DNA of 64,000 nucleotides from an uncultured Bacteroidaceae bacterium (GTDB lineage Bacteria; Bacteroidota; Bacteroidia; Bacteroidales; Bacteroidaceae): contig CAJOGQ010000002.1 in NCBI GenBank assembly GCA_905234125.1, forward strand, positions 455 through 64,454. Direction: 5' to 3'. The stretch's first letter is position 1. Each line of letters begins with the position of its first letter. The notes under the pieces were generated by a model. That model did not search any database. It saw only the letters and a list, made by a program, of their open reading frames with translations, and was not told where the DNA came from. Positions 1 through 64,000 of the stretch are shown here, piece after piece. Made by a program: the position numbers and the translations under genes.

Positions 1-64
1 GGTTCTGAAAACGATTCTGAACATTCGGAAAATGCTTCTGAATGTTCGGAAAACACGCCGAAGG

Positions 65-97
65 CTCCGACAATTTTTGTCGGGGTCTTTTATTTTT
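65..97 (+). terminator. Rho-independent terminator-like hairpin
   Basis: Stem CCGACAA (67-73) pairs with TTGTCGG (77-83) around a 3-nt loop, followed by the T-rich run TCTTTTATTTTT. It probably ends a + strand gene lying left of the window. Confidence 0.5.
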
Positions 98-99
98 CG

Positions 100-107
100 T
101 ATTTTTG
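100..107 (+). promoter_or_regulatory. Bacteroidota -7 promoter box (TAnnTTTG)
   Basis: TATTTTTG lies 34 nt upstream of the ATG at 141. Confidence 0.5.
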
Positions 108-140
108 CTGCGCAAAACAGATTAACATAACAACAAAATA

Positions 141-2405
141 ATGTCTATGATTCAACAGAAAGTGAGCCTGTTCCAGAACCTGCGGGCAGTGTCCAGCAAG
201 GCGATTGACCTGGAGGAGGTGGTGAGACTGATCCAGTATGACCTGGACGTGACAGAAAAGACGGAGGCGTATCGCCAGATGAAGCGGATCCTCGGGAAGC
301 CGAAGGCGGACGAGGAGGTGAAGGAGCAACGGATGCCGGCGGTGTCGGTGGCGGTGCTCTTCGATGGGATCGGGAGGAAGGCTCCGCATGTGCTGGGAGT
401 GACGGGGCTGGCGCTGTGCGATATTGATCATATCGCAAGTGAAAAGGGAAAAGTGAAAAGTGAAAAATTTGCTACCGCCATCGACGAGGCCTTTGAAAAG
501 GCGAAGGGGGATCCTCACACGCTCATTGCCTACCGCACCATCAGCGACGAGGGACTACGGATTATCTATCGATATGTGCGGGGAAACTCTCAACTCTCAA
601 CCCTAAACTCTCAACCATCATTAACCCTCATTCCCTGGAAGGCGGCCTTCCTGAAGGGCAACCAGCACTTTGCGGAGGTGGTGGGGCATGCGTATGATGC
701 GGGGTGCAGTGACTACACGCGGCTGTGTGGGTTGGCGCACGATCCCGATGTGTATGTGAACTGGGAAGCGGAGCCGTTTGTGGTGACGGACGAAGAAGTC
801 TTGGCGGCGAACTTCGACGGGAAGGAGGAGAAGGGGAAGCCCAGGAAGGAGTATCCGGCAGGGACGCATCAGGTGGGCGTGGAGGAGGCATGGCCCAAGG
901 TGGAGCAGACCCTGCAGCGGCGGCAGATGGTCTATGAGAGCGGACACCACCACGACTACGTGATGCACGCGGCGTTCCTCTTCAACCGCTATGGGGTGGA
1001 TGAGGACGAGCTGCAGGAGTGGGCTGACACGGAGTGGAGCAACTACGATGCCAAGCAACGCAAAGCGACCATCAGGAGCTGCTACAAGAAGACGGAGGAG
1101 CATGGCACGTGGCGGCTGAACCGTCAGGGACGGAAGGGAAAGGAGACCTCGATGATCACCCTGCCTGAGATCCGCGAGTGGCTGAAGGGGCATGTGGAGG
1201 TCATCTACAACGTGGTGACGGACATGTCGATGTGGCGGCGTCCACAGGATGCGGACTGGCAGCAGTTGGACGAGCGTGTGGTGCGCTCCATGCGCTGCCA
1301 GATGGCCTTGGACACGGGCAAGCGTGTGCTGAGGACGGATGTGGAGGATGTGCTCAAGAGCGACTTCGCACGGCTCTACCATCCCGTCAGGGAGTATGTG
1401 GAGACACTGCCCCAGTGGGACGGGACAGACCGTGTGGGGGAACTCTGCAGTCACCTCACGGCAGAGGCGGTGCAGCAGCATCAGACACCCGAAGAGGCGC
1501 AGGAGCTGCTTCGCTGGGCTTTGCACAAGTGGATGGTGGCGATGGTGGCGACGTGGATGAGCGACAGCATGACCAACCACTCCATCTTCGTGCTCATCGG
1601 CGCACAGGGCATCTACAAGACCACCTTCTTCCGCCACCTCCTGCCTCCACCCCTCTGGATGTACTTCTGGGAGAACGCCCACAACTCCTTCTCGTCGAAA
1701 GACGACCATCTGGCACTGGCCGAGAACTGCGTGGTGGAGATAGAGGAGATAGACCTGCAGAGTCCACGCGACATCTCCGAACTGAAAGCCTTGGCCACGA
1801 GCGAGAAGGTGAAGGAGCGCAGACCCTACGCACGGTTCCGTGAGGAGAAGCACCGCCTGGCCTCGTTCTGCGGGTCGGGCAACCAGGAACGTTTCCTCAG
1901 CGACGACACGGGCAACCGGCGATGGCTCTGCTTCAAGGTGAGCCACATTGACGACCCACGGCAGTGGGGAATGGACTATGACCAGCTCTATGCCCAGCTG
2001 CGCGACGAGTGGCGACAGGGCTTCCAGCATTGGTTCGACACGGAGGAGCAGCGGCGTGTGGAGCGCCAGAACCAGTGCTTCCGCATCGAGAGCGACGAGG
2101 AGCAGCTCATCCGCACCCACCTGCGGCCACCACGTGTGGGCGAGAAGATCACCCTGATGAATGCGGCCAGCATCTGCCAGTGCATCAACGGGGGAATTGT
2201 GGGCAGGGGACTGAGCACGAGGAAGGTGAGCTTAGCGATGGGGCGACTCGGATTCAAGAGCATGCACACCAAGGCCGGCAACTTCTTCAAGGTGTTCCAA
2301 ATACCCGTCAATGAGATACAGCCCTCCCTGGCCATCCCATGCGATGAATCGGAGGAGGAAGGCACGGATGAGCCAACCGTACAGCAAGGCGAATTGCCCT
2401 TTTGA
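141..2405 (+). CDS. VirE-like (virulence-associated protein E family) primase/helicase-type P-loop protein with a VirE_N/BT4734-like N-terminal domain
   Basis: 754-aa ORF. It has the Walker A-like segment LIGAQGIYKTTFFRHL and a Walker B-like segment VVEIEEID. The layout matches the VirE family common in Bacteroidales islands and phage-like elements. Confidence 0.75.
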   Translation: MSMIQQKVSLFQNLRAVSSKAIDLEEVVRLIQYDLDVTEKTEAYRQMKRILGKPKADEEVKEQRMPAVSVAVLFDGIGRKAPHVLGVTGLALCDIDHIASEKGKVKSEKFATAIDEAFEKAKGDPHTLIAYRTISDEGLRIIYRYVRGNSQLSTLNSQPSLTLIPWKAAFLKGNQHFAEVVGHAYDAGCSDYTRLCGLAHDPDVYVNWEAEPFVVTDEEVLAANFDGKEEKGKPRKEYPAGTHQVGVEEAWPKVEQTLQRRQMVYESGHHHDYVMHAAFLFNRYGVDEDELQEWADTEWSNYDAKQRKATIRSCYKKTEEHGTWRLNRQGRKGKETSMITLPEIREWLKGHVEVIYNVVTDMSMWRRPQDADWQQLDERVVRSMRCQMALDTGKRVLRTDVEDVLKSDFARLYHPVREYVETLPQWDGTDRVGELCSHLTAEAVQQHQTPEEAQELLRWALHKWMVAMVATWMSDSMTNHSIFVLIGAQGIYKTTFFRHLLPPPLWMYFWENAHNSFSSKDDHLALAENCVVEIEEIDLQSPRDISELKALATSEKVKERRPYARFREEKHRLASFCGSGNQERFLSDDTGNRRWLCFKVSHIDDPRQWGMDYDQLYAQLRDEWRQGFQHWFDTEEQRRVERQNQCFRIESDEEQLIRTHLRPPRVGEKITLMNAASICQCINGGIVGRGLSTRKVSLAMGRLGFKSMHTKAGNFFKVFQIPVNEIQPSLAIPCDESEEEGTDEPTVQQGELPF
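438..467. repeat. GTGAAAA-type heptamer array (4 units) in frame inside the VirE-like gene
   Basis: The sequence is GTGAAAA GGGAAAA GTGAAAA GTGAAAA, translated as SEKGKVKSEKF. Confidence 0.85.
585..616. repeat. AACTCTC-type heptamer array (4+ units) in frame inside the VirE-like gene
   Basis: The sequence is AACTCTC AACTCTC AACCCTA AACTCTC AACC, translated as NSQLSTLNSQP. Confidence 0.85.
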
Positions 2406-2413
2406 GCAGGGAA

Positions 2414-2527
2414 GGTGAAGGTAGTGAAGGTAGAAATAGTAACTTTTATATAAAGAAAAACATTTAGGCTTAGACTAAATAATTTCCTATAGGGGAAGTT
2501 GTGTTTTCTACCTTCACTACCTTCACC
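2414..2527. repeat. Perfect 20-bp inverted repeat flanking a 74-bp AT-rich spacer
   Basis: GGTGAAGGTAGTGAAGGTAG (2414-2433) and its exact reverse complement CTACCTTCACTACCTTCACC (2508-2527). The structure starts 9 nt after the virE-like stop codon. Confidence 0.9.
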
Positions 2528-2617
2528 GGACAACTGAAAAGCCCCTCGGAAAGAGGCCATTTAACCCATTCAAATCACTCATTTAACTTATCTAAACCAC
2601 ACATTTGCAACTGACTT

Positions 2618-2809
2618 ATGAAAGCAATGACGAAACAGCAGCTGGCCGACCGTGCCGGCGTGACCGTGAGAACCCTGAACAACTGGTGCAAACCGCATCG
2701 GCAGACCCTCATCCGCATGGGGGTGAGGCCTAATATGCGGGTGCTGCCCCCGCATGTGGTGAAGTGGATGGTGGAGACATTCTGCATCGAGGTGGAGGAA
2801 GGGAATTAA
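2618..2809 (+). CDS. Small HTH DNA-binding protein, DUF4248-like
   Basis: 63-aa ORF. It has the HTH-like segment QQLADRAGVTVRTLNNW and the tail RVLPPHVVKWMVETF. Size, pattern and position after a VirE-like gene match the Bacteroidales DUF4248 family. Confidence 0.65.
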   Translation: MKAMTKQQLADRAGVTVRTLNNWCKPHRQTLIRMGVRPNMRVLPPHVVKWMVETFCIEVEEGN

Positions 2810-2865
2810 AATGCCTTATCTGACCGAGGGTGCATGAGGCGGAAAATGAGGGGTGAGGGATGTCG

Positions 2866-2873
2866 TAACTTTG
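2866..2873 (+). promoter_or_regulatory. -7 promoter box (TAACTTTG)
   Basis: It lies 69 nt upstream of the ATG at 2942. It is part of an 11-bp inverted repeat: TAACTTTGTAG (2866-2876) with CTACAAAGTTA (2931-2941). Confidence 0.5.
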
Positions 2874-2941
2874 TAGTGTCAATGAAAAGCATTGACGGGG
2901 AATTTTTCCTCAATTTCTTAACTCTTTAATTCTACAAAGTT

Positions 2942-3499
2942 ATGAGCGTATTTTACAAGAAGTACCAGAACAAGAACGAGCAGAGCGTCTCGTTCGGCAA
3001 GTGGTTCGCTCGTGCCGTGACCTTGGGCAAGACCGTGGATGTGAAAGCCCTGGCCAAGCACATGTCCGAACACAACACGCCCTACTCTGAGGGTGTCATC
3101 AGGGGTGTGCTCACCGACATGGTGAACTGCATCCGCGAGCTGGTGCTGGATGGCCGTTCCGTGAAGCTGGAGAACCTTGCCATCTTCTCTGCCGGTATCC
3201 AGACCAAGAAGGGTGGTGCCCGCACCTCCGAGGAGTTCAGCACCTCGAAGCACATCATCAGCGTGTACCTGCGTGCCCGTGCCACGGGCAACTTCACACG
3301 TGACGAACTCACCAAGGCTGGCAACGTGACCGAACTGCCGAAGAACTTCACCGACTACAAGGAGGAAGAGGAGGACGAGAACACGGGCACTGGCGGTGAG
3401 AACACAGGCGAGAACACCGGCACGGGTGGCCAGACCACTGGCGGTCAGACTGAAGGCAATGATGGGCCTCCACCTGAAGGCGGTGGATTTGGAGGATAG
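2942..3499 (+). CDS. Bacteroidales histone-like (HU-related) DNA-binding protein with a Gly/Thr/Glu-rich C-terminal tail
   Basis: 185-aa ORF. The N-terminal ~120 aa resemble the HU-like putative DNA-binding proteins of Bacteroides/Prevotella. The tail is ENTGTGGENTGENTGTGGQTTGGQTEG. Confidence 0.65.
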   Translation: MSVFYKKYQNKNEQSVSFGKWFARAVTLGKTVDVKALAKHMSEHNTPYSEGVIRGVLTDMVNCIRELVLDGRSVKLENLAIFSAGIQTKKGGARTSEEFSTSKHIISVYLRARATGNFTRDELTKAGNVTELPKNFTDYKEEEEDENTGTGGENTGENTGTGGQTTGGQTEGNDGPPPEGGGFGG

Positions 3500-3515
3500 T
3501 CAGACGGAGCCTGAA

Positions 3516-3557
3516 GTGAAAAGTGAAAAGTGAAAAGTGAAAAGTGAAAAGTTAAAA
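3516..3557. repeat. Tandem heptamer array, (GTGAAAA)x5 plus a degenerate unit
   Basis: Five perfect GTGAAAA units (3516-3550) are followed by GTTAAAA. The array starts 17 nt after the stop of the HU-like gene. Confidence 0.95.
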
Positions 3558-3652
3558 ATCTAAGTATCCCCCATCCGGGTAGGAAGTAAACAGCTGCCGC
3601 AACAGGACAAATAACTTTTATACCGAACTGACGTTAAAAAAAAATTATTTTT

Positions 3653-3763
3653 ATGAAACTATTGAAAGATATGAAAAGGTGGAAAAACATCATTCAGTTC
3701 ATCATTACAGTGCTTACAGCAATCCTGAGTTCGTTCTTTGTGCAATCGTGTAAAAACCTCTGA
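3653..3763 (+). CDS. 36-aa single-TM peptide (resembles the small 'smalltalk'-type peptides annotated next to amidases in Bacteroidales)
   Basis: Translated by eye as MKLLKDMKRWKNIIQFIITVLTAILSSFFVQSCKNL, ending in TGA at 3761-3763. It is below the ORF-track length cut-off and ends 5 nt before the amidase ATG. An alternative in-frame ATG is at 3671. Confidence 0.5.
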   Translation: MKLLKDMKRWKNIIQFIITVLTAILSSFFVQSCKNL

Positions 3764-3768
3764 CGACG

Positions 3769-4179
3769 ATGAGGCGGATTGATCTGATTGTTGTACATTG
3801 CTCTGCCACGCGATGTGACCGCCCCTTCACGGTGGAAGCCCTGATCCGATGTCACGACAAGCGCTTCGGATTCACGGGCTACCACTACTACATCACCCGA
3901 AATGGACGCACCTACCAGACCAGACATGAGCATCTGGTGGGTGCCCATGCCCGGGGGTATAACCAACACTCGTTGGGGGTGTGCTACGAAGGGGGGCTGG
4001 ACGAGCGTGGAAATCCTGCCGACACCCGTACAGATCGGCAGAAGAAAGCACTCTTGAAACTGCTCCGACGACTGAAGGAGGCTCATCCCGATGCAAAGAT
4101 CCTCGGACATCGTGACCTTCCGCATGTAGCCAAGGCCTGTCCCTGCTTCGATGCCGAGACTGAGTACCAGAACCTGTAA
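3769..4179 (+). CDS. N-acetylmuramoyl-L-alanine amidase (Amidase_2 / PGRP fold)
   Basis: 136-aa ORF. It carries motifs typical of AmpD/T7-lysozyme-type amidases: IVVHCSAT, GYHYYI, HARGYN and LGHRDL. Confidence 0.8.
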   Translation: MRRIDLIVVHCSATRCDRPFTVEALIRCHDKRFGFTGYHYYITRNGRTYQTRHEHLVGAHARGYNQHSLGVCYEGGLDERGNPADTRTDRQKKALLKLLRRLKEAHPDAKILGHRDLPHVAKACPCFDAETEYQNL

Positions 4180-4259
4180 AAACATCAGAAATTCTTGCGT
4201 CTCCACACCCAAATCAAAAAATAAAGTGGATTTTGATTGGTGGTGTGGGGATTTTGTTT

Positions 4260-4267
4260 TATCTTTG
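4260..4267 (+). promoter_or_regulatory. -7 promoter box (TATCTTTG)
   Basis: It lies 49 nt upstream of the ATG at 4316. Confidence 0.5.
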
Positions 4268-4315
4268 CAACGGAATTTGGTGATTAACAAACAACTAATA
4301 AACTAAACAACAATT

Positions 4316-5125
4316 ATGGCAGATTTATCTAATTTTTCTTTGGAAGGTAAGAACGCCTGGATTACTGGTGCTTCTTATGGTATTGGTTTCAACATCGCTA
4401 AGGCTTTTGTGAAGGCTGGTGCGAAGACGATCGTGTTTAACGACATCAACGAGGCTGCTCTGCAACGTGGTCTGGACAACTACAAGGAGGCTGGCATCAC
4501 GAACGTGAAGGGTTATGTGTGTGACGTAACGGACGAGAAGGCTGTAAAGGCATTGGTGGAGACGATTCACAAGGAGGTGGGTCAGATTGATATTCTCGTG
4601 AACAACGCCGGCATCATCAAGCGCATCCCCATGCATGAGATGGCTCGTCAGGAGTTTCAGCAGGTCATCGATGTTGACCTTGTGGCTCCTTTCATCTGTT
4701 CCAGCGCTGTGTTGCCTGAAATGATGGAGCGTAAAGAGGGCAAGATCATCAACATCTGCTCGATGATGAGTGAGTTGGGTCGTGAGACGGTGAGTGCCTA
4801 CGCTGCCGCCAAGGGTGGTCTGAAGATGCTGACCCGCAACATCTGCTCGGAATATGGCGAGTACAACATCCAGTGCAACGGCATTGGCCCTGGCTATATT
4901 GCCACTCCTCAGACGGCTCCTCTGCGCGAACGTCAGCCTGATGGTTCTCGTCATCCATTTGATTCCTTCATCTGTGCCAAAACTCCAGCCGGCCGTTGGC
5001 TCGATCCTGCTGAGTTGGGTGGACCCGCTGTGTTCCTGGCTTCCCATGCTTCGGATGCTGTGAATGGTCATGTGCTCTACGTGGATGGTGGCATCTTGGC
5101 ATACATCGGCAAGCAGCCTAAATAG
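4316..5125 (+). CDS. Short-chain dehydrogenase/reductase, gluconate 5-dehydrogenase / KduD-like
   Basis: 269-aa ORF. It has the TGASYGIG cofactor motif, NNAG, and a YAAAKGG catalytic Y-x3-K. Confidence 0.75.
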   Translation: MADLSNFSLEGKNAWITGASYGIGFNIAKAFVKAGAKTIVFNDINEAALQRGLDNYKEAGITNVKGYVCDVTDEKAVKALVETIHKEVGQIDILVNNAGIIKRIPMHEMARQEFQQVIDVDLVAPFICSSAVLPEMMERKEGKIINICSMMSELGRETVSAYAAAKGGLKMLTRNICSEYGEYNIQCNGIGPGYIATPQTAPLRERQPDGSRHPFDSFICAKTPAGRWLDPAELGGPAVFLASHASDAVNGHVLYVDGGILAYIGKQPK

Positions 5126-5129
5126 TAGA

Positions 5130-5162
5130 GGGGCAAGGAGCAAGGGGTAAGGAGCAAGAGGA
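5130..5162. repeat. GRGCAAG heptamer array (4.5 units) filling the SDR-rnhB spacer
   Basis: The sequence is GGGCAAG GAGCAAG GGGTAAG GAGCAAG AGGA, and it ends directly at the rnhB ATG (5163). Confidence 0.9.
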
Positions 5163-5780
5163 ATGTTATTACCTTATTATAAAGAAGGTGTGATAGAGGC
5201 TGGCTGTGACGAGGCTGGTCGGGGATGTTTGGCAGGAAGTGTGTTTGCATCGGCTGTGATTTTGCCGACTGACTATCACAACGACCTGCTGAACGACTCG
5301 AAGCAGTTGACAGCTAAGCAAAGATATTTGTTGCGTGATGAAATCGAGCGTGATGCGGTGGCATGGGCATTGGGCATTGTGACGGCAGAAGAGATTGACA
5401 AGATGAACATCTTGCGTGCCAGCATCACGGCCATGCACAGAGCCATCGATGGGCTGAAGGTAAAGCCAGAACACTTGATCATCGACGGCAATAAGTTTAT
5501 GCCCTACAAAAGGGAAGGAACTCTTATTCCCCACACCACCATCGTGAAAGGGGATGGGAAATACCTCTCCATTGCAGCTGCTTCCATCTTGGCAAAGACG
5601 TATCGTGATGATTACATGAAAAAATTGCATCAAGAGTTTCCTTTCTATGGATGGGACCACAATGCGGGCTATCCAACCAAGGAACATCGGCAAGGTATTG
5701 AAATTCACGGAACTACACCTTACCACAGGATGACATTCAACCTCTTGGGAGCCGTTCAACTCGAACTTCCCTTCGCATGA
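5163..5780 (+). CDS. rnhB: Ribonuclease HII
   Basis: 205-aa ORF with the DEAGRGCLAGSV active-site motif and typical RNase HII length. Confidence 0.9.
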   Translation: MLLPYYKEGVIEAGCDEAGRGCLAGSVFASAVILPTDYHNDLLNDSKQLTAKQRYLLRDEIERDAVAWALGIVTAEEIDKMNILRASITAMHRAIDGLKVKPEHLIIDGNKFMPYKREGTLIPHTTIVKGDGKYLSIAAASILAKTYRDDYMKKLHQEFPFYGWDHNAGYPTKEHRQGIEIHGTTPYHRMTFNLLGAVQLELPFA

Positions 5781-5802
5781 CCCCTCACACAATAGGGAAA
5801 AA

Positions 5803-5846
5803 CCCCTTGCAAATAGGAAAAAGCCATTTGCAGGGGGTTATATTTT
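5803..5846 (+). terminator. Rho-independent terminator-like hairpin after rnhB
   Basis: CCCCTTGCAAAT pairs with ATTTGCAGGGGG (11 of 12 bp) around an 11-nt loop, followed by TTATATTTT. Confidence 0.6.
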
Positions 5847-5850
5847 GCCG

Positions 5851-5858
5851 TAACTTTG
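5851..5858 (+). promoter_or_regulatory. -7 promoter box (TAACTTTG)
   Basis: It lies 86 nt upstream of the ATG at 5944. Confidence 0.45.
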
Positions 5859-5943
5859 CAGCACAAAACGAAACCCACACGTTGGGCGGAGTTCAAAAAA
5901 TGAATATCAACTCAAGTATTAACACTTAAAAAAGAATACGATT

Positions 5944-7065
5944 ATGAAGGCTTTAAGAACTACATTCGCAGCAGTCATTCTCTTCATCGGAGCAATGACA
6001 GTAAACGCTCAGAGCATGAGCATCGCAGCTATGCGCAGCAATGCACGGTTCTTGACCGATCGCATGGCTTACACCCTCGGTATCCGCGACCCATACCTCA
6101 TCGACGAGATCTATCGCATCAACTATGACTACATTTGGGGTGTGAACGAGTATCTGGACGATGTAGCACTGGGATACTATTACAACGACTACATGACTGT
6201 GGTGGAAGCACGTGACGTGGCTCTCCAAAACCTGTTGGGCTACACCCTCTGGAATCGTCTCATCAACTACACCTACTTCCACCGTCCCATCGTGTTCGCC
6301 AATCGTGGCTGGCACTTCTCCATCTACGACTACGACCGTTACGGTGTGAATCGTTTCTACTACCACGCACCACGTCCATTGGTGACCTACGTAGGCGGAC
6401 ACTTCTTCCGTCCGATGGCTCCACGCGGTGGCAGAATCGTGGCTCCAGCTCCTCACGCAGTTCCTCGTGGCGGTGTGGTTCCTCGTCCTGGTGGTGCTCC
6501 TGCTCCTGGTGGTGCATATCGTGGTGCAGTGCCTCGCGGTGGTCAGATGAACACGCCCGCCCCACGCATGAACAACAACAACCGCAACATGGGTGGCAAC
6601 TACAATCATAACTATAATAATAATGTGAATAACAATAACAACAACGTGAACATCAATGTGAACAGCAATGCGAACGCTCACAGCAATCCTGGAATGAATC
6701 GTGGCAACGCTAACATGGGTGCTTCCAATATGAATCGTGGCAATGCCAACATGGGTGCTTCCAATATGAATCGTGGCAATGCCAACGCAGGTGCTCCAAA
6801 CATGAACCGTAGCACTCCCAACATGGGCAACCAGATGCGTAGCGGTAGCAACATGAACAGCTCTTCCCGTCAGCCTCAGACTCGTCCACAGATTCAACAG
6901 CAGACTCGCACCAGCGCACCTTCTTTCACCAATGCGTCGATGACCACTCGTAGCAATGCAGGTGCAACGATGAGCAGAGGAGGAGGCGCAACGATGAATC
7001 GCGGTGGAGGCGCAACAATGAATCGCGGAGGTGGTCCAGTAGGCCGTGGTGGAGGACGCAGATAA
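5944..7065 (+). CDS. Secreted hypothetical protein with an Asn/Gly/Arg-rich repetitive C-terminal half
   Basis: 373-aa ORF with the signal peptide MKALRTTFAAVILFIGAMTVNAQ. A Tyr/aromatic-rich N-domain is followed by a PRGG-rich segment, poly-Asn and tandem repeats. I recognise no family. Confidence 0.6.
   Translation: MKALRTTFAAVILFIGAMTVNAQSMSIAAMRSNARFLTDRMAYTLGIRDPYLIDEIYRINYDYIWGVNEYLDDVALGYYYNDYMTVVEARDVALQNLLGYTLWNRLINYTYFHRPIVFANRGWHFSIYDYDRYGVNRFYYHAPRPLVTYVGGHFFRPMAPRGGRIVAPAPHAVPRGGVVPRPGGAPAPGGAYRGAVPRGGQMNTPAPRMNNNNRNMGGNYNHNYNNNVNNNNNNVNINVNSNANAHSNPGMNRGNANMGASNMNRGNANMGASNMNRGNANAGAPNMNRSTPNMGNQMRSGSNMNSSSRQPQTRPQIQQQTRTSAPSFTNASMTTRSNAGATMSRGGGATMNRGGGATMNRGGGPVGRGGGRR
6697..6804. 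repeat. 36-bp coding tandem repeat x3 (NRGNANMGASNM)
   Basis: The units are 6697-6732, 6733-6768 and 6769-6804, nearly identical. A second 24-bp x3 repeat (GGATMNRG) lies at 6961-7032. Confidence 0.9.
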
Positions 7066-7197
7066 GGTTTTCTCTCTCTTTACATAAGAGAGGATGCATT
7101 CGATTTTCTCTCTCTTTCTACTATATATTTTACACTTAATTTTATTGGTTCAGGGCTGTTTTTCGTGAGAAAAGTAGCCCCTTTCTTATTTTTTCAC

Positions 7198-7205
7198 TAC
7201 CTTTG
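7198..7205 (+). promoter_or_regulatory. -7 promoter box (TACCTTTG)
   Basis: It lies 20 nt upstream of the ATG at 7225. It sits inside the longer ORF-track prediction (start 7165), which argues for the 7225 start. Confidence 0.55.
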
Positions 7206-7224
7206 CACCCAAATTCATAACACT

Positions 7225-9072
7225 ATGACCATAGAAGAGAAACTCATAGCAGGTGTACAGCAAGCCGTGAAGGCATTGTACGACCTCGACGCGACTGCTC
7301 AACAGGTGCAGTTGCAGAAGACCCGTGACGAATTTGAAGGACACCTCACCGTGGTGGTGTTCCCCTTTGTGAAAGCAGCCAGAAAGTCACCTGAAATGGT
7401 GGGTGAGGAGATAGGAAAATACCTCGTGGAGAATGTGAGTGATGTGGTGGCCAAATACAACGTTGTCAAGGGCTTCCTCAATCTCGTCATCAGCGATGCT
7501 CCTTGGATTGACCTGCTCAACCAGATCAACGCCGACCCAAAGTTCGGTTTCCTGCCTGTCACAGAGCAGAGTCCTTTGGTGATGATTGAATACTCATCGC
7601 CCAACACCAACAAGCCCCTTCACCTCGGCCACGTGCGCAACAACCTCCTTGGTTCTGCCCTTGCACGCATCGTCGAGGCCAATGGCAACAAGGTGGTGAA
7701 GACCAACATCGTCAACGACCGTGGCATCCACATCTGCAAGTCCATGCTCGCATGGCTCAAGTGGGGCAATGGCGAGACTCCTGAATCCTCTGGCAAGAAA
7801 GGCGACCACCTCATCGGCGACTACTACGTGGCCTTCGACAAGCATTATCGTGCTGAGTGTGCAGAACTGGCCAAGCAGTACGAAGCTGAGGGCATGAGTG
7901 CCGATGACGCCAAGGAGAAAGCCAAGCAGGAGGCTCCCCTCATCAAGGAAGCCCATGAGATGCTTGTCAAATGGGAGCAGAACGACCCTGAGGTGCGCAG
8001 TCTCTGGAAGAAGATGAACGAGTGGGTTTATGCCGGATTTGACGAGACCTACAAGATGATGGGCGTAAGCTTCGATAAGATCTATTATGAGTCAGACACC
8101 TACCTCGAAGGCAAGGAAAAGGTGATGGAGGGTCTTGAGAAAGGCTTATTCTATCGCCGCGAAGACGGTTCCGTGTGGGCTGACCTCACCAGCGAAGGGC
8201 TTGATGAGAAACTATTGTTGAGAAGTGACGGTACATCCGTCTACATGACGCAAGATATCGGCACCGCCAAACTTCGTTTCCAGGACTACCCCATTGACAA
8301 GATGATCTACGTGGTGGGCAACGAGCAGAACTACCACTTCCAGGTGCTCTCCATCCTGCTCGACAAACTTGGCTTCAAGTGGGGTAAAGATCTTGTCCAC
8401 TTCTCATACGGCATGGTGGAACTTCCCAACGGTAAGATGAAGAGCCGTGAAGGCACCGTAGTTGATGCCGACGACCTCATGGCCGCCATGATTGATGATG
8501 CTTACGAGGCCAGCAAGGAACGTGTGAAGCAGACTGATATGCCTGAAGAAGAAGCTCGTGAAGTGGCTCGCAAGGTAGGACTCGGAGCCCTCAAGTACTT
8601 TATCCTCAAAGTGGATGCACGCAAGAACATGCTCTTCAATCCTGAAGAGTCCATCGACTTCAACGGCAACACAGGTCCTTTCATCCAGTACACTTACGCA
8701 CGCATCGCCTCTATCCTGAGGAAGGCAAAGGATCAGGGAATCTTGGAGCAAGGTGCAAGTGGCAAGGAGCAAGAACTTTCGTCCAGCGCAGGGGCTGGTC
8801 AGCTCTCCACTAAGGAAACAGAGCTTATTCAGAAACTCAGCCAGTTCCCAGTGGCACTTCGTCAGGCAGGCACCGACTACAGTCCCTCTGGCATTTGCAA
8901 CTACTGCTACGAGCTCACCAAGGCCTTCAACCAGTTCTACCACGACTTCACCATCCTTGGCGAACAAAATGAAGACCTGCGTCAGTTCCGTCTCTCCCTG
9001 GCTAAAGCAGTAGCCAAGGTCATCAGTCTCGGCATGGGACTCTTAGGTATCGAGATGCCTGAGAGGATGTAA
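7225..9072 (+). CDS. argS: Arginine--tRNA ligase
   Basis: It has the class I HIGH motif (PNTNKPLHLGHVRN), the KMSKS-like motif GKMKSREG, and a DALR-type C-terminus ending in M. The start was trimmed to the ATG downstream of the promoter box. Confidence 0.9.
   Translation: MTIEEKLIAGVQQAVKALYDLDATAQQVQLQKTRDEFEGHLTVVVFPFVKAARKSPEMVGEEIGKYLVENVSDVVAKYNVVKGFLNLVISDAPWIDLLNQINADPKFGFLPVTEQSPLVMIEYSSPNTNKPLHLGHVRNNLLGSALARIVEANGNKVVKTNIVNDRGIHICKSMLAWLKWGNGETPESSGKKGDHLIGDYYVAFDKHYRAECAELAKQYEAEGMSADDAKEKAKQEAPLIKEAHEMLVKWEQNDPEVRSLWKKMNEWVYAGFDETYKMMGVSFDKIYYESDTYLEGKEKVMEGLEKGLFYRREDGSVWADLTSEGLDEKLLLRSDGTSVYMTQDIGTAKLRFQDYPIDKMIYVVGNEQNYHFQVLSILLDKLGFKWGKDLVHFSYGMVELPNGKMKSREGTVVDADDLMAAMIDDAYEASKERVKQTDMPEEEAREVARKVGLGALKYFILKVDARKNMLFNPEESIDFNGNTGPFIQYTYARIASILRKAKDQGILEQGASGKEQELSSSAGAGQLSTKETELIQKLSQFPVALRQAGTDYSPSGICNYCYELTKAFNQFYHDFTILGEQNEDLRQFRLSLAKAVAKVISLGMGLLGIEMPERM
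8745..8776. repeat. GRGCAAG-family heptamer array (4 units) in frame inside argS
   Basis: The sequence is GAGCAAG GTGCAAG TGGCAAG GAGCAAG (8746-8773), translated as EQGASGKEQE. Confidence 0.85.
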
Positions 9073-9075
9073 GCT

Positions 9076-9399
9076 TTAATTTTCCAACTGTTCGTTGTAC
9101 TCCAGCTCAGCGTCAACCAATAGTATCAAGGCATCGAGATCGTAGGGTCCCATGCCTTCTTTTTTTGCCTTCTTCTGGATGTGGCGGGCTATCTGCTCTG
9201 TGTCCACTTCGATATAGCCGTCGGCATCAGCCTCATCATTGAGGGTGTCGAGGTGTTCGAGCAACACATCGAGGCAGTAGTAGATGTCCTCTTCTGTGAA
9301 GCGTTCACGATTCTCCACTCCCATGTAGTTTTGGATGAAGGCAACCTCACGGGCATCCTCTTGGGCACCCTGGAGGATTTCGTCGTCTATGCTGGCCAT
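9076..9399 (-). CDS. Small acidic hypothetical protein
   Basis: 107-aa ORF. Its ATG overlaps the trxA stop by 1 nt (TGATG), which suggests translational coupling. I recognise no family. Confidence 0.6.
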   Translation of the reverse strand: MASIDDEILQGAQEDAREVAFIQNYMGVENRERFTEEDIYYCLDVLLEHLDTLNDEADADGYIEVDTEQIARHIQKKAKKEGMGPYDLDALILLVDAELEYNEQLEN

Positions 9400-9710
9400 C
9401 AGAGGAGTGCTTGAAGTTTTGCTTCGAGGGTGGGTTTGGGTGCTGCGCCAACCACTTTGTCCACCACTTCGCCGTTCTTCATGAAGACGATGGTGGGGAT
9501 GTTGCGGATGCCGAACTGTGCTACGAGTTCATCTGCATTTTCCTCGATGTTCACTTTGCCGACGATGACCTGACCTTCATACTGGTCTGCCAGTTGCTGA
9601 ATCACGGGACCTACCATGCGGCAAGGACCGCACCATGTTGCCCAGAAGTCGAGAACCATTGGCTTGTTCTGTGCCAATACTTCGCTGTAGTTTGAATCAT
9701 TGATTTCCAT
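9399..9710 (-). CDS. trxA: Thioredoxin
   Basis: It has the WCGPC active site. The start was trimmed to MEINDSNY (ATG at 9710) because the longer ORF overlaps the dnaE 3' end. Confidence 0.9.
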   Translation of the reverse strand: MEINDSNYSEVLAQNKPMVLDFWATWCGPCRMVGPVIQQLADQYEGQVIVGKVNIEENADELVAQFGIRNIPTIVFMKNGEVVDKVVGAAPKPTLEAKLQALL

Positions 9711-9738
9711 CACGTTGTTGTTTTTAGGGTTTATAATG

Positions 9739-12700
9739 TTAGTTGATACGTACATTGATGCCGACATTCTCGTATTCGCGGATATATCGGTCAAGCGTGC
9801 TGGTGAAACGCACCTTGGTGTTGCGTGACATCAGCGAGAGATGATTGCTGTCTGATGTGTGGATATTGAATACCAATTCGGCATCGCCTGGATTTTCACG
9901 CACGATTTCTGCCAAGTCTTCCACCATCGTTGAGGTAAGTTGGTCAAGGGGCACGTCTAAGGTGATTTTCTGTATCAGCTTGTCTTTCACCTCTGCCAGG
10001 AGTTCTACTGACTTGACATTGACGTTGAACAAGCCCGGCTTGTATCTGTGAGGTTCGACCTTGAGTCGGATGAAGAGGGATGTTCCTTCGACGAAGAAGT
10101 TGCGATAGTTCACCCAATCTGTGCCGAACAGCGCCAATTCTCCATTGCCTACAAAATCTTCCATTTTGACGATGCCATAGAGGTTTCCCGTCTTGGTCTC
10201 TCCCATGCGGACAGACGTGACGATGCCACCTACTGTTACTTCCTCCATCTTTGAGAGGGATTCCCTGTCTTCCAACTGGTTCATGTGGGTGTTGCACACA
10301 TAGTTGAGGATGGTTGAATACTCATCTAACGGGTGTGCCGAGAGATAGATGCCCACCAATTCACGCTCTTTGTTCAGGCGTTCGAGGTTGCCCCATGCTA
10401 CCACATTCTTGGGAATGGGTGGATGACTTACGGTGATGTCCATCCCTCCAAAAAGGGAGGTCTGTGCTTGGAATTTGTCTTGTTGGAAATTGTTGCCATA
10501 GCGCACCATCACATCGAGGAAGTTCTCTCCTGAGCGTTGTCCTGGTGCAAAGAAAGCCTCACGGCTGATGTCCTTGAAACTGTCGAAAGCACCTGCAACG
10601 ATCAGATTCTCAATATTCTTCTTGTTGCATTGCGAGAGGTTCACGCGCTCAAAGAAATCGTAGAAAGAGGTGTATGGGCCATTCTTCTCCCGTTCTTCGA
10701 TGATGGCTTGTACAGCCGATTCACCCACACCCTTGATGGCTGCCATTCCAAAACGGATATCACCCTCAAAGTTGACAGAGAACTTATGACGCGATTCATT
10801 CACATCTGGCCCTAACGTGTTGATGCCCATCTGTTTGCACTCGTCCATCAACTTACGGATTTCCGTGATGTTGTCGAGCGAACGACTCATCACAGCCGCC
10901 ATGAACTGAGAAGGGAAATTGGCCTTGAAGTAGGCTGTCTGATAAGCCACCCATGAGTAGCAGGTGGCATGGGATTTGTTGAAGGCATAAGAGGCGAATT
11001 TCTCCCAGTCACTCCAGATTTTATCCAGTATTTTGGGGTCATGCCCATTCTTCTTTCCACCTTCGATGAACTTGGGCTTCATGGCATCAACGATGTCCTT
11101 CTTTTTCTTACCCATTGCCTTACGGAGTGCATCACTCTCACCTCGAGTGAAGTCAGCCAACTGACGTGACAACAACATCACCTGCTCCTGATAGACCGTG
11201 ATTCCGTACGTGTCCTTCAGGTACTTCTCCATGCAGGGGATATCGTAGGTGATTTCCTTTCTGCCCTGCTTTCTGTCGATGAAATCAGGGATGTAGTCCA
11301 TAGGGCCAGGACGATAAAGCGCATTCATGGCAATCAGATCCTCGAAGACGGTAGGTTGCAATTCACGAAGATATTTCTGCATGCCAGCAGACTCAAACTG
11401 GAACGTGCCAATCGTGCGACCATCACAATAGAGTTGATAAGTGGCAGGGTCAGTGATGTCGAAGAGGTCAACATCAACGTCTATACCCAAACTCTCCTTC
11501 ACATTTTCCACAGCCTCCTTGAGTTGAGAGAGCGTCTTCAGCCCCAAGAAGTCCATCTTGATGAGTCCTGTCTCTTCAATCACGTGTCCGTCATACTGCG
11601 TACACCTTACTTTTTCGCCTGTATCCTTATCATCAGCCGTACTCACAGGTACCCAATCATCGATGGCATCACGACAGATGATGGTGCCACAAGCATGCAC
11701 ACCCGTGCTGCGCACATTGTTTTCCAACATCTGGGCGAAGCGCATCGTATCTCTCAACAAGGGGTCAGGCGAAGTGGCCGCCTCCTTCAGTTCGGGTACA
11801 CACTCTATGGCATTGGGGATGGACATCTTTTTGCCCGTTGGCAATTTGTCAGGGATGGCTTTACACAACGCATTCGCTGTGGCCAAAGGCACTTTCTGCA
11901 CACGTGCCACATCCTTGATGGCACTTTTGGTGGCCATCGTGCCATAAGTAATAATATGTGCCACCTTCTCGGCTCCATATTTCTCCGTGACCCATTGCAA
12001 CACCTTGCCACGTCCATCATCATCGAAATCCGTATCAATATCGGGGAGGGAGATACGGTCAGGATTGAGGAAACGCTCAAACAGCAAGTCATATTTGATG
12101 GGGTCTATCTTCGTTATGCCTAAGCAATAAGCCACAGCGCTGCCTGCTGCTGAACCACGTCCTGGTCCAACCCAAACGCCCAATTCCTTACGGGCAGAAT
12201 TGATGAAGTCCTGCACAATGAGGAAGTAACCTGGGAAACCCATCGTCTTCATCACGTGCAACTCAAAGTCAAGCAGGGTCTTCACATTTTCTGGGATAGG
12301 GTCACCATAGAGCCGTTTCGCACCTTCGTATGTGATGGCTTTCAGATAGTCGGCCTCGAACTTGATGCGATACAATTTGTCGATGCCCCCCAATTTCTTA
12401 ATCTTCTTCTCGGCTTCCTCCTGCGACAGCACCACATTGCCATTCTCATCGCGAGTGAACTCGTTGAAGATGTCCTCATCGGTAAATTTCCTTCGCCACT
12501 CCTCTTCCGTTCCAAACTCCTCTGGAATGGCGAAGAAGGGCATGATGGGTGCATGGTCAATGCTGTAGGTTTCCACCTTATCAAGAATCTCCAGCGTATT
12601 GCTCAAGGCTTCAGGGATGTCCTTGAACACCTCATTCATCTCCTCCTTCGTCTTGAACCACTCCTGTTTGCTGTAGAGCATGCGATTGGGGTCATCCAGA

Positions 12701-13446
12701 TCCTTGCCAGTGGAAAGGCAAAGCAAACGGTCGTGTGCCTCTGCATTTTCCTCGTCAACAAAATGGGTGTCGTTCGTGCAGATCAGTTTCACCCCATGCT
12801 TGCGAGCCAACTCTATCAGAGTCGGTTCGATGGCCTTCTGCTCCTTATACACATCACGATTAGCACGTTGCATGGGGTCTTTTACCTCATGGCGCATCAG
12901 TTCGATGTAGAAATCATCACCAAAGAGTCCTTTGAACCATTCGATGGATTTCTCAGCTTCCTCTATCTGACCATTGGCGACATAACGGGGGATTTCACCA
13001 GCCAAGCAGGCTGACGAGACAATCAGACCTTCGTGGTGCTTCTCGATGGACTTGTGGTCAGTACGAGGACGATGGTAGTAACCATCTACCCACGCCTCGC
13101 TGACAATCTTGATCAGATTGTGATAGCCCACTTCGTTCTTGGCCAGCAGAATCAAGTGCCATCCGCTTTTGTCAAGCGCATTGTTTTCTTTCGAATGAAG
13201 GTCACGACGTGCACAATACACTTCACACCCAAAGATTGGCTTGAATTTCTCCTCATCCGACTTCTTGCTGTTCACTTTGTTGCAATAGTTGAAGAATTCT
13301 TTGATGCCAAACATATTGCCATGATCAGTCACAGCCATGCCACGCATTCCGTTTTTGATGGCCTTCTCCACCAATGCCGGAATGGCAGCCTGTCCGTCGA
13401 GGATGCTATACTGAGTATGAACGTGCAAGTGTACGAAATCTTCCAT
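9739..13446 (-). CDS. dnaE: DNA polymerase III alpha subunit
   Basis: 1235-aa ORF with an N-terminal PHP domain (HLHVHTQYSILDG), a polymerase core and an OB fold. Confidence 0.95.
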   Translation of the reverse strand: MEDFVHLHVHTQYSILDGQAAIPALVEKAIKNGMRGMAVTDHGNMFGIKEFFNYCNKVNSKKSDEEKFKPIFGCEVYCARRDLHSKENNALDKSGWHLILLAKNEVGYHNLIKIVSEAWVDGYYHRPRTDHKSIEKHHEGLIVSSACLAGEIPRYVANGQIEEAEKSIEWFKGLFGDDFYIELMRHEVKDPMQRANRDVYKEQKAIEPTLIELARKHGVKLICTNDTHFVDEENAEAHDRLLCLSTGKDLDDPNRMLYSKQEWFKTKEEMNEVFKDIPEALSNTLEILDKVETYSIDHAPIMPFFAIPEEFGTEEEWRRKFTDEDIFNEFTRDENGNVVLSQEEAEKKIKKLGGIDKLYRIKFEADYLKAITYEGAKRLYGDPIPENVKTLLDFELHVMKTMGFPGYFLIVQDFINSARKELGVWVGPGRGSAAGSAVAYCLGITKIDPIKYDLLFERFLNPDRISLPDIDTDFDDDGRGKVLQWVTEKYGAEKVAHIITYGTMATKSAIKDVARVQKVPLATANALCKAIPDKLPTGKKMSIPNAIECVPELKEAATSPDPLLRDTMRFAQMLENNVRSTGVHACGTIICRDAIDDWVPVSTADDKDTGEKVRCTQYDGHVIEETGLIKMDFLGLKTLSQLKEAVENVKESLGIDVDVDLFDITDPATYQLYCDGRTIGTFQFESAGMQKYLRELQPTVFEDLIAMNALYRPGPMDYIPDFIDRKQGRKEITYDIPCMEKYLKDTYGITVYQEQVMLLSRQLADFTRGESDALRKAMGKKKKDIVDAMKPKFIEGGKKNGHDPKILDKIWSDWEKFASYAFNKSHATCYSWVAYQTAYFKANFPSQFMAAVMSRSLDNITEIRKLMDECKQMGINTLGPDVNESRHKFSVNFEGDIRFGMAAIKGVGESAVQAIIEEREKNGPYTSFYDFFERVNLSQCNKKNIENLIVAGAFDSFKDISREAFFAPGQRSGENFLDVMVRYGNNFQQDKFQAQTSLFGGMDITVSHPPIPKNVVAWGNLERLNKERELVGIYLSAHPLDEYSTILNYVCNTHMNQLEDRESLSKMEEVTVGGIVTSVRMGETKTGNLYGIVKMEDFVGNGELALFGTDWVNYRNFFVEGTSLFIRLKVEPHRYKPGLFNVNVKSVELLAEVKDKLIQKITLDVPLDQLTSTMVEDLAEIVRENPGDAELVFNIHTSDSNHLSLMSRNTKVRFTSTLDRYIREYENVGINVRIN

Positions 13447-13463
13447 TCTTTTCTATTTTGGTG

Positions 13464-13471
13464 CAAAGATA
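13464..13471 (-). promoter_or_regulatory. -7 promoter box (TATCTTTG on the minus strand)
   Basis: It lies 18 nt upstream of the dnaE ATG. Confidence 0.5.
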
Positions 13472-13515
13472 ATCATTTTTTTGATTTCTTTTGTTGTTTA
13501 ATGCTCGTTTTTGCC

Positions 13516-13523
13516 TAACTTTG
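13516..13523 (+). promoter_or_regulatory. -7 promoter box (TAACTTTG)
   Basis: It ends 2 nt before the ORF-track ATG at 13525, which makes that start implausible. The next in-frame ATG is at 13552. Confidence 0.5.
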
Positions 13524-13551
13524 CATGAAATTCGTAAGAAAAAAGCAAGTT

Positions 13552-15066
13552 ATGCCACAAGCGTTGACTCAAACCCAAACTCAAAAGATGGAGCAACAGC
13601 TCCGTCTTTCGCAACAGCAACTTCAACTAGTCAAACTGTTGGAGATGCCTATTGCTGAGTTTGAGCAACAGGTGAAGAAAGAATTGATGGAGAATCCGGC
13701 ATTGGAAGAAGGGATGCCCGAAGAGCCTGAGAATGAGAAGGATGTTGATGCCATCGATGGAAGCGACATCAACGACACAGGCGAAGACCCTTACAGCGAT
13801 GATGAAAGTGGAACATTGACTGACCTTACGGCCTACAGCGATGATGATTTGCCCATCTACACAGCTAATAATGGGTCGGAAGAACGAAAAGACCTTCCAT
13901 TGGGCGACAATGGCTCTTTCATTGAGTATTTAGAGTCGCAGATGATGAATTACAACTTGAGCGAAGATGAGGAGAAAATCTTGAAATATTTGATAGGCTC
14001 ATTGGACAATCGTGGCTTTATAGACCGTTCTCTCTCTACATTGACCGACGAGTTGGCATTCCAGGAATATCTGTATGTGTCGGAGAAGGAGGTGGAACGG
14101 GTTTTGCGAATCTTGCAGAGTTTTGACCCTGCCGGCATTGGCGCACGCTCCACACAGGAGTGTCTCTTGTTGCAGATAGACCGCCAACTGAACAATGAAG
14201 AGGAACCCATATCAGAACTGAAAGAGAAGATCTTGCGATTGGAACGGAATATCATCGCCAACCACTACGACCTTTTCATCAACAAGAACAAGGAACGGTT
14301 GAAGAATAAACTGGGCATTTCGGCCATGCAGGTGGATGCGCTTTTCGATGACATCAAGAAACTGAATGTCAATCCTGGTTTTGCCTTGAGCGAATCATCG
14401 TCAGACCGAGTACAGACCAGAATACCTGATTTCATCATAGAGACCGACCCTGAAGGGGATATCCAAATGAGGTTGAACAGTGGTGAGGTGCCAAGATTGT
14501 ATGTCGGCAAGGATTATCTCAATCAGTTGAAGGCCTATCAGACACATCCCAACAAGATGACCCGTAGCGAGAAGGAGGGGATGCTCTATACCCGTCAGAA
14601 GATTGAGTCGGCACAGATGTTCATTGAATCGGTGAAGCAACGTCGTCGAACTCTTTATGAAACGATGAAAGCCATCATTGACCTGCAACATACGTTCTTC
14701 CTCACGAAAGATGAGGATGACAAGGTGCGTCTTGTTTTGGAGGATGTGGCAAAGAAGACTGGATATGATGTTTCAACGATCTCACGTGTCTGCAATTCAA
14801 AATGTGCGTTGTTGGATGGGCACATCTATCCGTTGTCTGATTTCTTCAAATTGACCCGCAAGAACGCGTCAGGCGAAGAGATTGATGGGCATCAGGTGAA
14901 AACGATGTTGGAAGAGATTGTCAACGGGGAGAACAAGATGAATCCGTACACGGATGACCAGATTGTGGAACAGATGAAACTGCGAGGTGTGACATTAGCC
15001 CGTCGCACCATCGCAAAGTACAGAATAGAGTTGGGCATTCCACCTGTGGGGAGCCGACGTGGGTAA
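13552..15066 (+). CDS. rpoN: RNA polymerase sigma-54 factor
   Basis: It has a Gln-rich N-terminus (QLRLSQQQLQL), an acidic linker and the C-terminal RpoN box ARRTIAKYR. Confidence 0.9.
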   Translation: MPQALTQTQTQKMEQQLRLSQQQLQLVKLLEMPIAEFEQQVKKELMENPALEEGMPEEPENEKDVDAIDGSDINDTGEDPYSDDESGTLTDLTAYSDDDLPIYTANNGSEERKDLPLGDNGSFIEYLESQMMNYNLSEDEEKILKYLIGSLDNRGFIDRSLSTLTDELAFQEYLYVSEKEVERVLRILQSFDPAGIGARSTQECLLLQIDRQLNNEEEPISELKEKILRLERNIIANHYDLFINKNKERLKNKLGISAMQVDALFDDIKKLNVNPGFALSESSSDRVQTRIPDFIIETDPEGDIQMRLNSGEVPRLYVGKDYLNQLKAYQTHPNKMTRSEKEGMLYTRQKIESAQMFIESVKQRRRTLYETMKAIIDLQHTFFLTKDEDDKVRLVLEDVAKKTGYDVSTISRVCNSKCALLDGHIYPLSDFFKLTRKNASGEEIDGHQVKTMLEEIVNGENKMNPYTDDQIVEQMKLRGVTLARRTIAKYRIELGIPPVGSRRG

Positions 15067-15081
15067 ATTGTATAGAAAAAG

Positions 15082-15699
15082 ATGGACAATAAAAGACTGA
15101 TACGAACAGCAAAAGTGATTTCTTCCCTTTTCATGCCCTTGTACGCCCCCATCTGGGTGTTCGTAGGGCTGTTTCTGTTCAGTTACCTGCAGATGTTGCC
15201 CTGGGGCTACAAATTGTTCATTTTGGTGCTGGTGTATTTGTTCACCATCTTTATTCCCACTATGGGTATCACGACCTTCCGTTTATTCAAGAAGTGGACG
15301 CACCTCGAGCTGAGTCATCGTGAACACCGTCACCTGCCCTACGTCGTCACTTTGTTTAGCTATGGTGCCTGTCTGGTGATTATGACGAAGATGAACACAG
15401 CCATGTTCTTCAGGGGCATCGTGATGGCTGCACTCATCTCACAAATCATCTGTGTCACCATCAATGCGTGGTGGAAAGTGAGCACCCACATGGTGGGCAT
15501 GGGTGGCTTGGTGGGAGCACTCAATGCGTTCAGTATCTTGTTCTTCTACAACCCCGTTTGGCCTTTCTGCGCCTTACTGCTGTTGTCGGGGGCATTAGGT
15601 ACCAGTCGCATCATTCTTCGACAGCATAGTCTTGCGCAAGTGCTGGTGGGCTTTGCCATCGGCTATGTGTGTGCCATGACTTTCATCCTAATAATATAA
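15082..15699 (+). CDS. PAP2-family membrane phosphatase
   Basis: 205-aa polytopic membrane ORF with the PAP2-like motifs STH and SRIILRQHSLAQV. Confidence 0.65.
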   Translation: MDNKRLIRTAKVISSLFMPLYAPIWVFVGLFLFSYLQMLPWGYKLFILVLVYLFTIFIPTMGITTFRLFKKWTHLELSHREHRHLPYVVTLFSYGACLVIMTKMNTAMFFRGIVMAALISQIICVTINAWWKVSTHMVGMGGLVGALNAFSILFFYNPVWPFCALLLLSGALGTSRIILRQHSLAQVLVGFAIGYVCAMTFILII

Positions 15700-15705
15700 A
15701 AGTAT

Positions 15706-16215
15706 ATGAAACCAATTGTTTCCATCATTATGGGCAGTACGTCCGACCTTCCAGTTATGGAGAAGGCTGCCAAGTTTTTTGATGAAATGGAGATTCCATT
15801 CGAAATCAACGCATTGTCGGCACATCGCACTCCTGATGCTGTTGAGGCTTTTGCTAAAGGAGCCAAGGAACGTGGCATCAAGGTGATCATTGCAGGTGCA
15901 GGTATGGCAGCTGCACTTCCAGGTGTGATTGCCGCCAGCACTACATTGCCTGTCATTGGTGTACCCGTGAAGGGTAGTGTGTTGGATGGTGTGGATGCCG
16001 TCTATTCCATGTTGCAGATGCCTCCAGGCATTCCTGTGGCAACAGTTGCCATCAATGGTGCCCTCAATGCAGGCATCTTGGCTGTGCAGATGTTGGCACT
16101 CTCCGATGAGGCGCTGGCAGAGAAGTTTGCTGCCTACAAAAACGGACTTCGCCAGAAGATTGAGAAGGCAAATGCCGAACTGAAGGAGGTGAAGTTTGCT
16201 TATAAATGTAACTGA
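15706..16215 (+). CDS. purE: 5-(carboxyamino)imidazole ribonucleotide mutase
   Basis: 169-aa ORF with the typical PurE motifs IIMGSTSD and SAHRTP. Confidence 0.9.
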   Translation: MKPIVSIIMGSTSDLPVMEKAAKFFDEMEIPFEINALSAHRTPDAVEAFAKGAKERGIKVIIAGAGMAAALPGVIAASTTLPVIGVPVKGSVLDGVDAVYSMLQMPPGIPVATVAINGALNAGILAVQMLALSDEALAEKFAAYKNGLRQKIEKANAELKEVKFAYKCN

Positions 16216-16227
16216 TTCATTGATTTT

Positions 16228-17628
16228 ATGAGTTATCAGAGAAGAAGAACGACAGACGTGAACGTGGGAGGCGTGATGATTGGAAGCCATTACCCCATCC
16301 GTGTGCAGTCGATGGCCAATACCTCCACGATGGACACAGAGGGTTCTGTGGCACAAGCCAAGCGCATCATCGATGCAGGTGGTGAACTTGTGCGTTTCAC
16401 CACCCAAGGTCAACGTGAGGCACTCAATATGCGCAACATCAGCGATGCCCTACGTGCTGATGGTTACACAGCCCCATTGGTGGCAGATGTTCACTTCAAT
16501 GCCACTGTGGCTGACACCGCTGCCACCATCTGCGAGAAGGTGCGCATCAATCCAGGCAACTATGTAGACCCTGCCCGCACGTTCAAGAAGTTGGAATATA
16601 CCGATGCCGAGTATGCTGATGAAATCAAGAAGATTGACGAACGCTTCGTTCCCTTCCTCAACATCTGCAAGGAGCATCACACAGCCATCCGCATCGGCGT
16701 GAATCATGGATCGCTGAGCGACCGCATCATGTCCCGTTATGGTGACACACCTGCTGGTATGGTGGAGTCGTGCATGGAATTTCTGCGCATTTGTGTTCGT
16801 GAGCATTTCCCCGATGTGGTCATCTCCATCAAGGCGAGCAACACGGTGGTGATGGTGACGACAGTTCGCCTGTTGGTGGCTGAGATGGAGAAGGAAGGAA
16901 TGGCTTTCCCCTTGCATTTGGGCGTGACTGAAGCAGGAGAGGGTGAAGACGGACGCATCAAGAGTGCTGTGGGTATTGGTGCTTTGCTTTGCGAAGGCAT
17001 AGGTGACACCATCCGTGTGTCCCTGTCAGAAGCTCCAGAACGCGAGATTCCTGTAGCCAAGAAACTGGTTGATTCCATTGAGGAATGTGCCCAGTTGAGA
17101 GCACAGGCCAAAGCTTCGATTGCCAACGATACGGTGACCATCGAGTTCCATGAGAAGAATTGGGAGGACTTGCAACTGAAAGCCGCCATGACGGTAGGTG
17201 CTCTGTTCATCGACCAACTTGCTCATCAACTCGTCATCAAGAATGAAGGCTTCGCTGAGGAGAAACTGACGGAGCTGGCAGATGGCATCCTGCAAGCCAC
17301 ACGCATCAAGTTCACCAAGACGGAATACATCAGTTGTCCTGGTTGTGGACGTACCCTCTACAATTTGGAGGAGACCATTGCCAAGATTCGTTCTGCTGTG
17401 AGCGAGCGTGCCAAGACTGACAAGCGTTTCGCCACCCTGAAGATTGGCATCATGGGATGCATCGTGAATGGGCCTGGCGAGATGGCTGATGCCGACTACG
17501 GCTATGTGGGTGCTGGAGTGGGCAAGGTGTCGCTCTACAAGCAGAAGACTTGTATCGAGAAGAATATTCCAGAGGCAGAAGCTGTAGAACGGCTGATGCA
17601 ATTTATAGAGAATGATTTGAATTGTTAA
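16228..17628 (+). CDS. ispG: 4-hydroxy-3-methylbut-2-en-1-yl diphosphate synthase
   Basis: It has a TIM-barrel N-domain (IRVQSM, INPGN) and a C-terminal Fe-S domain (CPGCGRT ... GCIVNGPGE), with an inserted middle segment. Confidence 0.9.
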   Translation: MSYQRRRTTDVNVGGVMIGSHYPIRVQSMANTSTMDTEGSVAQAKRIIDAGGELVRFTTQGQREALNMRNISDALRADGYTAPLVADVHFNATVADTAATICEKVRINPGNYVDPARTFKKLEYTDAEYADEIKKIDERFVPFLNICKEHHTAIRIGVNHGSLSDRIMSRYGDTPAGMVESCMEFLRICVREHFPDVVISIKASNTVVMVTTVRLLVAEMEKEGMAFPLHLGVTEAGEGEDGRIKSAVGIGALLCEGIGDTIRVSLSEAPEREIPVAKKLVDSIEECAQLRAQAKASIANDTVTIEFHEKNWEDLQLKAAMTVGALFIDQLAHQLVIKNEGFAEEKLTELADGILQATRIKFTKTEYISCPGCGRTLYNLEETIAKIRSAVSERAKTDKRFATLKIGIMGCIVNGPGEMADADYGYVGAGVGKVSLYKQKTCIEKNIPEAEAVERLMQFIENDLNC

Positions 17629-17647
17629 ATATAAAAATGTGAAATGT

Positions 17648-18220
17648 ATGTTTAGTATTAGTTCATTAGCTGTGGCATATATTAGTATCGGTGTGTTAGT
17701 TGTAGTGCTTGGCTTGTTTATTGGGCTGACGTACAACAGTTTGGTGCAGTTGCGCAACAAGGTGAAGGAAGCCTTTTCCACGATGGATGTCTATCTGAAG
17801 AAGCGTTTCGACCTCATTCCTAATCTTGTGGATGTCGTGAAAGGTTATGCCAAGCATGAGGCAGACACATTGCAGGAAGTGACCAAGATGCGTACTGCCA
17901 CCCAAAAAGGTGACTTGAACTCCACCATCGACAGCGAAATGAAGATTGGCGACGCACTCCAGTCTTTGTTGGTGGTCGTGGAGAAATATCCTGACCTGAA
18001 GGCCAACACCAACTTCTTGGATTTGCAGGAAAGGCTTTCCAAGATGGAAGAGGAGATTGCTTTCTCTCGTCGCTACTATAATGGAAGCGTGAGGCAGTAT
18101 AATGATAGTTGTCAGATGTTCCCCCTCAACCTCGTCGCTGGCTTGTTTGGGTTCAAGCCATACGCGATGTTTTCCGTTGAGCATGAAGAGGAACGCAAAG
18201 TTGTCAACGTAAACCTATAA
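17648..18220 (+). CDS. lemA: LemA family protein
   Basis: It has an N-terminal TM segment and the LemA signature YNSLVQLRNKV ... RRYYNGSVRQYN. I chose the ATG at 17648 over the GTG at 17639. Confidence 0.85.
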   Translation: MFSISSLAVAYISIGVLVVVLGLFIGLTYNSLVQLRNKVKEAFSTMDVYLKKRFDLIPNLVDVVKGYAKHEADTLQEVTKMRTATQKGDLNSTIDSEMKIGDALQSLLVVVEKYPDLKANTNFLDLQERLSKMEEEIAFSRRYYNGSVRQYNDSCQMFPLNLVAGLFGFKPYAMFSVEHEEERKVVNVNL

Positions 18221-18224
18221 TGAA

Positions 18225-20168
18225 ATGAAGAAATACAGGTTCTTATGGCTATTCGTGCTCTTTGCTGTCACGTTGGTGGCAAGAGCAGACAGAGGCGGGT
18301 TCTATTACAAGAACTTCCGCGTTACTGCCATTGTGCACCAAGACAATGTCTGGGAGGTCACAGAAACCATCGACGTGTTCTTTGAGGAACCACGTCATGG
18401 AATCTATCGTTACATTCCTATCACCTTCTCCTTGCAACATGATGTATCGCAAGACCCAGGCAACGAGCCCAAAGTGATTCAGGGGCAGGTGGTGCAGGAC
18501 TGGCATACGTTTAAGTACAGAAGCGAGGTGGAGGACATCAGCGTGGAAGGCGGTGACTTCACCACAGAAGACAGCAACAGCGAGTTTGAGGTCATCCGCA
18601 TTGGTAGTGAATGGCATGAAATCGAAGGTGACAAGCGTTACATCATTCACTACAAATATGTCTATCGCGATGACCGTCGTCCCAACTATGATTATCTCTT
18701 CCACACCATCTTGGGCACCGATTTCAACGAGCGCATCGAAAACTTCTCCTTCCGCATCGAGTTCGAGAAGCCCCTGCCTGCTGATATCAAGCAACGCTTG
18801 GAAGTGTATAGTGGCGCATACGGCAACACTATCAATGGAGTGGAAAACCTTGTTGTCAAGACTAACACGAGTGTCATCACGGGTAGGGCTACCAACATTC
18901 CTCCCAATCATGGCATCACGCTTTACGCCAAACTGCCTGAAGGCTACTACGAAGGCGAACTGTCTGTCAACTACGTGCTTCACTACATCTGCTTTGGCCT
19001 CTCCATCATGCTGATTCTGCTGATTGTCTTCTATCTGTTCAAGACGAAGTCGAAGAAGCCGGTCAAGGTGATTGAGTTCTATCCTCCTGATGGCATCAGC
19101 AGCGCTGAGGTGGGCACCATCATCGACGATAGTGTGGATCAGATTGATATGGCTTCCTTGATTCCTTGGCTTGCAGGACAGGGATATATCAGCATCGAAG
19201 AGAAGGAGAAGGGTGAGAAGCTGAAAAGGACAGAGGTGGTGCTGACAAAGCTGAAGGATCTGCCCAAGGATGCACCTCCTTATCAGAAAAAGATGATGGA
19301 ACTCCTCTTCAAGGGCAACCAGACGGCCAATCTGAGCCACATGGCGGAAAGCCCTTCCACAGTGGAGAAATTCAAATCCTCCCTGAAGGATTCATTCAAG
19401 GGCGACAGGACTCTTTCTTCTTACGAGATGCCTGTCTTCCTCTATCCGCTATTGATTCTGACCACCACGATCATGTTTGGTACAAATTCTGTGCTGGAGA
19501 CCTTCGATGTGGATGAGGGAATCTGGGCCTTCGTGATATGGTGCATTCCATTCACCGTGGGTACATTCCTGCGTTTGTTCGACAGCGACAAGGACATCTT
19601 CAGCAGTACGTGGAAAAAGGTGCTTGCCTTCGTGGTGAAGGCTTTGGTGATGGGATTGATGTGTATTATCTACATCACAACCATCCGTGAATATGGCGCT
19701 CCCATGAACAACATCATTTCGATCGTCATGTTTGTGGTGTGCTTCCTGTTGGGTGAAGCCATCGGACGCTTCAATGTCGATACGGACTATCGTGTACAGA
19801 TGGCAGGACGCCTGCTGGGTTTCAAGGAGTTCATCAAGACAGCAGAGAAGTCGCGATTGGAGGCCTTGCAGCAGGACGACCCTGAATACTTCTACAAGAT
19901 ACTGCCTTACGCGATGGTATTTGGTCTTGGCACCAAATGGGCTAAACTCTTCAAGGACATTGAGGTGAAACAACCAGAGTGGTACAAGACCATCACGCCA
20001 CTTGATGGTTACCAGTTGACTTCCCACATGACCAGTAGCCTCTATTCATCCACCAGCAATGCCATTCAGACCGTCAGCCACGATAGTTCCTCCAGCGGTG
20101 GAGACTTTGGTGGTGGAGGTGGCTTCTCTGGTGGTGGCGGAGGAGGCGGAGGAGGTGGCTCCTGGTAA
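18225..20168 (+). CDS. DUF2207-type membrane protein (usual LemA partner)
   Basis: 647-aa ORF with a signal peptide, an extracytoplasmic N-domain, several TM helices and the characteristic C-terminal tail GGGGFSGGGGGGGGGGSW. Confidence 0.75.
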   Translation: MKKYRFLWLFVLFAVTLVARADRGGFYYKNFRVTAIVHQDNVWEVTETIDVFFEEPRHGIYRYIPITFSLQHDVSQDPGNEPKVIQGQVVQDWHTFKYRSEVEDISVEGGDFTTEDSNSEFEVIRIGSEWHEIEGDKRYIIHYKYVYRDDRRPNYDYLFHTILGTDFNERIENFSFRIEFEKPLPADIKQRLEVYSGAYGNTINGVENLVVKTNTSVITGRATNIPPNHGITLYAKLPEGYYEGELSVNYVLHYICFGLSIMLILLIVFYLFKTKSKKPVKVIEFYPPDGISSAEVGTIIDDSVDQIDMASLIPWLAGQGYISIEEKEKGEKLKRTEVVLTKLKDLPKDAPPYQKKMMELLFKGNQTANLSHMAESPSTVEKFKSSLKDSFKGDRTLSSYEMPVFLYPLLILTTTIMFGTNSVLETFDVDEGIWAFVIWCIPFTVGTFLRLFDSDKDIFSSTWKKVLAFVVKALVMGLMCIIYITTIREYGAPMNNIISIVMFVVCFLLGEAIGRFNVDTDYRVQMAGRLLGFKEFIKTAEKSRLEALQQDDPEYFYKILPYAMVFGLGTKWAKLFKDIEVKQPEWYKTITPLDGYQLTSHMTSSLYSSTSNAIQTVSHDSSSSGGDFGGGGGFSGGGGGGGGGGSW

Positions 20169-20171
20169 TTT

Positions 20172-20194
20172 CTTGCCCCTTGCTCCTTGCCCCT
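20172..20194. repeat. GRGCAAG-family heptamer array (3 units, reverse orientation)
   Basis: The sequence is CTTGCCC CTTGCTC CTTGCCC CT, in the spacer between the DUF2207-type gene and coaX. Confidence 0.85.
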
Positions 20195-20212
20195 AACTAC
20201 TAAAAAAGGAAC

Positions 20213-20917
20213 ATGAAACTACTGATTGACATCGGCAACACTTCTGCCAAGCTGGCAGTGATGGATGACGGCATCTTACATTATGAACGGCGTCATGAGT
20301 CGTGGAGCGATACGTTTTCACGGCTCATGAGCCAGTATCCCATTTCCGATGTGCGTCTGTCCACGGTGGCAGGTGAAGATGCTGAACTGAACGAGGCTTT
20401 GGCACAGTTGAATGTGCCTGTCCGTTGGCTCTCTGCTGCTGTTCCTTGTCCTGTCAAGCCCATCGCCAATGTGCCTCTTGGTTTAGGAGCCGATCGATGG
20501 GCGGCTGATATAGGTGCCATCGTCCAAGACCCTGACCACACCCTGCTTGTCATCGATGCAGGCACTTGCCTCACCTACGATGTCATTGCTCGTGAGGGAG
20601 CGTACTTGGGAGGTGCCATCTCGCCTGGCGTACAACTGCGACTCAACGCCATGCATGAGCACACAGCCTTGTTGCCTCAAATCGAGGCTGAGCAGGAGGC
20701 TGTGCTGTTGGGGTACGACACACGCACCCACATGCTCTCTGCTGCTGTCAATGGCACACGTTTCGAGATAGAAGGGTACATCAGGCAGTTGTTGGGCATG
20801 TATCCAGACCTGCATGTCTTCATCACAGGAGGCAACACCTTCCAATTCTCAGAAGACATCACCTGTCCCATCACCCACGACCCCTATCTGGTCTTTCGTG
20901 GCCTTAGTGCCATCTAA
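20213..20917 (+). CDS. coaX: Type III pantothenate kinase
   Basis: 234-aa ORF with an ASKHA fold and the motifs LLIDIGNTSAK and GADRW. Confidence 0.85.
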   Translation: MKLLIDIGNTSAKLAVMDDGILHYERRHESWSDTFSRLMSQYPISDVRLSTVAGEDAELNEALAQLNVPVRWLSAAVPCPVKPIANVPLGLGADRWAADIGAIVQDPDHTLLVIDAGTCLTYDVIAREGAYLGGAISPGVQLRLNAMHEHTALLPQIEAEQEAVLLGYDTRTHMLSAAVNGTRFEIEGYIRQLLGMYPDLHVFITGGNTFQFSEDITCPITHDPYLVFRGLSAI

Positions 20918-20920
20918 CCT

Positions 20921-20942
20921 GTCAACTCTCAACTGTCAACTA
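20921..20942. repeat. AACTCTC-family heptamer array (3 units)
   Basis: The sequence is GTCAACTCTCAACTGTCAACTA. Its reverse complement supplies the TGA stop of the 20936..21361 gene. Confidence 0.8.
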
Positions 20943-21361
20943 TCCCCTCTCCTTTCCCCCACAATCATGATGACTTCGTCCTTCAACTCATCAGGCAGTT
21001 CTACTGCACGCAGTTGAAGGGAACGAACCCATCCTGCCACTTCGTCCTCTCTCATCGTGTAGAGCACTTCGCGAAATTCTTCGATTTCCTCCGACGAATA
21101 CATATCGCTTTCCTTCCCACGAAAGCGGTCAAGTTCCTCATCATTATAATATTCTATCTGTTTGCTGATAGCCGCCAACAGACTTTCCTTCTCACAGGTT
21201 TCGTGTTGGCCACAGCACTCCATGTCCTCCACCTGCTTGATGGAAGGCAATTCCGTAATCTCTCCCCTTTTCAGTTGCCCTTTCAGCTTCCGTTCACGCA
21301 TCCAGCCTGCCACGAAAGCCAAAGCACCCAAAAGGACAAGTCCAAGAATCAGATAAGACAT
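20936..21361 (-). CDS. Hypothetical single-pass membrane protein with a Cys-rich motif and an acidic C-terminal domain
   Basis: 141-aa ORF with the N-terminal TM segment YLILGLVLLGALAFVAGW and the motif MECCGQHETCEK. Its start overlaps the aroA 3' end by 13 nt. Confidence 0.55.
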   Translation of the reverse strand: MSYLILGLVLLGALAFVAGWMRERKLKGQLKRGEITELPSIKQVEDMECCGQHETCEKESLLAAISKQIEYYNDEELDRFRGKESDMYSSEEIEEFREVLYTMREDEVAGWVRSLQLRAVELPDELKDEVIMIVGERRGDS

Positions 21362-22677
21362 GGGATTTCAAAACTGATAGTTGAAAGTTGAGAGCTGGGA
21401 GTTGAGGGTTGGGGGTTGAAGGTTGGGAGGTCAAAACCAACGGCTTTCAAGTCCTTCCAATAGAAAGGATAGGATTTGGACACCACCTGAGGATTGTTGA
21501 TGATGATGCTCCCCCGTTTCAAAGCCACAGGCGCAAAAGCCATTGCCATACGATGATCCTCGTAAGTGTCGATGCACTCCTCTTGCTCCTCGCCCCCTGC
21601 TCCTTGCTCCTTCACTCCATCCCATATCAGTTCACTGTCATTCCTGTCTTCCAAACGGAATCCCAACTTGGCGAGTTCCCGTTTCAAAGCCTCTATGCGG
21701 TCTGTTTCCTTGATTTTCAGGCTCTGCAGACCTGTGAAATGGAAGGGCATACCCAGCATGCAACAAGTCACCACAAACGTCTGTGCCAAGTCGGGCATAT
21801 CCACAAAGTCCTCATCCAATCGCTCCACACATTGGCCATTCTTCCTCAACACCACATCTTCACCCCGATATTCCGTGCTCACGCCCAAGCGTTCAAACAC
21901 TTTCGCCCCACGGCTGTCGCCTTGCAGACTCTCTGCAAACAAGCCATGCAACACCACCTCAGCATCCTCATTCGGAGCCAAAGCCACCACCTCATACCAA
22001 TAGCTGGCAGCGCTCCAGTCGCTCTCCACCCGAAAATCGCAGGGCTGGTAACGAACAGGCTCCACCACGATGGTCTGTGCATCAGTCCACCCCGCCTTCG
22101 CACCAAAAATACGCATCATCGACAACGTCATATCGATGTATGGCCGGCTCACCACTTCCCCCGTCAGCTTCAGCGTCAGTCCCTTTTTCAGTCGAGGGGC
22201 AATCAGCAGCAACGCAGAGATAAATTGTGAACTGACATTGCCAGCCAGCTCCACTTCTCCACCCTCCATCTGAGGCACACCCGTGATGCGCAAAGGAGGA
22301 AACCCTTCTTTCTCCACATACTCCACCTGCGCGCCCAGCGTTCGCAGCGCCTCCACCAAGATGCCAATAGGCCTTTGCTTCATGCGTTCACTGCCCGTGA
22401 TGGTCTGCGTGCCCTCCAGCACCGCCAGCATAGCCGTCGAGAAACGCATGGCCGTGCCAGCCGCACCAATGTCAATCGTTTCAAAATTCTTCTGCATCCG
22501 CTTCGCCATCCACATCGCCATCACCTTCGTATCGTCACAGATACTCACATTCGCCAAAGTCGAATCTCCCTCAGTCAACGAACCGATAGCCAATGCCCTA
22601 TTGCTGATGCTCTTCGACGGAGGAAGATTTACTTCACCCTTGATCTCCTTGGGTGCAATCACTTTCATCTGTTCCAT
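21349..22677 (-). CDS. aroA: 3-phosphoshikimate 1-carboxyvinyltransferase (EPSP synthase)
   Basis: It has LPPSKSISNRAL near the N-terminus and the EPSP synthase fold throughout. The start was trimmed to MEQMKVIAPKE (ATG at 22677), downstream of the promoter box at 22706-22713. Confidence 0.9.
   Translation of the reverse strand: MEQMKVIAPKEIKGEVNLPPSKSISNRALAIGSLTEGDSTLANVSICDDTKVMAMWMAKRMQKNFETIDIGAAGTAMRFSTAMLAVLEGTQTITGSERMKQRPIGILVEALRTLGAQVEYVEKEGFPPLRITGVPQMEGGEVELAGNVSSQFISALLLIAPRLKKGLTLKLTGEVVSRPYIDMTLSMMRIFGAKAGWTDAQTIVVEPVRYQPCDFRVESDWSAASYWYEVVALAPNEDAEVVLHGLFAESLQGDSRGAKVFERLGVSTEYRGEDVVLRKNGQCVERLDEDFVDMPDLAQTFVVTCCMLGMPFHFTGLQSLKIKETDRIEALKRELAKLGFRLEDRNDSELIWDGVKEQGAGGEEQEECIDTYEDHRMAMAFAPVALKRGSIIINNPQVVSKSYPFYWKDLKAVGFDLPTFNPQPSTPSSQLSTISFEIPCLI
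21376..21430. repeat. Heptamer array (about 7 units, GTTGRRG / AACTCTC-related) encoding the AroA C-terminal tail
   Basis: On the plus strand the sequence is AGTTGAA AGTTGAG AGCTGGG AGTTGAG GGTTGGG GGTTGAA GGTTGGG. On the gene strand it reads DLPTFNPQPSTPSSQLSTI. Confidence 0.85.
21578..21613. repeat. GRGCAAG-family heptamer array (4 units) in frame inside aroA
   Basis: The plus strand reads CTTGCTC CTCGCCC CCTGCTC CTTGCTC (21583-21610). The gene strand encodes KEQGAGGEEQE. Confidence 0.85.
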
Positions 22678-22705
22678 ATCAATTGATTTTTGAATTAATT
22701 TTGGG

Positions 22706-22713
22706 CAAAGGTA
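22706..22713 (-). promoter_or_regulatory. -7 promoter box (TACCTTTG on the minus strand)
   Basis: It lies 29 nt upstream of the aroA ATG at 22677. Confidence 0.5.
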
Positions 22714-22767
22714 GTGAAAAACTAAACACAAAACACTAAAAACCGCTATTTTCTTGCTTTTTTTACA

Positions 22768-22775
22768 TACCTTTG
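22768..22775 (+). promoter_or_regulatory. -7 promoter box (TACCTTTG)
   Basis: It lies 30 nt upstream of the ATG at 22805 and is divergent from the aroA promoter. Confidence 0.5.
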
Positions 22776-22804
22776 CAGCGAAAAAGAAAATAAAGAAGTA
22801 TAGA

Positions 22805-23563
22805 ATGGCAAACAAGATAGAGACATTGCATTTCCGTTCGGATGCGTTCAGCACAGACTTCAAGCGAGAGTTGTCCTACGATGTCTTGGGACGAGACATC
22901 CTGAACTGTGCGGAGAATCATGCATCCAAGCGTGGGTTCGGATTCAGCGACCTGCTCAAAGTCAACCACTCGTGGGTGCTTTCGCGTCTGTCGATAGAGA
23001 TGCGTCAGATGCCGCCCATCTATAGCAATTACCACATCGACACATGGATTGAGAATGTCTATCGCATGTTCACCAACCGTAACTTCTGCATCAGGAACGA
23101 TGACGGCGAGGTGTATGGCTATGCACGGAGCATCTGGGCAATGATTGACAACACGACTCGTCAGCCCCTCGACCTCGTGTCCATCTACGGCGAGGAGTTC
23201 CAGCAGTGGCTCGGCCCAGAGATTCCCTGCGAGATGGACACCCACACCCGTCTGCGTCCGCTCACCGATGTGGAGCCTGTGATGCAGATTGAAGCCCGCT
23301 ACAGCGACCTCGACTGCAACGGCCACTTCAACAGCATCAAGTACATCTCGCACATCCTCGACCTCTTCTCGAAGGACTTCTATACCGACCACCGCATCCG
23401 CCGTGCCGAGATAGCCTATGTGGCTGAGGCCTATTATGGCGACGAACTCTCGTTCTTCCTGAAGGAGCAGGAGCCCTTGCACTATCAGGTGGAAATCCGC
23501 AAGCACTTCAGCTCCGACGGTCGTGGCGAGACCATTGCCCGTTGCCTCATGGTGTTTGAATAG
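22805..23563 (+). CDS. Acyl-ACP thioesterase
   Basis: It has a double hot-dog layout, with NHSWVLSRLSIEM in the N-half and YSDLDCNGHFNSIKY in the C-half. The start was trimmed to MANKIETL. Confidence 0.8.
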   Translation: MANKIETLHFRSDAFSTDFKRELSYDVLGRDILNCAENHASKRGFGFSDLLKVNHSWVLSRLSIEMRQMPPIYSNYHIDTWIENVYRMFTNRNFCIRNDDGEVYGYARSIWAMIDNTTRQPLDLVSIYGEEFQQWLGPEIPCEMDTHTRLRPLTDVEPVMQIEARYSDLDCNGHFNSIKYISHILDLFSKDFYTDHRIRRAEIAYVAEAYYGDELSFFLKEQEPLHYQVEIRKHFSSDGRGETIARCLMVFE

Positions 23564-23817
23564 CGAGGTCTGATGTGAGGTGTTTGCCAAGAATTCGCCA
23601 CTTGTGGCGCAGTCTTTATAGTCGTAAAACGCGACAGCACCCTCCCAAATTGGGTGAATGCCCCTACCTTTGTTTATACTTTTAACTGATGGTTAGAAGC
23701 AGTACCCTGAATCAGGGGAGTGCTTTTGCCACAGCGTGACAATTGGGATGTATACCACAAAAGTGATCAAGGTCAGAAACGGGTGACTCAGAAGCCTGAA
23801 AAAATTTCAAGGTTGAC

Positions 23818-23900
23818 GAGCCGGTACCCCTAAGGCTTTGAGCCAGTAGCTCAAAGGCGTTGAGGCTCCGGCACGATGTCGTTGAGGCTGTGGCTCGTCC
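23818..23900 (-). repeat. REP-like ~80-bp palindromic element, copy D (inverted relative to copies A-C)
   Basis: It is built from ~22-nt CCGGCTC..GCC.TTGAG units. It shares the flank GGCTCGTCCATTAAGTA with copy C, and that flank contains the dusB stop codon. Confidence 0.85.
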
Positions 23901-23901
23901 A

Positions 23902-24975
23902 TTAAGTACTTATGGTTATCTGTTTCTTAGCTTCGTCTAACAAGGTGAAGAGTTCCTCCTGTGTTTCGGCACGGAGAATCTTGATGCGAGTTTGACGGAA
24001 ATTGGGGATGCTTTTGAAGAGGGGACTGTTGGCTAAGTGACGGCGCACATGGATGATGCCTCCCAATTCCGTGCGCTTGCGTTCCTTAAGGGCATTGTCC
24101 TCACGGAGGGAATAGGCTACGCTGTTGCGCACCTGACGTTTGAGCACATCCATCTTCCAGTCGAGGGTCATGGTGTCGTCGTGATGCCCTGTATCGAGAT
24201 AGGTGCGCACATCCTTGAAGAGCCAGGGCTGTCCGAAGGTGGCACGTCCAATCATGACTGCATCAACTCCATAGCGTTCAAAGGCATCGGCAGTCTGTTC
24301 AGCCGTGCAGATGTCGCCATTTCCGATGATGGGGATGTGCATGCGTGGATTTTGTTTCACGGCACCAATGAGCGTCCAGTCAGCTGTGCCCTGATACATC
24401 TGGCTACGTGTCCTGCCATGAATGGTGAGTGCCTCAATGCCACAATCCTGAAGACGTTCGGCAAGTTCGACAATGAAAGGCTTCCCTTCTTGTACGGGCA
24501 TCCACTCGGAGGGCATGTCATATAATGTAGGCACATCCCAGCCCAATCGTGTCTTCACGGTGACAGGCATCTTGACGGCCTTGACCACTTCGCGGGTGAT
24601 GTCGAGCATGAGTTGGGGGGTGCGCAACATGCCGGCACCAGCACCTTTGCCTGCCACTTTTTTCACAGGACAGCCGAAGTTGATGTCGAGGATGTCGGGC
24701 TTCGCCTCACTCTCCACGATGCGTGCCGCCTCCACCATGCTCTCCACATCGCGTCCGTAGATTTGGATGGCAACAGGTCGTTCGCGGTCATCCACCCGAA
24801 TCTTCTCCAACGAGCGGTTGACACTGCGGATGAGGGCATCGGCGCTGACAAATTCGGAATAGACCATGCTGGCTCCGAATTCCTTGCAGAGAAGCCTAAA
24901 AGCCTGATCTGTCACGTCCTCCATGGGCGCCAACAGAACAGGCTTATCTCCAAGATTGATGTCGCGAATCCTCAC
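23902..24975 (-). CDS. dusB: tRNA-dihydrouridine synthase
   Basis: 357-aa ORF with a FMN TIM barrel and the motifs LAPMEDVTD, NFGCP and HGRT. Confidence 0.85.
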   Translation of the reverse strand: MRIRDINLGDKPVLLAPMEDVTDQAFRLLCKEFGASMVYSEFVSADALIRSVNRSLEKIRVDDRERPVAIQIYGRDVESMVEAARIVESEAKPDILDINFGCPVKKVAGKGAGAGMLRTPQLMLDITREVVKAVKMPVTVKTRLGWDVPTLYDMPSEWMPVQEGKPFIVELAERLQDCGIEALTIHGRTRSQMYQGTADWTLIGAVKQNPRMHIPIIGNGDICTAEQTADAFERYGVDAVMIGRATFGQPWLFKDVRTYLDTGHHDDTMTLDWKMDVLKRQVRNSVAYSLREDNALKERKRTELGGIIHVRRHLANSPLFKSIPNFRQTRIKILRAETQEELFTLLDEAKKQITIST

Positions 24976-25003
24976 TTTAATTGAAGTGTCAACTATCTAT
25001 TAG

Positions 25004-25162
25004 TTATGCTTCTGAAAATTCGCTCTTACCTACGCCACAAAGTGGGCACTCAAAATCGTCTGGGAGGTCTTCAAACGCTGTACCAGGCTCGATGCCTCCT
25101 TCTGGATAACCTACCTCTGGGTCGTACTCCCAACCGCAGGTGTCGCAAACATATTTCTTCAT
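25004..25162 (-). CDS. Rubredoxin
   Basis: Hand-translated as [52 protein letters not shown] (52 aa). It has two CxxCG knuckles. It is below the ORF-track cut-off and starts 3 nt after the rubrerythrin stop. Confidence 0.85.
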
Positions 25163-25165
25163 ATT

Positions 25166-25729
25166 TCACTTAAAATATCTGTTGAACAATCCTTGGAAAC
25201 CAGCACCATGACGGGCTTCATCCTTTGCCATCTCATGAACGGTGTCGTGAATGGCGTCGAGGTTGAGCTTCTTGGCCACCTTCGCAATCTCCAGTTTGCC
25301 AGCACAAGCACCTTCCTCTGCCTCCATACGAGCCTTGAGATTGGTCTTTGTGTCCCAAACTACCTCGCCAAGCAGTTCTGCAAAGCGTGAAGCGTGGTCA
25401 GCCTCTTCGTAGGCATAGCGACGGAAAGCCTCTGATACCTCTGGATAGCCTTCACGATCGGCCTGACGAGCCATGGCCAGATACATTCCGACCTCTGTGC
25501 ATTCGCCAATGAAGTGGTCTTTCAAACCCTGGAGCACAAATGCACCTTCTTCGCCTTCTGGGATGGCCTTTGCCACACCTAACTCATGTTCACAAGCGAA
25601 CTTCAGTCCGTCAGTCTCTTCCTTCAGCTTGAACTTCGAGCCAGGAACCTTGCACTGAGGACACTTCTCTGGAGGGTTTTCTCCCTCATACACATAGCCA
25701 CAAACTGGGCATACCCATTTTTTTGCCAT
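25166..25729 (-). CDS. Reverse-order rubrerythrin (N-terminal rubredoxin-like domain plus C-terminal diiron four-helix bundle)
   Basis: The N-terminus carries CPVC...CPQC. It is followed by a ferritin-like domain with the ExxH motifs EEADH and DEARH. Confidence 0.85.
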
Positions 25730-25786
25730 AATTCTGTTAGAGTTTAAAAAGTTAATTAATCAGTTAATTCGGTTTTGTAGGGTTTG

Positions 25787-25794
25787 CAAAGATA
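25787..25794 (-). promoter_or_regulatory. -7 promoter box (TATCTTTG on the minus strand)
   Basis: It lies 58 nt upstream of the rubrerythrin ATG. Confidence 0.45.
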
Positions 25795-25896
25795 GAGAAA
25801 AAGCAAACACCCTCCAAGACTTTTCCAAGAAATTTTTCTCCACTGACAAAAAAAAACGTACCAACGGGACAAAATACCCCCAATTTTTGAGTCCAC

Positions 25897-27228
25897 TTAT
25901 CGATTAGGATAGACCACTTCGTTGCTACGTTCGCCCAAACCGCCATAGTAATTGGCACAGCGGATGGAGTAGCAGGAGCCTTCAGGAGTGCCTTTGGGAA
26001 CCGTGTATTGGGGTTCGGTGGTGAAGGCCACCACATCGCGGTTCTTGCACACAGCATAGAGGTAGGCTTCAGGGATGTCTTCCCAATAGATGGTGCCACG
26101 ATCCTTGATGTGTACCTCGGGGGGTAGGACTTGTGCTGAACGGCTGTCAGGATACCAGCCAGGGAACACGTTGTTGATGTCGTACTTCTCAGCTTCCTGC
26201 ACAGAGAGGTTGGGGTTGTAGCGCACGTTGGTGACCACGTTGTTGGCATCCTTAAACTGAGTGCGACGCCGTGCCGTAGGGGTCAGTTGGAACTCTGTGT
26301 CGAGGCTTTCATATTCAGAGAAGAGACGGGGCAGGGTTCCGTGCATCTCTGTCCATCCGAGTGAGTCGGGCTGAAGTTCCATCATGGTACCAAGGAAGAC
26401 GGCACGTGGCGCATTCTTCCAAGGGCGCCCCAGCATGTATTTGCCAGCTTGTTCAGGGGAACCATAAATGCGACAGGAGTTGAACACATAGCCATAATTG
26501 CGGTTGGCCTCAGTGGCAGGAGCACAGATCACATCGCTCTTTCCACCTCGATTGCGCAGTTCGATGTCGCAGCGATTGAAGTAGATGGTGCCACCTCCGC
26601 AGATGAAATCGACAGTGCCCTTGATGGTGCAGTCCTCCAGATAGGTTGTGCCTCCGTCGTTGGTGTAGTAGGTGTCCTGATTGCTCATCAGCGAGAGGTT
26701 CTTGAAGATGTTTCCCTTACAGTTTTTCTCATTGAGGGCTACAGCACGGCTGGCAAAGGCCGTCATGTCGTCGCGATAGTTCGACCACAACTCGATGTCC
26801 TGGATATAGGTGCTATCTGCTCCTTTCAGGAAGAGGGTGGAGGTGCAACTGATGCCCTCATGCATGGGCATGGATTCAATCTGCGTGTTCTTCATGCCCT
26901 CACCGCAGATGCTGGTGTTGGGAGCCGTGAGGATGGTCATGGGGCTGGGAATCGTGATTTCCTTCCCATTCTCAGTGATGGTGATAGGATTGCCCTCACC
27001 CTTGATGCGGTACATGCTCGACTTGATGAAGATGCGGAATCGCTTGGACTTGTCAGGACGGTTGTTGGCCGCCTTGATGGCTGCCACGAAGTTGCCATTA
27101 GTGGGCACCACAAAGTCGTACTTATAGCGGATGCGCTTCACAGAGTCAGACGTCTGAGCCCCTGCTGGACTTGCCAGCAGGGTGATCAGAGATAAGGTAA
27201 TAATAAATATATGTGTCAGTCTATGCAT
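25897..27228 (-). CDS. Pectinesterase (carbohydrate esterase family 8)
   Basis: It has a signal peptide and the CE8 signatures QDTYY, GTVDFICGGG and LGRPW. Confidence 0.85.
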   Translation of the reverse strand: MHRLTHIFIITLSLITLLASPAGAQTSDSVKRIRYKYDFVVPTNGNFVAAIKAANNRPDKSKRFRIFIKSSMYRIKGEGNPITITENGKEITIPSPMTILTAPNTSICGEGMKNTQIESMPMHEGISCTSTLFLKGADSTYIQDIELWSNYRDDMTAFASRAVALNEKNCKGNIFKNLSLMSNQDTYYTNDGGTTYLEDCTIKGTVDFICGGGTIYFNRCDIELRNRGGKSDVICAPATEANRNYGYVFNSCRIYGSPEQAGKYMLGRPWKNAPRAVFLGTMMELQPDSLGWTEMHGTLPRLFSEYESLDTEFQLTPTARRRTQFKDANNVVTNVRYNPNLSVQEAEKYDINNVFPGWYPDSRSAQVLPPEVHIKDRGTIYWEDIPEAYLYAVCKNRDVVAFTTEPQYTVPKGTPEGSCYSIRCANYYGGLGERSNEVVYPNR

Positions 27229-28163
27229 TATTTCAGTTGATCCAACTTATCATTCTTCTCAATTGTCCACCCTTCACGCTTCGAGATGCCACAGTCAGCA
27301 CCCTTGAACATCTTGGCGGCTTCCTTGTCACCTTTCAGTTGCCAGTCAAGCCATGCAAGAGCCACGATAGAGAACTCGCCACCATGAGGCTGACCGTATG
27401 TACCACCATGACCCACGGGCAGATTCGTGGCACAAGCAGGCACATGGTCGATACGGTGGAAGTCATCCATGCCGTTGCCGTATGCGATATCCTTTTCACC
27501 TCCCAACATGTACATGATAGGAGAGTGAATCTCCTTCAGTTTTGACTTCGGAGGCATCGGCATGCCACCTACGGCACTTCCTGCATTCTCCTGATTGAAC
27601 AGACCGCTGTTGCAGATCATCAAAGTCTTGATGCGCTTGTCGGCACAGTTGAAAAGAGTCTGAAGACCACCACAAGACATGCCAGCCACGCAGATGTTCT
27701 TCACGTCAAGCTTCCCATAATAGGGTGAGTTCTTGTCGGCATTCACCTTCTCCACCCAGTCCATTGCTTCAATCTGCTGTTCAGTCTTGGACATAGGACC
27801 CTGGTAGCGCTCGCCCTCCTTGGGGAAATAGCCAGTGGCCACCACAATGTAGCCGTGTGAGGCAATCTCATTGAGGAACAACTGATGCTCCCAAGGAGAG
27901 TTCGTGCAGGCACCATTACCCCACACCAACACAGGCAGAGGATTCTTCGCATTGAAAGCAGACAAATCCTGTGGCACAAAGATAGTGTGTGCATCTAACG
28001 AAGGCTCCTCCTTCATGATAGCTTTGTAGGCACCTGTGCCGCCCTCTTCCAATACACGTGAGGCAGGAGCATCCTCCGCCATTGTAAAACTCATGCTGAT
28101 GGCACCCAGTGTCATCCATGTTGCTGTAGCCAATGCTAAACAGGCTAATTTCTTTCCTTTCAT
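27228..28163 (-). CDS. Secreted alpha/beta-hydrolase esterase
   Basis: It has the signal peptide MKGKKLACLALATATW and the nucleophile elbow GMSCGG. Its stop overlaps the pectinesterase ATG by 1 nt (TAATG). The start was trimmed to 28163. Confidence 0.7.
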   Translation of the reverse strand: MKGKKLACLALATATWMTLGAISMSFTMAEDAPASRVLEEGGTGAYKAIMKEEPSLDAHTIFVPQDLSAFNAKNPLPVLVWGNGACTNSPWEHQLFLNEIASHGYIVVATGYFPKEGERYQGPMSKTEQQIEAMDWVEKVNADKNSPYYGKLDVKNICVAGMSCGGLQTLFNCADKRIKTLMICNSGLFNQENAGSAVGGMPMPPKSKLKEIHSPIMYMLGGEKDIAYGNGMDDFHRIDHVPACATNLPVGHGGTYGQPHGGEFSIVALAWLDWQLKGDKEAAKMFKGADCGISKREGWTIEKNDKLDQLK

Positions 28164-28200
28164 AAGTAGTAATTTGATTAGATTGAGTAAAAACTGGGGG

Positions 28201-28208
28201 CAAAGGTA
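28201..28208 (-). promoter_or_regulatory. -7 promoter box (TACCTTTG on the minus strand)
   Basis: It lies 38 nt upstream of the esterase ATG at 28163. Confidence 0.45.
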
Positions 28209-28233
28209 CGGATTAGTGAGAGAAAAACCAAAT

Positions 28234-29757
28234 TTATTTGAGTTTTTCCTTATTGTAAATCTTTTTGCCCCCCACAATCAGTATGGATTTCTTTGACTGA
28301 ACGTCAACCTTCCGTCCGCTCAGGTCGTAAGAGTTGAGAGTTGACAATTGAGAGTTGACAGTTTTGGGGGCTTGGATAGCCAAAGGGTCTTGGCTGAATT
28401 GCCACGAGTCGAAGTCGAACAGAGAGGAACCATTGCCAGAGAACGTGAAGTAGAGGTCACAAACGCCAGTGATGGGGGTTCTCAGTTCGCAGGTCACGTC
28501 CTGCCACTCACCGTTGGTTGGCTCAATGGACACAGTGCCCTTGATGGTGCCCGTCTTGCTTCCGATACGGACAGACATCGAACCCTTCTGCTCAGCCTTC
28601 ACCTTGGCTGTGAACACCTTTGCTCCAGCCTCGCCAAAGTCCACATTGCGCACCTTGATATAGTCGCCACTGCTGATGTTCGTCACATAACAACCCGTGT
28701 AGTCGCCCATGCACTTCACACCCTGACATTGGTTGATGGTCTCAGCCTCCTGGGGTGCGTATGGGTCGAGCGTCTGCAAGGGAGCGACACCCTTGGCCGT
28801 GTATTTGATGAAGGGCAACGAACCATCTTCATTAGGCGTGAACTCCTCCACACAAGTCGAACGTTTGTAGCCACCACCACCCGACAACTTGCCGTTGTGA
28901 TAGAACAGATAATGGTGTCCCTTGAATTCCACTGAGCCTCCATGAATGGTGAAGCTGTTGTCTGCCAACCCCATCACCTTGCCCTGATACGTCCAAGGGC
29001 CAGTTATCTTGTCAGCTGTCGAATAAGCCCAATGCTCAGGCACGCCGCCAGCCGCATACTCCAAATAATACTTGCCATTCCTCTTGTACACCCACGAAGC
29101 CTCCTCAAAGTTGGTCTTCGGCGTGCCATCATCGTTATAACCCTTATAGGGGCCAAAAGCCTTCTCGTCCTTCGTCTTCACCTCATTCTCACCACCTACA
29201 ATCGCCATCATCGTCTTCGACAGCTTGGCATACCACAGCATGTTGTTACCATAGAAGAGGTAAGCCTGTCCGTCGTCGTCAATAAAAACTGTAGGGTCTA
29301 TCTTGAACCATCCCTTCACCAGGGGCTTCTTGATGGAATCCTTGTAAGGGCCAGCCGGATGGTCAGCCACAGCCACACCGATGCCAGGATATGCCTCTCC
29401 TTTGATGGTGGCCGTCACATACCAATACCACTTTCCGTTGCGCTCTATGCACTGGCTTGCCCAGCAGTCGTTGTCAGTCTTCGCCCACGCCTTAAAGGTC
29501 TCTCCCGTCAGCGGAGTGCCCCGATAAGTCCAGTTCACCATATCGACCGTGCTGTACAACAACCAGTCCTTCATGGTGAAGTAGTTATTCTCCGTCACGT
29601 CCTCATCGTGGTCCACAAAGAGATACAACGTGTCGTTGTGCACGTATGGTGCAGGGTCAGGCGTGTAGCGGTCACAGATGATAGGGTTCTGTGCCGCAGC
29701 CATCATAGAGGCCAGCGTGATGCCCCCCAAAACAAGCAATCTTTTCATCTTTCTCAT
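28234..29757 (-). CDS. Glycoside hydrolase family 43 with a CBM6-like module and a T9SS C-terminal sorting domain
   Basis: It has a signal peptide and a GH43 five-bladed propeller (DPAPYVHNDTLYLF, WASQCIE). A CBM6-like segment follows. The C-terminus YDLSGRKVDVQSKKSILIVGGKKIY is typical of Por/T9SS CTDs. The start is 29757 or 29748. Confidence 0.8.
   Translation of the reverse strand: MRKMKRLLVLGGITLASMMAAAQNPIICDRYTPDPAPYVHNDTLYLFVDHDEDVTENNYFTMKDWLLYSTVDMVNWTYRGTPLTGETFKAWAKTDNDCWASQCIERNGKWYWYVTATIKGEAYPGIGVAVADHPAGPYKDSIKKPLVKGWFKIDPTVFIDDDGQAYLFYGNNMLWYAKLSKTMMAIVGGENEVKTKDEKAFGPYKGYNDDGTPKTNFEEASWVYKRNGKYYLEYAAGGVPEHWAYSTADKITGPWTYQGKVMGLADNSFTIHGGSVEFKGHHYLFYHNGKLSGGGGYKRSTCVEEFTPNEDGSLPFIKYTAKGVAPLQTLDPYAPQEAETINQCQGVKCMGDYTGCYVTNISSGDYIKVRNVDFGEAGAKVFTAKVKAEQKGSMSVRIGSKTGTIKGTVSIEPTNGEWQDVTCELRTPITGVCDLYFTFSGNGSSLFDFDSWQFSQDPLAIQAPKTVNSQLSTLNSYDLSGRKVDVQSKKSILIVGGKKIYNKEKLK
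28331..28363. repeat. AACTCTC-family heptamer array (4 units) forming the linker before the T9SS CTD
   Basis: The plus strand reads GAGTTGAGAGTTGACAATTGAGAGTTGACAGTT. The gene strand encodes VNSQLSTLNS. Confidence 0.85.
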
Positions 29758-29778
29758 GGGTCGAAAAATTATTTTGTG

Positions 29779-29786
29779 CAAAGGTA
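29779..29786 (-). promoter_or_regulatory. -7 promoter box (TACCTTTG on the minus strand)
   Basis: It lies 22 nt upstream of the ATG at 29757. Confidence 0.5.
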
Positions 29787-29949
29787 GTGAAAAATTTGAG
29801 AAAGTGAGCAAGAGAGAAGGCATTATCGTTTCTATGCACGACAAATTGGTGTAAAATCGAGAGAGGAACAGGATTAATGTCATTATTTGGAGATACCCAC
29901 CATTTGGGAAATTTGTAAATAGGCTAAAGATAAAACAACGCCGTTATGA

Positions 29950-30030
29950 ACGAGCCACCGGCTCAACGCCTTTGAGCTACCGGCTCGTCGCCCTTGAGCT
30001 ACCGGCTCAACGCCTTGAGGGTACCGGCTG
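29950..30030 (+). repeat. REP-like ~80-bp palindromic element, copy A
   Basis: The sequence is ACGAGCCACCGGCTCAACGCCTTTGAGCTACCGGCTCGTCGCCCTTGAGCTACCGGCTCAACGCCTTGAGGGTACCGGCTG. It lies just downstream of the CotH-like gene stop (30036). Confidence 0.85.
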
Positions 30031-30035
30031 ATTGT

Positions 30036-31817
30036 TTATCGAATCAGCACCTTTTTGTTTGTCCCATCACTATATATATAAATGTATATGCCTTGGGTGG
30101 GAGCATCCACCTTGATGCCAGAGAGCGTATAGATGCCGATGAGATGGCGAAGGGGATTGGAGGAATCCAGATTTGCGATGCCATCGATGGGAGGCTCATA
30201 GTCCCAATAGGCGTCGAGATAGGCTATGCGGTCGGAAATCCATCCATGCAGACGCTGGAGGGTGTCGATGTTGGAATTGCGGATGTAGGGTTTGGTGCCT
30301 GACACCTGTGTGGTGGCTCGCCACAAACGGCCTTCGAGCTTGCAGACATCACCTGCCTGATAGAGATAGGCAGAGTTGTGGGGTGGAACGTCGTCGTAGA
30401 GTTCCCAATCGTCGCACACTTCCCAACCTGAACGGCATATCGTTTCGCCATAGCAAGGACTGTCAGGCCAGCGTGTGCGTTCCTGTTCGTAGAAGGACTC
30501 CCCTACTCGCTCATACCAGTCGTCGGCCAACTGACAGATGTTGTCGGCATCGAACACCTTGCTGTCACGCAATTCATGGTAGCGCTGACGGATTTCATCC
30601 TGATAGTAGTAGTGAATCCACCAGAAGGGACCATAAGTGAGCGACCCTATCGGATGGTCGGCAGGACGCACCACACCATAGAGATTGATGCCAAAGGTCT
30701 GGTCGAGGTCGTAAGGAGTGACGAGCCAACGCTGACCGTCGTAGGTGAACCATTGCCAGTTCTTCAGCGTTCCGTCGCAGTTCACCTGCAGGTAGAAGAG
30801 CACGTAGTAGTCGATGAGGCTTCCTATTTCGTAGCGACGCTCTATCTCCTGTCGCATCGTCTTCCTGTTCGCCCCACTCTCTAACAACTGCTCCAGTTCC
30901 TTCCAGTAGTGGCTCATCTGAATGATGCTTTGCTTGACAGCATTACTCCTTTCCTTTATCTCCTTCACCTCTTCTGAATCGCTCGCCTGGCGGTATTTGG
31001 CACATGTGTCGCCCATCAGTTCCTTGGGCTGGTTGCCGTCGTAGAGGGTGTCTTCGATGGCGTAGAGTGGCTTGGGATTGCGCACCTCGAACTGATTCCA
31101 GTTGATTTTACCCTGAAAGATGTTGTTGTCGTTCAGATTGCCGTCCAAATGGATATGCGTTGCCACATCCTCCTGCATGTTCATGTTCTTTCGGCTCTTC
31201 TTCAGTTGCCAGGCAAAGATGCCATAGAACTTGCCGTTCAGATAGACCACGCAGGGGAAGGCATCAGGAAAGCAACGTGCCCGAGGATTGTCATCTTCAT
31301 AGCCTACACGTTGCCAAAATGGGGGTCGGTCTGCCACCATCTGGGCATAGAGTTTATAACCCACCTCGCCGATGCCACGCAGGAAGTCGGTGTAGAAGGC
31401 CTTGAAGTGGAAAGAGCTTTGTTTCACCCAATCGCCAATCTTGAAGTCTGTTCCCCCCTCCTCGTTCCAGAGGCTGTCGCAGAAATGGCAAACGAAGTTC
31501 CGCTTGGGATGCTTCAGCGAATAACCGCCTTGTGCATGCAGCGTCACCGCCTTCTTGAAATAGCGTCCATGACCATCATACACCTCCATCCAACCCTGCT
31601 TCTCCGTCTTCTTGGTTGTCGGCATAGCTGTGAACCCCGTCAGGTTGACGAATGCCAATCGTGGCTCTTCCATCTCCACTTTGTTCACGTCACTCATGTC
31701 CGTCACGCCCTCCTTGAGTCCACGTTCCATCACCATCTTCTCGAACTCAGTCGTTGTCTGAGCCCAAGTGACGATGCCCCACATCAGGACGCATAGAAAC
31801 AGTATCTTTCTCTTCAT
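30036..31817 (-). CDS. CotH kinase-family protein with a T9SS C-terminal sorting domain
   Basis: It has a signal peptide and the CotH-type segments VVYLNGKFYGIFAWQLK and TPYDLDQTFG. The C-terminus is YTLSGIKVDAPTQGIYIYIYSDGTNKKVLI. The start was trimmed to MKRKILFL (31817). Confidence 0.75.
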   Translation of the reverse strand: MKRKILFLCVLMWGIVTWAQTTTEFEKMVMERGLKEGVTDMSDVNKVEMEEPRLAFVNLTGFTAMPTTKKTEKQGWMEVYDGHGRYFKKAVTLHAQGGYSLKHPKRNFVCHFCDSLWNEEGGTDFKIGDWVKQSSFHFKAFYTDFLRGIGEVGYKLYAQMVADRPPFWQRVGYEDDNPRARCFPDAFPCVVYLNGKFYGIFAWQLKKSRKNMNMQEDVATHIHLDGNLNDNNIFQGKINWNQFEVRNPKPLYAIEDTLYDGNQPKELMGDTCAKYRQASDSEEVKEIKERSNAVKQSIIQMSHYWKELEQLLESGANRKTMRQEIERRYEIGSLIDYYVLFYLQVNCDGTLKNWQWFTYDGQRWLVTPYDLDQTFGINLYGVVRPADHPIGSLTYGPFWWIHYYYQDEIRQRYHELRDSKVFDADNICQLADDWYERVGESFYEQERTRWPDSPCYGETICRSGWEVCDDWELYDDVPPHNSAYLYQAGDVCKLEGRLWRATTQVSGTKPYIRNSNIDTLQRLHGWISDRIAYLDAYWDYEPPIDGIANLDSSNPLRHLIGIYTLSGIKVDAPTQGIYIYIYSDGTNKKVLIR

Positions 31818-31834
31818 GAATTGGGAATTTGGTG

Positions 31835-31842
31835 CAAAAATA
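31835..31842 (-). promoter_or_regulatory. -7 promoter box (TATTTTTG on the minus strand)
   Basis: It lies 18 nt upstream of the ATG at 31817. Confidence 0.45.
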
Positions 31843-31906
31843 GGGCAAAATCCGCATAAGACAAAACAAAACACCGAAAATGTTTGTCTGGTATCTTCTT
31901 ATTCAC

Positions 31907-31914
31907 TAACTTTG
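31907..31914 (+). promoter_or_regulatory. -7 promoter box (TAACTTTG)
   Basis: It lies 19 nt upstream of the ATG at 31933. Confidence 0.45.
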
Positions 31915-31932
31915 TGCTCACATCTGAAATGA

Positions 31933-32343
31933 TTGATTATGGCTAATTACATCTTTGAACTGAAAGACAAGGTGCGTGACTATGAGTGCGACCTGCAAGG
32001 AATTGTGAATAATGCGAACTATCAGCACTATCTGGAACACTGTCGGCATGAGTTTCTGCTGGCTCACAACATCAGCTTTGCTGAGTTGCATGAGAAGGGT
32101 ACGGATGCTGTGGTGGCAAGGCTGACCATGCAGTTTAAGGTGCCCCTGAAGAGTAAGGATGAGTATGTGACGAAACTCTGGATTAAGAAGGATGGGGTGA
32201 GGTATATCTTTATGCAGGACATCTTCAGGTTGCCTGACATGAAGCTGTGTGTCAGGGCTCAGGTGGATTCTGTGTGCCTGGTGGATGGGAAGCTGGCAGA
32301 GAGTGAGGAACTGAATGAGAAGTTTGGGCCGTTTATGCAGTAG
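31933..32343 (+). CDS. Acyl-CoA thioesterase, 4HBT/YbgC-like hot-dog fold
   Basis: 136-aa ORF with VRDYECDLQGIVNNANYQHYLEHCRHEFL, typical of YbgC/FcoT-type thioesterases. Confidence 0.75.
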   Translation: MIMANYIFELKDKVRDYECDLQGIVNNANYQHYLEHCRHEFLLAHNISFAELHEKGTDAVVARLTMQFKVPLKSKDEYVTKLWIKKDGVRYIFMQDIFRLPDMKLCVRAQVDSVCLVDGKLAESEELNEKFGPFMQ

Positions 32344-32384
32344 GCTTTGTGGAGAAACCACGAAGAGCCAACAACGGTAAGGTA

Positions 32385-33509
32385 ATGAATCGTCAGGAGA
32401 TTATAGCAAGCATTGCGCTGAGCAAACTGAAGGGGTTGAACCTGCTGAATGCCAGAACACTGGTGGAGGCGATGGGTTCGGCTTCTGAGGTGTTGGCTCA
32501 TCGGAAGGACATCGTGAAGATGATTCCCAACGTGAGCCAGCGCTTGGTGGAGGCTTTTGCCGATGTGGATGTGGCCTTGAAAGAAGCTGAGCAGGAGATG
32601 GAGTTTGTGGAGAAGAAGAATCTGAAGGTCTTCACGCTGATGGATGAGGATTATCCAGGACGTCTGAGAGAGTGTGAGGATGCTCCTTTGGTGCTCTTCT
32701 ATTGCGGTTCTGCCGACTTGAACAGCCCTCACATCATCAATATGGTGGGCACAAGAAAGTGCTCGGAGTATGGGAAGGAAATCTGCAAGAACTTCATTGC
32801 CGACCTGAAACGCATGGCTCCAGACATCGTCATTGTGAGCGGCTTGGCATACGGCATCGACATCTGTGCTCATCGTGCCGCTTTGGACAATGGGATGGCC
32901 ACAGTGGGCGTTTTGGCTCATGGACTGGACACCATCTATCCTACGATGCATCGGCAGACAGCTGGCGAAATGGTACATCAGGGTGGCGGACTGCTGACGG
33001 AATACACCACCCACACGGAACCTGAGAAGCTGAACTTTGTGCGCAGAAACAGGATTGTGGCTGGCCTTTCAGATGCCTGCATCGTGGTAGAGAGTGCCAA
33101 GAAAGGCGGGTCACTCATCACGGCTGAGTTGGCGATGGACTATAACCGTGAAGTGTTTGCTTTCCCTGGCCGTGTGTATGATGAACACAGCATCGGATGC
33201 AACAACCTCATCAAACAGCATCAGGCCACCCTGCTGACGGATGCTAAGGACTTCTTGGAGACGATGGGGTGGATGACTGCAGATGTGAAGAAACCAGAGG
33301 CCATACAGCAGGAACTGTTTCCCGACCTCACGGATGAAGAAAAGGCTCTCCTGAACACCCTGAAGGATGTGGATGAGAAACACATCAACCAGATAGCCAT
33401 CGACACGAATATCCCCTATTCCCGTGCCAGCATGATTCTCTTCGACTTGGAGATGAAGGGGCTGGTGAAGGCACTTGGGGGGGCAAGATACAAAAGATGT
33501 AGAATGTAG
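32385..33509 (+). CDS. dprA: DNA-processing protein DprA
   Basis: It has a Rossmann-like DprA core (GLAYGIDICAHRAAL, GGSLITA) and a winged-helix C-terminus. The start was set to the ATG at 32385 rather than the GTG at 32349. Confidence 0.85.
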   Translation: MNRQEIIASIALSKLKGLNLLNARTLVEAMGSASEVLAHRKDIVKMIPNVSQRLVEAFADVDVALKEAEQEMEFVEKKNLKVFTLMDEDYPGRLRECEDAPLVLFYCGSADLNSPHIINMVGTRKCSEYGKEICKNFIADLKRMAPDIVIVSGLAYGIDICAHRAALDNGMATVGVLAHGLDTIYPTMHRQTAGEMVHQGGGLLTEYTTHTEPEKLNFVRRNRIVAGLSDACIVVESAKKGGSLITAELAMDYNREVFAFPGRVYDEHSIGCNNLIKQHQATLLTDAKDFLETMGWMTADVKKPEAIQQELFPDLTDEEKALLNTLKDVDEKHINQIAIDTNIPYSRASMILFDLEMKGLVKALGGARYKRCRM

Positions 33510-33541
33510 AATGTAAAATGGTAAATGTAAAATGTAAAATG
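33498..33541. repeat. GTARAAT heptamer array (6 units)
   Basis: The sequence is (T)GTAGAA TGTAGAA TGTAAAA TGGTAAA TGTAAAA TGTAAAA TG. It contains the dprA stop (TAG, 33507-33509) and the ATG at 33539. Confidence 0.9.
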
Positions 33542-33658
33542 AAAAAGACTTTTCTTATCATCATATTCTCCCTGCTTGCTATATCAATATGGGCATAGCG
33601 AGAAGAGTTTTTCAGCACCATCAGCATCACCCAGAATGCAGGTGGAAGACTTGGTACG

Positions 33659-34516
33659 ATGGATAAAGCTGATGAGGATGCTTACAGACAGGCCAAGGAG
33701 ATGCTCAGGAATCCCAACTCCACAAAGAAACAGCTTCGGAGGTCTGGAAAGACGCTGAAAAGCATCTATAAGAAGAAGAATGCTGAAATGAAGCTCATCA
33801 TGAAAGAGGTGGCAGAAAAAACCGACATCACGTTCTCATTGGAGGAAGCAGGAGGAGCTTGGCTTGGAGGTGAAGAGTACAGTTTCAAGGTGACAATAGA
33901 GGCTCCTTCACAAGATGCCTACGACAAAGCCCTGCAAGCCATCAGCTATGTTGCAGAAGCGACAAGACAGGATGCTTTCATTGAGAATCTCGGAGCGATG
34001 GATGAGTCTGAGATTACAGACGAGGGACTGCTGAAGGGTGATTACACGCCCTTTGTACATATTCCTTTTACAAAGCGCTTGTCGCAGCAAGAGCTGGCGG
34101 TGGTGCAAGATGTGTTTAATGCGGAAAGCAGTGATGACATTCCTCTCGACGCCACCATCACCAAAGATGAGATATGCTTTTCACTCCCTACATGGAAATT
34201 GGGAGAGAATCCGACCATCGAAGACTATCAGGAGTTATATAATCAGTGGTCAAACAAAATAAAAGAAACGTTCAGCAATGGAAAAGAAAGAAACCTTAAA
34301 GGATTGGTTGGAGAGACGTATGGACGAAGATATGAAAAGTCTCGGTTTCACCAGGCAGACAACGCCTACTCAGAAGAGCCAACAAGGGACTACACCAATC
34401 AAAGGAACCATTACATTTCTGAAAGGAAAATCAGCCAAGAAGGCAAAGGGGCGCTCTCAGCGTCCGAAGGACAAGCGATAAAGTCCTATGTGGAAAAGCT
34501 CCTTTTGGGGAAATAA
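33659..34516 (+). CDS. Hypothetical protein (possibly the body of a secreted protein whose signal peptide is cut off by an in-frame TAG)
   Basis: 285-aa ORF with no family I recognise. A signal-peptide-like mini-ORF (33539-33598) lies in the same frame, separated by one TAG. Confidence 0.55.
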   Translation: MDKADEDAYRQAKEMLRNPNSTKKQLRRSGKTLKSIYKKKNAEMKLIMKEVAEKTDITFSLEEAGGAWLGGEEYSFKVTIEAPSQDAYDKALQAISYVAEATRQDAFIENLGAMDESEITDEGLLKGDYTPFVHIPFTKRLSQQELAVVQDVFNAESSDDIPLDATITKDEICFSLPTWKLGENPTIEDYQELYNQWSNKIKETFSNGKERNLKGLVGETYGRRYEKSRFHQADNAYSEEPTRDYTNQRNHYISERKISQEGKGALSASEGQAIKSYVEKLLLGK

Positions 34517-34553
34517 ACAAAGAGTGGCAAGCCGAAGGGTTTGCCACTCTTGT

Positions 34554-36365
34554 TTATGCTTTATATCGTTGCACTTGATTCATCACTCTCAGGAAGTTGC
34601 CACCCCAAATCATTTGAATCTGCTCTTCTGAGTAGCGTTCACGGAGAAGGTGACGGGTGAAATTGATGAGCTCGCTGGCAGATGCACAACCTCGGATGCC
34701 TCCATCTCCATCGAAATCGGTGCCTATGCCTACGTGTTCAATACCCATGATGTTGACCATGTGGTTGAGGTGTTCGATGGCATCGAGGATGGTGGCTTCC
34801 GTCACTCCTTCGGTGTTGGTGGCAAAGTTGCGAATCACATTTTGGGGGTTGTAATCGACGGAATCCTTGACTAAGAAGCCATGATAGAGGGTCACCTGAG
34901 CCACGCCTCCAGCTTTGGCCAATGCACGCATCTGGTCATCTGTCAGATTGCGTGGATGGTCACACAGGGCACGGGCAGATGAATGACTGCACACAATGGG
35001 TGTCTTGCTGATTTGGAGGGCATCGTAGAAACTCTCTTCGCCTGCATGGCTGAGGTCAACCATCATGCCCACACGGTTCATCTCTTGAATGACTTGTTCT
35101 CCAAACTTGCTCACACCTCCATGTTCGTGGTTGCCACGGGCTGAGTCGCAGATGTCGTTGTCTCCATTGTGGCAGAGGGTCATGTAAACCACTCCACGTT
35201 TGCGGAAAGCTTCCACATTATTGATGTCCTTTCCAATGGCATAGCCGTTCTCGATGCCGAGCATGATGGCTTTTTTGCCTTGTTGTTTCAGTCGCCAAAG
35301 GTCATCGGGCGTGTAGGCAATGTCAACAGCCGTGCAGTTCTTGGAGGCCATCTCTTCGATTTGGGTGAGAATTTGGTTGGCCTTGGCTGTGGCATTCTCC
35401 AAGGAAGCCTCATCACGTTCTTGTTGCTCCAGATAAGCCACCATGATGGTTGCATCGAGATGTCCCTCGGTCATCTTGTGGAGGTCAACAAGAATCTTTG
35501 GGTCACGTGACGCAAAGTTGATGTTCTGGGAGAAGAACATGGGGGTGTCGCAATGGCTGTCGAGGGTGAGCATCTTGCTGTGCAGCTTCTTGGCCTGCTT
35601 GAACTCTGCGCTTTCTTGGACAAGCCATTCGAAAATGGGGAGCATGTCTCGGTTGTTCCTCAAGATAAAGGTCTCTGGATGCCACTGCACGCCTAAGACG
35701 GATTTGAACTCGTTGCTTTCGATGGCCTCGATGACGCCATCACAGCTTAACGCTGTCACTTTAAGTACTGGAGCTGGCTCTTTGCAAGCCTGATGGTGGA
35801 AGGAATTGACAGCCAATTCAGCACCAAAGAGTTTTTCAAGGATAGAGCCTTTGGTGATGCTCACGGTGTGGGATGGATAACGACGGTCTTGGTCTTGGCT
35901 GTGCTTGATGCGGATGCCCTCCATCTGCGTGTGGATGTCCTGATAGTTGGTGCCTCCAAGTGCGGCATTGATGACTTGGATGCCTTTGCAGATGCCGAGC
36001 ATGGGGATTTGACGGTCGTAGGCCATACGAGCCAAGAGCAATTCCTGCAGGTCACGTTCAGGAGTGATGCTATGGAGCTCCTTGATGGGTTCCTCGCCCA
36101 AGAGAAGGGGATTGATGTCGCCACCTCCACTGAAGAGGATGCCATCCAAGCGGTCAAGGAGGTCACCCAGACGGTCTGTCTCGTAGAAGGGAGGAAGGAT
36201 GAAGGGGATGCCTCCTGCCTTCAGTACTGATTGGTAGTAGCCTTCGGCCAGGGTGCAGGTTTCGTTGGAGTAGTTGCCTGTGATGCCGATGACGGGGAGG
36301 CTCTCCTTAGTGGTGAAATCGCTGTTGATGCGATTGTAGTCGTTATGCCAGTTGTTGGTTTCCAT
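34554..36365 (-). CDS. Fusion protein: class-I glutamine amidotransferase-like gamma-glutamyl hydrolase (peptidase C26 / PuuD-like) plus membrane-dipeptidase-type peptidase M19
   Basis: The N-half has GICKGIQVIN ... HHQ ... QWHPE (a GATase Cys-His-Glu triad). The C-half has LDSHCDTP, HNGDNDI, DLSH, SHSS and GIGTDFDG (the renal dipeptidase family). Confidence 0.8.
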   Translation of the reverse strand: METNNWHNDYNRINSDFTTKESLPVIGITGNYSNETCTLAEGYYQSVLKAGGIPFILPPFYETDRLGDLLDRLDGILFSGGGDINPLLLGEEPIKELHSITPERDLQELLLARMAYDRQIPMLGICKGIQVINAALGGTNYQDIHTQMEGIRIKHSQDQDRRYPSHTVSITKGSILEKLFGAELAVNSFHHQACKEPAPVLKVTALSCDGVIEAIESNEFKSVLGVQWHPETFILRNNRDMLPIFEWLVQESAEFKQAKKLHSKMLTLDSHCDTPMFFSQNINFASRDPKILVDLHKMTEGHLDATIMVAYLEQQERDEASLENATAKANQILTQIEEMASKNCTAVDIAYTPDDLWRLKQQGKKAIMLGIENGYAIGKDINNVEAFRKRGVVYMTLCHNGDNDICDSARGNHEHGGVSKFGEQVIQEMNRVGMMVDLSHAGEESFYDALQISKTPIVCSHSSARALCDHPRNLTDDQMRALAKAGGVAQVTLYHGFLVKDSVDYNPQNVIRNFATNTEGVTEATILDAIEHLNHMVNIMGIEHVGIGTDFDGDGGIRGCASASELINFTRHLLRERYSEEQIQMIWGGNFLRVMNQVQRYKA

Positions 36366-36410
36366 ATATGAGGAGTTTGATTGGGATGGGGAAACCGCCC
36401 CACACGAACA

Positions 36411-38438
36411 TTATTTCTTCTTTTTCTTTTTATTGAAGGCTTCGTAGAAAGGTTGGGACTCTACTTGGCCTTCGAAGAACTTGGCCCATTCGGCAGCGCC
36501 TTTGGGACCACGAGCAGAGGTGTAGCCACGTTCCTCACGGGAGGGTTTTTCCTTCGATTTGGTTGTTCTGGCAGATTTGGCGGAGGCACCACGAATGACT
36601 CCACTGCCCTTCTTGGGTTTTCTCTCGCCAAAGGAGCGGCGATTCTCTTCATGATGACTCTCACGTTTGGGGGTGCGTTGTCCTTCAGGCTGGTCAGTCA
36701 CCTCCACATTCACTTTTCTGCCATCGAAGTCAGTTCCATTGAGCACGTTGAGGACGGTCTTGGTCTGCTGTTCTGGCACCTCGAAGAAGGAGAAGTTCTG
36801 CATCAGGTCGATGCGTCCAAGGTCGATGCGTGCTCCTTGTGCCACACGATTGATGAAGCCCATGAAGACTTTGGGGCTGATGCCGTCTTTCTTGCCAAGA
36901 TTGATGAAGAGGCGGGTGTAGCCAGCCTCAGCAGTGCGTGAACGGTCTCCACCACGACCTCTCGCTCCTCGCTCCTTGCTCCTTGCTCCGAACTCCTTGT
37001 CCCCACGACGGTCTCCTTTTTCTGATGGCTGAATGATTTCAGGAGCGTTCTTATAATAGTTGAGGAAGGTGTTGAACTCCATCGACACCATGCGCTTGAT
37101 GAGGTCTTCCTTCTCCATCATGTCGAACTTGCGATAAACCTCTGGGAGGAAGGGAGCAATCTCCTCCTCATCTACAGAGACTTTCTCGATGTCGTCAATC
37201 ACCTTATAGAGTTGCTTGGCACAAATCTCCTGACCTGTCGGCAAGATGCCAGGCACGAACTTCTTCTGAATCTGCTGTTCGATGGCACGAACCTTGCCCT
37301 TCTCCTTCACATGGATGATGGAAATGGAGGTGCCTGAACGTCCTGCACGTCCTGTTCTGCCCGAACGGTGAGTGTAGCTCTCGATGTCGTCAGGCAGACC
37401 ATAGTTGATGACGTGGGTGAGTTCGTCCACATCCAATCCACGAGCCGCCACATCTGTAGCCACCAGCAACTGCACACGGTGCTGACGGAACTTTTGCATG
37501 GTCAGGTCACGCTGAGCCTGTGAGAGTTCGCCGTGCAAGGATTCTGCATTGTAGCCATCACGGATGAGCTTGTCTGCAATTTCCTGCGTCTCCATTCGAG
37601 TGCGGCAGAAGATGATTGCATAAATCTCTGGGTAATAGTCTGCCACACGCTTCAGGGCATTGTACTTATCCCTTGCGCTCACCATATAATAGATGTGGTT
37701 CACATGCTCAGCCCCTTCGTTACGGCTTCCCACCACAATCTCCTTAGCATCGTGCAAGTAGTTCTTCGATATGCGTTCAATCTCCTTGCTCATCGTGGCT
37801 GAGAAGAGCAAAGTGTTTCGTTCAGCAGGGACTCCTGCGAGGATGGTGTCGATACTTTCTGAAAAGCCCATGTTCAGCATCTCATCGGCCTCGTCCAGCA
37901 CCACATTTTCCACTGTTCCGAGCTTGGCCACTCCACGCTCCATGAGGTCAACGAGGCGGCCAGGCGTGGCGACAATCACCTGCACTCCCTTCTTCAGGGC
38001 TCGAATCTGAGGCTCGATGCTGGCGCCACCATAGACAGCGAGCACATGCAGTCCCTTGATATATTTGGAATAGTCCTTCAGGTCGTCCGTAATCTGCAAG
38101 CAAAGTTCTCGTGTGGGAGCCATGATGACAGCCTGCACATCGGTACGGTTCGTGTCGATTTTCTGCAACACGGGCAGACCATACGCCGCCGTCTTTCCTG
38201 TTCCTGTCTGAGCCAGAGCGACGACATCGTTGTTGTGTCCCAATAAATAAGGGATGACCTTCTCCTGCACAGGCATCGGGGTGACGTAGCCCATCTCCTG
38301 GATGGCCTTCAAGATTTCGCCCGACACGCCCAATTCTTCGAAGGTATGCTCCACTTTAGGCATTTCGTTTTCTTCATGCATCGCTTGAAGCTCATTGTTC
38401 ATTCCTTGAGCTTCCAGCATTTCTTTAGTTTCTTCCAT
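36411..38438 (-). CDS. DEAD-box ATP-dependent RNA helicase (DeaD/CsdA-like with a DbpA-type RNA-binding domain and a basic tail)
   Basis: It has the Q motif (F..LG ... PMPVQ) and the motifs AQTGTGKT, DEAD, SAT and HRSGRTGRAG. The start is 38438 (a 14-nt overlap with the upstream kinase gene) or 38420. Confidence 0.9.
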   Translation of the reverse strand: MEETKEMLEAQGMNNELQAMHEENEMPKVEHTFEELGVSGEILKAIQEMGYVTPMPVQEKVIPYLLGHNNDVVALAQTGTGKTAAYGLPVLQKIDTNRTDVQAVIMAPTRELCLQITDDLKDYSKYIKGLHVLAVYGGASIEPQIRALKKGVQVIVATPGRLVDLMERGVAKLGTVENVVLDEADEMLNMGFSESIDTILAGVPAERNTLLFSATMSKEIERISKNYLHDAKEIVVGSRNEGAEHVNHIYYMVSARDKYNALKRVADYYPEIYAIIFCRTRMETQEIADKLIRDGYNAESLHGELSQAQRDLTMQKFRQHRVQLLVATDVAARGLDVDELTHVINYGLPDDIESYTHRSGRTGRAGRSGTSISIIHVKEKGKVRAIEQQIQKKFVPGILPTGQEICAKQLYKVIDDIEKVSVDEEEIAPFLPEVYRKFDMMEKEDLIKRMVSMEFNTFLNYYKNAPEIIQPSEKGDRRGDKEFGARSKERGARGRGGDRSRTAEAGYTRLFINLGKKDGISPKVFMGFINRVAQGARIDLGRIDLMQNFSFFEVPEQQTKTVLNVLNGTDFDGRKVNVEVTDQPEGQRTPKRESHHEENRRSFGERKPKKGSGVIRGASAKSARTTKSKEKPSREERGYTSARGPKGAAEWAKFFEGQVESQPFYEAFNKKKKKK
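36961..36990. repeat. GRGCAAG-family heptamer array (4 units) in frame inside the helicase gene
   Basis: The plus strand reads CTCGCTC CTCGCTC CTTGCTC CTTGCTC. The gene strand encodes GARSKERGAR. Confidence 0.85.
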
Positions 38439-39351
38439 AATTTTTTGCAAATTCTTTACTGATTGAGTTGTTGAGGCTCTGGCACACTTCGGATGCGAAG
38501 GCCATGCCATGAGCGACGATGCAGTCCCATTGCTCTTCGGTGATGGAGACCACATCCTCTCTGCGGATATTTTCCTTCAAAAGTCCGAAGACGATGCCCG
38601 CATTGAAGTTGTCGCCTGCCCCAATGGTCGATACTGTTTCTATTTTATTGACTTGATATTTCTTCGTGACGCTGGGCGAGAACAGACAAATGTCGCCCTC
38701 CGCATCCGTGCAGAGCATCTGTCGGCAATGATATTTCACCTCCTGATGATAAGCTTTCTCGGCGTCGGAGATTTTGAACATGTTCAAGAAGTCTTCTGTC
38801 GAGCCACGAACGATGCTGGCATACTCGAAGTTTTCCAGAATCGTGGAGCGCAGTTTGATGGCTTCCGAGGCATGAGAAGAGCGGAAGTTGATGTCGTAAT
38901 AGATGAGGGCTTCCTGCTTCGTCGCATAGTCCAGGAAATCCGTCACTTTCTCCCGCAAGACTGGGTTCAGCACGAAGTACGACCCCATCATCACGATGTC
39001 GTCTTTCTCCACTTTGGGCCACACCACATCGAGTCTTGCGTTGGGATAATCTTTATAAAATGTGTAGTCGGCATCGTTCCTCTCGTTCAGGAATGCCAGC
39101 GAAATGGCCGTCCGACCGTCCTCATACATGCAGACGTAGTCGCTGTTCACCCCGTTCTCTTCCATGAACTGCTTGATGGTCTTGCCCACACGGTCGTTGC
39201 CAGTCTCCGTAATCATCGTAACGGGCACTTCCATCCTTCCCAACGAGATGATGCCATTGAACGTAGAACCTCCCGGCACGGCTACCGTAGGCTGTTCATT
39301 CTTGAAGATGATGTCGAGAATCGTCTCTCCAATTCCAATTACTTTTCTCAT
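38425..39351 (-). CDS. PfkB-family carbohydrate kinase (fructokinase-like)
   Basis: 308-aa ORF with an N-terminal GGSTFN motif and the C-terminal PfkB signature TIGAGDNFNAG. Confidence 0.8.
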   Translation of the reverse strand: MRKVIGIGETILDIIFKNEQPTVAVPGGSTFNGIISLGRMEVPVTMITETGNDRVGKTIKQFMEENGVNSDYVCMYEDGRTAISLAFLNERNDADYTFYKDYPNARLDVVWPKVEKDDIVMMGSYFVLNPVLREKVTDFLDYATKQEALIYYDINFRSSHASEAIKLRSTILENFEYASIVRGSTEDFLNMFKISDAEKAYHQEVKYHCRQMLCTDAEGDICLFSPSVTKKYQVNKIETVSTIGAGDNFNAGIVFGLLKENIRREDVVSITEEQWDCIVAHGMAFASEVCQSLNNSISKEFAKNYGRN

Positions 39352-39400
39352 GTCGTTTATCTGAAAGTCCTTGTTGAATAATCTAAAAGTTCTTGTCGCT

Positions 39401-40651
39401 TTATCTGAAAATTAATGTTGTCAATCCCTGCTCATCGAACACTTCCCGAGCCACCTCCTGCAACAGCTCTGGTGTCAGTCGCTCCAGATGTTCGATTGTG
39501 TCTTTCTGTCCCTCCACTTTATTATAATGAAGATAGGCTTTCGCCATATCCAATGCATAATTCTCGAAATTGTCGCAGGCCACTCCGATTTGTCCCTTGA
39601 TTTGCTTCAAAGCCCCTGTGAACAGCCTCTCCGTCATCGGTTCGTTCATCAGCTTGTCCAGTTCCTGCCTGACTGTCCGCAGACACCTCTCCACATCCTC
39701 CTCGTCGCATCCGAAGTAGATGGCCCACGTCGAAGTGTCCGTGTAGTTCGTCAGCGAACTCTCCACCGTATAGACCAATCCCCTGTGCTCCCTCAGCGCA
39801 ATGTTCAGCCTCGAATTCATGCCCGGCCCGCCCAGGATGTTGTTGAGGAAGTACAGAGCGATGCGTTTGTCGTCCTCCGAACCGTAACTCGCCCGGCCAA
39901 TCATCACATGGGCCTGGTGAGTGCCACGTTCCTCCGTGAAGATTCCAGCGTTTCTTTTGATAGGACTTACGAGTCTGATAGGCTCGATAGGAATGATAGA
40001 CTTGATGTCCTTCAGCCTCTTTCCCACCATTTTCTTCACCTGCTCAAACTCCACATCGCCCAAAACGAAGAACACCATCTTCTCGGGCCGGTACAGCCTC
40101 AAGACAAATTGGAGCGCATCCTCGGTCCTGAACCGCCTCACATTCTCCGCCGTCCCCAAGATGTCGTGTCCCAGACTGTTCCCTTCATATATAATGTCCT
40201 CGAATCGGTCGAAAATCAAGTCCGCCGGCGTGTCGTTGTAACTCTCAATCTCGTCCACTATCACCTCACACTCCTTGTCAATCTCGTGCTGAGGAAACGT
40301 GCTGTGGAAGACGATGTCGAAAATCAGCTCCGTCGCCCGCTCCAGATGTTCCTTCATGAAGGCCGCATACACCACGGTCTCCTCCTTATTCGTGTAGGCA
40401 TTCAGGTCGCCACCCACAGCCTCCATCCGATTGATGATGTGCCAAGCCCGACGTTTATCCGTTCCCTTGAACATCATATGCTCGCAGAAATGAGCCATCC
40501 CTTCCTCGCCAGGTTCCTCATCCCTCGTGCCAGCGTCGATGCTGATGCCACAGTATGCCACCTGCGTCGGCGACGGAATCTGCATCAGCCGCAGACCATT
40601 CTCAAACGTGTACGTCCTCGCTTCCTCTCTCATGGCTCCCATTTTTCCCAT
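39401..40651 (-). CDS. M16-family (pitrilysin/insulinase-like) zinc peptidase
   Basis: It has the inverted zinc motif HFCEHMMFKGT (HxxEH). Alternative in-frame starts lie a few codons downstream. Confidence 0.8.
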   Translation of the reverse strand: MGKMGAMREEARTYTFENGLRLMQIPSPTQVAYCGISIDAGTRDEEPGEEGMAHFCEHMMFKGTDKRRAWHIINRMEAVGGDLNAYTNKEETVVYAAFMKEHLERATELIFDIVFHSTFPQHEIDKECEVIVDEIESYNDTPADLIFDRFEDIIYEGNSLGHDILGTAENVRRFRTEDALQFVLRLYRPEKMVFFVLGDVEFEQVKKMVGKRLKDIKSIIPIEPIRLVSPIKRNAGIFTEERGTHQAHVMIGRASYGSEDDKRIALYFLNNILGGPGMNSRLNIALREHRGLVYTVESSLTNYTDTSTWAIYFGCDEEDVERCLRTVRQELDKLMNEPMTERLFTGALKQIKGQIGVACDNFENYALDMAKAYLHYNKVEGQKDTIEHLERLTPELLQEVAREVFDEQGLTTLIFR

Positions 40652-40671
40652 CTCTTCCTATCAACTCCCAT

Positions 40672-41244
40672 TCAGTATATCACCAACCCGGCCAGTCCGC
40701 ACAGCAAAATCATGATGATGGGATGAACCTTATACAATCTTGTCCCCACAAACGCAAAAAAGAACAGCACCACGCTCACCACGAACACGAACGTCGAGTC
40801 CGTCGGGGAGCCAAAGTTCTCCTTCGACATCAGCATCAGCGCCGCAGCCGCCAGCAACCCCACAATCACTGGTCGCAGCGTTGCGAACACACTCGTCACC
40901 ACTTTCGACTCATGATGCTTGATGAGGAACTTGCTGATGCTCACCATCAGGATGAACGGGAGCCACACCACGCTCAGCGAGGCCAATATCGCCCCCAGCA
41001 CAGCCATCCAAGTCGGATAGCCAGCATGGACGACCGCCGTGTAGCCCGTGTAGGTGGCGCAGTTGATGCCAATCGGCCCTGGAGTCGATTGGCTGATGGC
41101 CACAATGTCGGTGAACTCATTCACCGTCATCCACCCATGCTTGTTCACCACCTCGTCCTGAATAAGCGACAACATCGCATAGCCACCTCCAAAATTGAAG
41201 ATGCCAATCTTTGAAAATACATAGAACAATTCCAAGAATATCAT
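40672..41244 (-). CDS. Chromate transporter (CHR family) half-size protein, second of a pair
   Basis: 190-aa polytopic ORF with FNFGGGYAMLSLIQ ... Q.TPGP, typical of CHR. Confidence 0.8.
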   Translation of the reverse strand: MIFLELFYVFSKIGIFNFGGGYAMLSLIQDEVVNKHGWMTVNEFTDIVAISQSTPGPIGINCATYTGYTAVVHAGYPTWMAVLGAILASLSVVWLPFILMVSISKFLIKHHESKVVTSVFATLRPVIVGLLAAAALMLMSKENFGSPTDSTFVFVVSVVLFFFAFVGTRLYKVHPIIMILLCGLAGLVIY

Positions 41245-41267
41245 CGCTTATCAATTTATTTCTTTAT

Positions 41268-41362
41268 GCTCAGTTGCTCAATCGGGAGCCTCAGTTGCTC
41301 AATTGGATGTGTCCAATCTCTTCATCGGGCGTGTCCAATCACCCAATCGGACGTGTCCAATC
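41268..41362. repeat. Degenerate ~21-22-nt tandem units filling the spacer between the two chromate-transporter genes
   Basis: CTCAGTTGCTCAAT occurs twice (41269, 41290). GTGTCCAATC occurs three times (41309, 41331, 41353). The last unit contains the stop of the upstream gene. Confidence 0.8.
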
Positions 41363-41900
41363 ATTTCTTCACCCTTCCCCACACAAATCCTCCGACTCCT
41401 GCAACCAGGATGCACCAGATGGGCGAAACGCCAAACGCCACTATCAGAAGCGCCGTCACGATGGGAATCCAGCAGTTGAACTTCGTCAGTTTCGCCTTCT
41501 TCGCCATGCCGAAGCAAGGAGCCAGGATGAGCGCCACCACGCATGGCCGCACTCCCATGAACACCTTCTCCACGTAAACATTGTCCTTGAACGTCTGGAA
41601 AAACATGGCAATCAGCAATATCGCCACAATCGACGGCACCGCAGTGGCCAACGCCCCCACAATTCCGCCCCTCACGCCCTTCAGCTTCAGGCCGATGTGC
41701 GAGGCCATGTCGATGGCGAACAAGCCCGGCGTGCTCTGTGCCACCACCAGCGTGTCCATAAACTCCTCGTGAGTCAGCCACTGCTTCTTGTCCACCACCT
41801 CCTTCTCCATCATCTGCACCATCGCATAGCCTCCCCCAAGGGTGAAACTACCAATCTTGGCAAACGTCAGGAAGATGTCCGTGTATATGCCCATTGCCAT
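41361..41900 (-). CDS. Chromate transporter (CHR family) half-size protein, first of a pair
   Basis: 179-aa polytopic ORF with FTLGGGYAMVQMME ... QSTPG. Confidence 0.8.
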   Translation of the reverse strand: MAMGIYTDIFLTFAKIGSFTLGGGYAMVQMMEKEVVDKKQWLTHEEFMDTLVVAQSTPGLFAIDMASHIGLKLKGVRGGIVGALATAVPSIVAILLIAMFFQTFKDNVYVEKVFMGVRPCVVALILAPCFGMAKKAKLTKFNCWIPIVTALLIVAFGVSPIWCILVAGVGGFVWGRVKK

Positions 41901-41945
41901 TGTTCCTTTGTCCTATCTGTGGCGACTCGGTCGTCACTCACCGAA

Positions 41946-44900
41946 CTACTTCACTCTCTCTTCCACCCACTTCCGTGCATTCACGAACGCCTCAATCCAA
42001 GGAGTCACCTCGTCTCCCTTCCGCTCCGCAGGATAGTTCGCCTCCTGCCAAGGGAAGATGGCTCGCTCCAAGTGAGGCATCATCGCCAGGTGACGTCCAT
42101 CAGCCGAAGCGATGCCCGCCACGTCATACGTCGAGCCGTTCGGATTGCCTGGATAGCCCGAATAGTTGTACTTCGCCACAATATTATATTCGCTCTCGGC
42201 CTTGGGCAGACGGAAATTGCCTTCGCCGTGTGCTACCCACAAGCCCAACTTGCTTCCGCTCAGCGAGCCGAACATCACCGACCGGTTCTCCGGAATCTGC
42301 AAAGTGACGAACTCGCTCTCGAACTTGTGGCTTACGTTGTGCAACATCTGCGCATAGTCCTTCGCATCCGTCACCGCATGATTGTTGTTCAGGAGACCAA
42401 GCTCCACCATCAACTGACAGCCATTGCAGATGCCGAGCGAAAGCGTGTCCTCTCTTGCGTAGAACTTGTCGAGCGCTTGTTTGGCCTTGGGGTTGAAGAG
42501 GAAGGCGCCTGCCCATCCCTTCGCCGAGCCCAATACGTCGGAATTGGAGAAACCGCCGCAGAACACGATCATGTTGATGTCCTCCAACGTCTCGCGTCCG
42601 CTCACCAAGTCGGTCATCATCACGTCCTTCACGTCGAAGCCCGCTAAATATAATGAATAGGCCATCTCGCGCTCTCCGTTCGTTCCCTTCTCACGGATAA
42701 TGGCAGCTTTGATACCCGTCCTTTCGCGACGGTCGGCACTGATGCCGTACTGTGCTAACTTGCCCGTGAACGATGCCGGGAACTTGTGCTCGATTGGCTG
42801 GTTCTTGTAGTTCTCGAAGCGCTCCTTGGCCATGCCGTTGAACGACTGCTTCGTGTCGAGACGGTAAGAAGTCGAGTACCAGATGTCGCGAAGTTTGTCG
42901 ATGTCGAAGTAACGGTTGCGCCCGCCCTTCTTCACCACAATCTGACGCTCCTCAATCGGCTGGCCAATCTCGATGAAACCAACGCCCGCCTTGTTCAACA
43001 GATTCTCCACAGCCTTCTTGTCGGCGTTCTTTACCTGAACAACCACGCCAGGATTCTCAGCAAAGAGAAGCTTCACGGGGTCGCTCTCGTTCATGCCGTT
43101 GAGATTGATCTTGAGACCGCCCTTCTGATTGGCGAAGGTCATCTCCAACAAAGTCGTAATCAAACCGCCGGCACTGATGTCGTGACCAGCCAACAGGAGT
43201 TCGTCCTTCACCAACTCCTGCACTGCCAAGAAAGCATCGCGGAAGTACTCAGGATTCTTCACGGTCGGCACATCGCTTCCAACCTTCCCGAGGCTCTGCG
43301 CAAAGGCCGAACCGCCCAACTTCAGCGTGTCGAACGAGAAGTCAATATGATAGAGCGTCGTCTCCTTGTCGTTTACCAACACTGGGCTTACGACCTTCTT
43401 CACGTCGCTCACCTCACCGCCCGACGACACAATTACGGTTCCCGGCGAGATGATTTTGCTTCCGTCAGGATACTTCTGCGTCATCGACAGCGAATCCTTT
43501 CCCGTCGGCACGTTCACCTGCAGAGCGCAGCAGAAGTCGCTCAGAGCCTGCACACCCTCATACAAGCGTGCATCCTCACCCTTCTGCGAACGGCAAGGCC
43601 ACATCCAGTTGGCGGACAGGCTTACGGAATCAAGCCCATCAGCCATCGGAGCCCAAACCAAGTTGGTCAACGATTCAGCCACCGACAGCACCGAACCCGC
43701 TGCTGGGTCTGCCAAACCTGCCTGTGGAGCATGACCGATCGCGGTCGCAATACCTTTCTCGCCGCGATAGTCCAGCGCCACCACGCCACAGTCTGAGAGT
43801 GGCAACTGAATCTCACCCTGACATTGCTGACGGGCAATCTTACCCGTCACAGAACGGTCCACCTTGTTGGTCAACCAGTCCTTACAAGCCACAGCCTCCA
43901 ACTGGAGCACGTTCTCCAAGTAATTCTCTATCTCATTATAAGAATATGTTACATCCTCATACTTCCTCTCCACAGTCTCGTCCGTCATCACCGTCTTTGG
44001 CGAGTGTCCGAACATCTGTGCAACGTCCAAGTCGAACGGACGAACGCCATCACCCTGCTCGAAAGCGAAGTGGGCATCGCCAGTCGTCTCACCCACCACA
44101 TACAGCGGAGCGCGTTCACGCTCAGCAATCTTCCTCACATGGTCGATATGCTTCTCGTCGATGAGCAAGCCCATGCGTTCTTGACTTTCGTTGGCGATGA
44201 TTTCCTTCGATGACAACGTCTGGTCACCGATGGGCAACTTGGTCATGTCGATGAGACCACCACACTCTTCCACCAACTCTGACAGACAGTTCACGTGTCC
44301 TGCCGAACCGTGGTCGTGGATGCTCACCACCGGATTCACATCTTCCTCACACAATGCTCTCACCAAGTTGTTCGCACGCTTCTGCATCTCAGGGTTCGCA
44401 CGCTGCACAGCATTCAGCTCGATGCCCGATGAGTAGCGACCCGTATCCACAGAAGACACACTTCCGCCACCAAGACCGATGCGGTAGTTATCACCACCAA
44501 CAACTACAATCTTATTGCCCTTCTCAGGCGTTCCCTTCAAGCAGTCGCGCTTCGTGCCATAACCCACGCCACCAGCAAGCATGATGACTTTGTCGTAGCC
44601 ATATTCTTCTTTCACATCACCCTGCTTTTCCTCATGCTCGAAGGTCAGCACCGATCCACAAATCAATGGCTGACCGAACTTATTGCCAAAGTCGCTCGCA
44701 CCGTTCGATGCCTTAATCAGTATCTGCTCTGGCGTCTGATACAGCCACTTACGGATAGGAAGAACCTCTTCCCAAGGACGGATATCTCCCTCCTTGTCCG
44801 ACTTCGTCCACTTCGGATAGCTGTGTGGCTGACTTGGAGCGACACCATTACGGGGATAGCTAGTCATATAGACCGCCGTACCTGCGATTGGCCAGCTTCC

Positions 44901-45731
44901 GACACCGCCACCCATACGGTCGCGGATTTCACCACCCGTTCCCGTTGCGGCGCCATTGAATGGTTCCACCGTCGTTGGGAAGTTATGTGTCTCGGCCTTC
45001 AGCGAGATGACCGATTCAATGTCCTTCACCTCGAAGTAGTCGCTGGTCGAGTGGTCGGCTGGGGCAAACTGCTCCACCACGGGGCCTTGGCTAAATGCTA
45101 CATTATCTTTATATGCCGAAAGAATCTTGTTCGGATTCTCTTGCGTCGTCTTCTTGATCATCTGGAAGAGCGAGCTCTCCTTCTCCTTGCCGTCGATGAT
45201 GAACGTGCCACCGAAAATCTTGTGGCGACAGTGTTCGGAGTTGATTTGTGCGAAGCCAAACACCTCGCTGTCTGTCAGTTTTCTGCCCAATTGACCTTCC
45301 ACCTTGTGCAGATACTCAATCTCCTCTGGCGAGAGTGCCAGACCTTCCTGCTCGTTGTATTCCTCCAGATTCTCGATGTGGAGAATCGGGGCGGGCTGGA
45401 TGTTCACCGTGAAGATGTCCTGGTTCAGACCCTTGTACATGCGCTGAAGCATGGGGTCATGTTCGGCATCCTCGCTATCAACAGGGAAATACTCCTCGAT
45501 GCGCTGCACGCCTTCGATGGCCATGTTCTGGGTGATTTCCACCGCGTTCGTGCTCCAAGGCGTGATCATCTCACGGCGTGGGCCTACAAAGAAACCCTGC
45601 AAATTGTTCTCGTTTTCTGGACGGGCTTCGCCATACAGCCAGCAAAGCCTCTGGATTTCATCAGCGGTGAGTTCGTGGTTCACTTGAGTGGCAATCACAC
45701 TCTGCGCTGGTGTTCTGAAAAAGTAAATCAT
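41946..45731 (-). CDS. purL: Phosphoribosylformylglycinamidine synthase (large single-chain form)
   Basis: About 1260 aa, with a FGAM synthase core and a C-terminal GATase domain (GICNGCQ). The start was trimmed to MIYFFRTP (45731) because the longer ORF runs into the promoter box at 45759-45766. Confidence 0.95.
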   Translation of the reverse strand: MIYFFRTPAQSVIATQVNHELTADEIQRLCWLYGEARPENENNLQGFFVGPRREMITPWSTNAVEITQNMAIEGVQRIEEYFPVDSEDAEHDPMLQRMYKGLNQDIFTVNIQPAPILHIENLEEYNEQEGLALSPEEIEYLHKVEGQLGRKLTDSEVFGFAQINSEHCRHKIFGGTFIIDGKEKESSLFQMIKKTTQENPNKILSAYKDNVAFSQGPVVEQFAPADHSTSDYFEVKDIESVISLKAETHNFPTTVEPFNGAATGTGGEIRDRMGGGVGSWPIAGTAVYMTSYPRNGVAPSQPHSYPKWTKSDKEGDIRPWEEVLPIRKWLYQTPEQILIKASNGASDFGNKFGQPLICGSVLTFEHEEKQGDVKEEYGYDKVIMLAGGVGYGTKRDCLKGTPEKGNKIVVVGGDNYRIGLGGGSVSSVDTGRYSSGIELNAVQRANPEMQKRANNLVRALCEEDVNPVVSIHDHGSAGHVNCLSELVEECGGLIDMTKLPIGDQTLSSKEIIANESQERMGLLIDEKHIDHVRKIAERERAPLYVVGETTGDAHFAFEQGDGVRPFDLDVAQMFGHSPKTVMTDETVERKYEDVTYSYNEIENYLENVLQLEAVACKDWLTNKVDRSVTGKIARQQCQGEIQLPLSDCGVVALDYRGEKGIATAIGHAPQAGLADPAAGSVLSVAESLTNLVWAPMADGLDSVSLSANWMWPCRSQKGEDARLYEGVQALSDFCCALQVNVPTGKDSLSMTQKYPDGSKIISPGTVIVSSGGEVSDVKKVVSPVLVNDKETTLYHIDFSFDTLKLGGSAFAQSLGKVGSDVPTVKNPEYFRDAFLAVQELVKDELLLAGHDISAGGLITTLLEMTFANQKGGLKINLNGMNESDPVKLLFAENPGVVVQVKNADKKAVENLLNKAGVGFIEIGQPIEERQIVVKKGGRNRYFDIDKLRDIWYSTSYRLDTKQSFNGMAKERFENYKNQPIEHKFPASFTGKLAQYGISADRRERTGIKAAIIREKGTNGEREMAYSLYLAGFDVKDVMMTDLVSGRETLEDINMIVFCGGFSNSDVLGSAKGWAGAFLFNPKAKQALDKFYAREDTLSLGICNGCQLMVELGLLNNNHAVTDAKDYAQMLHNVSHKFESEFVTLQIPENRSVMFGSLSGSKLGLWVAHGEGNFRLPKAESEYNIVAKYNYSGYPGNPNGSTYDVAGIASADGRHLAMMPHLERAIFPWQEANYPAERKGDEVTPWIEAFVNARKWVEERVK

Positions 45732-45758
45732 AAAGTTATATGTATGAGAATTTGGGTA

Positions 45759-45766
45759 CAAAGGTA
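45759..45766 (-). promoter_or_regulatory. -7 promoter box (TACCTTTG on the minus strand)
   Basis: It lies 28 nt upstream of the purL ATG at 45731. Confidence 0.5.
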
Positions 45767-45796
45767 CGACTTTTTCACGGATTATCGGTCATCGAC

Positions 45797-45833
45797 CATT
45801 GATAATTGACCGATGGCAATTGATAATTGATAA
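45797..45833. repeat. AATTGAT-type heptamer words between the divergent purL and ychF promoters
   Basis: The sequence is CATTGATAATTGACCGATGGCAATTGATAATTGATAA. There is also an 8-bp inverted repeat, ATCGGTCA (45784-45791) with TGACCGAT (45807-45814). Confidence 0.75.
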
Positions 45834-45841
45834 AAAAGTCC

Positions 45842-45849
45842 TAACTTTG
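45842..45849 (+). promoter_or_regulatory. -7 promoter box (TAACTTTG)
   Basis: It lies 42 nt upstream of the ychF ATG. Confidence 0.5.
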
Positions 45850-45890
45850 CAGCGGAATTTATCAATTGACTATCAGAAAAGTAAGAAGAT

Positions 45891-46994
45891 ATGGCATTGA
45901 AAGCAGGTATCGTCGGTTTGCCAAATGTGGGCAAATCAACCCTATTCAATTGTTTGTCGAGTGCGAAGGCGCAGGCGGCAAACTTTCCTTTTTGTACAAT
46001 TGACGCGCAGCTCGGACAGGTCAGCGTGCCTGACGAGCGACTGACTAAGCTCGCCGAACTCGTTCATCCCGGACGCATCGTCCCAGCCGTGTGTGACATT
46101 GTTGACATCGCCGGACTCGTCAAGGGCGCCAGCCAAGGTGAAGGCCTTGGCAACCAGTTCCTTGGCAACATCCGTGAGTGCGATGCCATCATCCACGTGC
46201 TCCGCTGTTTCGACAACGGCAACATCGTCCATGTGGATGGTTCTGTCGATCCCGTCCGCGACAAGGAGATCATCGACACCGAGCTCCAGCTCAAAGACCT
46301 TGAGACCGTTGAAGCTCGCATCAAGAAGACCGAAAAACTCGCCAACGTAGGTCACGACAAGCAGGCCAAGGTCGAGTACGGACTCCTGCTCCGCTACAAG
46401 GATGCTTTGGAGAAAGGACTCTCTGCCCGCACTGTCCAGCCCGAGAACGACGAGGAAGCTCTGGCCGAGAAGAACATGTTCCTCCTGACCACCAAGCCCG
46501 TCCTATATGTATGTAATGTGGACGATGCCAGCGCCAAGTCCGGCAATGCCTACGTCGACCGCGTCCGTGAGGCCATCAAAGGAGAGGATGCCGAACTCAT
46601 GGTCATCAGTGCCCAGACCGAGGCCGACATCGCCGAGTTGGAGAGTTACGAAGAGAAGCAGATGTTCCTCGAAGACCTTGGCTTGGAGGAGAGCGGTTGC
46701 AACCGACTCATCAAGGCCATCTACTCCCTCCTCAACCTGCAGACCTTCATCACCGCCGGCGAGATGGAAGTGAAGGCCTGGACAGTCCGCAAGGGATGGA
46801 AAGCTCCCCAGTGTGCCGGCGTCATCCACACCGACTTCGAAAAAGGCTTCATTCGTGCTGAAGTCATCAAGTACGACGACTACATCAAGTACGGTTCCGA
46901 GTCCGCTGTCCGCGAAGCCGGCAAGCTCGCCGTCGAAGGCAAAGACTACATCGTTCAGGACGGCGACATCATGCACTTCCGATTCAACGTATAG
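45891..46994 (+). CDS. ychF: Redox-regulated ATPase YchF (Obg-family GTPase-like)
   Basis: 367-aa ORF with the P-loop [12 protein letters not shown] and a TGS-like C-terminus ending in FRFNV. Confidence 0.95.
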
Positions 46995-47039
46995 CCCCCA
47001 AGGAAGAGGGCTAACTCCATGCGCCTCAACAAATAATAC

Positions 47040-48029
47040 ATGAATATAACAATGATTTCCCATAGCATCATCGCGTCAGCCATCCCCCTTTGGGGGTCGG
47101 GGGGCTTTCTTTTCATTGACTGGCAACCCTCCATCGAAGCCTTCTCCATAGGCTCCTTCAGCGTCCGCTGGTACGGCCTGCTCTGGTGCCTCGGCTTCCT
47201 CACCGCCTACCTCATCGTCCAGCGCCTCTACCGTCTGCAGAAAATAGAAGACGAGAAGTTCGAGCCCCTCTTCTTCTACTGCTTCGTCGGCGTGCTCGTC
47301 GGCGCCCGACTCGGCCACTGCCTCTTCTATGAGCCCGGCTACTACCTGACCGACGGCACCCATTTCCTCGAGATGTTCATCCCCTTCCACCACATGCCCG
47401 ATGGCTCCTGGAAGTATACTGGCTACGAAGGTCTCGCCTCCCACGGCGGAACCATCGGACTCATCATCGCTATGGCTCTCTACTGCCGCAAGACTAAAGT
47501 CCGTCCCTGGACAGTCATGGACAACGTCGCCATCGCTGTGCCCGCCATGGCCTGCCTCATCCGCCTCGGAAATCTGATGAACTCCGAAATCATTGGCAAC
47601 CCCACCGACCTCCCTTGGGGCTTCATCTTCCATACTCGCGACGCCCTCGTCGACGGAGTCCCCGCACCTCGCCATCCCGCCCAGCTCTACGAAGCCATCG
47701 CCTACCTCATCATCTTCATCCTTGGAGCCCTCATCTATTGGCACTCCTACAAGGCCACTCTCGCTCCTTGCTCCTCGCCCCTCGCTCCTAAGACCAGCTC
47801 CTCGCCCCTGGCACCTAAAACCGCTCCTGGCACCGGCTTCCATTTCGGCTTTTGCCTCGCCACCATCTTCACCTTCCGCTTCTTCATCGAGTTCCTCAAG
47901 AAGGAGCAAGTCGATTTTGAGCGCGGCATGGCTCTCGACATGGGTCAGCTCCTCAGCGTCCCCTTCATCCTCCTTGGCTGTTGGTGCATGTGGCACTCCC
48001 TGAAGAAAAGCAATCCCGTTCATGTGTGA
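47040..48029 (+). CDS. lgt: Prolipoprotein diacylglyceryl transferase
   Basis: It is a polytopic membrane protein with VRWYGLLWCLGF, SHGG and FRFFIEFLK. It also contains a repeat-encoded insertion (see findings). The exact start is uncertain. Confidence 0.85.
   Translation: MNITMISHSIIASAIPLWGSGGFLFIDWQPSIEAFSIGSFSVRWYGLLWCLGFLTAYLIVQRLYRLQKIEDEKFEPLFFYCFVGVLVGARLGHCLFYEPGYYLTDGTHFLEMFIPFHHMPDGSWKYTGYEGLASHGGTIGLIIAMALYCRKTKVRPWTVMDNVAIAVPAMACLIRLGNLMNSEIIGNPTDLPWGFIFHTRDALVDGVPAPRHPAQLYEAIAYLIIFILGALIYWHSYKATLAPCSSPLAPKTSSSPLAPKTAPGTGFHFGFCLATIFTFRFFIEFLKKEQVDFERGMALDMGQLLSVPFILLGCWCMWHSLKKSNPVHV
47758..47836. repeat. GRGCAAG-family array (reverse orientation, 4 units) plus a 27-nt tandem duplication, in frame inside lgt
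   Basis: The array CTCGCTC CTTGCTC CTCGCCC CTCGCTC (47760-47787) runs into TCCTCGCCCCT(C/G)GC(T/A)CCTAA(G/A)ACC repeated about 2.4 times. The encoded peptide is LAPCSSPLAPKTSSSPLAPKTAPGT. Confidence 0.85.
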
Positions 48030-48081
48030 CGGTTCTCCTCTTCCTCACGCCTTTTTTTTCGCGCGAAATTTTTATTTTTTT

Positions 48082-48160
48082 GAGCCGGAGCCTCAACGCC
48101 CTTGAGGCTCCGGCTCAACGTCATCGTGCTACCGGCTCGTTGCCTTTGGGGTACCGGCTC
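48082..48160 (+). repeat. REP-like ~80-bp palindromic element, copy B
   Basis: It contains a perfect 15-bp stem, GAGCCGGAGCCTCAA (48082-48096) with TTGAGGCTCCGGCTC (48102-48116), around a 5-nt loop. The element ends in GGTACCGGCTC, like copies A and C. Confidence 0.9.
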
Positions 48161-48199
48161 CATACCCGCTCTAACTCCCCCTGCTTCTAACCTCAAAAT

Positions 48200-48341
48200 G
48201 ACTCAGAATTCAGAATTCAGTTTTCTGAGGAGCAGGTAAAATGTGAACCTAAAAATTTTATTATTATATTAATATAATAATAATACTTATTTTCACTTTT
48301 CACACCCTTCCCTATAAAACTGAGTTTCTGAATTCTGAGTC
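48200..48341. repeat. ~140-bp near-palindromic structure: 25-bp inverted arms of GAATTCA heptamers around a perfect 26-bp AT palindrome
   Basis: The left arm is GACTCAGAATTCAGAATTCAGTTTT (48200-48224). The right arm is AAAACTGAGTTTCTGAATTCTGAGTC (48316-48341). The central palindrome is 48258-48283 (TTATTATTATATT|AATATAATAATAA). Confidence 0.85.
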
Positions 48342-48371
48342 ACTGAGTCTGTTTCGGAGTGTCTTTGTTAA

Positions 48372-48476
48372 CGAAATGACATTCACGCATTGAAGGATCA
48401 TGTGGACGAAGAGGACAAGGGAGTAACGAAACGTGACACCCTTGGTGGAAGGTATCATAAAAAGATGAGTCCCTGA
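48372..48476 (+). pseudogene. Possible remnant of a Bro-N/antirepressor-type (phage) gene
   Basis: A 34-codon open frame encodes RNDIHALKDHVDEEDKGVTKRDTLGGRYHKKMSP. It is bounded by stops and has no start. The ...DEEDKGV.K.DTLGG... string resembles the Bro-N/ANT conserved core. The call rests on motif memory only. Confidence 0.3.
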
Positions 48477-48490
48477 ATCGGGGACTCATC
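48464..48490. terminator. Perfect 10-bp hairpin with a CCCTGAATCGGGG core
   Basis: GATGAGTCCC pairs with GGGACTCATC around the 7-nt loop TGAATCG. It lies in the convergent lgt / xylB intergenic region. A second, weaker copy lies at 48508-48524. Confidence 0.5.
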
Positions 48491-48531
48491 GGCAAAATAC
48501 TAAAGCAATGCCCTGATTCAGGGCGGTGGTT

Positions 48532-50010
48532 TTACTTGCCTAATCTCTTCACCCAAAGATTGTAGGCCTCCATGTATGGGGCACGGTCGGCTTCGGGCTT
48601 GATGGTGGCCTTGTGCTTGAGGGTCTTGAAGGCCTCGTCGGAGTCCTTGTAGATGCCTGCACCGATGCCTGCGCCGTATGCTGCACCGACAGAGCCATCG
48701 GTCTCATAGAGTTCGATGGTGGCTCCTGTGACAGCGGCCAGGGTGCGACAGAAGAGCGGATTGAGGAACATGTTGGCATGTCCTGCCTTGATGGTCTGGA
48801 TGTCCATGCCCATCTGCTTCATGATTTCCATGCCGTAGGCGAAGGAGAAGGCGATGCCTTCGTGAGCCGCACGGATGAGGTGTGCCTTCGTGTGGATGTT
48901 GAAGTTGATGCCATGCACGGATGCACCCACGTTCTCATTCTGAAGCACACGTTCGGCACCATTGCCGAATGGAATGACGCTGAGGCCTTCTGCACCAATA
49001 GGAGTGGTCTCTGCCAGGTCGTTCATGGCTGGATAGCTCATGCCCTCTGGAGCCACATTGCGACGCATCCACGCATTGCAGATGCCTGTGCCGTTGATGC
49101 AGAGGAGCACACCCAGACGGGTGGCGCCGTTCTCACCATGATTGACGTGTGCGAAGGTGTTGACACGGGAGAGCTTGTCGTAGTTGACCTCGCCCAGCAC
49201 GCCATACACCACGCCTGAGGTACCACCAGTGGCTGCAATCTCGCCTGGCTTCATCACGTTGAGCGACAGGGCATTGTTGGGCTGGTCGCCACCACGATAG
49301 GAGATAGGCGTGCCAGCAGGTATGCCGAGTTCGTCAGCCACAGCCTGGCAGACGGTGCTCTGTACGGAGAAAGTGGGCACGATTTCGGCGATGAGCGATT
49401 CTGGGAAGCCGAAGAAGTTCATCACGTCCTTGCTCACCTCGTTGTTCTTGAAATCCCAGAACATGCCTTCGGAGAGGCCGGAAACGGTGGTCTTCTTGTC
49501 GCCACCAGAGAGGCGCATGGCGATGTAGTCGCCTGGGAGCATAATCTTGTCAATCTTGGCAAAGATGTCGGGTTCGTTCTCCTTCACCCAAGCCAGCTTG
49601 GCAGCTGTGAAGTTGCCGGGAGAGTTGAGGAGATGCTGGAGGCACTTCTCGCCTCCGATGCCGTCGAAGGCCTTGTTGCCGTAGGGCACAGCACGACCGT
49701 CGCACCAAATGATGGAGGGACGGAGAGGGTTGCCTTCCTTGTCCACGCAGACAAGTCCGTGCATCTGGTAAGAGATGCCGATGGCCTTCACTTCAGCCAA
49801 TGAGCCTGCCTTCTGAGCCACACGTGCAGTGGCCTGCTTGAGTTCGTCCCACCACATCTGGGGGTCTTGTTCAGCCCAACCTGGTTGCTTGGCTGTGATG
49901 GGCGCTTCAGCGTCTGGATATTGTGCACTTGCGATGGTCTGTCCAGTCTGGGCATCCACCAACGCCGCCTTCACTGACGACGTACCTATGTCATAACCTA
50001 AAAGATACAT
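48532..50010 (-). CDS. xylB: Xylulokinase (FGGY carbohydrate kinase)
   Basis: 492-aa ORF with an FGGY N-terminus (LGYDIGTSSVKA). It sits in an operon with xylan-degrading genes. Confidence 0.85.
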   Translation of the reverse strand: MYLLGYDIGTSSVKAALVDAQTGQTIASAQYPDAEAPITAKQPGWAEQDPQMWWDELKQATARVAQKAGSLAEVKAIGISYQMHGLVCVDKEGNPLRPSIIWCDGRAVPYGNKAFDGIGGEKCLQHLLNSPGNFTAAKLAWVKENEPDIFAKIDKIMLPGDYIAMRLSGGDKKTTVSGLSEGMFWDFKNNEVSKDVMNFFGFPESLIAEIVPTFSVQSTVCQAVADELGIPAGTPISYRGGDQPNNALSLNVMKPGEIAATGGTSGVVYGVLGEVNYDKLSRVNTFAHVNHGENGATRLGVLLCINGTGICNAWMRRNVAPEGMSYPAMNDLAETTPIGAEGLSVIPFGNGAERVLQNENVGASVHGINFNIHTKAHLIRAAHEGIAFSFAYGMEIMKQMGMDIQTIKAGHANMFLNPLFCRTLAAVTGATIELYETDGSVGAAYGAGIGAGIYKDSDEAFKTLKHKATIKPEADRAPYMEAYNLWVKRLGK

Positions 50011-50031
50011 TTGTTTTTATTATGGGGTTAA

Positions 50032-51069
50032 TTAATCTAAGCCTTCGATGGTCTGGATGGTTCCATCTGCATTGTAGTGGAGTTCTGCCACCTTGAGGGA
50101 GCGGAGCCAGGTCTTGTCGTTGGATGGCACGCAGTCGTGGTGGAAGAGGTACCATTTGCCCTTGTACTCGGCAATGGCGTGGTGAGTGGTCCAACCTACA
50201 ACGGGAGTGAGGATGACGCCCTGATAGGTGAAGGGGCCGTAAGGATTGTCACCGATGGCGTAGCAGAGGAAGTGGCTGTCGCCTGTAGAATAAGAGAAGT
50301 AGTACTTGCCGTTATACTTGTGCATCCACGATGCCTCGAAGAAACGGTGGGGGTCGCTGGCCTTCAGGGGCTGACCGTCCTTATCGACTACGAGCACAGG
50401 ACGGGGAGCTTCAGCAAACTGGAGCACGTCGTCGCTCATCTTCACCACGAGGCTGGGGAGTGCTGGTGCGTCTGGCTGGGCGAAGAGTTCGCCTTTGCGG
50501 GTAGGTTCGGAACCCATGTCCACCAATCCGTTCTCATCGCCATGCTTTCCATGCACAGGTGAAAAGCCTGGTGCGAGGGGTTGCCACCACTGGAGCTGTC
50601 CACCCCAAAGACCACCAAAGTAGGTGTAGATGGAGCCATCGTCGTCCTTGAACACGCAGGGGTCGATGGAGAAGGAACCACGGATGGGCTGAGGCTGAGG
50701 AACGAAAGGACCTTCAGGCTTGTCAGCCACAGCCACACCAAGACGGAACACACCGTCGTAGCCCTTGGCCGAGAAGATGTAGTAGTACTTGCCGTCTTTC
50801 TCAACGACATCGCTGTCCCAGAGCTGCTTTTCTGCCCAAGGCACGTCATTCACATCGAAGATGACACCGTGGTCAGTTGCCTGTCCGTTCTCAAGGTCGT
50901 CGAACGAGAGAGCGTGGTAGTCCTTCATCTGGAAGTGACCGCCATCATCGTCTTCTTCTGCGCCTGCCTCCCAGTCGTGAGAGGGATAGATGAAGAGTTT
51001 GCCGTTGAACACATGGGCTGCAGGGTCTGCCATGTAGTCTTGTGGAAATAGATATTTCTTTCCTTCCAT
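50032..51069 (-). CDS. Glycoside hydrolase family 43 (intracellular beta-xylosidase / alpha-L-arabinofuranosidase type)
   Basis: 345-aa ORF with no signal peptide and the GH43 propeller motifs ADPAAHVFNGKLFIYPSHD, WDSDVVEKDGKYYY and EASWMHKYNGKYYFSYS. Confidence 0.85.
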   Translation of the reverse strand: MEGKKYLFPQDYMADPAAHVFNGKLFIYPSHDWEAGAEEDDDGGHFQMKDYHALSFDDLENGQATDHGVIFDVNDVPWAEKQLWDSDVVEKDGKYYYIFSAKGYDGVFRLGVAVADKPEGPFVPQPQPIRGSFSIDPCVFKDDDGSIYTYFGGLWGGQLQWWQPLAPGFSPVHGKHGDENGLVDMGSEPTRKGELFAQPDAPALPSLVVKMSDDVLQFAEAPRPVLVVDKDGQPLKASDPHRFFEASWMHKYNGKYYFSYSTGDSHFLCYAIGDNPYGPFTYQGVILTPVVGWTTHHAIAEYKGKWYLFHHDCVPSNDKTWLRSLKVAELHYNADGTIQTIEGLD

Positions 51070-51096
51070 AGTTTTGTTGATTTATTATGTTAATGA

Positions 51097-52281
51097 TTAG
51101 TTTTTAGTTTTCACGAGATCCACCAGCTTCTGGATGGTTGGTTTGGGCTGGCTCTGACGGTCGAAGAGAGTGGCATACTCGGTACGTCCCTTCACGGGCC
51201 AGTCGTTGCGCCAAGAGTTGGCATCGTTGAAACACCAGTAGTTGACACGCATCACGTTCTCCTTGTTGCGAATCAGCATCTTGTAGAAGTCGCACCAGAA
51301 CTGGTCGGCCTGCTCCTGCACCTCAGCAGGAAGTCCCTCGGTGTAAGGGTCGAGCTCCTTGCTGTACTCGAAGTTGGCACTGATGTTGGCACCAGCCATA
51401 GCGTATGGATTGGGCAACACGGAGAGGTCTAACTCGGTGAATTGGGAAGGAATGCCCAATGTGGCAATCTCTTGAATGGACTTCTCGTAGAGGGTCGGAT
51501 AGTCCTCATCGCCCATGAAGAGATGTGCCTGCAGACCGATGGCATCGAGGCGCATCCCCTTCTCCATCAGCGGACGGAAAAACGCCACCACAGCCTTCAC
51601 CTTCTCGGGCTTGTACATGGAGTAGTCGTTGTAGTACAGCTCGATGGTCGAGTCGGCCTCATATGCGTATTGGAAAGCCAATGGGATGAATTCCTCGCCC
51701 AGAATTTCGTAGAACTTGGAGTTGCGCAGCGTGCCGTCATCCTCAAAAGCCTCGTTCACGACATCCCAGCCCACAATCTTGCCACGGAAGTGGTCGAGAA
51801 TGGTGAATATATGGTCGTGCATGCGCTGCTTGAGCACTTCGGCTGACACCTGCTGGCCCTCCTTATCGACGAAGAACCAAGGGGCACATTGGGCATGCCA
51901 GATGAGGCAGTGGCCAATCACCTGCTGACCATTCTCCAATGCCTTCTCCACGAGCTGGTCGGCCAAGGTGAAGTCATAGCGGTCTTCCTCTGGATGGATG
52001 ACCTCGCACTTCATGCAGTTCTCAGGCACCACCCAACCGAAATGCTTGGCTATCATGGGGTAGTCGGCTGTCTGGTCGAGACTGCTGGCTCCTGAGTATT
52101 GCACACCTTCCTTCATGGCCTCTTCAGCCTTCACTTCCCACTGATTCACGCTCACACCTGTGCGCCAGTAGTCTTGGTAGGCCTCCTGCAACGAGTCGGA
52201 GGACGTTGCAGGAGTCTGCTTGCAACCCACGCACATCAGCGCCACAGTTGCGAGAGAAAGGAATATATTGGATACTTTCAC
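51097..52281 (-). CDS. Endo-1,4-beta-xylanase, glycoside hydrolase family 10 (lipoprotein)
   Basis: It has a lipoprotein-type signal (ALMCVGC) and the GH10 motifs GHCLIWHAQ, WDVVNEA (acid/base Glu) and FTELDLS (nucleophile Glu). Confidence 0.85.
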   Translation of the reverse strand: MKVSNIFLSLATVALMCVGCKQTPATSSDSLQEAYQDYWRTGVSVNQWEVKAEEAMKEGVQYSGASSLDQTADYPMIAKHFGWVVPENCMKCEVIHPEEDRYDFTLADQLVEKALENGQQVIGHCLIWHAQCAPWFFVDKEGQQVSAEVLKQRMHDHIFTILDHFRGKIVGWDVVNEAFEDDGTLRNSKFYEILGEEFIPLAFQYAYEADSTIELYYNDYSMYKPEKVKAVVAFFRPLMEKGMRLDAIGLQAHLFMGDEDYPTLYEKSIQEIATLGIPSQFTELDLSVLPNPYAMAGANISANFEYSKELDPYTEGLPAEVQEQADQFWCDFYKMLIRNKENVMRVNYWCFNDANSWRNDWPVKGRTEYATLFDRQSQPKPTIQKLVDLVKTKN

Positions 52282-52293
52282 TGTTCGTTCAGA

Positions 52294-53736
52294 TTATTCT
52301 TTGGTACGTGCTTCAATCTCTTTGTTGATTTCGTCAATCTTCTCGTCAGTCAGCTCATAGCGAGAGATGATGAAGATGGCCAGACCCAGCAAGATGGCAG
52401 GAATGACACAGACGAGCCACAGGATTCCCTCTTCGGCAAAAGGAGTCTGGTCGATAACCTCGCTGTTATATCCTACGTATGCCAAGACTGCAGGGCCAAC
52501 GATGCTTCCGAATGTCATACCAGCCTTGAAAAACAGTCCTGTCAAAGCGTTCACAATACCAGAAATGCGACGGCCAGTGGTGTACTCACCGTATGAAATC
52601 ACTTCAGGAACCAGTGCCCACATATATCCAGTAGCCACAATCACGCCAGTGCTCTTGATGAACTGTGCCACATAAATCATCATCATGCTGGGATTCTCCA
52701 TCTTGGAAATGAAATAGAGCATAGCCATACCGATGATGGCCGCACCCAGGAAGATGTAGAACATGTTCTTCTTTCCGACCATGCGCTTGAACCAAGGAAC
52801 CAGTGGCATGAACAGGAATGCGGGCAGAGAGCCTAAAGCCATGAAGATGGACAGTTCCTGAGCTGAGCCGTGCAGATTGCTGTTGATGAAGTAGGCTCCA
52901 GCAGCGTTACCAACCGACATCATGGCGAAAGCGGTGATGAAGAAGAAGGCCAGAACTCGCAAGGGACGGTTGCGGAGGAACTCCATCCAGAGGTCGCTCA
53001 CCTTCACGTCTTCAGTGGTCTTGGCATCCATGACCACACGCTCCTTACACTGAGTGAAGCAGAACACGAGCAGGCAGAATCCCACGATGGCATAGATGGT
53101 CATGGTCGTAAACCATGCAGACGGGTCTTTGGGAAGGCTGTCGGACGGTGCGCCTACAATCAGGGCGATGAAGAGTGGCAGACCTGAGTTCACAGCCAAA
53201 CCACCCAGATTGGCCATAAACATACGCACCGACGTGAGCACCGTGATTTCATGGGTGTCACGAGTCAGCGATGAGTTCAAGGCTCCGTATGGCACGTTGA
53301 TGAACGTATAGAGCAACTGCATAGCCACATAAGTCACGTATGCATAAATCAGCGATGGTGCGAATCCGTTCCAGAAGCAGAGGATGGCGAAGCCTGAAAG
53401 CGGAATACCCACATAGAGCAGATAGGAACGGTATTTACCGAAACGTGGGTTGCTCTTGTCGATTAATGTGCCGACAATCGGGTCCCAAATCACATTGGCC
53501 ACATTGCCCACAAGGAACATGATGGCCACTGCCGATGGGGTCAGTCCGTAGATGTCGGTGTAGAAAAACAGCAGGTAAGTACAGATTACCTGGAAGATGA
53601 GGTTCTGGGCAAGGTCACCAGAACCGAAGCCGATGCGTTGAATCCAGCTCAGCTTGTAGAAGCCTTTGGCTTCCTGATTTACATTTTCTGTTGCCATTTG
53701 AATATAAGGTTTTGTATTGATATTGTCCTTTAGCAC
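52294..53736 (-). CDS. Glycoside-pentoside-hexuronide (GPH):cation symporter family transporter (xyloside transporter-like)
   Basis: It is a 12-TM MFS-like protein with the GPH motif SNPRFGKYRSY. An alternative start is MATENVNQ at 53697. Confidence 0.8.
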   Translation of the reverse strand: MLKDNINTKPYIQMATENVNQEAKGFYKLSWIQRIGFGSGDLAQNLIFQVICTYLLFFYTDIYGLTPSAVAIMFLVGNVANVIWDPIVGTLIDKSNPRFGKYRSYLLYVGIPLSGFAILCFWNGFAPSLIYAYVTYVAMQLLYTFINVPYGALNSSLTRDTHEITVLTSVRMFMANLGGLAVNSGLPLFIALIVGAPSDSLPKDPSAWFTTMTIYAIVGFCLLVFCFTQCKERVVMDAKTTEDVKVSDLWMEFLRNRPLRVLAFFFITAFAMMSVGNAAGAYFINSNLHGSAQELSIFMALGSLPAFLFMPLVPWFKRMVGKKNMFYIFLGAAIIGMAMLYFISKMENPSMMMIYVAQFIKSTGVIVATGYMWALVPEVISYGEYTTGRRISGIVNALTGLFFKAGMTFGSIVGPAVLAYVGYNSEVIDQTPFAEEGILWLVCVIPAILLGLAIFIISRYELTDEKIDEINKEIEARTKE

Positions 53737-53770
53737 GATGCAACCTTGTGCGCATGCACAATTCGCTTTG

Positions 53771-53778
53771 CAAAGTTA
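53771..53778 (-). promoter_or_regulatory. -7 promoter box (TAACTTTG on the minus strand)
   Basis: It lies 35 nt upstream of 53736 and is the candidate promoter of the transporter-xylanase-xylosidase-xylB operon. Confidence 0.5.
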
Positions 53779-53947
53779 AACAATATCCTCCACATGGCGT
53801 TGTTGTTTTGTAACAAACCTTTTCATTCTTGTTTCTTTTCTGTCCAAATGCAGGGGAAAAAGGGCTTTCCCACCCTGTTTTTGTCCCTTTTTTGTAAAAG
53901 TTTGTTAAATCTCAGTACTATGTATTGCAAGGTATTATTATTTCACC

Positions 53948-53955
53948 TACCTTTG
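53948..53955 (+). promoter_or_regulatory. -7 promoter box (TACCTTTG)
   Basis: It lies 110 nt upstream of the padR-like ATG. The context CACCTACCTTTGCACCC is nearly identical to the argS promoter. Confidence 0.45.
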
Positions 53956-54064
53956 CACCCGAAATCGATAATAAACGGTTGTTACAACCCTAACATTACC
54001 GATAAAACAACAAACATTGACGATAAAAATAACTATCAACTTATAACTTTTAACTTACAAGCGT

Positions 54065-54409
54065 ATGAACGTGGACAATGCAAAATCGCAGATGCGGAAG
54101 GGAATGTTGGAGTATTGCATTATGCTTTTGCTCAATGAGAAGGCATACTACACATCCGACATCATCCAGCGTCTGAAGGAAGCAAATCTGCTGGTCGTCG
54201 AAGGCACGCTCTACCCGTTGCTGACACGACTGAAGAATGACGGTTTGCTGGGTTATGAATGGCAGGAGAGCACGCAGGGGCCTCCTCGCAAGTATTATGT
54301 GCTTACCGACGAAGGCAAGGAAACCCTGGAGCAGTTAGACACTGCCTGGAGCGAGTTGGAAAGCACAGTCAGGAAACTGAAAGGCAGGCGACTGCTGATT
54401 GAAAACTAA
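54065..54409 (+). CDS. PadR-family transcriptional regulator
   Basis: 114-aa ORF with a winged HTH and the motifs LEYCIMLLL, EGTLYPLLTRLKNDGLL and RKYYVLTDEG. Confidence 0.85.
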   Translation: MNVDNAKSQMRKGMLEYCIMLLLNEKAYYTSDIIQRLKEANLLVVEGTLYPLLTRLKNDGLLGYEWQESTQGPPRKYYVLTDEGKETLEQLDTAWSELESTVRKLKGRRLLIEN

Positions 54410-54467
54410 CACATTATTATATATAAAACTTGTCCCTTTGGGGACGATTTAACAGATAAAGCAAATT

Positions 54468-56279
54468 ATGAAAAAGAATATAACCATCAATCTTTGTGGC
54501 AGACTCTACCAGATAGACGAGGATGCTTACGAACTCCTGAGCCACTACACAGAAACCCTGCGCAACTACTTCCTGAAGCAGGAGGGTGGCAAGGAAATAG
54601 CCGACGACATCGAGGAGCGCATCGCTGAACTCTTCGACGACCTCAAGGCCAAGGGCACTGAAGCCATCACCATCGAACACGTGGAGGAAGTGATTCACCA
54701 AATCGGACAAGTGGAGGAAATCGCTGGCGAAGACACCTCAGCCGACACCTCCAAGGGGACTGATGCCCAGGCAAGCGCTTCTGAAAAAACTCAGCAGACA
54801 GGAACCACCAAGAAGTTCTATCGTGACTCGCAGAACAAGATGCTGGCAGGTGTCTGTGCAGGATGTGCCCAGTACTTCGGAGGCTCTGCCAATGGTTGGC
54901 GTTGGGGCTATGCCCTCGCATGCATCGCTTGGTGGTTGCTCACAGGCATCACACCACTCTCCGTGGGAGGTTTCTTCGCACTCATCCCCTTCGCATTCCT
55001 GTTGGCACCTATCGCCTTCGCCCCCTTCGTCCCCTATCTCCTGACAGCCATCATCGCCCCTGAGACGCAGACCCCAGAGGACGTGCTGAAGATGAAGGGC
55101 AAGGAAGTCAATCCCCAGAACCTGGCCACCGAGGTGCAGGAAGGCGTTATTCGGAAGAAAACTGACAACGGCTCCACTTTCTGGAAAATCTTCGTAGGCA
55201 TCATCTCCGTCGGCCTCAGCACGCTGTTGACCATCGGCTTCATCGTGGCGCTCACCTTCTTCGTCATCTTCCTTGTGGCATCGGAAACAATGGCAGACAG
55301 CTGGTGGAACATCTACGAGCCCGAAGACCTCCAGGCCATCACCTTCCCCGTCATCCTCAGCGGCATCATGTTGCTCTGCTCCATCGGTATCCTCCTCTTC
55401 TGCTCCATCCATGCAGCCATCAGCTCCTTTGGCAAGACCCCATCCATGAAAGTCCGTCAGCGTGTCATGTGGTTCCTCCTCTGGGTCGCATCAGTCATCG
55501 GATTCATCGGATGCACCACATGGGCAGTGAATCGCCTTGCAAAGACGCAGACAGCCCGTTGGGACAAAAGAGCAGGCAAGCGGACAGATGGCATCGAAGT
55601 GACCATCACCGACGAACTGGGGCATCCTTTCAACGAGACAGACTACTACTTCTTCAAAGAAAACGATTGGGAAATGGTGACAGCTGAGCACACCGACCGC
55701 TACACCTACAGCGGCGAGTACTTTACAGGCGATGAGGACGTGCGCTATCTCGACGACTGCAACGACTACGAGCCACTCATCTACACAGCCCGCAAGCACG
55801 AGGATGACGTAGAGCCAGGCTATTACCGTCTCAGCGCAGCGGTCAAGGCCAACGACGTCAACAAGTTCATCTACCTCTACGGCATCACCATCGACGAAGA
55901 GACCAACGACACCGTCACGATAGCCGACAAGGTGAAGGAGATTCCGAATTGCGGTCTGGAGAAAGGAAACATCTGGGAACTCCTCAGCCTCGAAGAAGGC
56001 AATGCGTTCATATCTGAATACCCCAACACCCTCAACGACCCCGTGCTGAAGGAACTCGTTGACCGTCTTCCAGAGCGTGACAAGCGTAAGGTGCTGGGTG
56101 CTCACGACGGTCTCGGCTATGGCTGGAGCTACATCTACATCGACAGCATCAAGGTGGACAAGCCCCACAACACCATCTTCTACGGTGTTACCACCGACAA
56201 GGAAATCACAGGCCATAACCCCACCACAGGCTGGTTCTCCGCCACCGACTTCAAGCTGGAGAAGATTGCAAATCTGTAA
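54468..56279 (+). CDS. PspC-domain membrane protein (PadR-associated sensor-like)
   Basis: 603-aa ORF. It has the PspC domain KKFYRDSQNKMLAGVCAGCAQYFG, several TM helices and a large C-terminal extracytoplasmic domain. It lies immediately downstream of the padR-like gene. Confidence 0.7.
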   Translation: MKKNITINLCGRLYQIDEDAYELLSHYTETLRNYFLKQEGGKEIADDIEERIAELFDDLKAKGTEAITIEHVEEVIHQIGQVEEIAGEDTSADTSKGTDAQASASEKTQQTGTTKKFYRDSQNKMLAGVCAGCAQYFGGSANGWRWGYALACIAWWLLTGITPLSVGGFFALIPFAFLLAPIAFAPFVPYLLTAIIAPETQTPEDVLKMKGKEVNPQNLATEVQEGVIRKKTDNGSTFWKIFVGIISVGLSTLLTIGFIVALTFFVIFLVASETMADSWWNIYEPEDLQAITFPVILSGIMLLCSIGILLFCSIHAAISSFGKTPSMKVRQRVMWFLLWVASVIGFIGCTTWAVNRLAKTQTARWDKRAGKRTDGIEVTITDELGHPFNETDYYFFKENDWEMVTAEHTDRYTYSGEYFTGDEDVRYLDDCNDYEPLIYTARKHEDDVEPGYYRLSAAVKANDVNKFIYLYGITIDEETNDTVTIADKVKEIPNCGLEKGNIWELLSLEEGNAFISEYPNTLNDPVLKELVDRLPERDKRKVLGAHDGLGYGWSYIYIDSIKVDKPHNTIFYGVTTDKEITGHNPTTGWFSATDFKLEKIANL

Positions 56280-56320
56280 ACGCAGACAACATTTTCTCTC
56301 ACAGATATAAATACTTAATG

Positions 56321-56402
56321 GACGAGCCACCGGCTCAACGCCCTTGAGGCTCCGGCTCAACGCCTTTGAGCTACCGGCTCGTTGCCTTGGAGGTACCGGC
56401 TC
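56321..56402 (+). repeat. REP-like ~80-bp palindromic element, copy C
   Basis: The sequence is GACGAGCCACCGGCTCAACGCCCTTGAGGCTCCGGCTCAACGCCTTTGAGCTACCGGCTCGTTGCCTTGGAGGTACCGGCTC. It lies in the convergent intergenic region. Confidence 0.9.
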
Positions 56403-56415
56403 TGTACCAGAAAAC

Positions 56416-56447
56416 AAAAGCACTGCCCTGATTCGGGGCAGTGCTTT
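56416..56447. terminator. Bidirectional terminator-like hairpin (CCCTGATTCGGGG core)
   Basis: GCACTGCCC (56420-56428) pairs perfectly with GGGCAGTGC (56436-56444) around a 7-nt loop. It is flanked by AAAA on the 5' side and TTT on the 3' side, between convergent genes. Confidence 0.65.
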
Positions 56448-56467
56448 GGAATTATTGGCAAGGTAAC

Positions 56468-57667
56468 TTAGAATCTCACGTACATTTCTGCCCAAAGCTC
56501 GTTGTAGTCAGGGTTGGCGAGGGCACGATTGTGGACATGGCTGTACTGCACCTGCAACATCAGGTTCTTGTGAATTTGGAAGTTGGGTACGATGCTGTAG
56601 ATGGTCTTGGTGCTGTCCCAAGTCTTGTCGGCACGGTAGGTGTCGTACTTGCCATAGACTTTGAGCCAAGGTGTGCAGGGAACACCAACGGTGGCATACC
56701 ATCCGTCAGCCTTGCCTTCGCCTGTGTAGTTGGCCAGGATGCCCTGAGAATGGGCGTACTCAGCACGGACAGTCCAGGCGTTGTGCTCGTACTTGACACC
56801 TGCTGCCCAGCGATTACGATCCACCTCTGTGCCGTCAGCGAGCACGTAGTCGCCCGTCCATCCGAAGAGGCCAATGAAGAAATCCTTGATGGGCTGAATC
56901 TGGATGGAACCGATGTAGTCCTTGTGGCCGTTCTTGTCGCCTGCGTTGATGCCCTGACCGTTCATCACCTGCATCTGGTAGTGGATGAAGCGGTGGCCAT
57001 CTTTCTTCGATGGGAAGAGGTCGCCCTGCAACTGAATGCCCTGGTCACGACCGCCATTGCCGACGTTGCCGTCCTTGTCGCCGATACCTGCAATGTTGTT
57101 GGTGATTTGGGAATAGTCACCAGCACCCACATCCCAAGGGTTGTAGGGGTTCTCGAATGTGAAGGCACGCTTGTACTGACCCACCTTGATGGCGAGTTCC
57201 TTCCAATGAGCCCACTCCAAGTAGTAGTCCTTCATGTGGAAAGTGGAGTTGCTGATTTGCACCTGAATACGGTATTTGAAATCAGTGAGGATGGAACCGT
57301 CCATATACAGACGGGTGAATCGCTGGCTGAAACCTGTACCCCCCTTCGAGCCGTCTTGGTCGCTGTAGGAGTATTTGCCGATGAAATAGCCTCCGATTTT
57401 GGGTGCTGAGGCGTAGTCGGTGAGTTTGCGGCTGTAGGCAGGTTTGCCATCAGCAGAAGCGGCAGGAGCACTCTGGAAGGCACTCTCAAGGCTGTTGTTC
57501 ACAAGGCTGGTGAGGAATCCGGAGCCAGGGGTCTCGTTGGGGGAGAACTCTGAAGTCTCCGTGATTTCGTCAGAAGGGACTTGCACCTCCTGCGTCTCGT
57601 CGTTCTCTGCCCAAAGGGGCATGGTGGCAAATGATGCCAGCAAAATTGTCGATAAAATCTTTTTCAT
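56468..57667 (-). CDS. Outer-membrane porin (phosphate-selective porin O/P-like beta-barrel)
   Basis: It has a signal peptide, alternating amphipathic strands and a C-terminal ...MYVRF (terminal Phe). Confidence 0.6.
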   Translation of the reverse strand: MKKILSTILLASFATMPLWAENDETQEVQVPSDEITETSEFSPNETPGSGFLTSLVNNSLESAFQSAPAASADGKPAYSRKLTDYASAPKIGGYFIGKYSYSDQDGSKGGTGFSQRFTRLYMDGSILTDFKYRIQVQISNSTFHMKDYYLEWAHWKELAIKVGQYKRAFTFENPYNPWDVGAGDYSQITNNIAGIGDKDGNVGNGGRDQGIQLQGDLFPSKKDGHRFIHYQMQVMNGQGINAGDKNGHKDYIGSIQIQPIKDFFIGLFGWTGDYVLADGTEVDRNRWAAGVKYEHNAWTVRAEYAHSQGILANYTGEGKADGWYATVGVPCTPWLKVYGKYDTYRADKTWDSTKTIYSIVPNFQIHKNLMLQVQYSHVHNRALANPDYNELWAEMYVRF

Positions 57668-57684
57668 ACTTATTTAATAGATTA

Positions 57685-58536
57685 TCATTGTGATGAATGT
57701 TTCACTTTCTTCTTGAGCCGTTTCAACTCCTTCAGGGATGCCTTTCCTGCCACCTCACCCAAATCAATCATCTTGGCAATCTTGTCTGAAGCAAAATCGT
57801 GCGCCCCATAACCCTTGAGTTTGGGATTGATGTAAACATCTGCATCTTCGCTGTTCTGGTGGTACTTCTTCAAATCCACTCTCAGCATGGACATCAAGCC
57901 CGACAGGTCGTTCTCGTGCTTATTGACAGTCAGGTCAACCGCTATCACATAGTCGGCACCCATGTCACGTGCCACATCGACAGGCAGATTGTTGAGCACA
58001 CCTCCATCCACCAATTGCATATTGCCTATCTTGACGGGCTTGAACACCAATGGAATGGCCATGCTGGCACGCATGGCTTGTGCCAAATCACCTTCGCTGA
58101 GCACTACCTCTCGTATCTTCTTCACATCTACAGCCACACATCGGAAGGGGATAGGAAGTGAGTCGAAATCCGTCACGATTCCTCCCGTCATCTCCCGCAA
58201 TGTCCAGATGATGCTGTCACCCATCAACGAACCCGAGAAGATGTCCAACCAAGACTGGGTACGGAAGAGCGAGTCCAGTTGTTTGCTGTCGTAACCAATG
58301 GAATAAAGTCCTCCCACGATGGAACCAATGCTTGTTCCCACCACCATGTCGATGGGCACGCCAGACTTCTCTACTGCCTTCAGCACACCCACCGTTGCGG
58401 CACCTTTGGCACCACCACCACCTAATACAAGCGCCACCTTCGGGCGACGACTCTCGTTGTACTCCCGAAACGACTGTGCCGTCAGTGGCAGACTGGCTAC
58501 TATGTATATAAATAGTGTGAGGACGAATCTATTCAT
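57685..58536 (-). CDS. Patatin-like phospholipase
   Basis: It has the oxyanion motif GGGGAKG, the nucleophile motif GTSIGS and the catalytic DGG, plus a signal peptide. Confidence 0.85.
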   Translation of the reverse strand: MNRFVLTLFIYIVASLPLTAQSFREYNESRRPKVALVLGGGGAKGAATVGVLKAVEKSGVPIDMVVGTSIGSIVGGLYSIGYDSKQLDSLFRTQSWLDIFSGSLMGDSIIWTLREMTGGIVTDFDSLPIPFRCVAVDVKKIREVVLSEGDLAQAMRASMAIPLVFKPVKIGNMQLVDGGVLNNLPVDVARDMGADYVIAVDLTVNKHENDLSGLMSMLRVDLKKYHQNSEDADVYINPKLKGYGAHDFASDKIAKMIDLGEVAGKASLKELKRLKKKVKHSSQ

Positions 58537-58560
58537 GTCTGTTGAACAAAGAAATATCGT

Positions 58561-60513
58561 CTATTTCGTAATATCTGTTGTTGCTATCTGGAACTGTGGC
58601 ACTGGCACTCCTTCATTGTTGAAGAGCGAAGGTTGTGGATAATCGTCCCATCCATATCGCACAGTCGTTGCACTGACACCTGCTGGCAATGTGACAGCCA
58701 CCGTTGTATTATCCACGATGTGAGTGTCTGCCCACTGATACTTGCCATCGATGAGGACGGCAAAGTCGTTCAATTTGTCACCTTTCACCTTTAGGCCTGA
58801 ACCTGTCTCCACAAACGTAATGACGACTGTGCCATTCTCGATGCGGGCAGAAGCTGGTTTGGGCACATCAGTTCTTGTGCTCCGTTCGCCGTATGCCATC
58901 TTCATCATCTGCATGCAAGCACGATGACCAGCTGTTGCCTTGTCCTGTGGATGGATGTCGTTGTACTCACCCGTATCGAACGTTGGAGCCAACGATGCTC
59001 CCTTGATGTGCTGGGAGGCAATGTACTGCTCCTGACGAATCTTCGTCCAACTCGTCTCCACAGGCTGATCGTGCTTCGACATATAGCCAGGCAACTGCAT
59101 GATGACCACAGGAAAGTCCGTCTTGAACTGCTTTCTCCATGCTGTCACCATCGCCTCCAACATATCTGCATAACCCTCTGGATGACTCAGATTCGATTCA
59201 CCTTGATACCACAACATTCCCTTCACGGGGAAGTCCTGCAAAGGAGCAATCATGGCATTATAAAGTCCTGTTGGATTATCGACGAAATATGTGCTGGCTG
59301 GTTTGCGAGGCATCGTGCAACCCACAGCCATCTCCAGCTCCTGAGCGAGAGGAATCACCTGATCACCCACCTCCAACTGATAGAGTTTTCCTTTGGTGAA
59401 ATTGCCCATGCCGCTCTGCGACATGAGATGCACCACGATGTCGTTCTTACCAGCACGAAGGATGCCCTCCTTCACCGTATAGACACGTGGAGGATATTCG
59501 TAGGTCGTGTTGCCTACATACTGACCATTCACAAAGATGGTGTCAGCATCTTTCATGGCACCAAAACGAAGCACAGCTTGCTTTCCTGCCAAGTCGGCAG
59601 GTACATCCACTGACGTGTGGAACCAGTAGGAGCCGTTCTTGAAATTGCTCCAATTGGAAAACATATCAACCTTCTTCCAAGCAGAAAAGTCATAGCCCTC
59701 AGCACGCCATTTGTTCACGATGGTGTCAGTGGCCATCATCTGATTCTCCCAATCGTTGCCTGCCTTGTTCTCTGCGTTTCGTACACTGTCCACCCAATTC
59801 TCCTGATGATATTTCTGCTTGGCCAATTCCTTGTCATAGCCCTCAAACGTGGCCAGCACTTCACGTGGCATCCAGGCTTGTACCTGCGTGCCACCTACTG
59901 CCGAATTGATGATGCCGATGGGCACACCCTGCTCCGCTTGCAGTTCCTTGGCCATGAAGTAGCAGATGCCACTCACCTCTGCACAATTCTGAGGCGTGAT
60001 GTTCTGCCAAGGCAGACACTGCACATCGTCATTGGGACGCACATAGTTGAACTGATGAGGAAACTTCAAATAGCGAATCTGGTCATTTGAGTAGTCTTTC
60101 ACCAAGTCACCCACCACATCCATGCAACGACGGATGGGCAACTCCATGTTCGACTGTCCAGAACACAAGAACACATCGCCCACCAACACATTCTCTATCT
60201 TCTGATGATGCACGCTCGACTTAGCCACAGCCGAAACATCCAACGTATAAGGACCACCAGCCTTCATCTTCGGCAGATAGACCTTCCAGGTGCCATCAGC
60301 CTTCACCTTTGTCTGTGCCCGAAGGCCATTCATCGCCACAACAATCTTTTCACCAGCCACACCTTTGCCCCACACGGGTACCTTCGTATCACGTTGCACC
60401 ACCATTCCATCAGCAAAGAAGTGTGGCATCTGCAACCTTCTGTTGGCATTTCCCTGAGCCTGCATCAGTACGCAAGCCAGCAACATTCCTGTCAGTAAAA
60501 GAAACTTTTTCAT
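58561..60513 (-). CDS. Sialate O-acetylesterase-type (SASA domain) carbohydrate esterase
   Basis: 650-aa ORF with a signal peptide, the SGNH-like motif GDVFLCSGQSNME and two-module architecture typical of 9-O-acetylesterases. Confidence 0.8.
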   Translation of the reverse strand: MKKFLLLTGMLLACVLMQAQGNANRRLQMPHFFADGMVVQRDTKVPVWGKGVAGEKIVVAMNGLRAQTKVKADGTWKVYLPKMKAGGPYTLDVSAVAKSSVHHQKIENVLVGDVFLCSGQSNMELPIRRCMDVVGDLVKDYSNDQIRYLKFPHQFNYVRPNDDVQCLPWQNITPQNCAEVSGICYFMAKELQAEQGVPIGIINSAVGGTQVQAWMPREVLATFEGYDKELAKQKYHQENWVDSVRNAENKAGNDWENQMMATDTIVNKWRAEGYDFSAWKKVDMFSNWSNFKNGSYWFHTSVDVPADLAGKQAVLRFGAMKDADTIFVNGQYVGNTTYEYPPRVYTVKEGILRAGKNDIVVHLMSQSGMGNFTKGKLYQLEVGDQVIPLAQELEMAVGCTMPRKPASTYFVDNPTGLYNAMIAPLQDFPVKGMLWYQGESNLSHPEGYADMLEAMVTAWRKQFKTDFPVVIMQLPGYMSKHDQPVETSWTKIRQEQYIASQHIKGASLAPTFDTGEYNDIHPQDKATAGHRACMQMMKMAYGERSTRTDVPKPASARIENGTVVITFVETGSGLKVKGDKLNDFAVLIDGKYQWADTHIVDNTTVAVTLPAGVSATTVRYGWDDYPQPSLFNNEGVPVPQFQIATTDITK

Positions 60514-60545
60514 ATCAAATGTTCACAAAAAATCGATATATCGGT

Positions 60546-60553
60546 GCAAAGAT
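60546..60553 (-). promoter_or_regulatory. -7 promoter box (TATCTTTG on the minus strand)
   Basis: It lies 33 nt upstream of the ATG at 60513. Confidence 0.5.
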
Positions 60554-60572
60554 ACACATTTTAATTAGGAAA

Positions 60573-60659
60573 GAGGAATTGGGAATGAGGAATTGTTACT
60601 TTTTTTAAGAAAAAACGTCCAAAATGGCAAATAATACCCAATTCCTCATTCTTAATTCC
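60573..60659. repeat. 22-bp inverted repeat made of GGAATKR heptamers around a 43-bp A/T-rich spacer
   Basis: AGGAATTGGGAATGAGGAATTG (60573-60594) pairs with CAATTCCTCATTCTTAATTCCT (60638-60659), 20 of 22 complementary. It lies between two divergent promoters. Confidence 0.85.
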
Positions 60660-60670
60660 TCATTCTTTCT

Positions 60671-60678
60671 TACCTTTG
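60671..60678 (+). promoter_or_regulatory. -7 promoter box (TACCTTTG)
   Basis: It lies 31 nt upstream of the ATG at 60709. The ORF-track TTG start at 60676 sits inside this box. Confidence 0.5.
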
Positions 60679-60708
60679 TCCCGTCAAAACACAAATAACA
60701 ATTCAAAC

Positions 60709-61572
60709 ATGAAACGAGGACTGGTTTTGGAAGGAGGGGGCATGCGCGGACTCTTCAGCGAAGGTTTTTTTGATGTGATACAGGAAGCTGGCATCACGGT
60801 GGACGGCATCATTGGCGTGTCGGCTGGTGCCCTGTTTGGGTGCAACTTCAAATCTCATCAGCCAGGGCGTGGACTCCGCTACAACACTCGCTTCAAGAAC
60901 GACCCTCGTTATATGGGATGGTGGTCATTCCTGACAACGGGCAATCTGGTTAATGCCAAGTTTGCCTACCACACGATGCCTATGGAATTGGATGTATTTG
61001 ACATCCCAGCCTTCGAAGCCGACCCCACAGATTTCTACCTTGTTTGTACCGATATTGAGACAGGACAACCTATCTATCAGCAGATTGACCATGTGGAGGA
61101 TGAAACACTTGAGTGGTTTCGTGCCACAGGCTCCATGCCCATCGTCTCCACCCCTGTAGAGATAGATGGACGCAAACTCTTGGATGGTGGATTGGTGGAT
61201 TGCATCCCCCTTCAACACTTTCAAACCCTTGGTTATGACCGCAACATCGTCATCCTGACTCGTCCCAAAGGCTATCAGAAGACCCCCAACAAACTCATCA
61301 ACCTATTCAAGTGGTGGTATCCCAAATACCCCAAGATAGCAGAATGTATGGCACGTCGCCATGAGATGTATAACGCTGAACTCCAATACATTGAGGAACA
61401 AGCACAAAAAGGCAACATCCTTGCCATCTATCCTGACTATCCTCTCAACATCGGACGCATCGAACTGAATGAACCCAAACTGCGTGCCATCTACCAGCAT
61501 GGACGAGAAAAAGCAACTGCCATGCTGGATGAAGTGAGGAGGTTCATTCCGAGTTCTTCATCATATTCCTGA
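60709..61572 (+). CDS. Patatin-like phospholipase
   Basis: It has the motifs GGGMRG, GVSAGA and DGG. The start was trimmed to MKRGLVLEGGG. Confidence 0.85.
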   Translation: MKRGLVLEGGGMRGLFSEGFFDVIQEAGITVDGIIGVSAGALFGCNFKSHQPGRGLRYNTRFKNDPRYMGWWSFLTTGNLVNAKFAYHTMPMELDVFDIPAFEADPTDFYLVCTDIETGQPIYQQIDHVEDETLEWFRATGSMPIVSTPVEIDGRKLLDGGLVDCIPLQHFQTLGYDRNIVILTRPKGYQKTPNKLINLFKWWYPKYPKIAECMARRHEMYNAELQYIEEQAQKGNILAIYPDYPLNIGRIELNEPKLRAIYQHGREKATAMLDEVRRFIPSSSSYS

Positions 61573-61729
61573 CGTTCCATCCGTACCAAAGTAGGGCGAT
61601 GAAGAAGATGACCATCATGACGATGGCGGTCGTGTCTGGTTGGACGGTATAGAGCCAGATACTCGCTCCAAAGCCTAAGGCTATGAAGACGAGTGAAAGG
61701 ATCATGAAGAGTTTTTTGAGCTTTTCCAT
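61544..61729 (-). CDS. Small two-TM hypothetical membrane protein
   Basis: 61-aa ORF downstream of cysS on the same strand, with two hydrophobic helices. Its 3' end overlaps the convergent patatin gene by 29 nt. Confidence 0.45.
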   Translation of the reverse strand: MEKLKKLFMILSLVFIALGFGASIWLYTVQPDTTAIVMMVIFFIALLWYGWNVRNMMKNSE

Positions 61730-61791
61730 ATTGAGAGGGTGGGGAGTAGGAAGATAAGGATAGGGAGCGGGGGAACCGCTCCCTACGAGAT

Positions 61792-63294
61792 TTATTTATT
61801 CAGTTTCCAAGTGAAGCCATCCTTGGTGTCCTTGACCTCGAAGCCGAGGCTGGCGAGTTGGTCGCGAATCATGTCGCTGGTGGCCCAGTCTTTATTGGCC
61901 TTAGCTTTCATGCGCTGTTCGAGGAGCATGTCAACCACCTTTCCGAAGGCTTCTTCGCGTGCATCGCTCATGCCGTTGGCTGAACCCACAGAGGCTGAGG
62001 GTCGGATGCCAAGGAGGTCGAAGGTAAAGAGCTTGAAGGTATCTTTGAGTGCCTCCAATACTTCAGCAGAGATGGTCTCCTTCTTGTCAACGATAGAGTT
62101 GATGGTCTTAGTGGCCTCGAAGAGGTGGGAGATGACGATGGGTGTGTTGAAGTCGTCGTAAAGGGCATCGTAGCAGTTCTGTTTGAGAGCCTCGACATAG
62201 TCAAGGCCTATAGAACCGCTGTCGGAGGGTTGAAGGGTTTGGAGAGCTTTCCAGGCATCGAGGAGGCGTTCCAACCCTTTTTCGGAAGCTTGGAGGGCTT
62301 CGTTGCTGAAATCGACGGTGGAACGGTAGTGAGCTTGCAGGATGAAGAAACGGATGGTCATGGGCGAGTAAGCCTGAGCGAGTGCAGGATGGTTGCCAGA
62401 GAAGAACTGTGGCAGGGTGATGAAATTGCCAAGCGACTTGCCCATCTTCTGTCCGTCGATGGTAATCATATTGTTGTGGAGCCAGTAGGTCACCATTTGG
62501 TCGCCCTGACTGGCCACCGCCTGAGCTATCTCGCACTCGTGATGTGGGAACACCAAGTCCATGCCTCCTCCGTGGATGTCGAAATGGGATCCCAAGTATT
62601 TGCGTCCCATCGCTGTGCATTCGCAATGCCAACCAGGGAATCCATCGCTCCAGGGAGATGGCCAACGCATGATGTGTTCAGGCAATGCCTTCTTCCAAAG
62701 GGCAAAGTCGGCCTGATTCTTCTTCTCTCCAACTCCAGCGAGGTCACGGCTGGCATCTTTCACATTCTCCAAACTACGTCCGGAAAGGATGCCATACTTA
62801 TGTACTTTGTTGTACTTCTCCACATCGAAGTAGATGGAGCCATTGCTTTCGTAAGCAAAACCGTTGTCAAGAATCTGCTTGACAAGCTGTTGCTGTTCGA
62901 TGATGTGCCCTGTGGCATGGGGTTCGATGCTGGGTGGAAGACAATTGAGGGCTTCCATCGCCTCGTGGTAGCGGTTGGTGTAGTACTGCGCCACTTCCAT
63001 GGGCTCCAGTTGCTCCAAGCGAGCTTTCTTGGCAATCTTGTCCTCGCCTTCATCGGCATCATGCTCCAAGTGCCCCACATCGGTAATGTTGCGCACATAG
63101 CGTACCTTGTAACCGATGTGCTGGAGGAAACGGAAAACGATGTCGAAGGTGATGGCTGGACGTGCATGTCCGAGATGTGCGTCACCATATACTGTAGGTC
63201 CGCAGACGTACATGCCCACGTGTGGCGCATGCAGTGGGCGGAACACCTCTTTCTTTCTGGTCAGGGTGTTGTAAACGTAAAGTGCCTGTTCCAT
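61792..63294 (-). CDS. cysS: Cysteine--tRNA ligase
   Basis: 500-aa ORF with the class I HIGH motif ([12 protein letters not shown]) and the KMSKS variant KMGKSLGN. Confidence 0.95.
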
Positions 63295-63334
63295 ATTATT
63301 ATATGATTATCATGTTTTAATTTGTTGATGTTCA

Positions 63335-64000
63335 TCAGTAAGTCAAATGTACCTGTCCATCCCAAACATCGTCGATGGATAAGGTGGTTGTGATGCCCTG
63401 CGATGTCACAGGTGATTTTCCAGAAAAGAAGGAACCCGAGAACCACGTGATTTGATTCTGCACCAAAGGAATTTCGAACTTACGCTCCTCATACAGCAAA
63501 TTGTCTGAATCGTCGTATGCTGTGACCATCAGATTGATGGTGCCTTCGGTGTCGTGCAGGAAGGTATAGAGGTCGAATTGCGATTCTCCGTCGTTGGAGA
63601 AGAATACGGTCTGTGTGGATTTGGTGACCCCCAGTCCCGTACTGGCATCGAAATGTCCACTGCCACCCGTGTATTGGAAACGCAGTTGAGCCACATCAGC
63701 AGGAATCTTGTCCTCGATCACAAAGCGACAAAGCGCTACAATGCGATGGAGGGTCAATTTCAATGTCTGAGGTTCAGCACCGATGGTGATAGTGGTGTTG
63801 TAGAGGAATGTGTCGGTATAGCCTGTTCCACTGCCACTTTTTGTAAGATTCGAGAACTGAATTTTGGCAGGGTCGGTCGTCGTGGGATTCTTATTACAAC
63901 TATGTGCGATCACCACCAACTGATAGGTTCCTTCTTCCAACTGGAAATTGGCAGTGCCAAAATCCTCATCACCCAATTTTTGGTCTTCCTTCTTCAGGCG
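63335..64000 (-). CDS. Fimbrillin-like (FimB/Mfa2-type) protein, C-terminal part; the ORF runs off the window
   Basis: The frame stays open to position 64000. The ORF-track start at 63976 is a TTG, so it is probably internal. The beta-rich sequence LTLHRIVALCRFVIEDKIP...FQYTGGSGHFD resembles Bacteroidales minor fimbrial subunits. This is a weak call. Confidence 0.35.
   Translation of the reverse strand, partial: RLKKEDQKLGDEDFGTANFQLEEGTYQLVVIAHSCNKNPTTTDPAKIQFSNLTKSGSGTGYTDTFLYNTTITIGAEPQTLKLTLHRIVALCRFVIEDKIPADVAQLRFQYTGGSGHFDASTGLGVTKSTQTVFFSNDGESQFDLYTFLHDTEGTINLMVTAYDDSDNLLYEERKFEIPLVQNQITWFSGSFFSGKSPVTSQGITTTLSIDDVWDGQVHLTY

Follow-up and report, generated by a model that had tools for sequence, protein, structure and literature searches.

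GRGCAAG heptamer arrays recur at six loci of a 64-kb bacterial DNA stretch, four of them in frame in housekeeping genes

The window, that is the whole 64-kb stretch of DNA that was analysed, contains six short arrays of the heptamer GRGCAAG. Two of these lie in spacers, one between an SDR gene and rnhB and the other between a DUF2207 gene and coaX, and four of the six copies are in frame in genes, namely argS, aroA, a DEAD-box helicase gene and lgt. The array positions given in an earlier note on this DNA were recovered, the aroA array (21582-21609) being one base off, and the peptides that the note had quoted for ArgRS, AroA, the helicase and Lgt were right when the translations were rechecked. 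Pfam or PDB matches identified the hosts as ArgRS, EPSP synthase, a helicase with DEAD, Helicase_C and DbpA domains, and LGT (encoded on the plus strand). TRF recovered all six arrays as head-to-tail repeats of period 7 with 3.3-4.4 copies. When two consecutive units with at most one mismatch were taken as the search criterion, 13 two-unit matches were obtained, all at the six loci, against 0.10 expected from dinucleotide shuffles of the window; none of 100 dinucleotide-preserving shuffles reached 13. This window scan indicates that the word exceeds a composition-matched null. The base following the array is A in all six cases, and AG follows in four. Each window array is a solo arm with no inverted partner within 150 nt, and folding of these arrays gave no structure, the arms being devoid of self-complementarity. 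On direct reading of the sequences variant units were more numerous in the genic than in the intergenic arrays, and GC skew gave no replication-related rule for array orientation. An artefact of assembly or sequencing can practically be dismissed: at least eight independent metagenome assemblies of the species contain the same arrays, and the reading frames of essential genes stay open across them.

The first array (5129-5162, plus strand) fills the 37-bp SDR-rnhB spacer up to the rnhB ATG, as had been claimed. It reads GGGCAAG GAGCAAG GGGTAAG GAGCAAG followed by AGGA, and the array sequence starts with an AG before the first GGGCAAG unit. The corresponding spacer was compared in L128 and L131, syntenic contigs of two sister species with about 90% identical ArgRS, where it measures 3 bp (AAATAA GGA ATG) versus 37 bp in the window. 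Because the spacer is only 3 bp in both, about 34 bp were inserted at this junction in the window. The empty junction of the sisters contains a unit-like seed, TAAGGA. Strain L008 has seven units versus the four of the window (+21 bp). The second intergenic array (20172-20194, 3.3 units, purine strand on the minus strand) is located in a 44-bp spacer that separates the DUF2207 gene from coaX. It is identical in strain L135, and in the more distant syntenic contig L133 this spacer holds unrelated sequence instead of an array. The rnhB spacer array is a lineage-specific insertion that the sister species are without. Unit number is polymorphic among strains, being 4 versus 7 in the rnhB spacer (L008) and 3 versus 2 in another heptamer array at 20922 (L135); the earlier note had proposed strain comparison for such polymorphism.

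The array in the rnhB spacer has the sense orientation, abuts the ATG, includes AAGGAG and is unstructured as RNA (-0.7 kcal/mol). These properties would suit a purine-rich translation leader of rnhB, which is one form of the explanation that the arrays are functional cis-elements or peptides (the other forms being a platform for RNA-binding proteins, a G-quadruplex and selected flexible linkers). Arrays of TAACTGA situated directly upstream of start codons (PMC4679880) point in the same direction. On the whole a function of this kind is considered improbable. For the leader, the sister species do with a spacer of 3 bp, and both unit number and unit sequence differ among strains. Bacteroidota are, moreover, generally held not to depend on SD pairing, which was counted against it.

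In argS the array (8745-8773, plus strand) encodes LEQGASGKEQE (residues 507-517 of 615), where the DALR anticodon-binding domain begins in an enzyme that also has the tRNA-synt_1d domain. ArgRS is 615 residues long in the window versus 598-599 in most of the orthologues that are about 90% identical, and the array-coded part falls in a loop segment that is 5 residues longer than in the P. horikoshii ArgRS 2zue. In the sister species this codon position of ArgRS is taken by other words: (CAACTGT)n in L128, which yields ELSTANCQLST, and (CAACTTT)4 in L131, which yields QLSTFNFQLST. Heptamer words (CAACTGT, CAACTTT and GRGCAAG) therefore turn over at one position of this enzyme. By-eye alignment with L128 and L131 gave a putative remnant immediately downstream of the window array (AACTTTCG...CAGCTCTCCACT; 8774-8811, plus strand), which might, as a weak suggestion, be a decayed CAACTNT-type array such as the orthologues carry at the ArgRS site. 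In L114 the same ArgRS loop contains, in frame, a full palindromic element of the kind described below, with the peptide ...RSIIRK-EQGARSKEQ-ENTPSSDKS-LAPCPLPLAPK-EIELIQK...; as DNA this in-gene hairpin folds weakly (-17 kcal/mol, z = -2.2). Upstream of the argS promoter L128 has (TTTTCAC)4, versus a single TTTTCAC in the window.

The aroA array (21582-21612, minus strand) encodes KEQGAGGEEQE, residues 356-366, in the loop that precedes IDTYEDHRM. At the array this loop is 7 residues longer than in the Vibrio AroA 3nvs, and from KETDR to DHRM it varies between 51 and 65 residues among relatives. The nearest array-free AroA orthologue, L134 (87% identity), has an unrelated loop sequence with no identical seed. 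In L133 the same protein loop contains a decayed forward arm, a loop and then CTCGCYC x4. Strain L135 differs from the window by two substitutions inside the aroA array, of about 45 over some 4.4 kb. The helicase array (36961-36989, minus strand) encodes GARSKERGAR within the linker that joins Helicase_C to the DbpA RNA-binding domain. This linker comprises 69-97 residues and is rich in R, K, E and G in 80 relatives, none of which has the array at the corresponding place; an independent array is present in the C-terminal tail of DeaD in L217. The fourth genic array, together with a 27-nt tandem duplication of its end (SSPLAPKTx), occupies 47760-47828 on the minus strand. With lgt on the plus strand it is read antisense, as LAPCSSPLAP. 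The Lgt loop is 77 residues long in the window, relatives having a mode of 64 and a range of 54-87; the array segment is unaligned to the E. coli Lgt 5azb, and an exact-protein look-up for Lgt gave no match. Orthologue alignments thus place the array-coded segments of ArgRS, AroA, DeaD and Lgt among lineage-specific sequences in hypervariable loops or linkers, as the earlier note had envisaged, the loop placement of the inserts being judged from alignment gaps against PDB sequences.

These sites also bear on a function as peptide or as structured DNA. GARSKERGAR would suit the basic composition of the DeaD linker, and the preference for four units parallels that of the G4-forming GGGNATC arrays (PMC4692102). 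Against such functions, the sister species have array-free loops, different words are found at the same ArgRS site, no array is conserved at orthologous sites, and the arrays are used in both orientations and in very different contexts. No window array has four G3 tracts. A G-quadruplex was rejected for the window arrays on this ground, as four consecutive G3+ tracts are needed and each array holds 0-2 GGG(G) tracts. Phase variation by a contingency SSR was likewise rejected: the hosts are essential housekeeping genes and not surface or variable genes, the genic arrays are broken up by variant units, and the changes observed amount to +21 bp within a spacer, a single unit at the 3' end of a gene, and otherwise substitutions.

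The earlier note had emphasized that the word is free of stop codons in all six frames. This is true, although it is weak as an argument, as 590 of the 1170 heptamer classes considered (50%) are alike in this respect. It had also stressed that the arrays are read in different frames and strands. The strands do differ, both orientations being used; a difference in frame on the same strand is automatic and uninformative. Because a 7-nt unit runs through the three frames every 21 nt, arrays on the same strand share one cyclic heptapeptide, and the ArgRS, AroA and DeaD peptides are indeed permutations of a single one, EQGARSK (from GAGCAAG). The conclusion that a DNA module rather than a peptide is conserved stands, on the grounds that intergenic copies exist and that both orientations are used. 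For every array inside a window ORF the sense strand is the stop-free strand, and window families in which neither strand is free of stops (ATAACTT) lie between genes only. Among the matches listed for Prevotellaceae loci, 45 of 88 arrays are embedded in long stop-free frames (60 codons or more on each side), with the purine strand as sense in 35 of these 45 and as antisense in 10. The hydrophilic EQGARSK should be tolerated better than LAPCSLL, which would account for the 35:10 bias. Reading frames are intact through the arrays in essential genes; translation is here predicted from the sequence.

GRGCAAG is one among several heptamer families in the window. TRF detected 16 period-7 arrays (at least 2.8 copies) belonging to several word families, i.e. 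250/Mb, and six arrays for all other periods between 4 and 12 combined. A VapE-like ORF contains an AAGTGAA array (437-466, plus strand) in which the sole in-frame TGA is replaced by GGA, and an AACTCTC array of the GAGTTGA family (585-615, plus strand) that encodes NSQLSTLNSQP with the stop-free strand as sense. Intergenic AAGTGAA x6.3 is present at 3514-3557 (plus strand). The TCAACTC array at the coaX 3' end (20922-20941, plus strand; GAGTTGA family) has one unit fewer in L135 and is absent from L133. Another GAGTTGA-family array (21386-21429, plus strand) was found by TRF and translation to form, in antisense, the C-terminal extension of aroA (LPTFNPQPSTPSSQL); this stop-free variant extends aroA by about 25 codons beyond relatives. 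At the same aroA end junction L133 has an AAGTTRR array within which aroA terminates. An AGAGTTG array recovered by TRF (28330-28363, plus strand) constitutes in antisense the C-terminal tail of a GH43/CBM6 protein (KTVNSQLSTLNS), and an ATGTAAA x7 array (33497-33546, plus strand) provides the dprA stop codon. Finally, GAGGAAT-type heptamer/14-mer arrays, separated by 43 nt, make up the two arms of an intergenic hairpin at 60562-60672 (RNA fold -39.4 kcal/mol, z = -6.4).

With equal TRF settings throughout, period-7 density amounted to 276/Mb in the sister-species loci and 61/Mb in wider relatives, for which 80 loci around deaD (506 kb) served as an unbiased sample; shuffled sequence contained practically no period-7 arrays (~0). 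Period 7 is the commonest tandem period in the wider relatives too. GRGCAAG itself occurs as six arrays per 64 kb in the window versus one per 506 kb in the deaD-relative loci, a difference of about 47-fold. This implies that the amplification is lineage-specific, since the wider relatives have 61/Mb and a single GRGCAAG array.

An explanation in which no copying between loci takes place has to be weighed here. Each array would be born locally, by chance duplication of a 7-mer followed by polymerase slippage that favours 7-nt units, and the recurrence of GRGCAAG would reflect sequence-dependent slippage or common seeds, for example the SD-like AAGGAG. A polymerase footprint as the origin of 7-nt units is an idea of Mrazek et al. 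(2007), as it is relayed in PMC4679880. We regard local birth as rather unlikely, yet several observations agree with it: seeds are present at the empty sites (TAAGGA and TTTTCAC), copy number is polymorphic among strains, and period 7 is the commonest in wider relatives as well as in many prokaryotes (PMC4679880, PMC4692102). What argues against it in the window is that one word of 1170 classes was found at six loci in 64 kb, a density some 47 times that in relatives, and that unrelated sequence was replaced in the AroA and ArgRS loops, the array-free L134 having no identical seed.

The word was then followed beyond the window. A scan of genome contigs for four exact GRGCAAG units gave at least 119 stretches from many phyla. 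Among the matches listed, those from rumen Prevotellaceae and Bacteroidales have the character of a module: 50 of 87 Prevotellaceae arrays have exactly four units, the next base is A in 79% of the Prevotellaceae arrays, and the flanks are kept (left tTTAG, right AGRAT). The Prevotellaceae loci listed comprised 20 hairpins and 51 solo arms. In a hairpin a forward array of four units is followed by a core and then by the reverse complement, (CTTGCYC)x4. The commonest core length was 26 nt (8 of the 20 hairpins), with a spread of 24-140 nt among the others. In its 26-nt form the core reads AGGATTGCTCTGGCTGTTGGTATTCT or its complement, and the complete palindrome then measures about 82 bp. An identical 26-nt core was found at two separate loci of one MAG (L032 and L111). 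Besides ArgRS, in-frame hairpins were present in a KAS-like (beta-ketoacyl-synthase-like) enzyme, an aminotransferase, Dus (dihydrouridine synthase) and a glycosyltransferase. Of 18 isolated four-unit solos, 10 continue with a core-like AGRWT start. Some rumen copies, (GGGCAAG)4, would have the four G3 tracts of a G-quadruplex.

In the relatives the arms are 28-nt inverted repeats and the flanks TTTAG...CTAAA are inverted, not direct; no consistent direct (target-site) duplication was seen at the flanks of these elements. At the R position the two arms of a hairpin agreed in 36% of cases versus 49% expected, so that covariation is absent or even slightly negative. There is thus no sign of the structure itself being maintained, and a selected RNA or DNA stem was dropped as a candidate. 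The forward arm tends towards GAG and the reverse arm towards CCC, as selection at the protein level (E, K and S against P) might bring about. An Rfam scan of the window and nine hairpin-bearing loci returned no family except one tRNA. Searches of the full-text literature with the array sequences retrieved unrelated primers alone, and nothing relevant was found on Prevotella heptanucleotide repeats or MITEs, as far as the resources searched extend.

Outside this family the same word, among the matches listed, forms long arrays that vary from 4 to 25 units and have ill-defined ends, in Halomonas, Saprospiraceae and further groups. In other phyla the word thus takes the form of what look like ordinary microsatellites without element structure. 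Permuted control words gave 2, 9 and 10 matches in viral contigs versus one for GRGCAAG. Because these controls were equally or more frequent, the word is not claimed to be special outside Prevotellaceae. Both the fuzzy-ended arrays of other phyla and the control words speak for local birth. The Prevotellaceae copies disagree with it, by their sharp mode at four units, their conserved non-repeat flanks, the conserved 26-nt core and the identity of that core at two loci of one genome. A module that constitutes the arm of a palindrome explains the uniform array size better than size-limited expansion does.

Taken together, it is probable, in our judgement, that the arrays are dispersed heptanucleotide repeats that were amplified in this Prevotella-like lineage, with copy-paste as the source of new arrays, slippage as the cause of size changes and selection as the filter, and that they are selfish or neutral. 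The basic module would be AG-(GRGCAAG)x4-AG. In related rumen Prevotellaceae two inverted modules around a core of about 26 nt form the palindromic element of about 82 bp, of which the window copies would be solo arms. This derivation of solo arms from hairpins rests on other species, because the window is without a hairpin GRGCAAG copy. New copies would arise by copy-paste, through template switching or transposition, and would often land at sites with unit-like microhomology or at another heptamer array. After insertion, replication slippage alters the unit number and point changes alter the units, these being the steps that are directly seen; slippage surely contributes to resizing. In genes, purifying selection would keep the stop-free orientation and a total length divisible by 3, and the surviving positions would be hypervariable surface loops, interdomain linkers and gene ends. 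Non-genic copies would sit in short gene junctions. No cellular function would be needed, and the loop peptides would be of the EQGARSK type in sense or the LAPCSxL type in antisense. Spread by copying between loci, the kinship of solo arms and hairpins, and the lack of function are what we infer from these data. As counterpoints to copy-paste, no target-site duplication or transposition intermediate was found, and both intergenic empty sites examined carry a seed (TAAGGA and a single TTTTCAC), as local expansion predicts. The view of the earlier note that one process deposits a short DNA module at gene junctions and in permissive loops was largely right as to deposition at the DNA level; the other heptamer families, which occur in the window and at the ArgRS codon position of relatives, and the context of a palindromic element had been missed.

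Templated synthesis was considered as well. Here a reverse transcriptase (RT) or a primase-polymerase would copy a 7-nt template at nicks or breaks, in the manner of telomerase-like interstitial repeats. Such a mechanism would account for the constancy of the period in words and phyla that have no relationship to one another. What speaks for it is indirect: many words that are not akin keep strictly to period 7, several unrelated genomes have amplified the same word among the matches listed, and loop arrays replace sequence rather than merely adding to it. We nevertheless think this very improbable: no candidate enzyme or template was seen, neither the hairpin architecture with its conserved non-repeat core nor the four-unit mode is predicted, and slippage is a simpler account of the conservation of the period.

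A bolder extension of the copy-paste explanation can be put forward tentatively, and we consider it possible while holding it less likely to be right than wrong. Prevotellaceae would harbour a hitherto undescribed family of very small mobile palindromic elements with arms of four GRGCAAG heptamers, which, together with solo arms, have colonised the genes of many essential enzymes in frame and have done so repeatedly in the same loops (ArgRS, AroA and DeaD) across species. If this is true, the gut and rumen Prevotellaceae element would be the Bacteroidota counterpart of the Rickettsia RPEs, and the simplicity of its arm, unit and period would make it a tractable system for studying what sets the 7-nt ruler.

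That the long simple repeats of many bacteria are most often heptanucleotide repeats has been recognised since 1990. The present lineage links tandem heptamers with a palindromic element, and it offers natural experiments in the form of filled and empty sites in sister species, unit polymorphism among strains and word turnover at one codon position. In abundant gut and rumen bacteria, according to the predicted translations, repeat DNA contributes to probable surface loops of essential enzymes. If the arrays are passenger DNA only, such segments are not to be taken for functional insertions. For annotation it is of use that arrays extend gene ends and provide stop codons; they may serve strain typing too, and the study of the origin of new loop sequence in conserved proteins.

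The earlier note knew of no described repeat class that matches the arrays. This does not hold, as dispersed heptanucleotide tandem repeats (STRR, LSSRs) have already been described. Among long SSRs, those with a heptanucleotide unit rank first in abundance in many prokaryotes (PMC4679880, PMC4692102), and the LSSRs of Mrazek (2007) are summarised in the same two papers, from which our comparison is drawn. Arrays of GGGNATC in Xanthomonas and Nostoc prefer four units and lie within 50 bp of ORF ends (PMC4692102); in Beggiatoaceae, Cyanobacteria and a few Bacteroidetes, arrays of TAACTGA directly precede start codons (PMC4679880). The GRGCAAG arrays resemble LSSRs and STRRs in being short head-to-tail 7-nt arrays, in the use of few words at many dispersed loci, in lineage specificity, in the preference for about four units (as for GGGNATC) and in copy-number variation. 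The described location at ORF ends, just before start codons or after stops, is shared as well. Relative to known examples of STRR, such as the cyanobacterial CCCCAGT-type repeats, GRGCAAG is a new word in a new host group, the Prevotellaceae. Differences are that GGGNATC and TAACTGA are under-represented in coding DNA, whereas GRGCAAG is in frame in four of six cases here and in about half in the rumen relatives; that the array is the arm of a palindrome in relatives, unlike the described families; and that the window arrays are without canonical G4 potential, unlike GGGNATC. The small dispersed repeats (SDR) of Nostoc that Elhai reported in 2008 are said to be 21-27 nt long, to lie within tandem heptameric repeats, to be nested in one another and to be possibly mobile; they are cyanobacterial, and their flanking heptamer arrays are reportedly not described as inverted arms.

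The closest parallel for the in-frame copies is offered by the Rickettsia RPE (Ogata, 2000), which was found in 19 genes and is regarded as neutral or slightly detrimental (PMC2229807). As here, a short repeat is both intergenic and fused in frame into conserved housekeeping genes at places where the fold tolerates it. The RPE measures 105-146 bp and has arms of unique sequence, whereas the element in Prevotellaceae is about 82 bp long with arms of four heptamers. The window copies are single arms of about 30 bp without a palindrome, and the sequences are unrelated. RPE inserts are translated; for GRGCAAG translation is predicted from open frames. With the REPINs the element may share inverted doublets around a less conserved spacer that form a hairpin, which is the likely replicative unit (PMC3116915), and with the REPs (Bertels and Rainey, 2011; PMC3116915) it may share common singlets of decayed appearance and new copies that land in or near existing ones. 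The T-A-G in front of the arm and the pattern of doublets and singlets may thus recall, by analogy, the REP/REPIN-RAYT systems (PMC3116915). REPs, however, are palindromic, strictly extragenic and RAYT-associated, whereas the GRGCAAG arms consist of tandem heptamers and are often intragenic. What appears to be new in comparison with all of these systems is the word and its host group, the in-frame share in essential genes, the recurrence in the same loops across species and the palindrome with heptamer arms.

Within 21349-21429, a stop-free array of the GAGTTGA family is read through by aroA, and by way of this array the protein has gained a C-terminal tail of about 25 residues, LPTFNPQPSTPSSQLSTISFEIPCLI, the coding sequence of which overlaps the start of the neighbouring ORF 20936-21361. 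In L133, a more distant syntenic contig, the aroA stop falls within the corresponding array. The stop codon of dprA, a TAG at 33507-33509, is likewise located inside a heptamer array, in this case ATGTAAA x7 (33497-33546). Two heptamer arrays (437-466 and 585-615) are found within the N-terminal domain of the VapE-like/BT4734-N primase-type ORF at 141-2405, and in the AAGTGAA array of this ORF the sole in-frame TGA position reads GGA. At 47770-47828 in lgt, a tandem duplication with a period of 27 nt (SSPLAPKTS / SSPLAPKTA) has copied the terminal part of the heptamer array together with its flank. This is a secondary expansion that keeps the reading frame.

In L128, a syntenic contig of a sister species, a (TTTTCAC)4 array (5928-5968) is positioned directly upstream of the TAnnTTTG promoter box of argS, whereas the matching site in the window (approximately 7180-7200) contains TTTTCAC only once. 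The array is thus present in L128 and absent in the window, where the empty site holds a unit-like seed. In a distant relative, L217, the DeaD homologue has an independent GRGCAAG x4 array (4662-4690) in its C-terminal tail, and this was the sole GRGCAAG array across 506 kb of deaD-relative loci. The palindromic element, which consists of two inverted GRGCAAG arms around a core, occupies one and the same site in the glycosyltransferase-like genes of L085 (~516-652) and L101 (~4850-4931); these genes are orthologues and come from two rumen MAGs. The L085 copy contains an additional nested or duplicated arm and core, which suggests that the palindromic element inserts into or beside existing copies.

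An arrangement of tandem-repeat arms around a loop is also present in this genome for a word other than GRGCAAG. The intergenic hairpin at 60562-60672 has two 34-nt arms that are GAGGAAT-type heptamer/14-mer arrays separated by 43 nt, and its RNA folds with -39.4 kcal/mol (z = -6.4). Two further inverted pairs with short-tandem-repeat arms were noted at 2414-2527 and 48199-48342; the first listed of this set has arms of GTGAAGGTA x2 spaced by 50 nt, the second arms of TCAGAAT x2.6 spaced by 110 nt.

The ORF at 5944-7065 (373 aa), for which no Pfam match is on record, is packed with tandem repeats of 36, 24, 21 and 12 nt that encode N/G/M-rich segments, and the length of its product differs across strains and species (373, 361, 350 and 340 aa). 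At its C-terminus the DUF2207 protein has a poly-glycine tail, GGDFGGGGGFSGGGGGGGGGGSW, for which a GGCGGAGGA-type repeat at 20100-20168 codes; this stretch directly precedes the GRGCAAG array at 20172. A repeat family distinct from the heptamers was observed at 29952-30029, 56324-56402, 23818-23875 and 48080-48118. Two intergenic loci among these intervals contain 3.6 copies of the tandem 22-mer GAGCTACCGGCTCAACGCCTT, and the set includes the related palindromes TTGAGCCGGAGCCTCAA and TTGAGGCTCCGGCTCAA, located 3' of gene ends. The members of this family may be terminator-like or REP-like elements.

Follow-up and report, generated by a model that had tools for sequence, protein, structure and literature searches.

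The array of tandem 7-nt units within the gene for a GH43-CBM6 enzyme (28330..28363, Table 1) is probably a degenerate heptanucleotide microsatellite of a rumen Prevotella-type (Bacteroidales) genome, one that would have arisen by slippage and template switching and been filtered by selection. Together with the other SQLST arrays of the window (the whole stretch of DNA that was analysed, 64 kb) it represents a further case of a known class, the heptanucleotide SSRs, rather than a new system. This interpretation accounts for the presence of identical short peptides in unrelated Prevotella proteins without common ancestry or function.

Period-7 arrays are abundant in this genome and its relatives. 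Arrays were called with TRF, which gave 17 in the window (0.05 expected from shuffles) and 104 in 822 kb of related rumen contigs (0.8 expected); in both sets period 7 stood above every other period tested. Owing to array degeneracy, a strict period-7 detector (mismatch penalty -3) recovered no more than 5. The 121 arrays comprise 84 canonical units, with AACTCTC the most frequent (n = 7), and several unrelated unit families occur in the window, where four AACTCTC and six GGAGCAA/CTCGCTC arrays recur within 64 kb. The AACTCTC arrays do not stand apart as an element of their own, representing 4 of the 17 period-7 arrays. About half of the window arrays lie inside ORFs, including the essential genes argS, aroA and lgt. 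For the related loci, genes were taken heuristically as the longest ORFs, which makes the coding and intergenic counts approximate. Among intergenic arrays, too, AACTCTC-like units form the top family (7/52), so coding tolerance alone fails to explain the unit preference. No Rfam families or tRNAs were found across the window.

At up to 3 mismatches (AACTCTC)3 has 10 matches, all of them in four arrays, while 100 dinucleotide shuffles gave 0.00; the four arrays are thus genuine, as had been described, and this result together with the period-7 excess over shuffles rejects a chance origin. An assembly artefact was likewise rejected, the array peptides being the same in independent NCBI, ENA, JGI and Logan assemblies. 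The array at 28330..28363 has 4.9 copies with 81% matches (TRF) and the other three have 2.9-7.9 copies. In line with heptanucleotide SSRs, the AACTCTC arrays consist of at least three head-to-tail 7-nt units, and period-7 arrays as a whole are over-represented relative to composition-matched random sequence and to other unit lengths.

Table 1. Heptamer arrays and their host or neighbouring genes in the window (coordinates on the 64-kb stretch; for both minus-strand AACTCTC-type arrays the strand given is the AACTCTC strand).
Feature	Coordinates	Strand	Remarks
VirE/VapE-like gene	141..2405	+	Domains BT4734-like_N, VapE-like, DUF3874
(AAGTGAA)4 array in VirE/VapE-like ORF	437..466	+	Read on TGA-containing strand; peptide SEKGKVKSEK
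AACTCTC-type array in BT4734-like N-terminal domain of VirE/VapE-like protein	585..615	+	NSQLSTLNSQ, aa 149-159
Intergenic (AAGTGAA)6 array	3514..3557	+	14 nt past stop codon
(AGGRGCA)4 array	5129..5158	+	Fills 37-nt spacer between two co-directional genes
GGAGCAA-family array within argS	8728..8773	+	LEQGASGKEQE
(CTTGCYC)3 array	20172..20194	+	Spacer upstream of coaX
Intergenic AACTCTC-type array, convergent genes	20913..20951	+	Contains coaX TAA (20915-20917) and TGA (20936-20938) of 20936..21361(-)
Conserved 141-aa membrane-protein gene	20936..21361	-	Array on either side
aroA (EPSP synthase)	21349..22677	-	Pfam domain ends at aa 410 of 442
AACTCTC-type (CAACYYY)n array, read-through C-terminal extension of AroA	21375..21429	-	By comparison with a relative's empty site
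GGAGCAA-family array within aroA	21582..21612	-	EQGAGGEEQEE in variable loop
GH43-CBM6 gene	28234..29883	-	Pfam GH43 aa 65-354, CBM_6 aa 379-498
Conserved C-terminal tag of GH43	28237..28329	-	YDLSGRKVDVQSKKSILIVGGKKIYNKEKLK
AACTCTC-type degenerate array in GH43 linker	28330..28363	-	AACTGTC AACTCTC AATTGTC AACTCTC AACTCT
(ATGTAAA)7 array	33494..33546	+	Spans dprA stop codon
CTCGCTC/GGAGCAA-family array in DEAD-box helicase gene	36961..37002	-	
CTCGCTC array in lgt	47760..47816	+	Family of the 8728 and 21582 arrays, opposite strand read; both strands stop-free
Two heptamer arrays, AATTGGG and ATTCCTC types	60563..60667		Divergent intergenic region

Three of the four arrays are translated as previously claimed, giving YVRGNSQLSTLNSQPS in the VirE/VapE-like ORF, KTVNSQLSTLNSYDLSGRK in the GH43-CBM6 enzyme and PSSQLSTISFEIPCLI* in AroA. 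Alignments with GH43, AroA and VirE-like homologues show no counterpart of the SQLST segments, which are lineage-specific additions located in a variable loop (VirE/VapE-like), a hypervariable linker (GH43) and a C-terminal read-through extension (AroA). The structure-model check proposed in the preliminary description places the GH43 linker and the VirE-like loop at predicted disordered or variable sites (AlphaFold pLDDT <50). The encoded peptide, rich in Ser, Asn, Gln, Thr and Leu, would act as a flexible spacer only, with no sequence-specific function required.

In the GH43-CBM6 protein the array encodes V-NSQLSTLNS-Y (approximately aa 508-518) between CBM6 and the C-terminal tag, and it includes a perfect 14-nt repeat (1.9 copies). 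The linker is hypervariable among homologues, whose corresponding positions hold unrelated repeat units, and the low-confidence C-terminal segment of the model spans aa 502-514 (pLDDT <50). Values below 50 also occur over aa 1-38, homologues are about 500 aa long, and the true start probably lies downstream of the called one. The tag (about 30 aa, pattern YDLxGRR..GIYIxNGKK) is carried by 94 ORFs and is possibly a short sorting signal. The array had been placed at the junction between the CBM and a T9SS sorting domain; the position of the linker between CBM6 and the tag was borne out, while the T9SS label lacks a match to CTD models (Pfam and NCBIfam, TIGR04183/Por_Secre_tail) at E<=10, whether the tail alone or the entire protein is searched. 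In the PDB, a profile built from 32 tags matched the rumen arabinanase 4kca (E=5e-12) and 7jvi (E=2e-7), both of which bear the tag, and weakly the RgpB CTD (5hfs, 7pq4; E=0.28). With no HMM support and a weak PDB hint, the T9SS CTD annotation was not retained.

The VirE/VapE-like protein contains two array-encoded segments, and these are the only internal regions of its model with pLDDT <50 (aa 101-107 for the 437..466 array and aa 150-161 for the 585..615 array). The site of the latter is a variable insertion point in the homologue alignment, and the 437..466 insert is missing in four homologues (P0244, P0245, P0248, P0250).

In aroA, one empty-site comparison reveals an insertion of 63 nt (9 x 7) with GTTTTGA directly repeated, in register, at its two ends, the one 7-nt flanking direct repeat seen at an array; its 56-nt core is unlike the flanking repeat. 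The neighbouring intergenic array (20913..20951) differs by about one unit in a 98.9%-identical strain. As previously noted, this non-coding array donates the TGA stop of the membrane-protein gene (reverse complement of the TCA at 20936-20938), and the protein is two residues shorter at its C-terminal end in relatives. At the argS site the inserts of two conspecific strains are wholly different while the flanks are 99% identical, the array having been replaced outright and not resized. The conspecific allele (L206) holds an inverted AACTGTC array pair, whose left arm belongs to the AACTCTC family, lies in the TGA orientation and has AAGGGA in place of AGTTGA in the in-frame unit, such that the single in-frame TGA became GGA. 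The argS alleles lengthen ancestral quasi-repeats (AAGGAAC AGGGAAT, and CAACTCTC in QLSTKE), and the QLST beside the array is partly kept in relatives (QLSTKETE or ISISTKETE).

The orientation of AACTCTC arrays within genes follows a rule that is arithmetic. Because 7 is coprime to 3, translation runs through the unit in each of its three frames, giving a peptide with a 7-residue period (NSQLSTL), and a stop triplet within the unit falls in frame once per 21 nt. (GAGAGTT)n, in which each frame meets a TGA within 21 nt, is therefore barred from ORFs unless every third unit is mutated, whereas (AACTCTC)n is allowed; a near-perfect antisense copy inside an ORF is impossible. The orientation bias put forward earlier from three of three coding copies rested on too small a sample, and near-perfect arrays are also forced into this orientation; the same sense, AACTCTC, is shared by all of the approximately nine AACTCTC-like arrays in long ORFs of the window and related contigs (886 kb). 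The converse expectation, that intact ORFs would not carry the stop-containing orientation, was only partly sustained: 17 of the 49 coding arrays with one stop-free strand in the related contigs are read on the stop-containing strand, and the conspecific argS array and 437..466 are read on the TGA strand. Both of these are altered solely in the in-frame unit, which in 437..466 reads AAGGGAA and is the sole unit with a potential in-frame TGA. Stop-containing copies mark gene ends, as had been suggested for 20936..21361 and as is seen for intergenic arrays by stop codons. Array orientation is also set by peptide chemistry: loops are mostly encoded by the A-rich strand (40 v 17, p=0.003), N-termini by the T-rich strand. 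Relative to flanking genes, intergenic arrays show no preference (A-rich strand 12 vs 12); many lie within 0-15 nt of stop or start codons and some occupy entire spacers.

According to the favored mechanism, arrays would start from chance quasi-repeats and would arise and turn over through replication slippage in 7-nt steps and template switching. Selection would then retain them in intergenic spacers and, within genes, only at harmless sites such as disordered loops on the surface, linkers between domains and C-terminal tails, while antisense (GAGAGTT)n copies would end as gene termini, supplying stop codons. Gaps of 7 nt are the modal indel class in the related contigs (7/42 gaps of at least 4 nt, from few close pairs). 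The earlier suggestion that arrays insert at random is disfavored by the concentration of coding arrays at few permissive sites, the commonest being a loop 84-107 nt before the stop of tag-bearing proteins, and by recurrent hot spots (the aroA 3' junction and the argS loop). The 9 x 7 aroA insert and the extension of argS quasi-repeats appear to fit local slippage and template switching and not random integration. Against this mechanism, simple local heptamer duplication followed by drift is strained by an aroA core unlike its flank, and ongoing slippage is seen for few arrays only, those of GH43 and AroA being invariant within the species.

The same aroA core, with the 7-nt direct repeat at both of its ends, is what would be expected if arrays were copied from other arrays by microhomology-mediated template switching or inserted with a 7-bp target duplication, spreading in the manner of a minimal mobile sequence. 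Such an origin would also suit the argS inserts that differ entirely between 99% identical flanks (one as an inverted pair), the inverted pairs of several other genomes and the recurrence of unit families within 64 kb. It is nevertheless rather unlikely, as the copies are non-identical, the units highly diverse, control heptamers of like abundance and the empty-site comparison a single one, and as the argS alleles extend ancestral quasi-repeats; the absence of terminal inverted repeats and of shared flanks, with unit order and number differing, also sets the arrays apart from transposable elements and MITEs. A broader proposal, which is itself unlikely, is that a dedicated register-keeping process (template switching between arrays or insertion with 7-bp duplication) seeds, inverts and replaces arrays at the same sites. 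If true, this process would rapidly generate new stop codons, disordered linkers and C-terminal extensions, in Prevotellaceae as in several other phyla, with essential genes included and with differences arising among strains of one species.

A role as cis-elements (binding sites for proteins on DNA or RNA, or translational or termination signals), with the coding copies incidental, may be considered by analogy with the TAACTGA repeats of Beggiatoaceae and given the proximity of many intergenic arrays to stop and start codons, their ability to fill spacers (5129..5158, 20172..20194) and the conservation of the 5129 array between strains; the inconsistent orientation relative to flanking genes, a unit diversity too great for one binding specificity, the lack of an Rfam match and the free replacement of array content from strain to strain make it distinctly improbable. 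That coding arrays serve as phase-variation switches, in which gain or loss of a 7-nt unit shifts the frame and, for example, drops the GH43 sorting tag, is very improbable. In its favor, a 7-nt unit is not divisible by 3, and the GH43 array, with its perfect 14-nt repeat, lies directly upstream of the sorting-type tag; against this, units are degenerate, on/off switching would be lethal in argS, aroA and lgt, and the GH43 linker and AroA tail peptides are identical, without frameshifts or repeat-number heterogeneity, across at least 10-14 conspecific assemblies of independent origin. Being fixed within the species, the GH43 and AroA arrays are not phase-variable. It is scarcely credible that SQLST is a conserved functional motif (for example a site of recognition or modification) common to these proteins through descent or convergence, with the DNA periodicity secondary: the partial conservation of QLST by the argS array agrees with it, but the motif is missing from GH43, AroA and VirE-like homologues, homologous positions hold unrelated repeat units, the segments are predicted to be disordered and a non-coding copy exists.

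Short tandem repeat density is reported to be high in Bacteroidota, and the literature on Prevotella heptamer repeats yielded nothing specific, only general reports on heptamer SSRs. Prokaryotic heptanucleotide long SSRs, for which an origin by slippage was proposed (Mrazek, Guo & Shah 2007, as summarized in PMC4679880 and PMC4692102), are likewise tandem 7-nt units over-represented relative to other lengths and with a scattered phylogeny; in these summaries they are mostly intergenic, whereas about half of the window arrays are in ORFs, with degenerate units translated as loops, linkers or tails. The cyanobacterial STRR, Nostoc GGGGAYT and Xanthomonas GGGAATC repeats (PMC4692102) are also genome-wide tandem heptamers near gene boundaries whose length and sequence differ between close relatives, as here, but as described they are G-rich, G-quadruplex-capable, essentially intergenic and from other phyla, the present host being a member of the Bacteroidales. 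The TAACTGA repeats of Beggiatoaceae, Cyanobacteria and some Bacteroidetes (PMC4679880), sporadic heptamer direct repeats often beside gene ends, have a fixed orientation and lie mostly a few nt upstream of start codons, suggesting regulation, in contrast to the present intergenic arrays, which have many units and no orientation rule; three of the four AACTCTC arrays in the window fall within ORFs, and the remaining one is situated between two stop codons. SSR contingency loci (Haemophilus, Neisseria) share a coding tandem repeat with a unit that is not a multiple of 3, but the arrays described here are imperfect, fixed within the species and in housekeeping genes.

These results indicate that non-triplet microsatellites can become protein linkers, tails and stop codons, their signature being the repair of every third unit when the unit holds a stop, and that SQLST-like motifs should not be taken for domains or sorting signals. 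In essential enzymes (ArgRS, AroA) a loop can be entirely different in strains that are otherwise 99% identical, which bears on the typing of strains, on gene calling and on the clustering of proteins from rumen metagenomes.

Perfect (AACTCTC)3 was found at no fewer than 120 genome loci from many phyla, including Chamaesiphon and Microcoleus, together with 143 heptamer arrays of other units. The notion that AACTCTC is a uniquely favored unit was discarded, as three control heptamers of the same composition are comparably frequent in viral contigs (5, 27 and 28 loci vs 44). Across phyla, 64 of 109 perfect (AACTCTC)3 arrays fall in open frames of 600 nt or longer, compared with 57% of random windows, high-GC genomes having long antisense open frames. 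Inverted array pairs were also found in other genomes (L035, L038, L066).

Arrays of tandem heptamers of the AACTCTC type occur at four positions in the window (see table), and the sequence observation made in the preliminary description is real: the three further copies that it named were all found, and when 3 mismatches were allowed at most, (AACTCTC)3 matched at 10 overlapping positions, all of them within the four arrays, versus 0.00 in shuffles. The copy in the GH43-CBM6 gene (minus strand, AACTGTC AACTCTC AATTGTC AACTCTC AACTCT) encodes ...APKTVNSQLSTLNSYDLSGRK... within an ORF matching Pfam GH43 (aa 65–354) and CBM_6 (aa 379–498). The non-coding copy had been said to donate the TGA stop of gene 20936..21361 (minus strand), and this codon indeed lies within the array; in relatives the small protein ends two codons earlier (...GERRG*). 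The coaX TAA (20915–20917) falls in a degenerate end unit of the same array, and the adjoining final coaX codons (20896–20923) form a dense substitution patch between 98.9%-identical strains (VFRGLSAI* vs. VFKGLGSL*).

These arrays are one family among many in the window, which contains 17 non-overlapping period-7 arrays (TRF, score ≥36, copies ≥3) compared with 0.05 in dinucleotide shuffles, while every other period reaches a count of at most 4. Four housekeeping genes (argS, aroA, lgt and one for a DEAD-box helicase) hold such arrays, and one array spans the stop codon of dprA. The host is a rumen Prevotella-type member of the Bacteroidales; the sources of close homologues are named "Prevotella sp." or "Bacteroidaceae bacterium." Related metagenome contigs obtained via the GH43 homologues (822 kb) contain 104 period-7 arrays (0.8 expected), and the 121 arrays of window and contigs represent 84 canonical units, of which AACTCTC is the most frequent (n = 7).

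Tandem repeats and related elements in the window
Feature	Position	Context
AACTCTC-type array	585–615	inside VirE/VapE-like ORF with BT4734-like_N, VapE-like and DUF3874
AACTCTC-type array	20913–20951	between two convergent genes
AACTCTC-type array	21375–21429	encodes final residues of AroA
AACTCTC-type array	28331–28363	within GH43-CBM6 ORF 28234..29883(-)
AAGTGAA family	437, 3514	
GGAGCAA/CTCGCTC family	5129, 8728, 20172, 21582, 36961, 47760	
ATGTAAA family	33494	
AATTGAT family	45780	
ATTCCTC and AATTGGG families	60563–60667	
36-nt in-frame tandem repeat	6694–6827	N/G/M-rich protein (ORF 5944..7065)
Further period-22 arrays, besides the ~80-nt element	2558, 23818, 39351, 41300	
~80-nt element	29952–30029, 56324–56402	each copy directly downstream of a gene's stop codon

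The segments encoded by the AACTCTC-type arrays occupy variable positions of their proteins. In all GH43 homologues the sequence ...FDFDSWQFxExPTxI is followed by a hypervariable stretch of 10–25 aa and then by YDLxGRR...GKK; this stretch is heptamer-periodic at the DNA level with units that differ between homologues (AGTTCNN in locus L140, CTCTCCC in L174 and L175, AATGAAT in L180, TAAAGAA in L139), the period being 9 in L126, L127, and L133. The low-confidence C-terminal segment of the GH43 AlphaFold model comprises aa 502–514. AroA homologues (60 of the 120 retrieved were aligned and inspected) end near ...VGFEIEAL, and among these 60 the extension of ~22 aa is present only in the species of the window. 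Both arrays of the VirE-like protein lie at variable insertion points, where some homologues have no insert and others carry unrelated low-complexity inserts; in the AlphaFold model of its N-terminal 320 aa (mean pLDDT 83) values below 50 occur internally only at aa 101–107 and 150–161, the two array-encoded stretches. The called start of the GH43 ORF is probably wrong, the true one likely being MRKMKRLL... at ~29757: the longest-ORF start (549 aa; window 29758–29883) compares with homologues of ~500 aa, and residues 1–38 have pLDDT <50.

The GH43 array had been placed at the junction between the CBM and a T9SS sorting domain. It does encode a linker between CBM_6 and the C-terminal tag YDLxGRR..GIYIxNGKK, but the identity of this tag as a T9SS sorting domain is unproven, since the GH43 tail matched no T9SS CTD model in Pfam or NCBIfam and the tag profile matched the RgpB CTD only weakly (E = 0.28). 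The same profile matches PDB 4kca (a rumen arabinanase) and 7jvi, which bear the same tag. Modeled as a small beta hairpin in GH43, the tag terminates 94 different ORFs in the 886 kb of window and related contigs, and heptamer arrays in tagged proteins are concentrated 84–107 nt before the stop codon, that is, in the loop preceding YDL, with a second group at 33–51 nt, in the loop within the tag. The tag measures ~30 aa (more fully YDLxGRRV..GIYIxNGKKxxxK; window 28237–28329 and the 33780–33869 region), ends many large secreted-type proteins and matched no curated HMM. A GC-rich palindrome (CCCCTCGGGGAGG or CCCCCTTTAGGGGG), encoding SPRGG, PSREG, or STPFRG, sometimes replaces the heptamer array before the tag (L161 ~14050, L195 ~13820, L130 ~5640, L129 ~12770, L160 ~2580) and constitutes a second type of short insert accommodated at this permissive site.

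Random insertion of the arrays, as previously proposed, is unsupported. Compared with the relative L203, in which the aroA stop overlaps the ATG of the next gene, aroA of the window carries an in-frame insertion of 63 nt (9 × 7) flanked by the direct repeat GTTTTGA in a register matching the units, and in L204, which is more distantly related, this junction is occupied by another short array, of the unit TAACTCT. The argS insert is missing in relatives with ≥90% identity; the GGAGCAA-type array of the window extends an ancestral quasi-repeat (AAGGAAC AGGGAAT), whereas the conspecific strain L206 has, between flanks 99% identical to the window, an 88-nt insert formed by an inverted pair of AACTGTC-family arrays, in which QLSTINYQLST represents a 21-nt duplication of ancestral QLST and an inverted copy is also present. 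Gaps of 7 nt are the commonest class of indels among related contigs, and strains that are 98.9% identical show a difference of about one unit in array 20913. Together these data favor hot-spot slippage and template switching over random insertion. The core of the aroA insert is unlike its flanks, however, so that a templated or transplant mechanism could also be involved. Contingency (phase-variation) switching is unlikely, given that at least 10–14 independent conspecific assemblies share the same GH43 linker and AroA tail and that arrays are present in essential genes. The arms of the L206 inverted pair (L206:11505–11593, equivalent to window 8729–8799), which takes the place of the GGAGCAA-type array inside the essential gene argS, are 28 nt long and 82% complementary.

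The reported preference for AACTCTC as sense strand holds for the three coding copies and, in the wider sample of window plus related contigs, for all of ~9 AACTCTC-like arrays in long ORFs. The 3-of-3 pattern is forced rather than statistical, because (GAGAGTT)n contains one TGA per unit and 7 shares no factor with 3, so that three or more near-perfect units place a stop in every frame. Exceptions to the rule exist. Array 437–466 (AAGTGAA) is read on the TGA strand and is altered only in the unit with the would-be in-frame TGA (AAGGGAA), and the left arm in L206 argS (CAGTTGA CAAGGGA CAGTTGA CAGTTGA) is likewise read in the TGA orientation with the in-frame unit alone changed. Where one strand of the unit, and one only, is stop-free, 32 coding arrays have that strand as sense and 17 the stop-containing one (p = 0.044), and the sequences inspected have the in-frame unit altered (e.g., TAATGAA TAATGAA AAACGAA TAATGAA). 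The bias is a logical filter, and a leaky one. Peptide chemistry is a second determinant of orientation: outside N-termini, arrays with an A-rich sense strand outnumber the others 40 to 17 (p = 0.003), and S, N, L, T, and Q abound in the peptides. The seven arrays located no more than 60 nt from a start are T-rich, a composition suited to signal-peptide cores.

Perfect (AACTCTC)3 was found at ≥120 genome loci, with ~0.3 expected by chance in 596 Gb; the matches listed include Bacteroidales, Verrucomicrobiota, Planctomycetota, Fibrobacterota, Acidobacteriota, Cyanobacteria, and other groups, and their loci (845 kb) hold 143 additional heptamer arrays with other units. In viral contigs the pattern occurs at 44 loci, compared with 5, 27, and 28 for three control heptamers matched in base composition, indicating that heptamer arrays are generally common and AACTCTC is not unique. 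The IMG/VR viral contigs L220 and L237 are among those with 4–5 separate perfect (AACTCTC)3 arrays inside 15 kb. Loci L035, L038, L066, L103, and L104, from unrelated phyla, carry perfect (AACTCTC)3 on both strands as hairpin-capable inverted pairs (spacing ~40–120 nt in the first three). The general abundance of heptamer arrays agrees with the over-representation of heptanucleotide simple sequence repeats in prokaryotes (Mrazek et al., 2007, as summarized in PMC4679880 and PMC4692102), and a 2025 survey describes high short-tandem-repeat density in Bacteroidota (PMC12699852); a literature search found no Prevotella-specific account of heptamer repeats. The arrays are a local instance of this well-documented class, here unusually often domesticated into protein loops, tails, and stop codons.

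In the ~80-nt element, a 22-nt unit (GAGCYACCGGCTCAACGCCYTT) that holds a small hairpin (GAGCC-ACC-GGCTC) is repeated 3.6 times in tandem. Window 1–~4156, with the VirE/VapE-like gene, is missing from the otherwise collinear L206, whose alignment begins at window position 4157, and this break suggests a mobile-element boundary. At the 36-nt repeat, window and L206 differ by exactly one unit.
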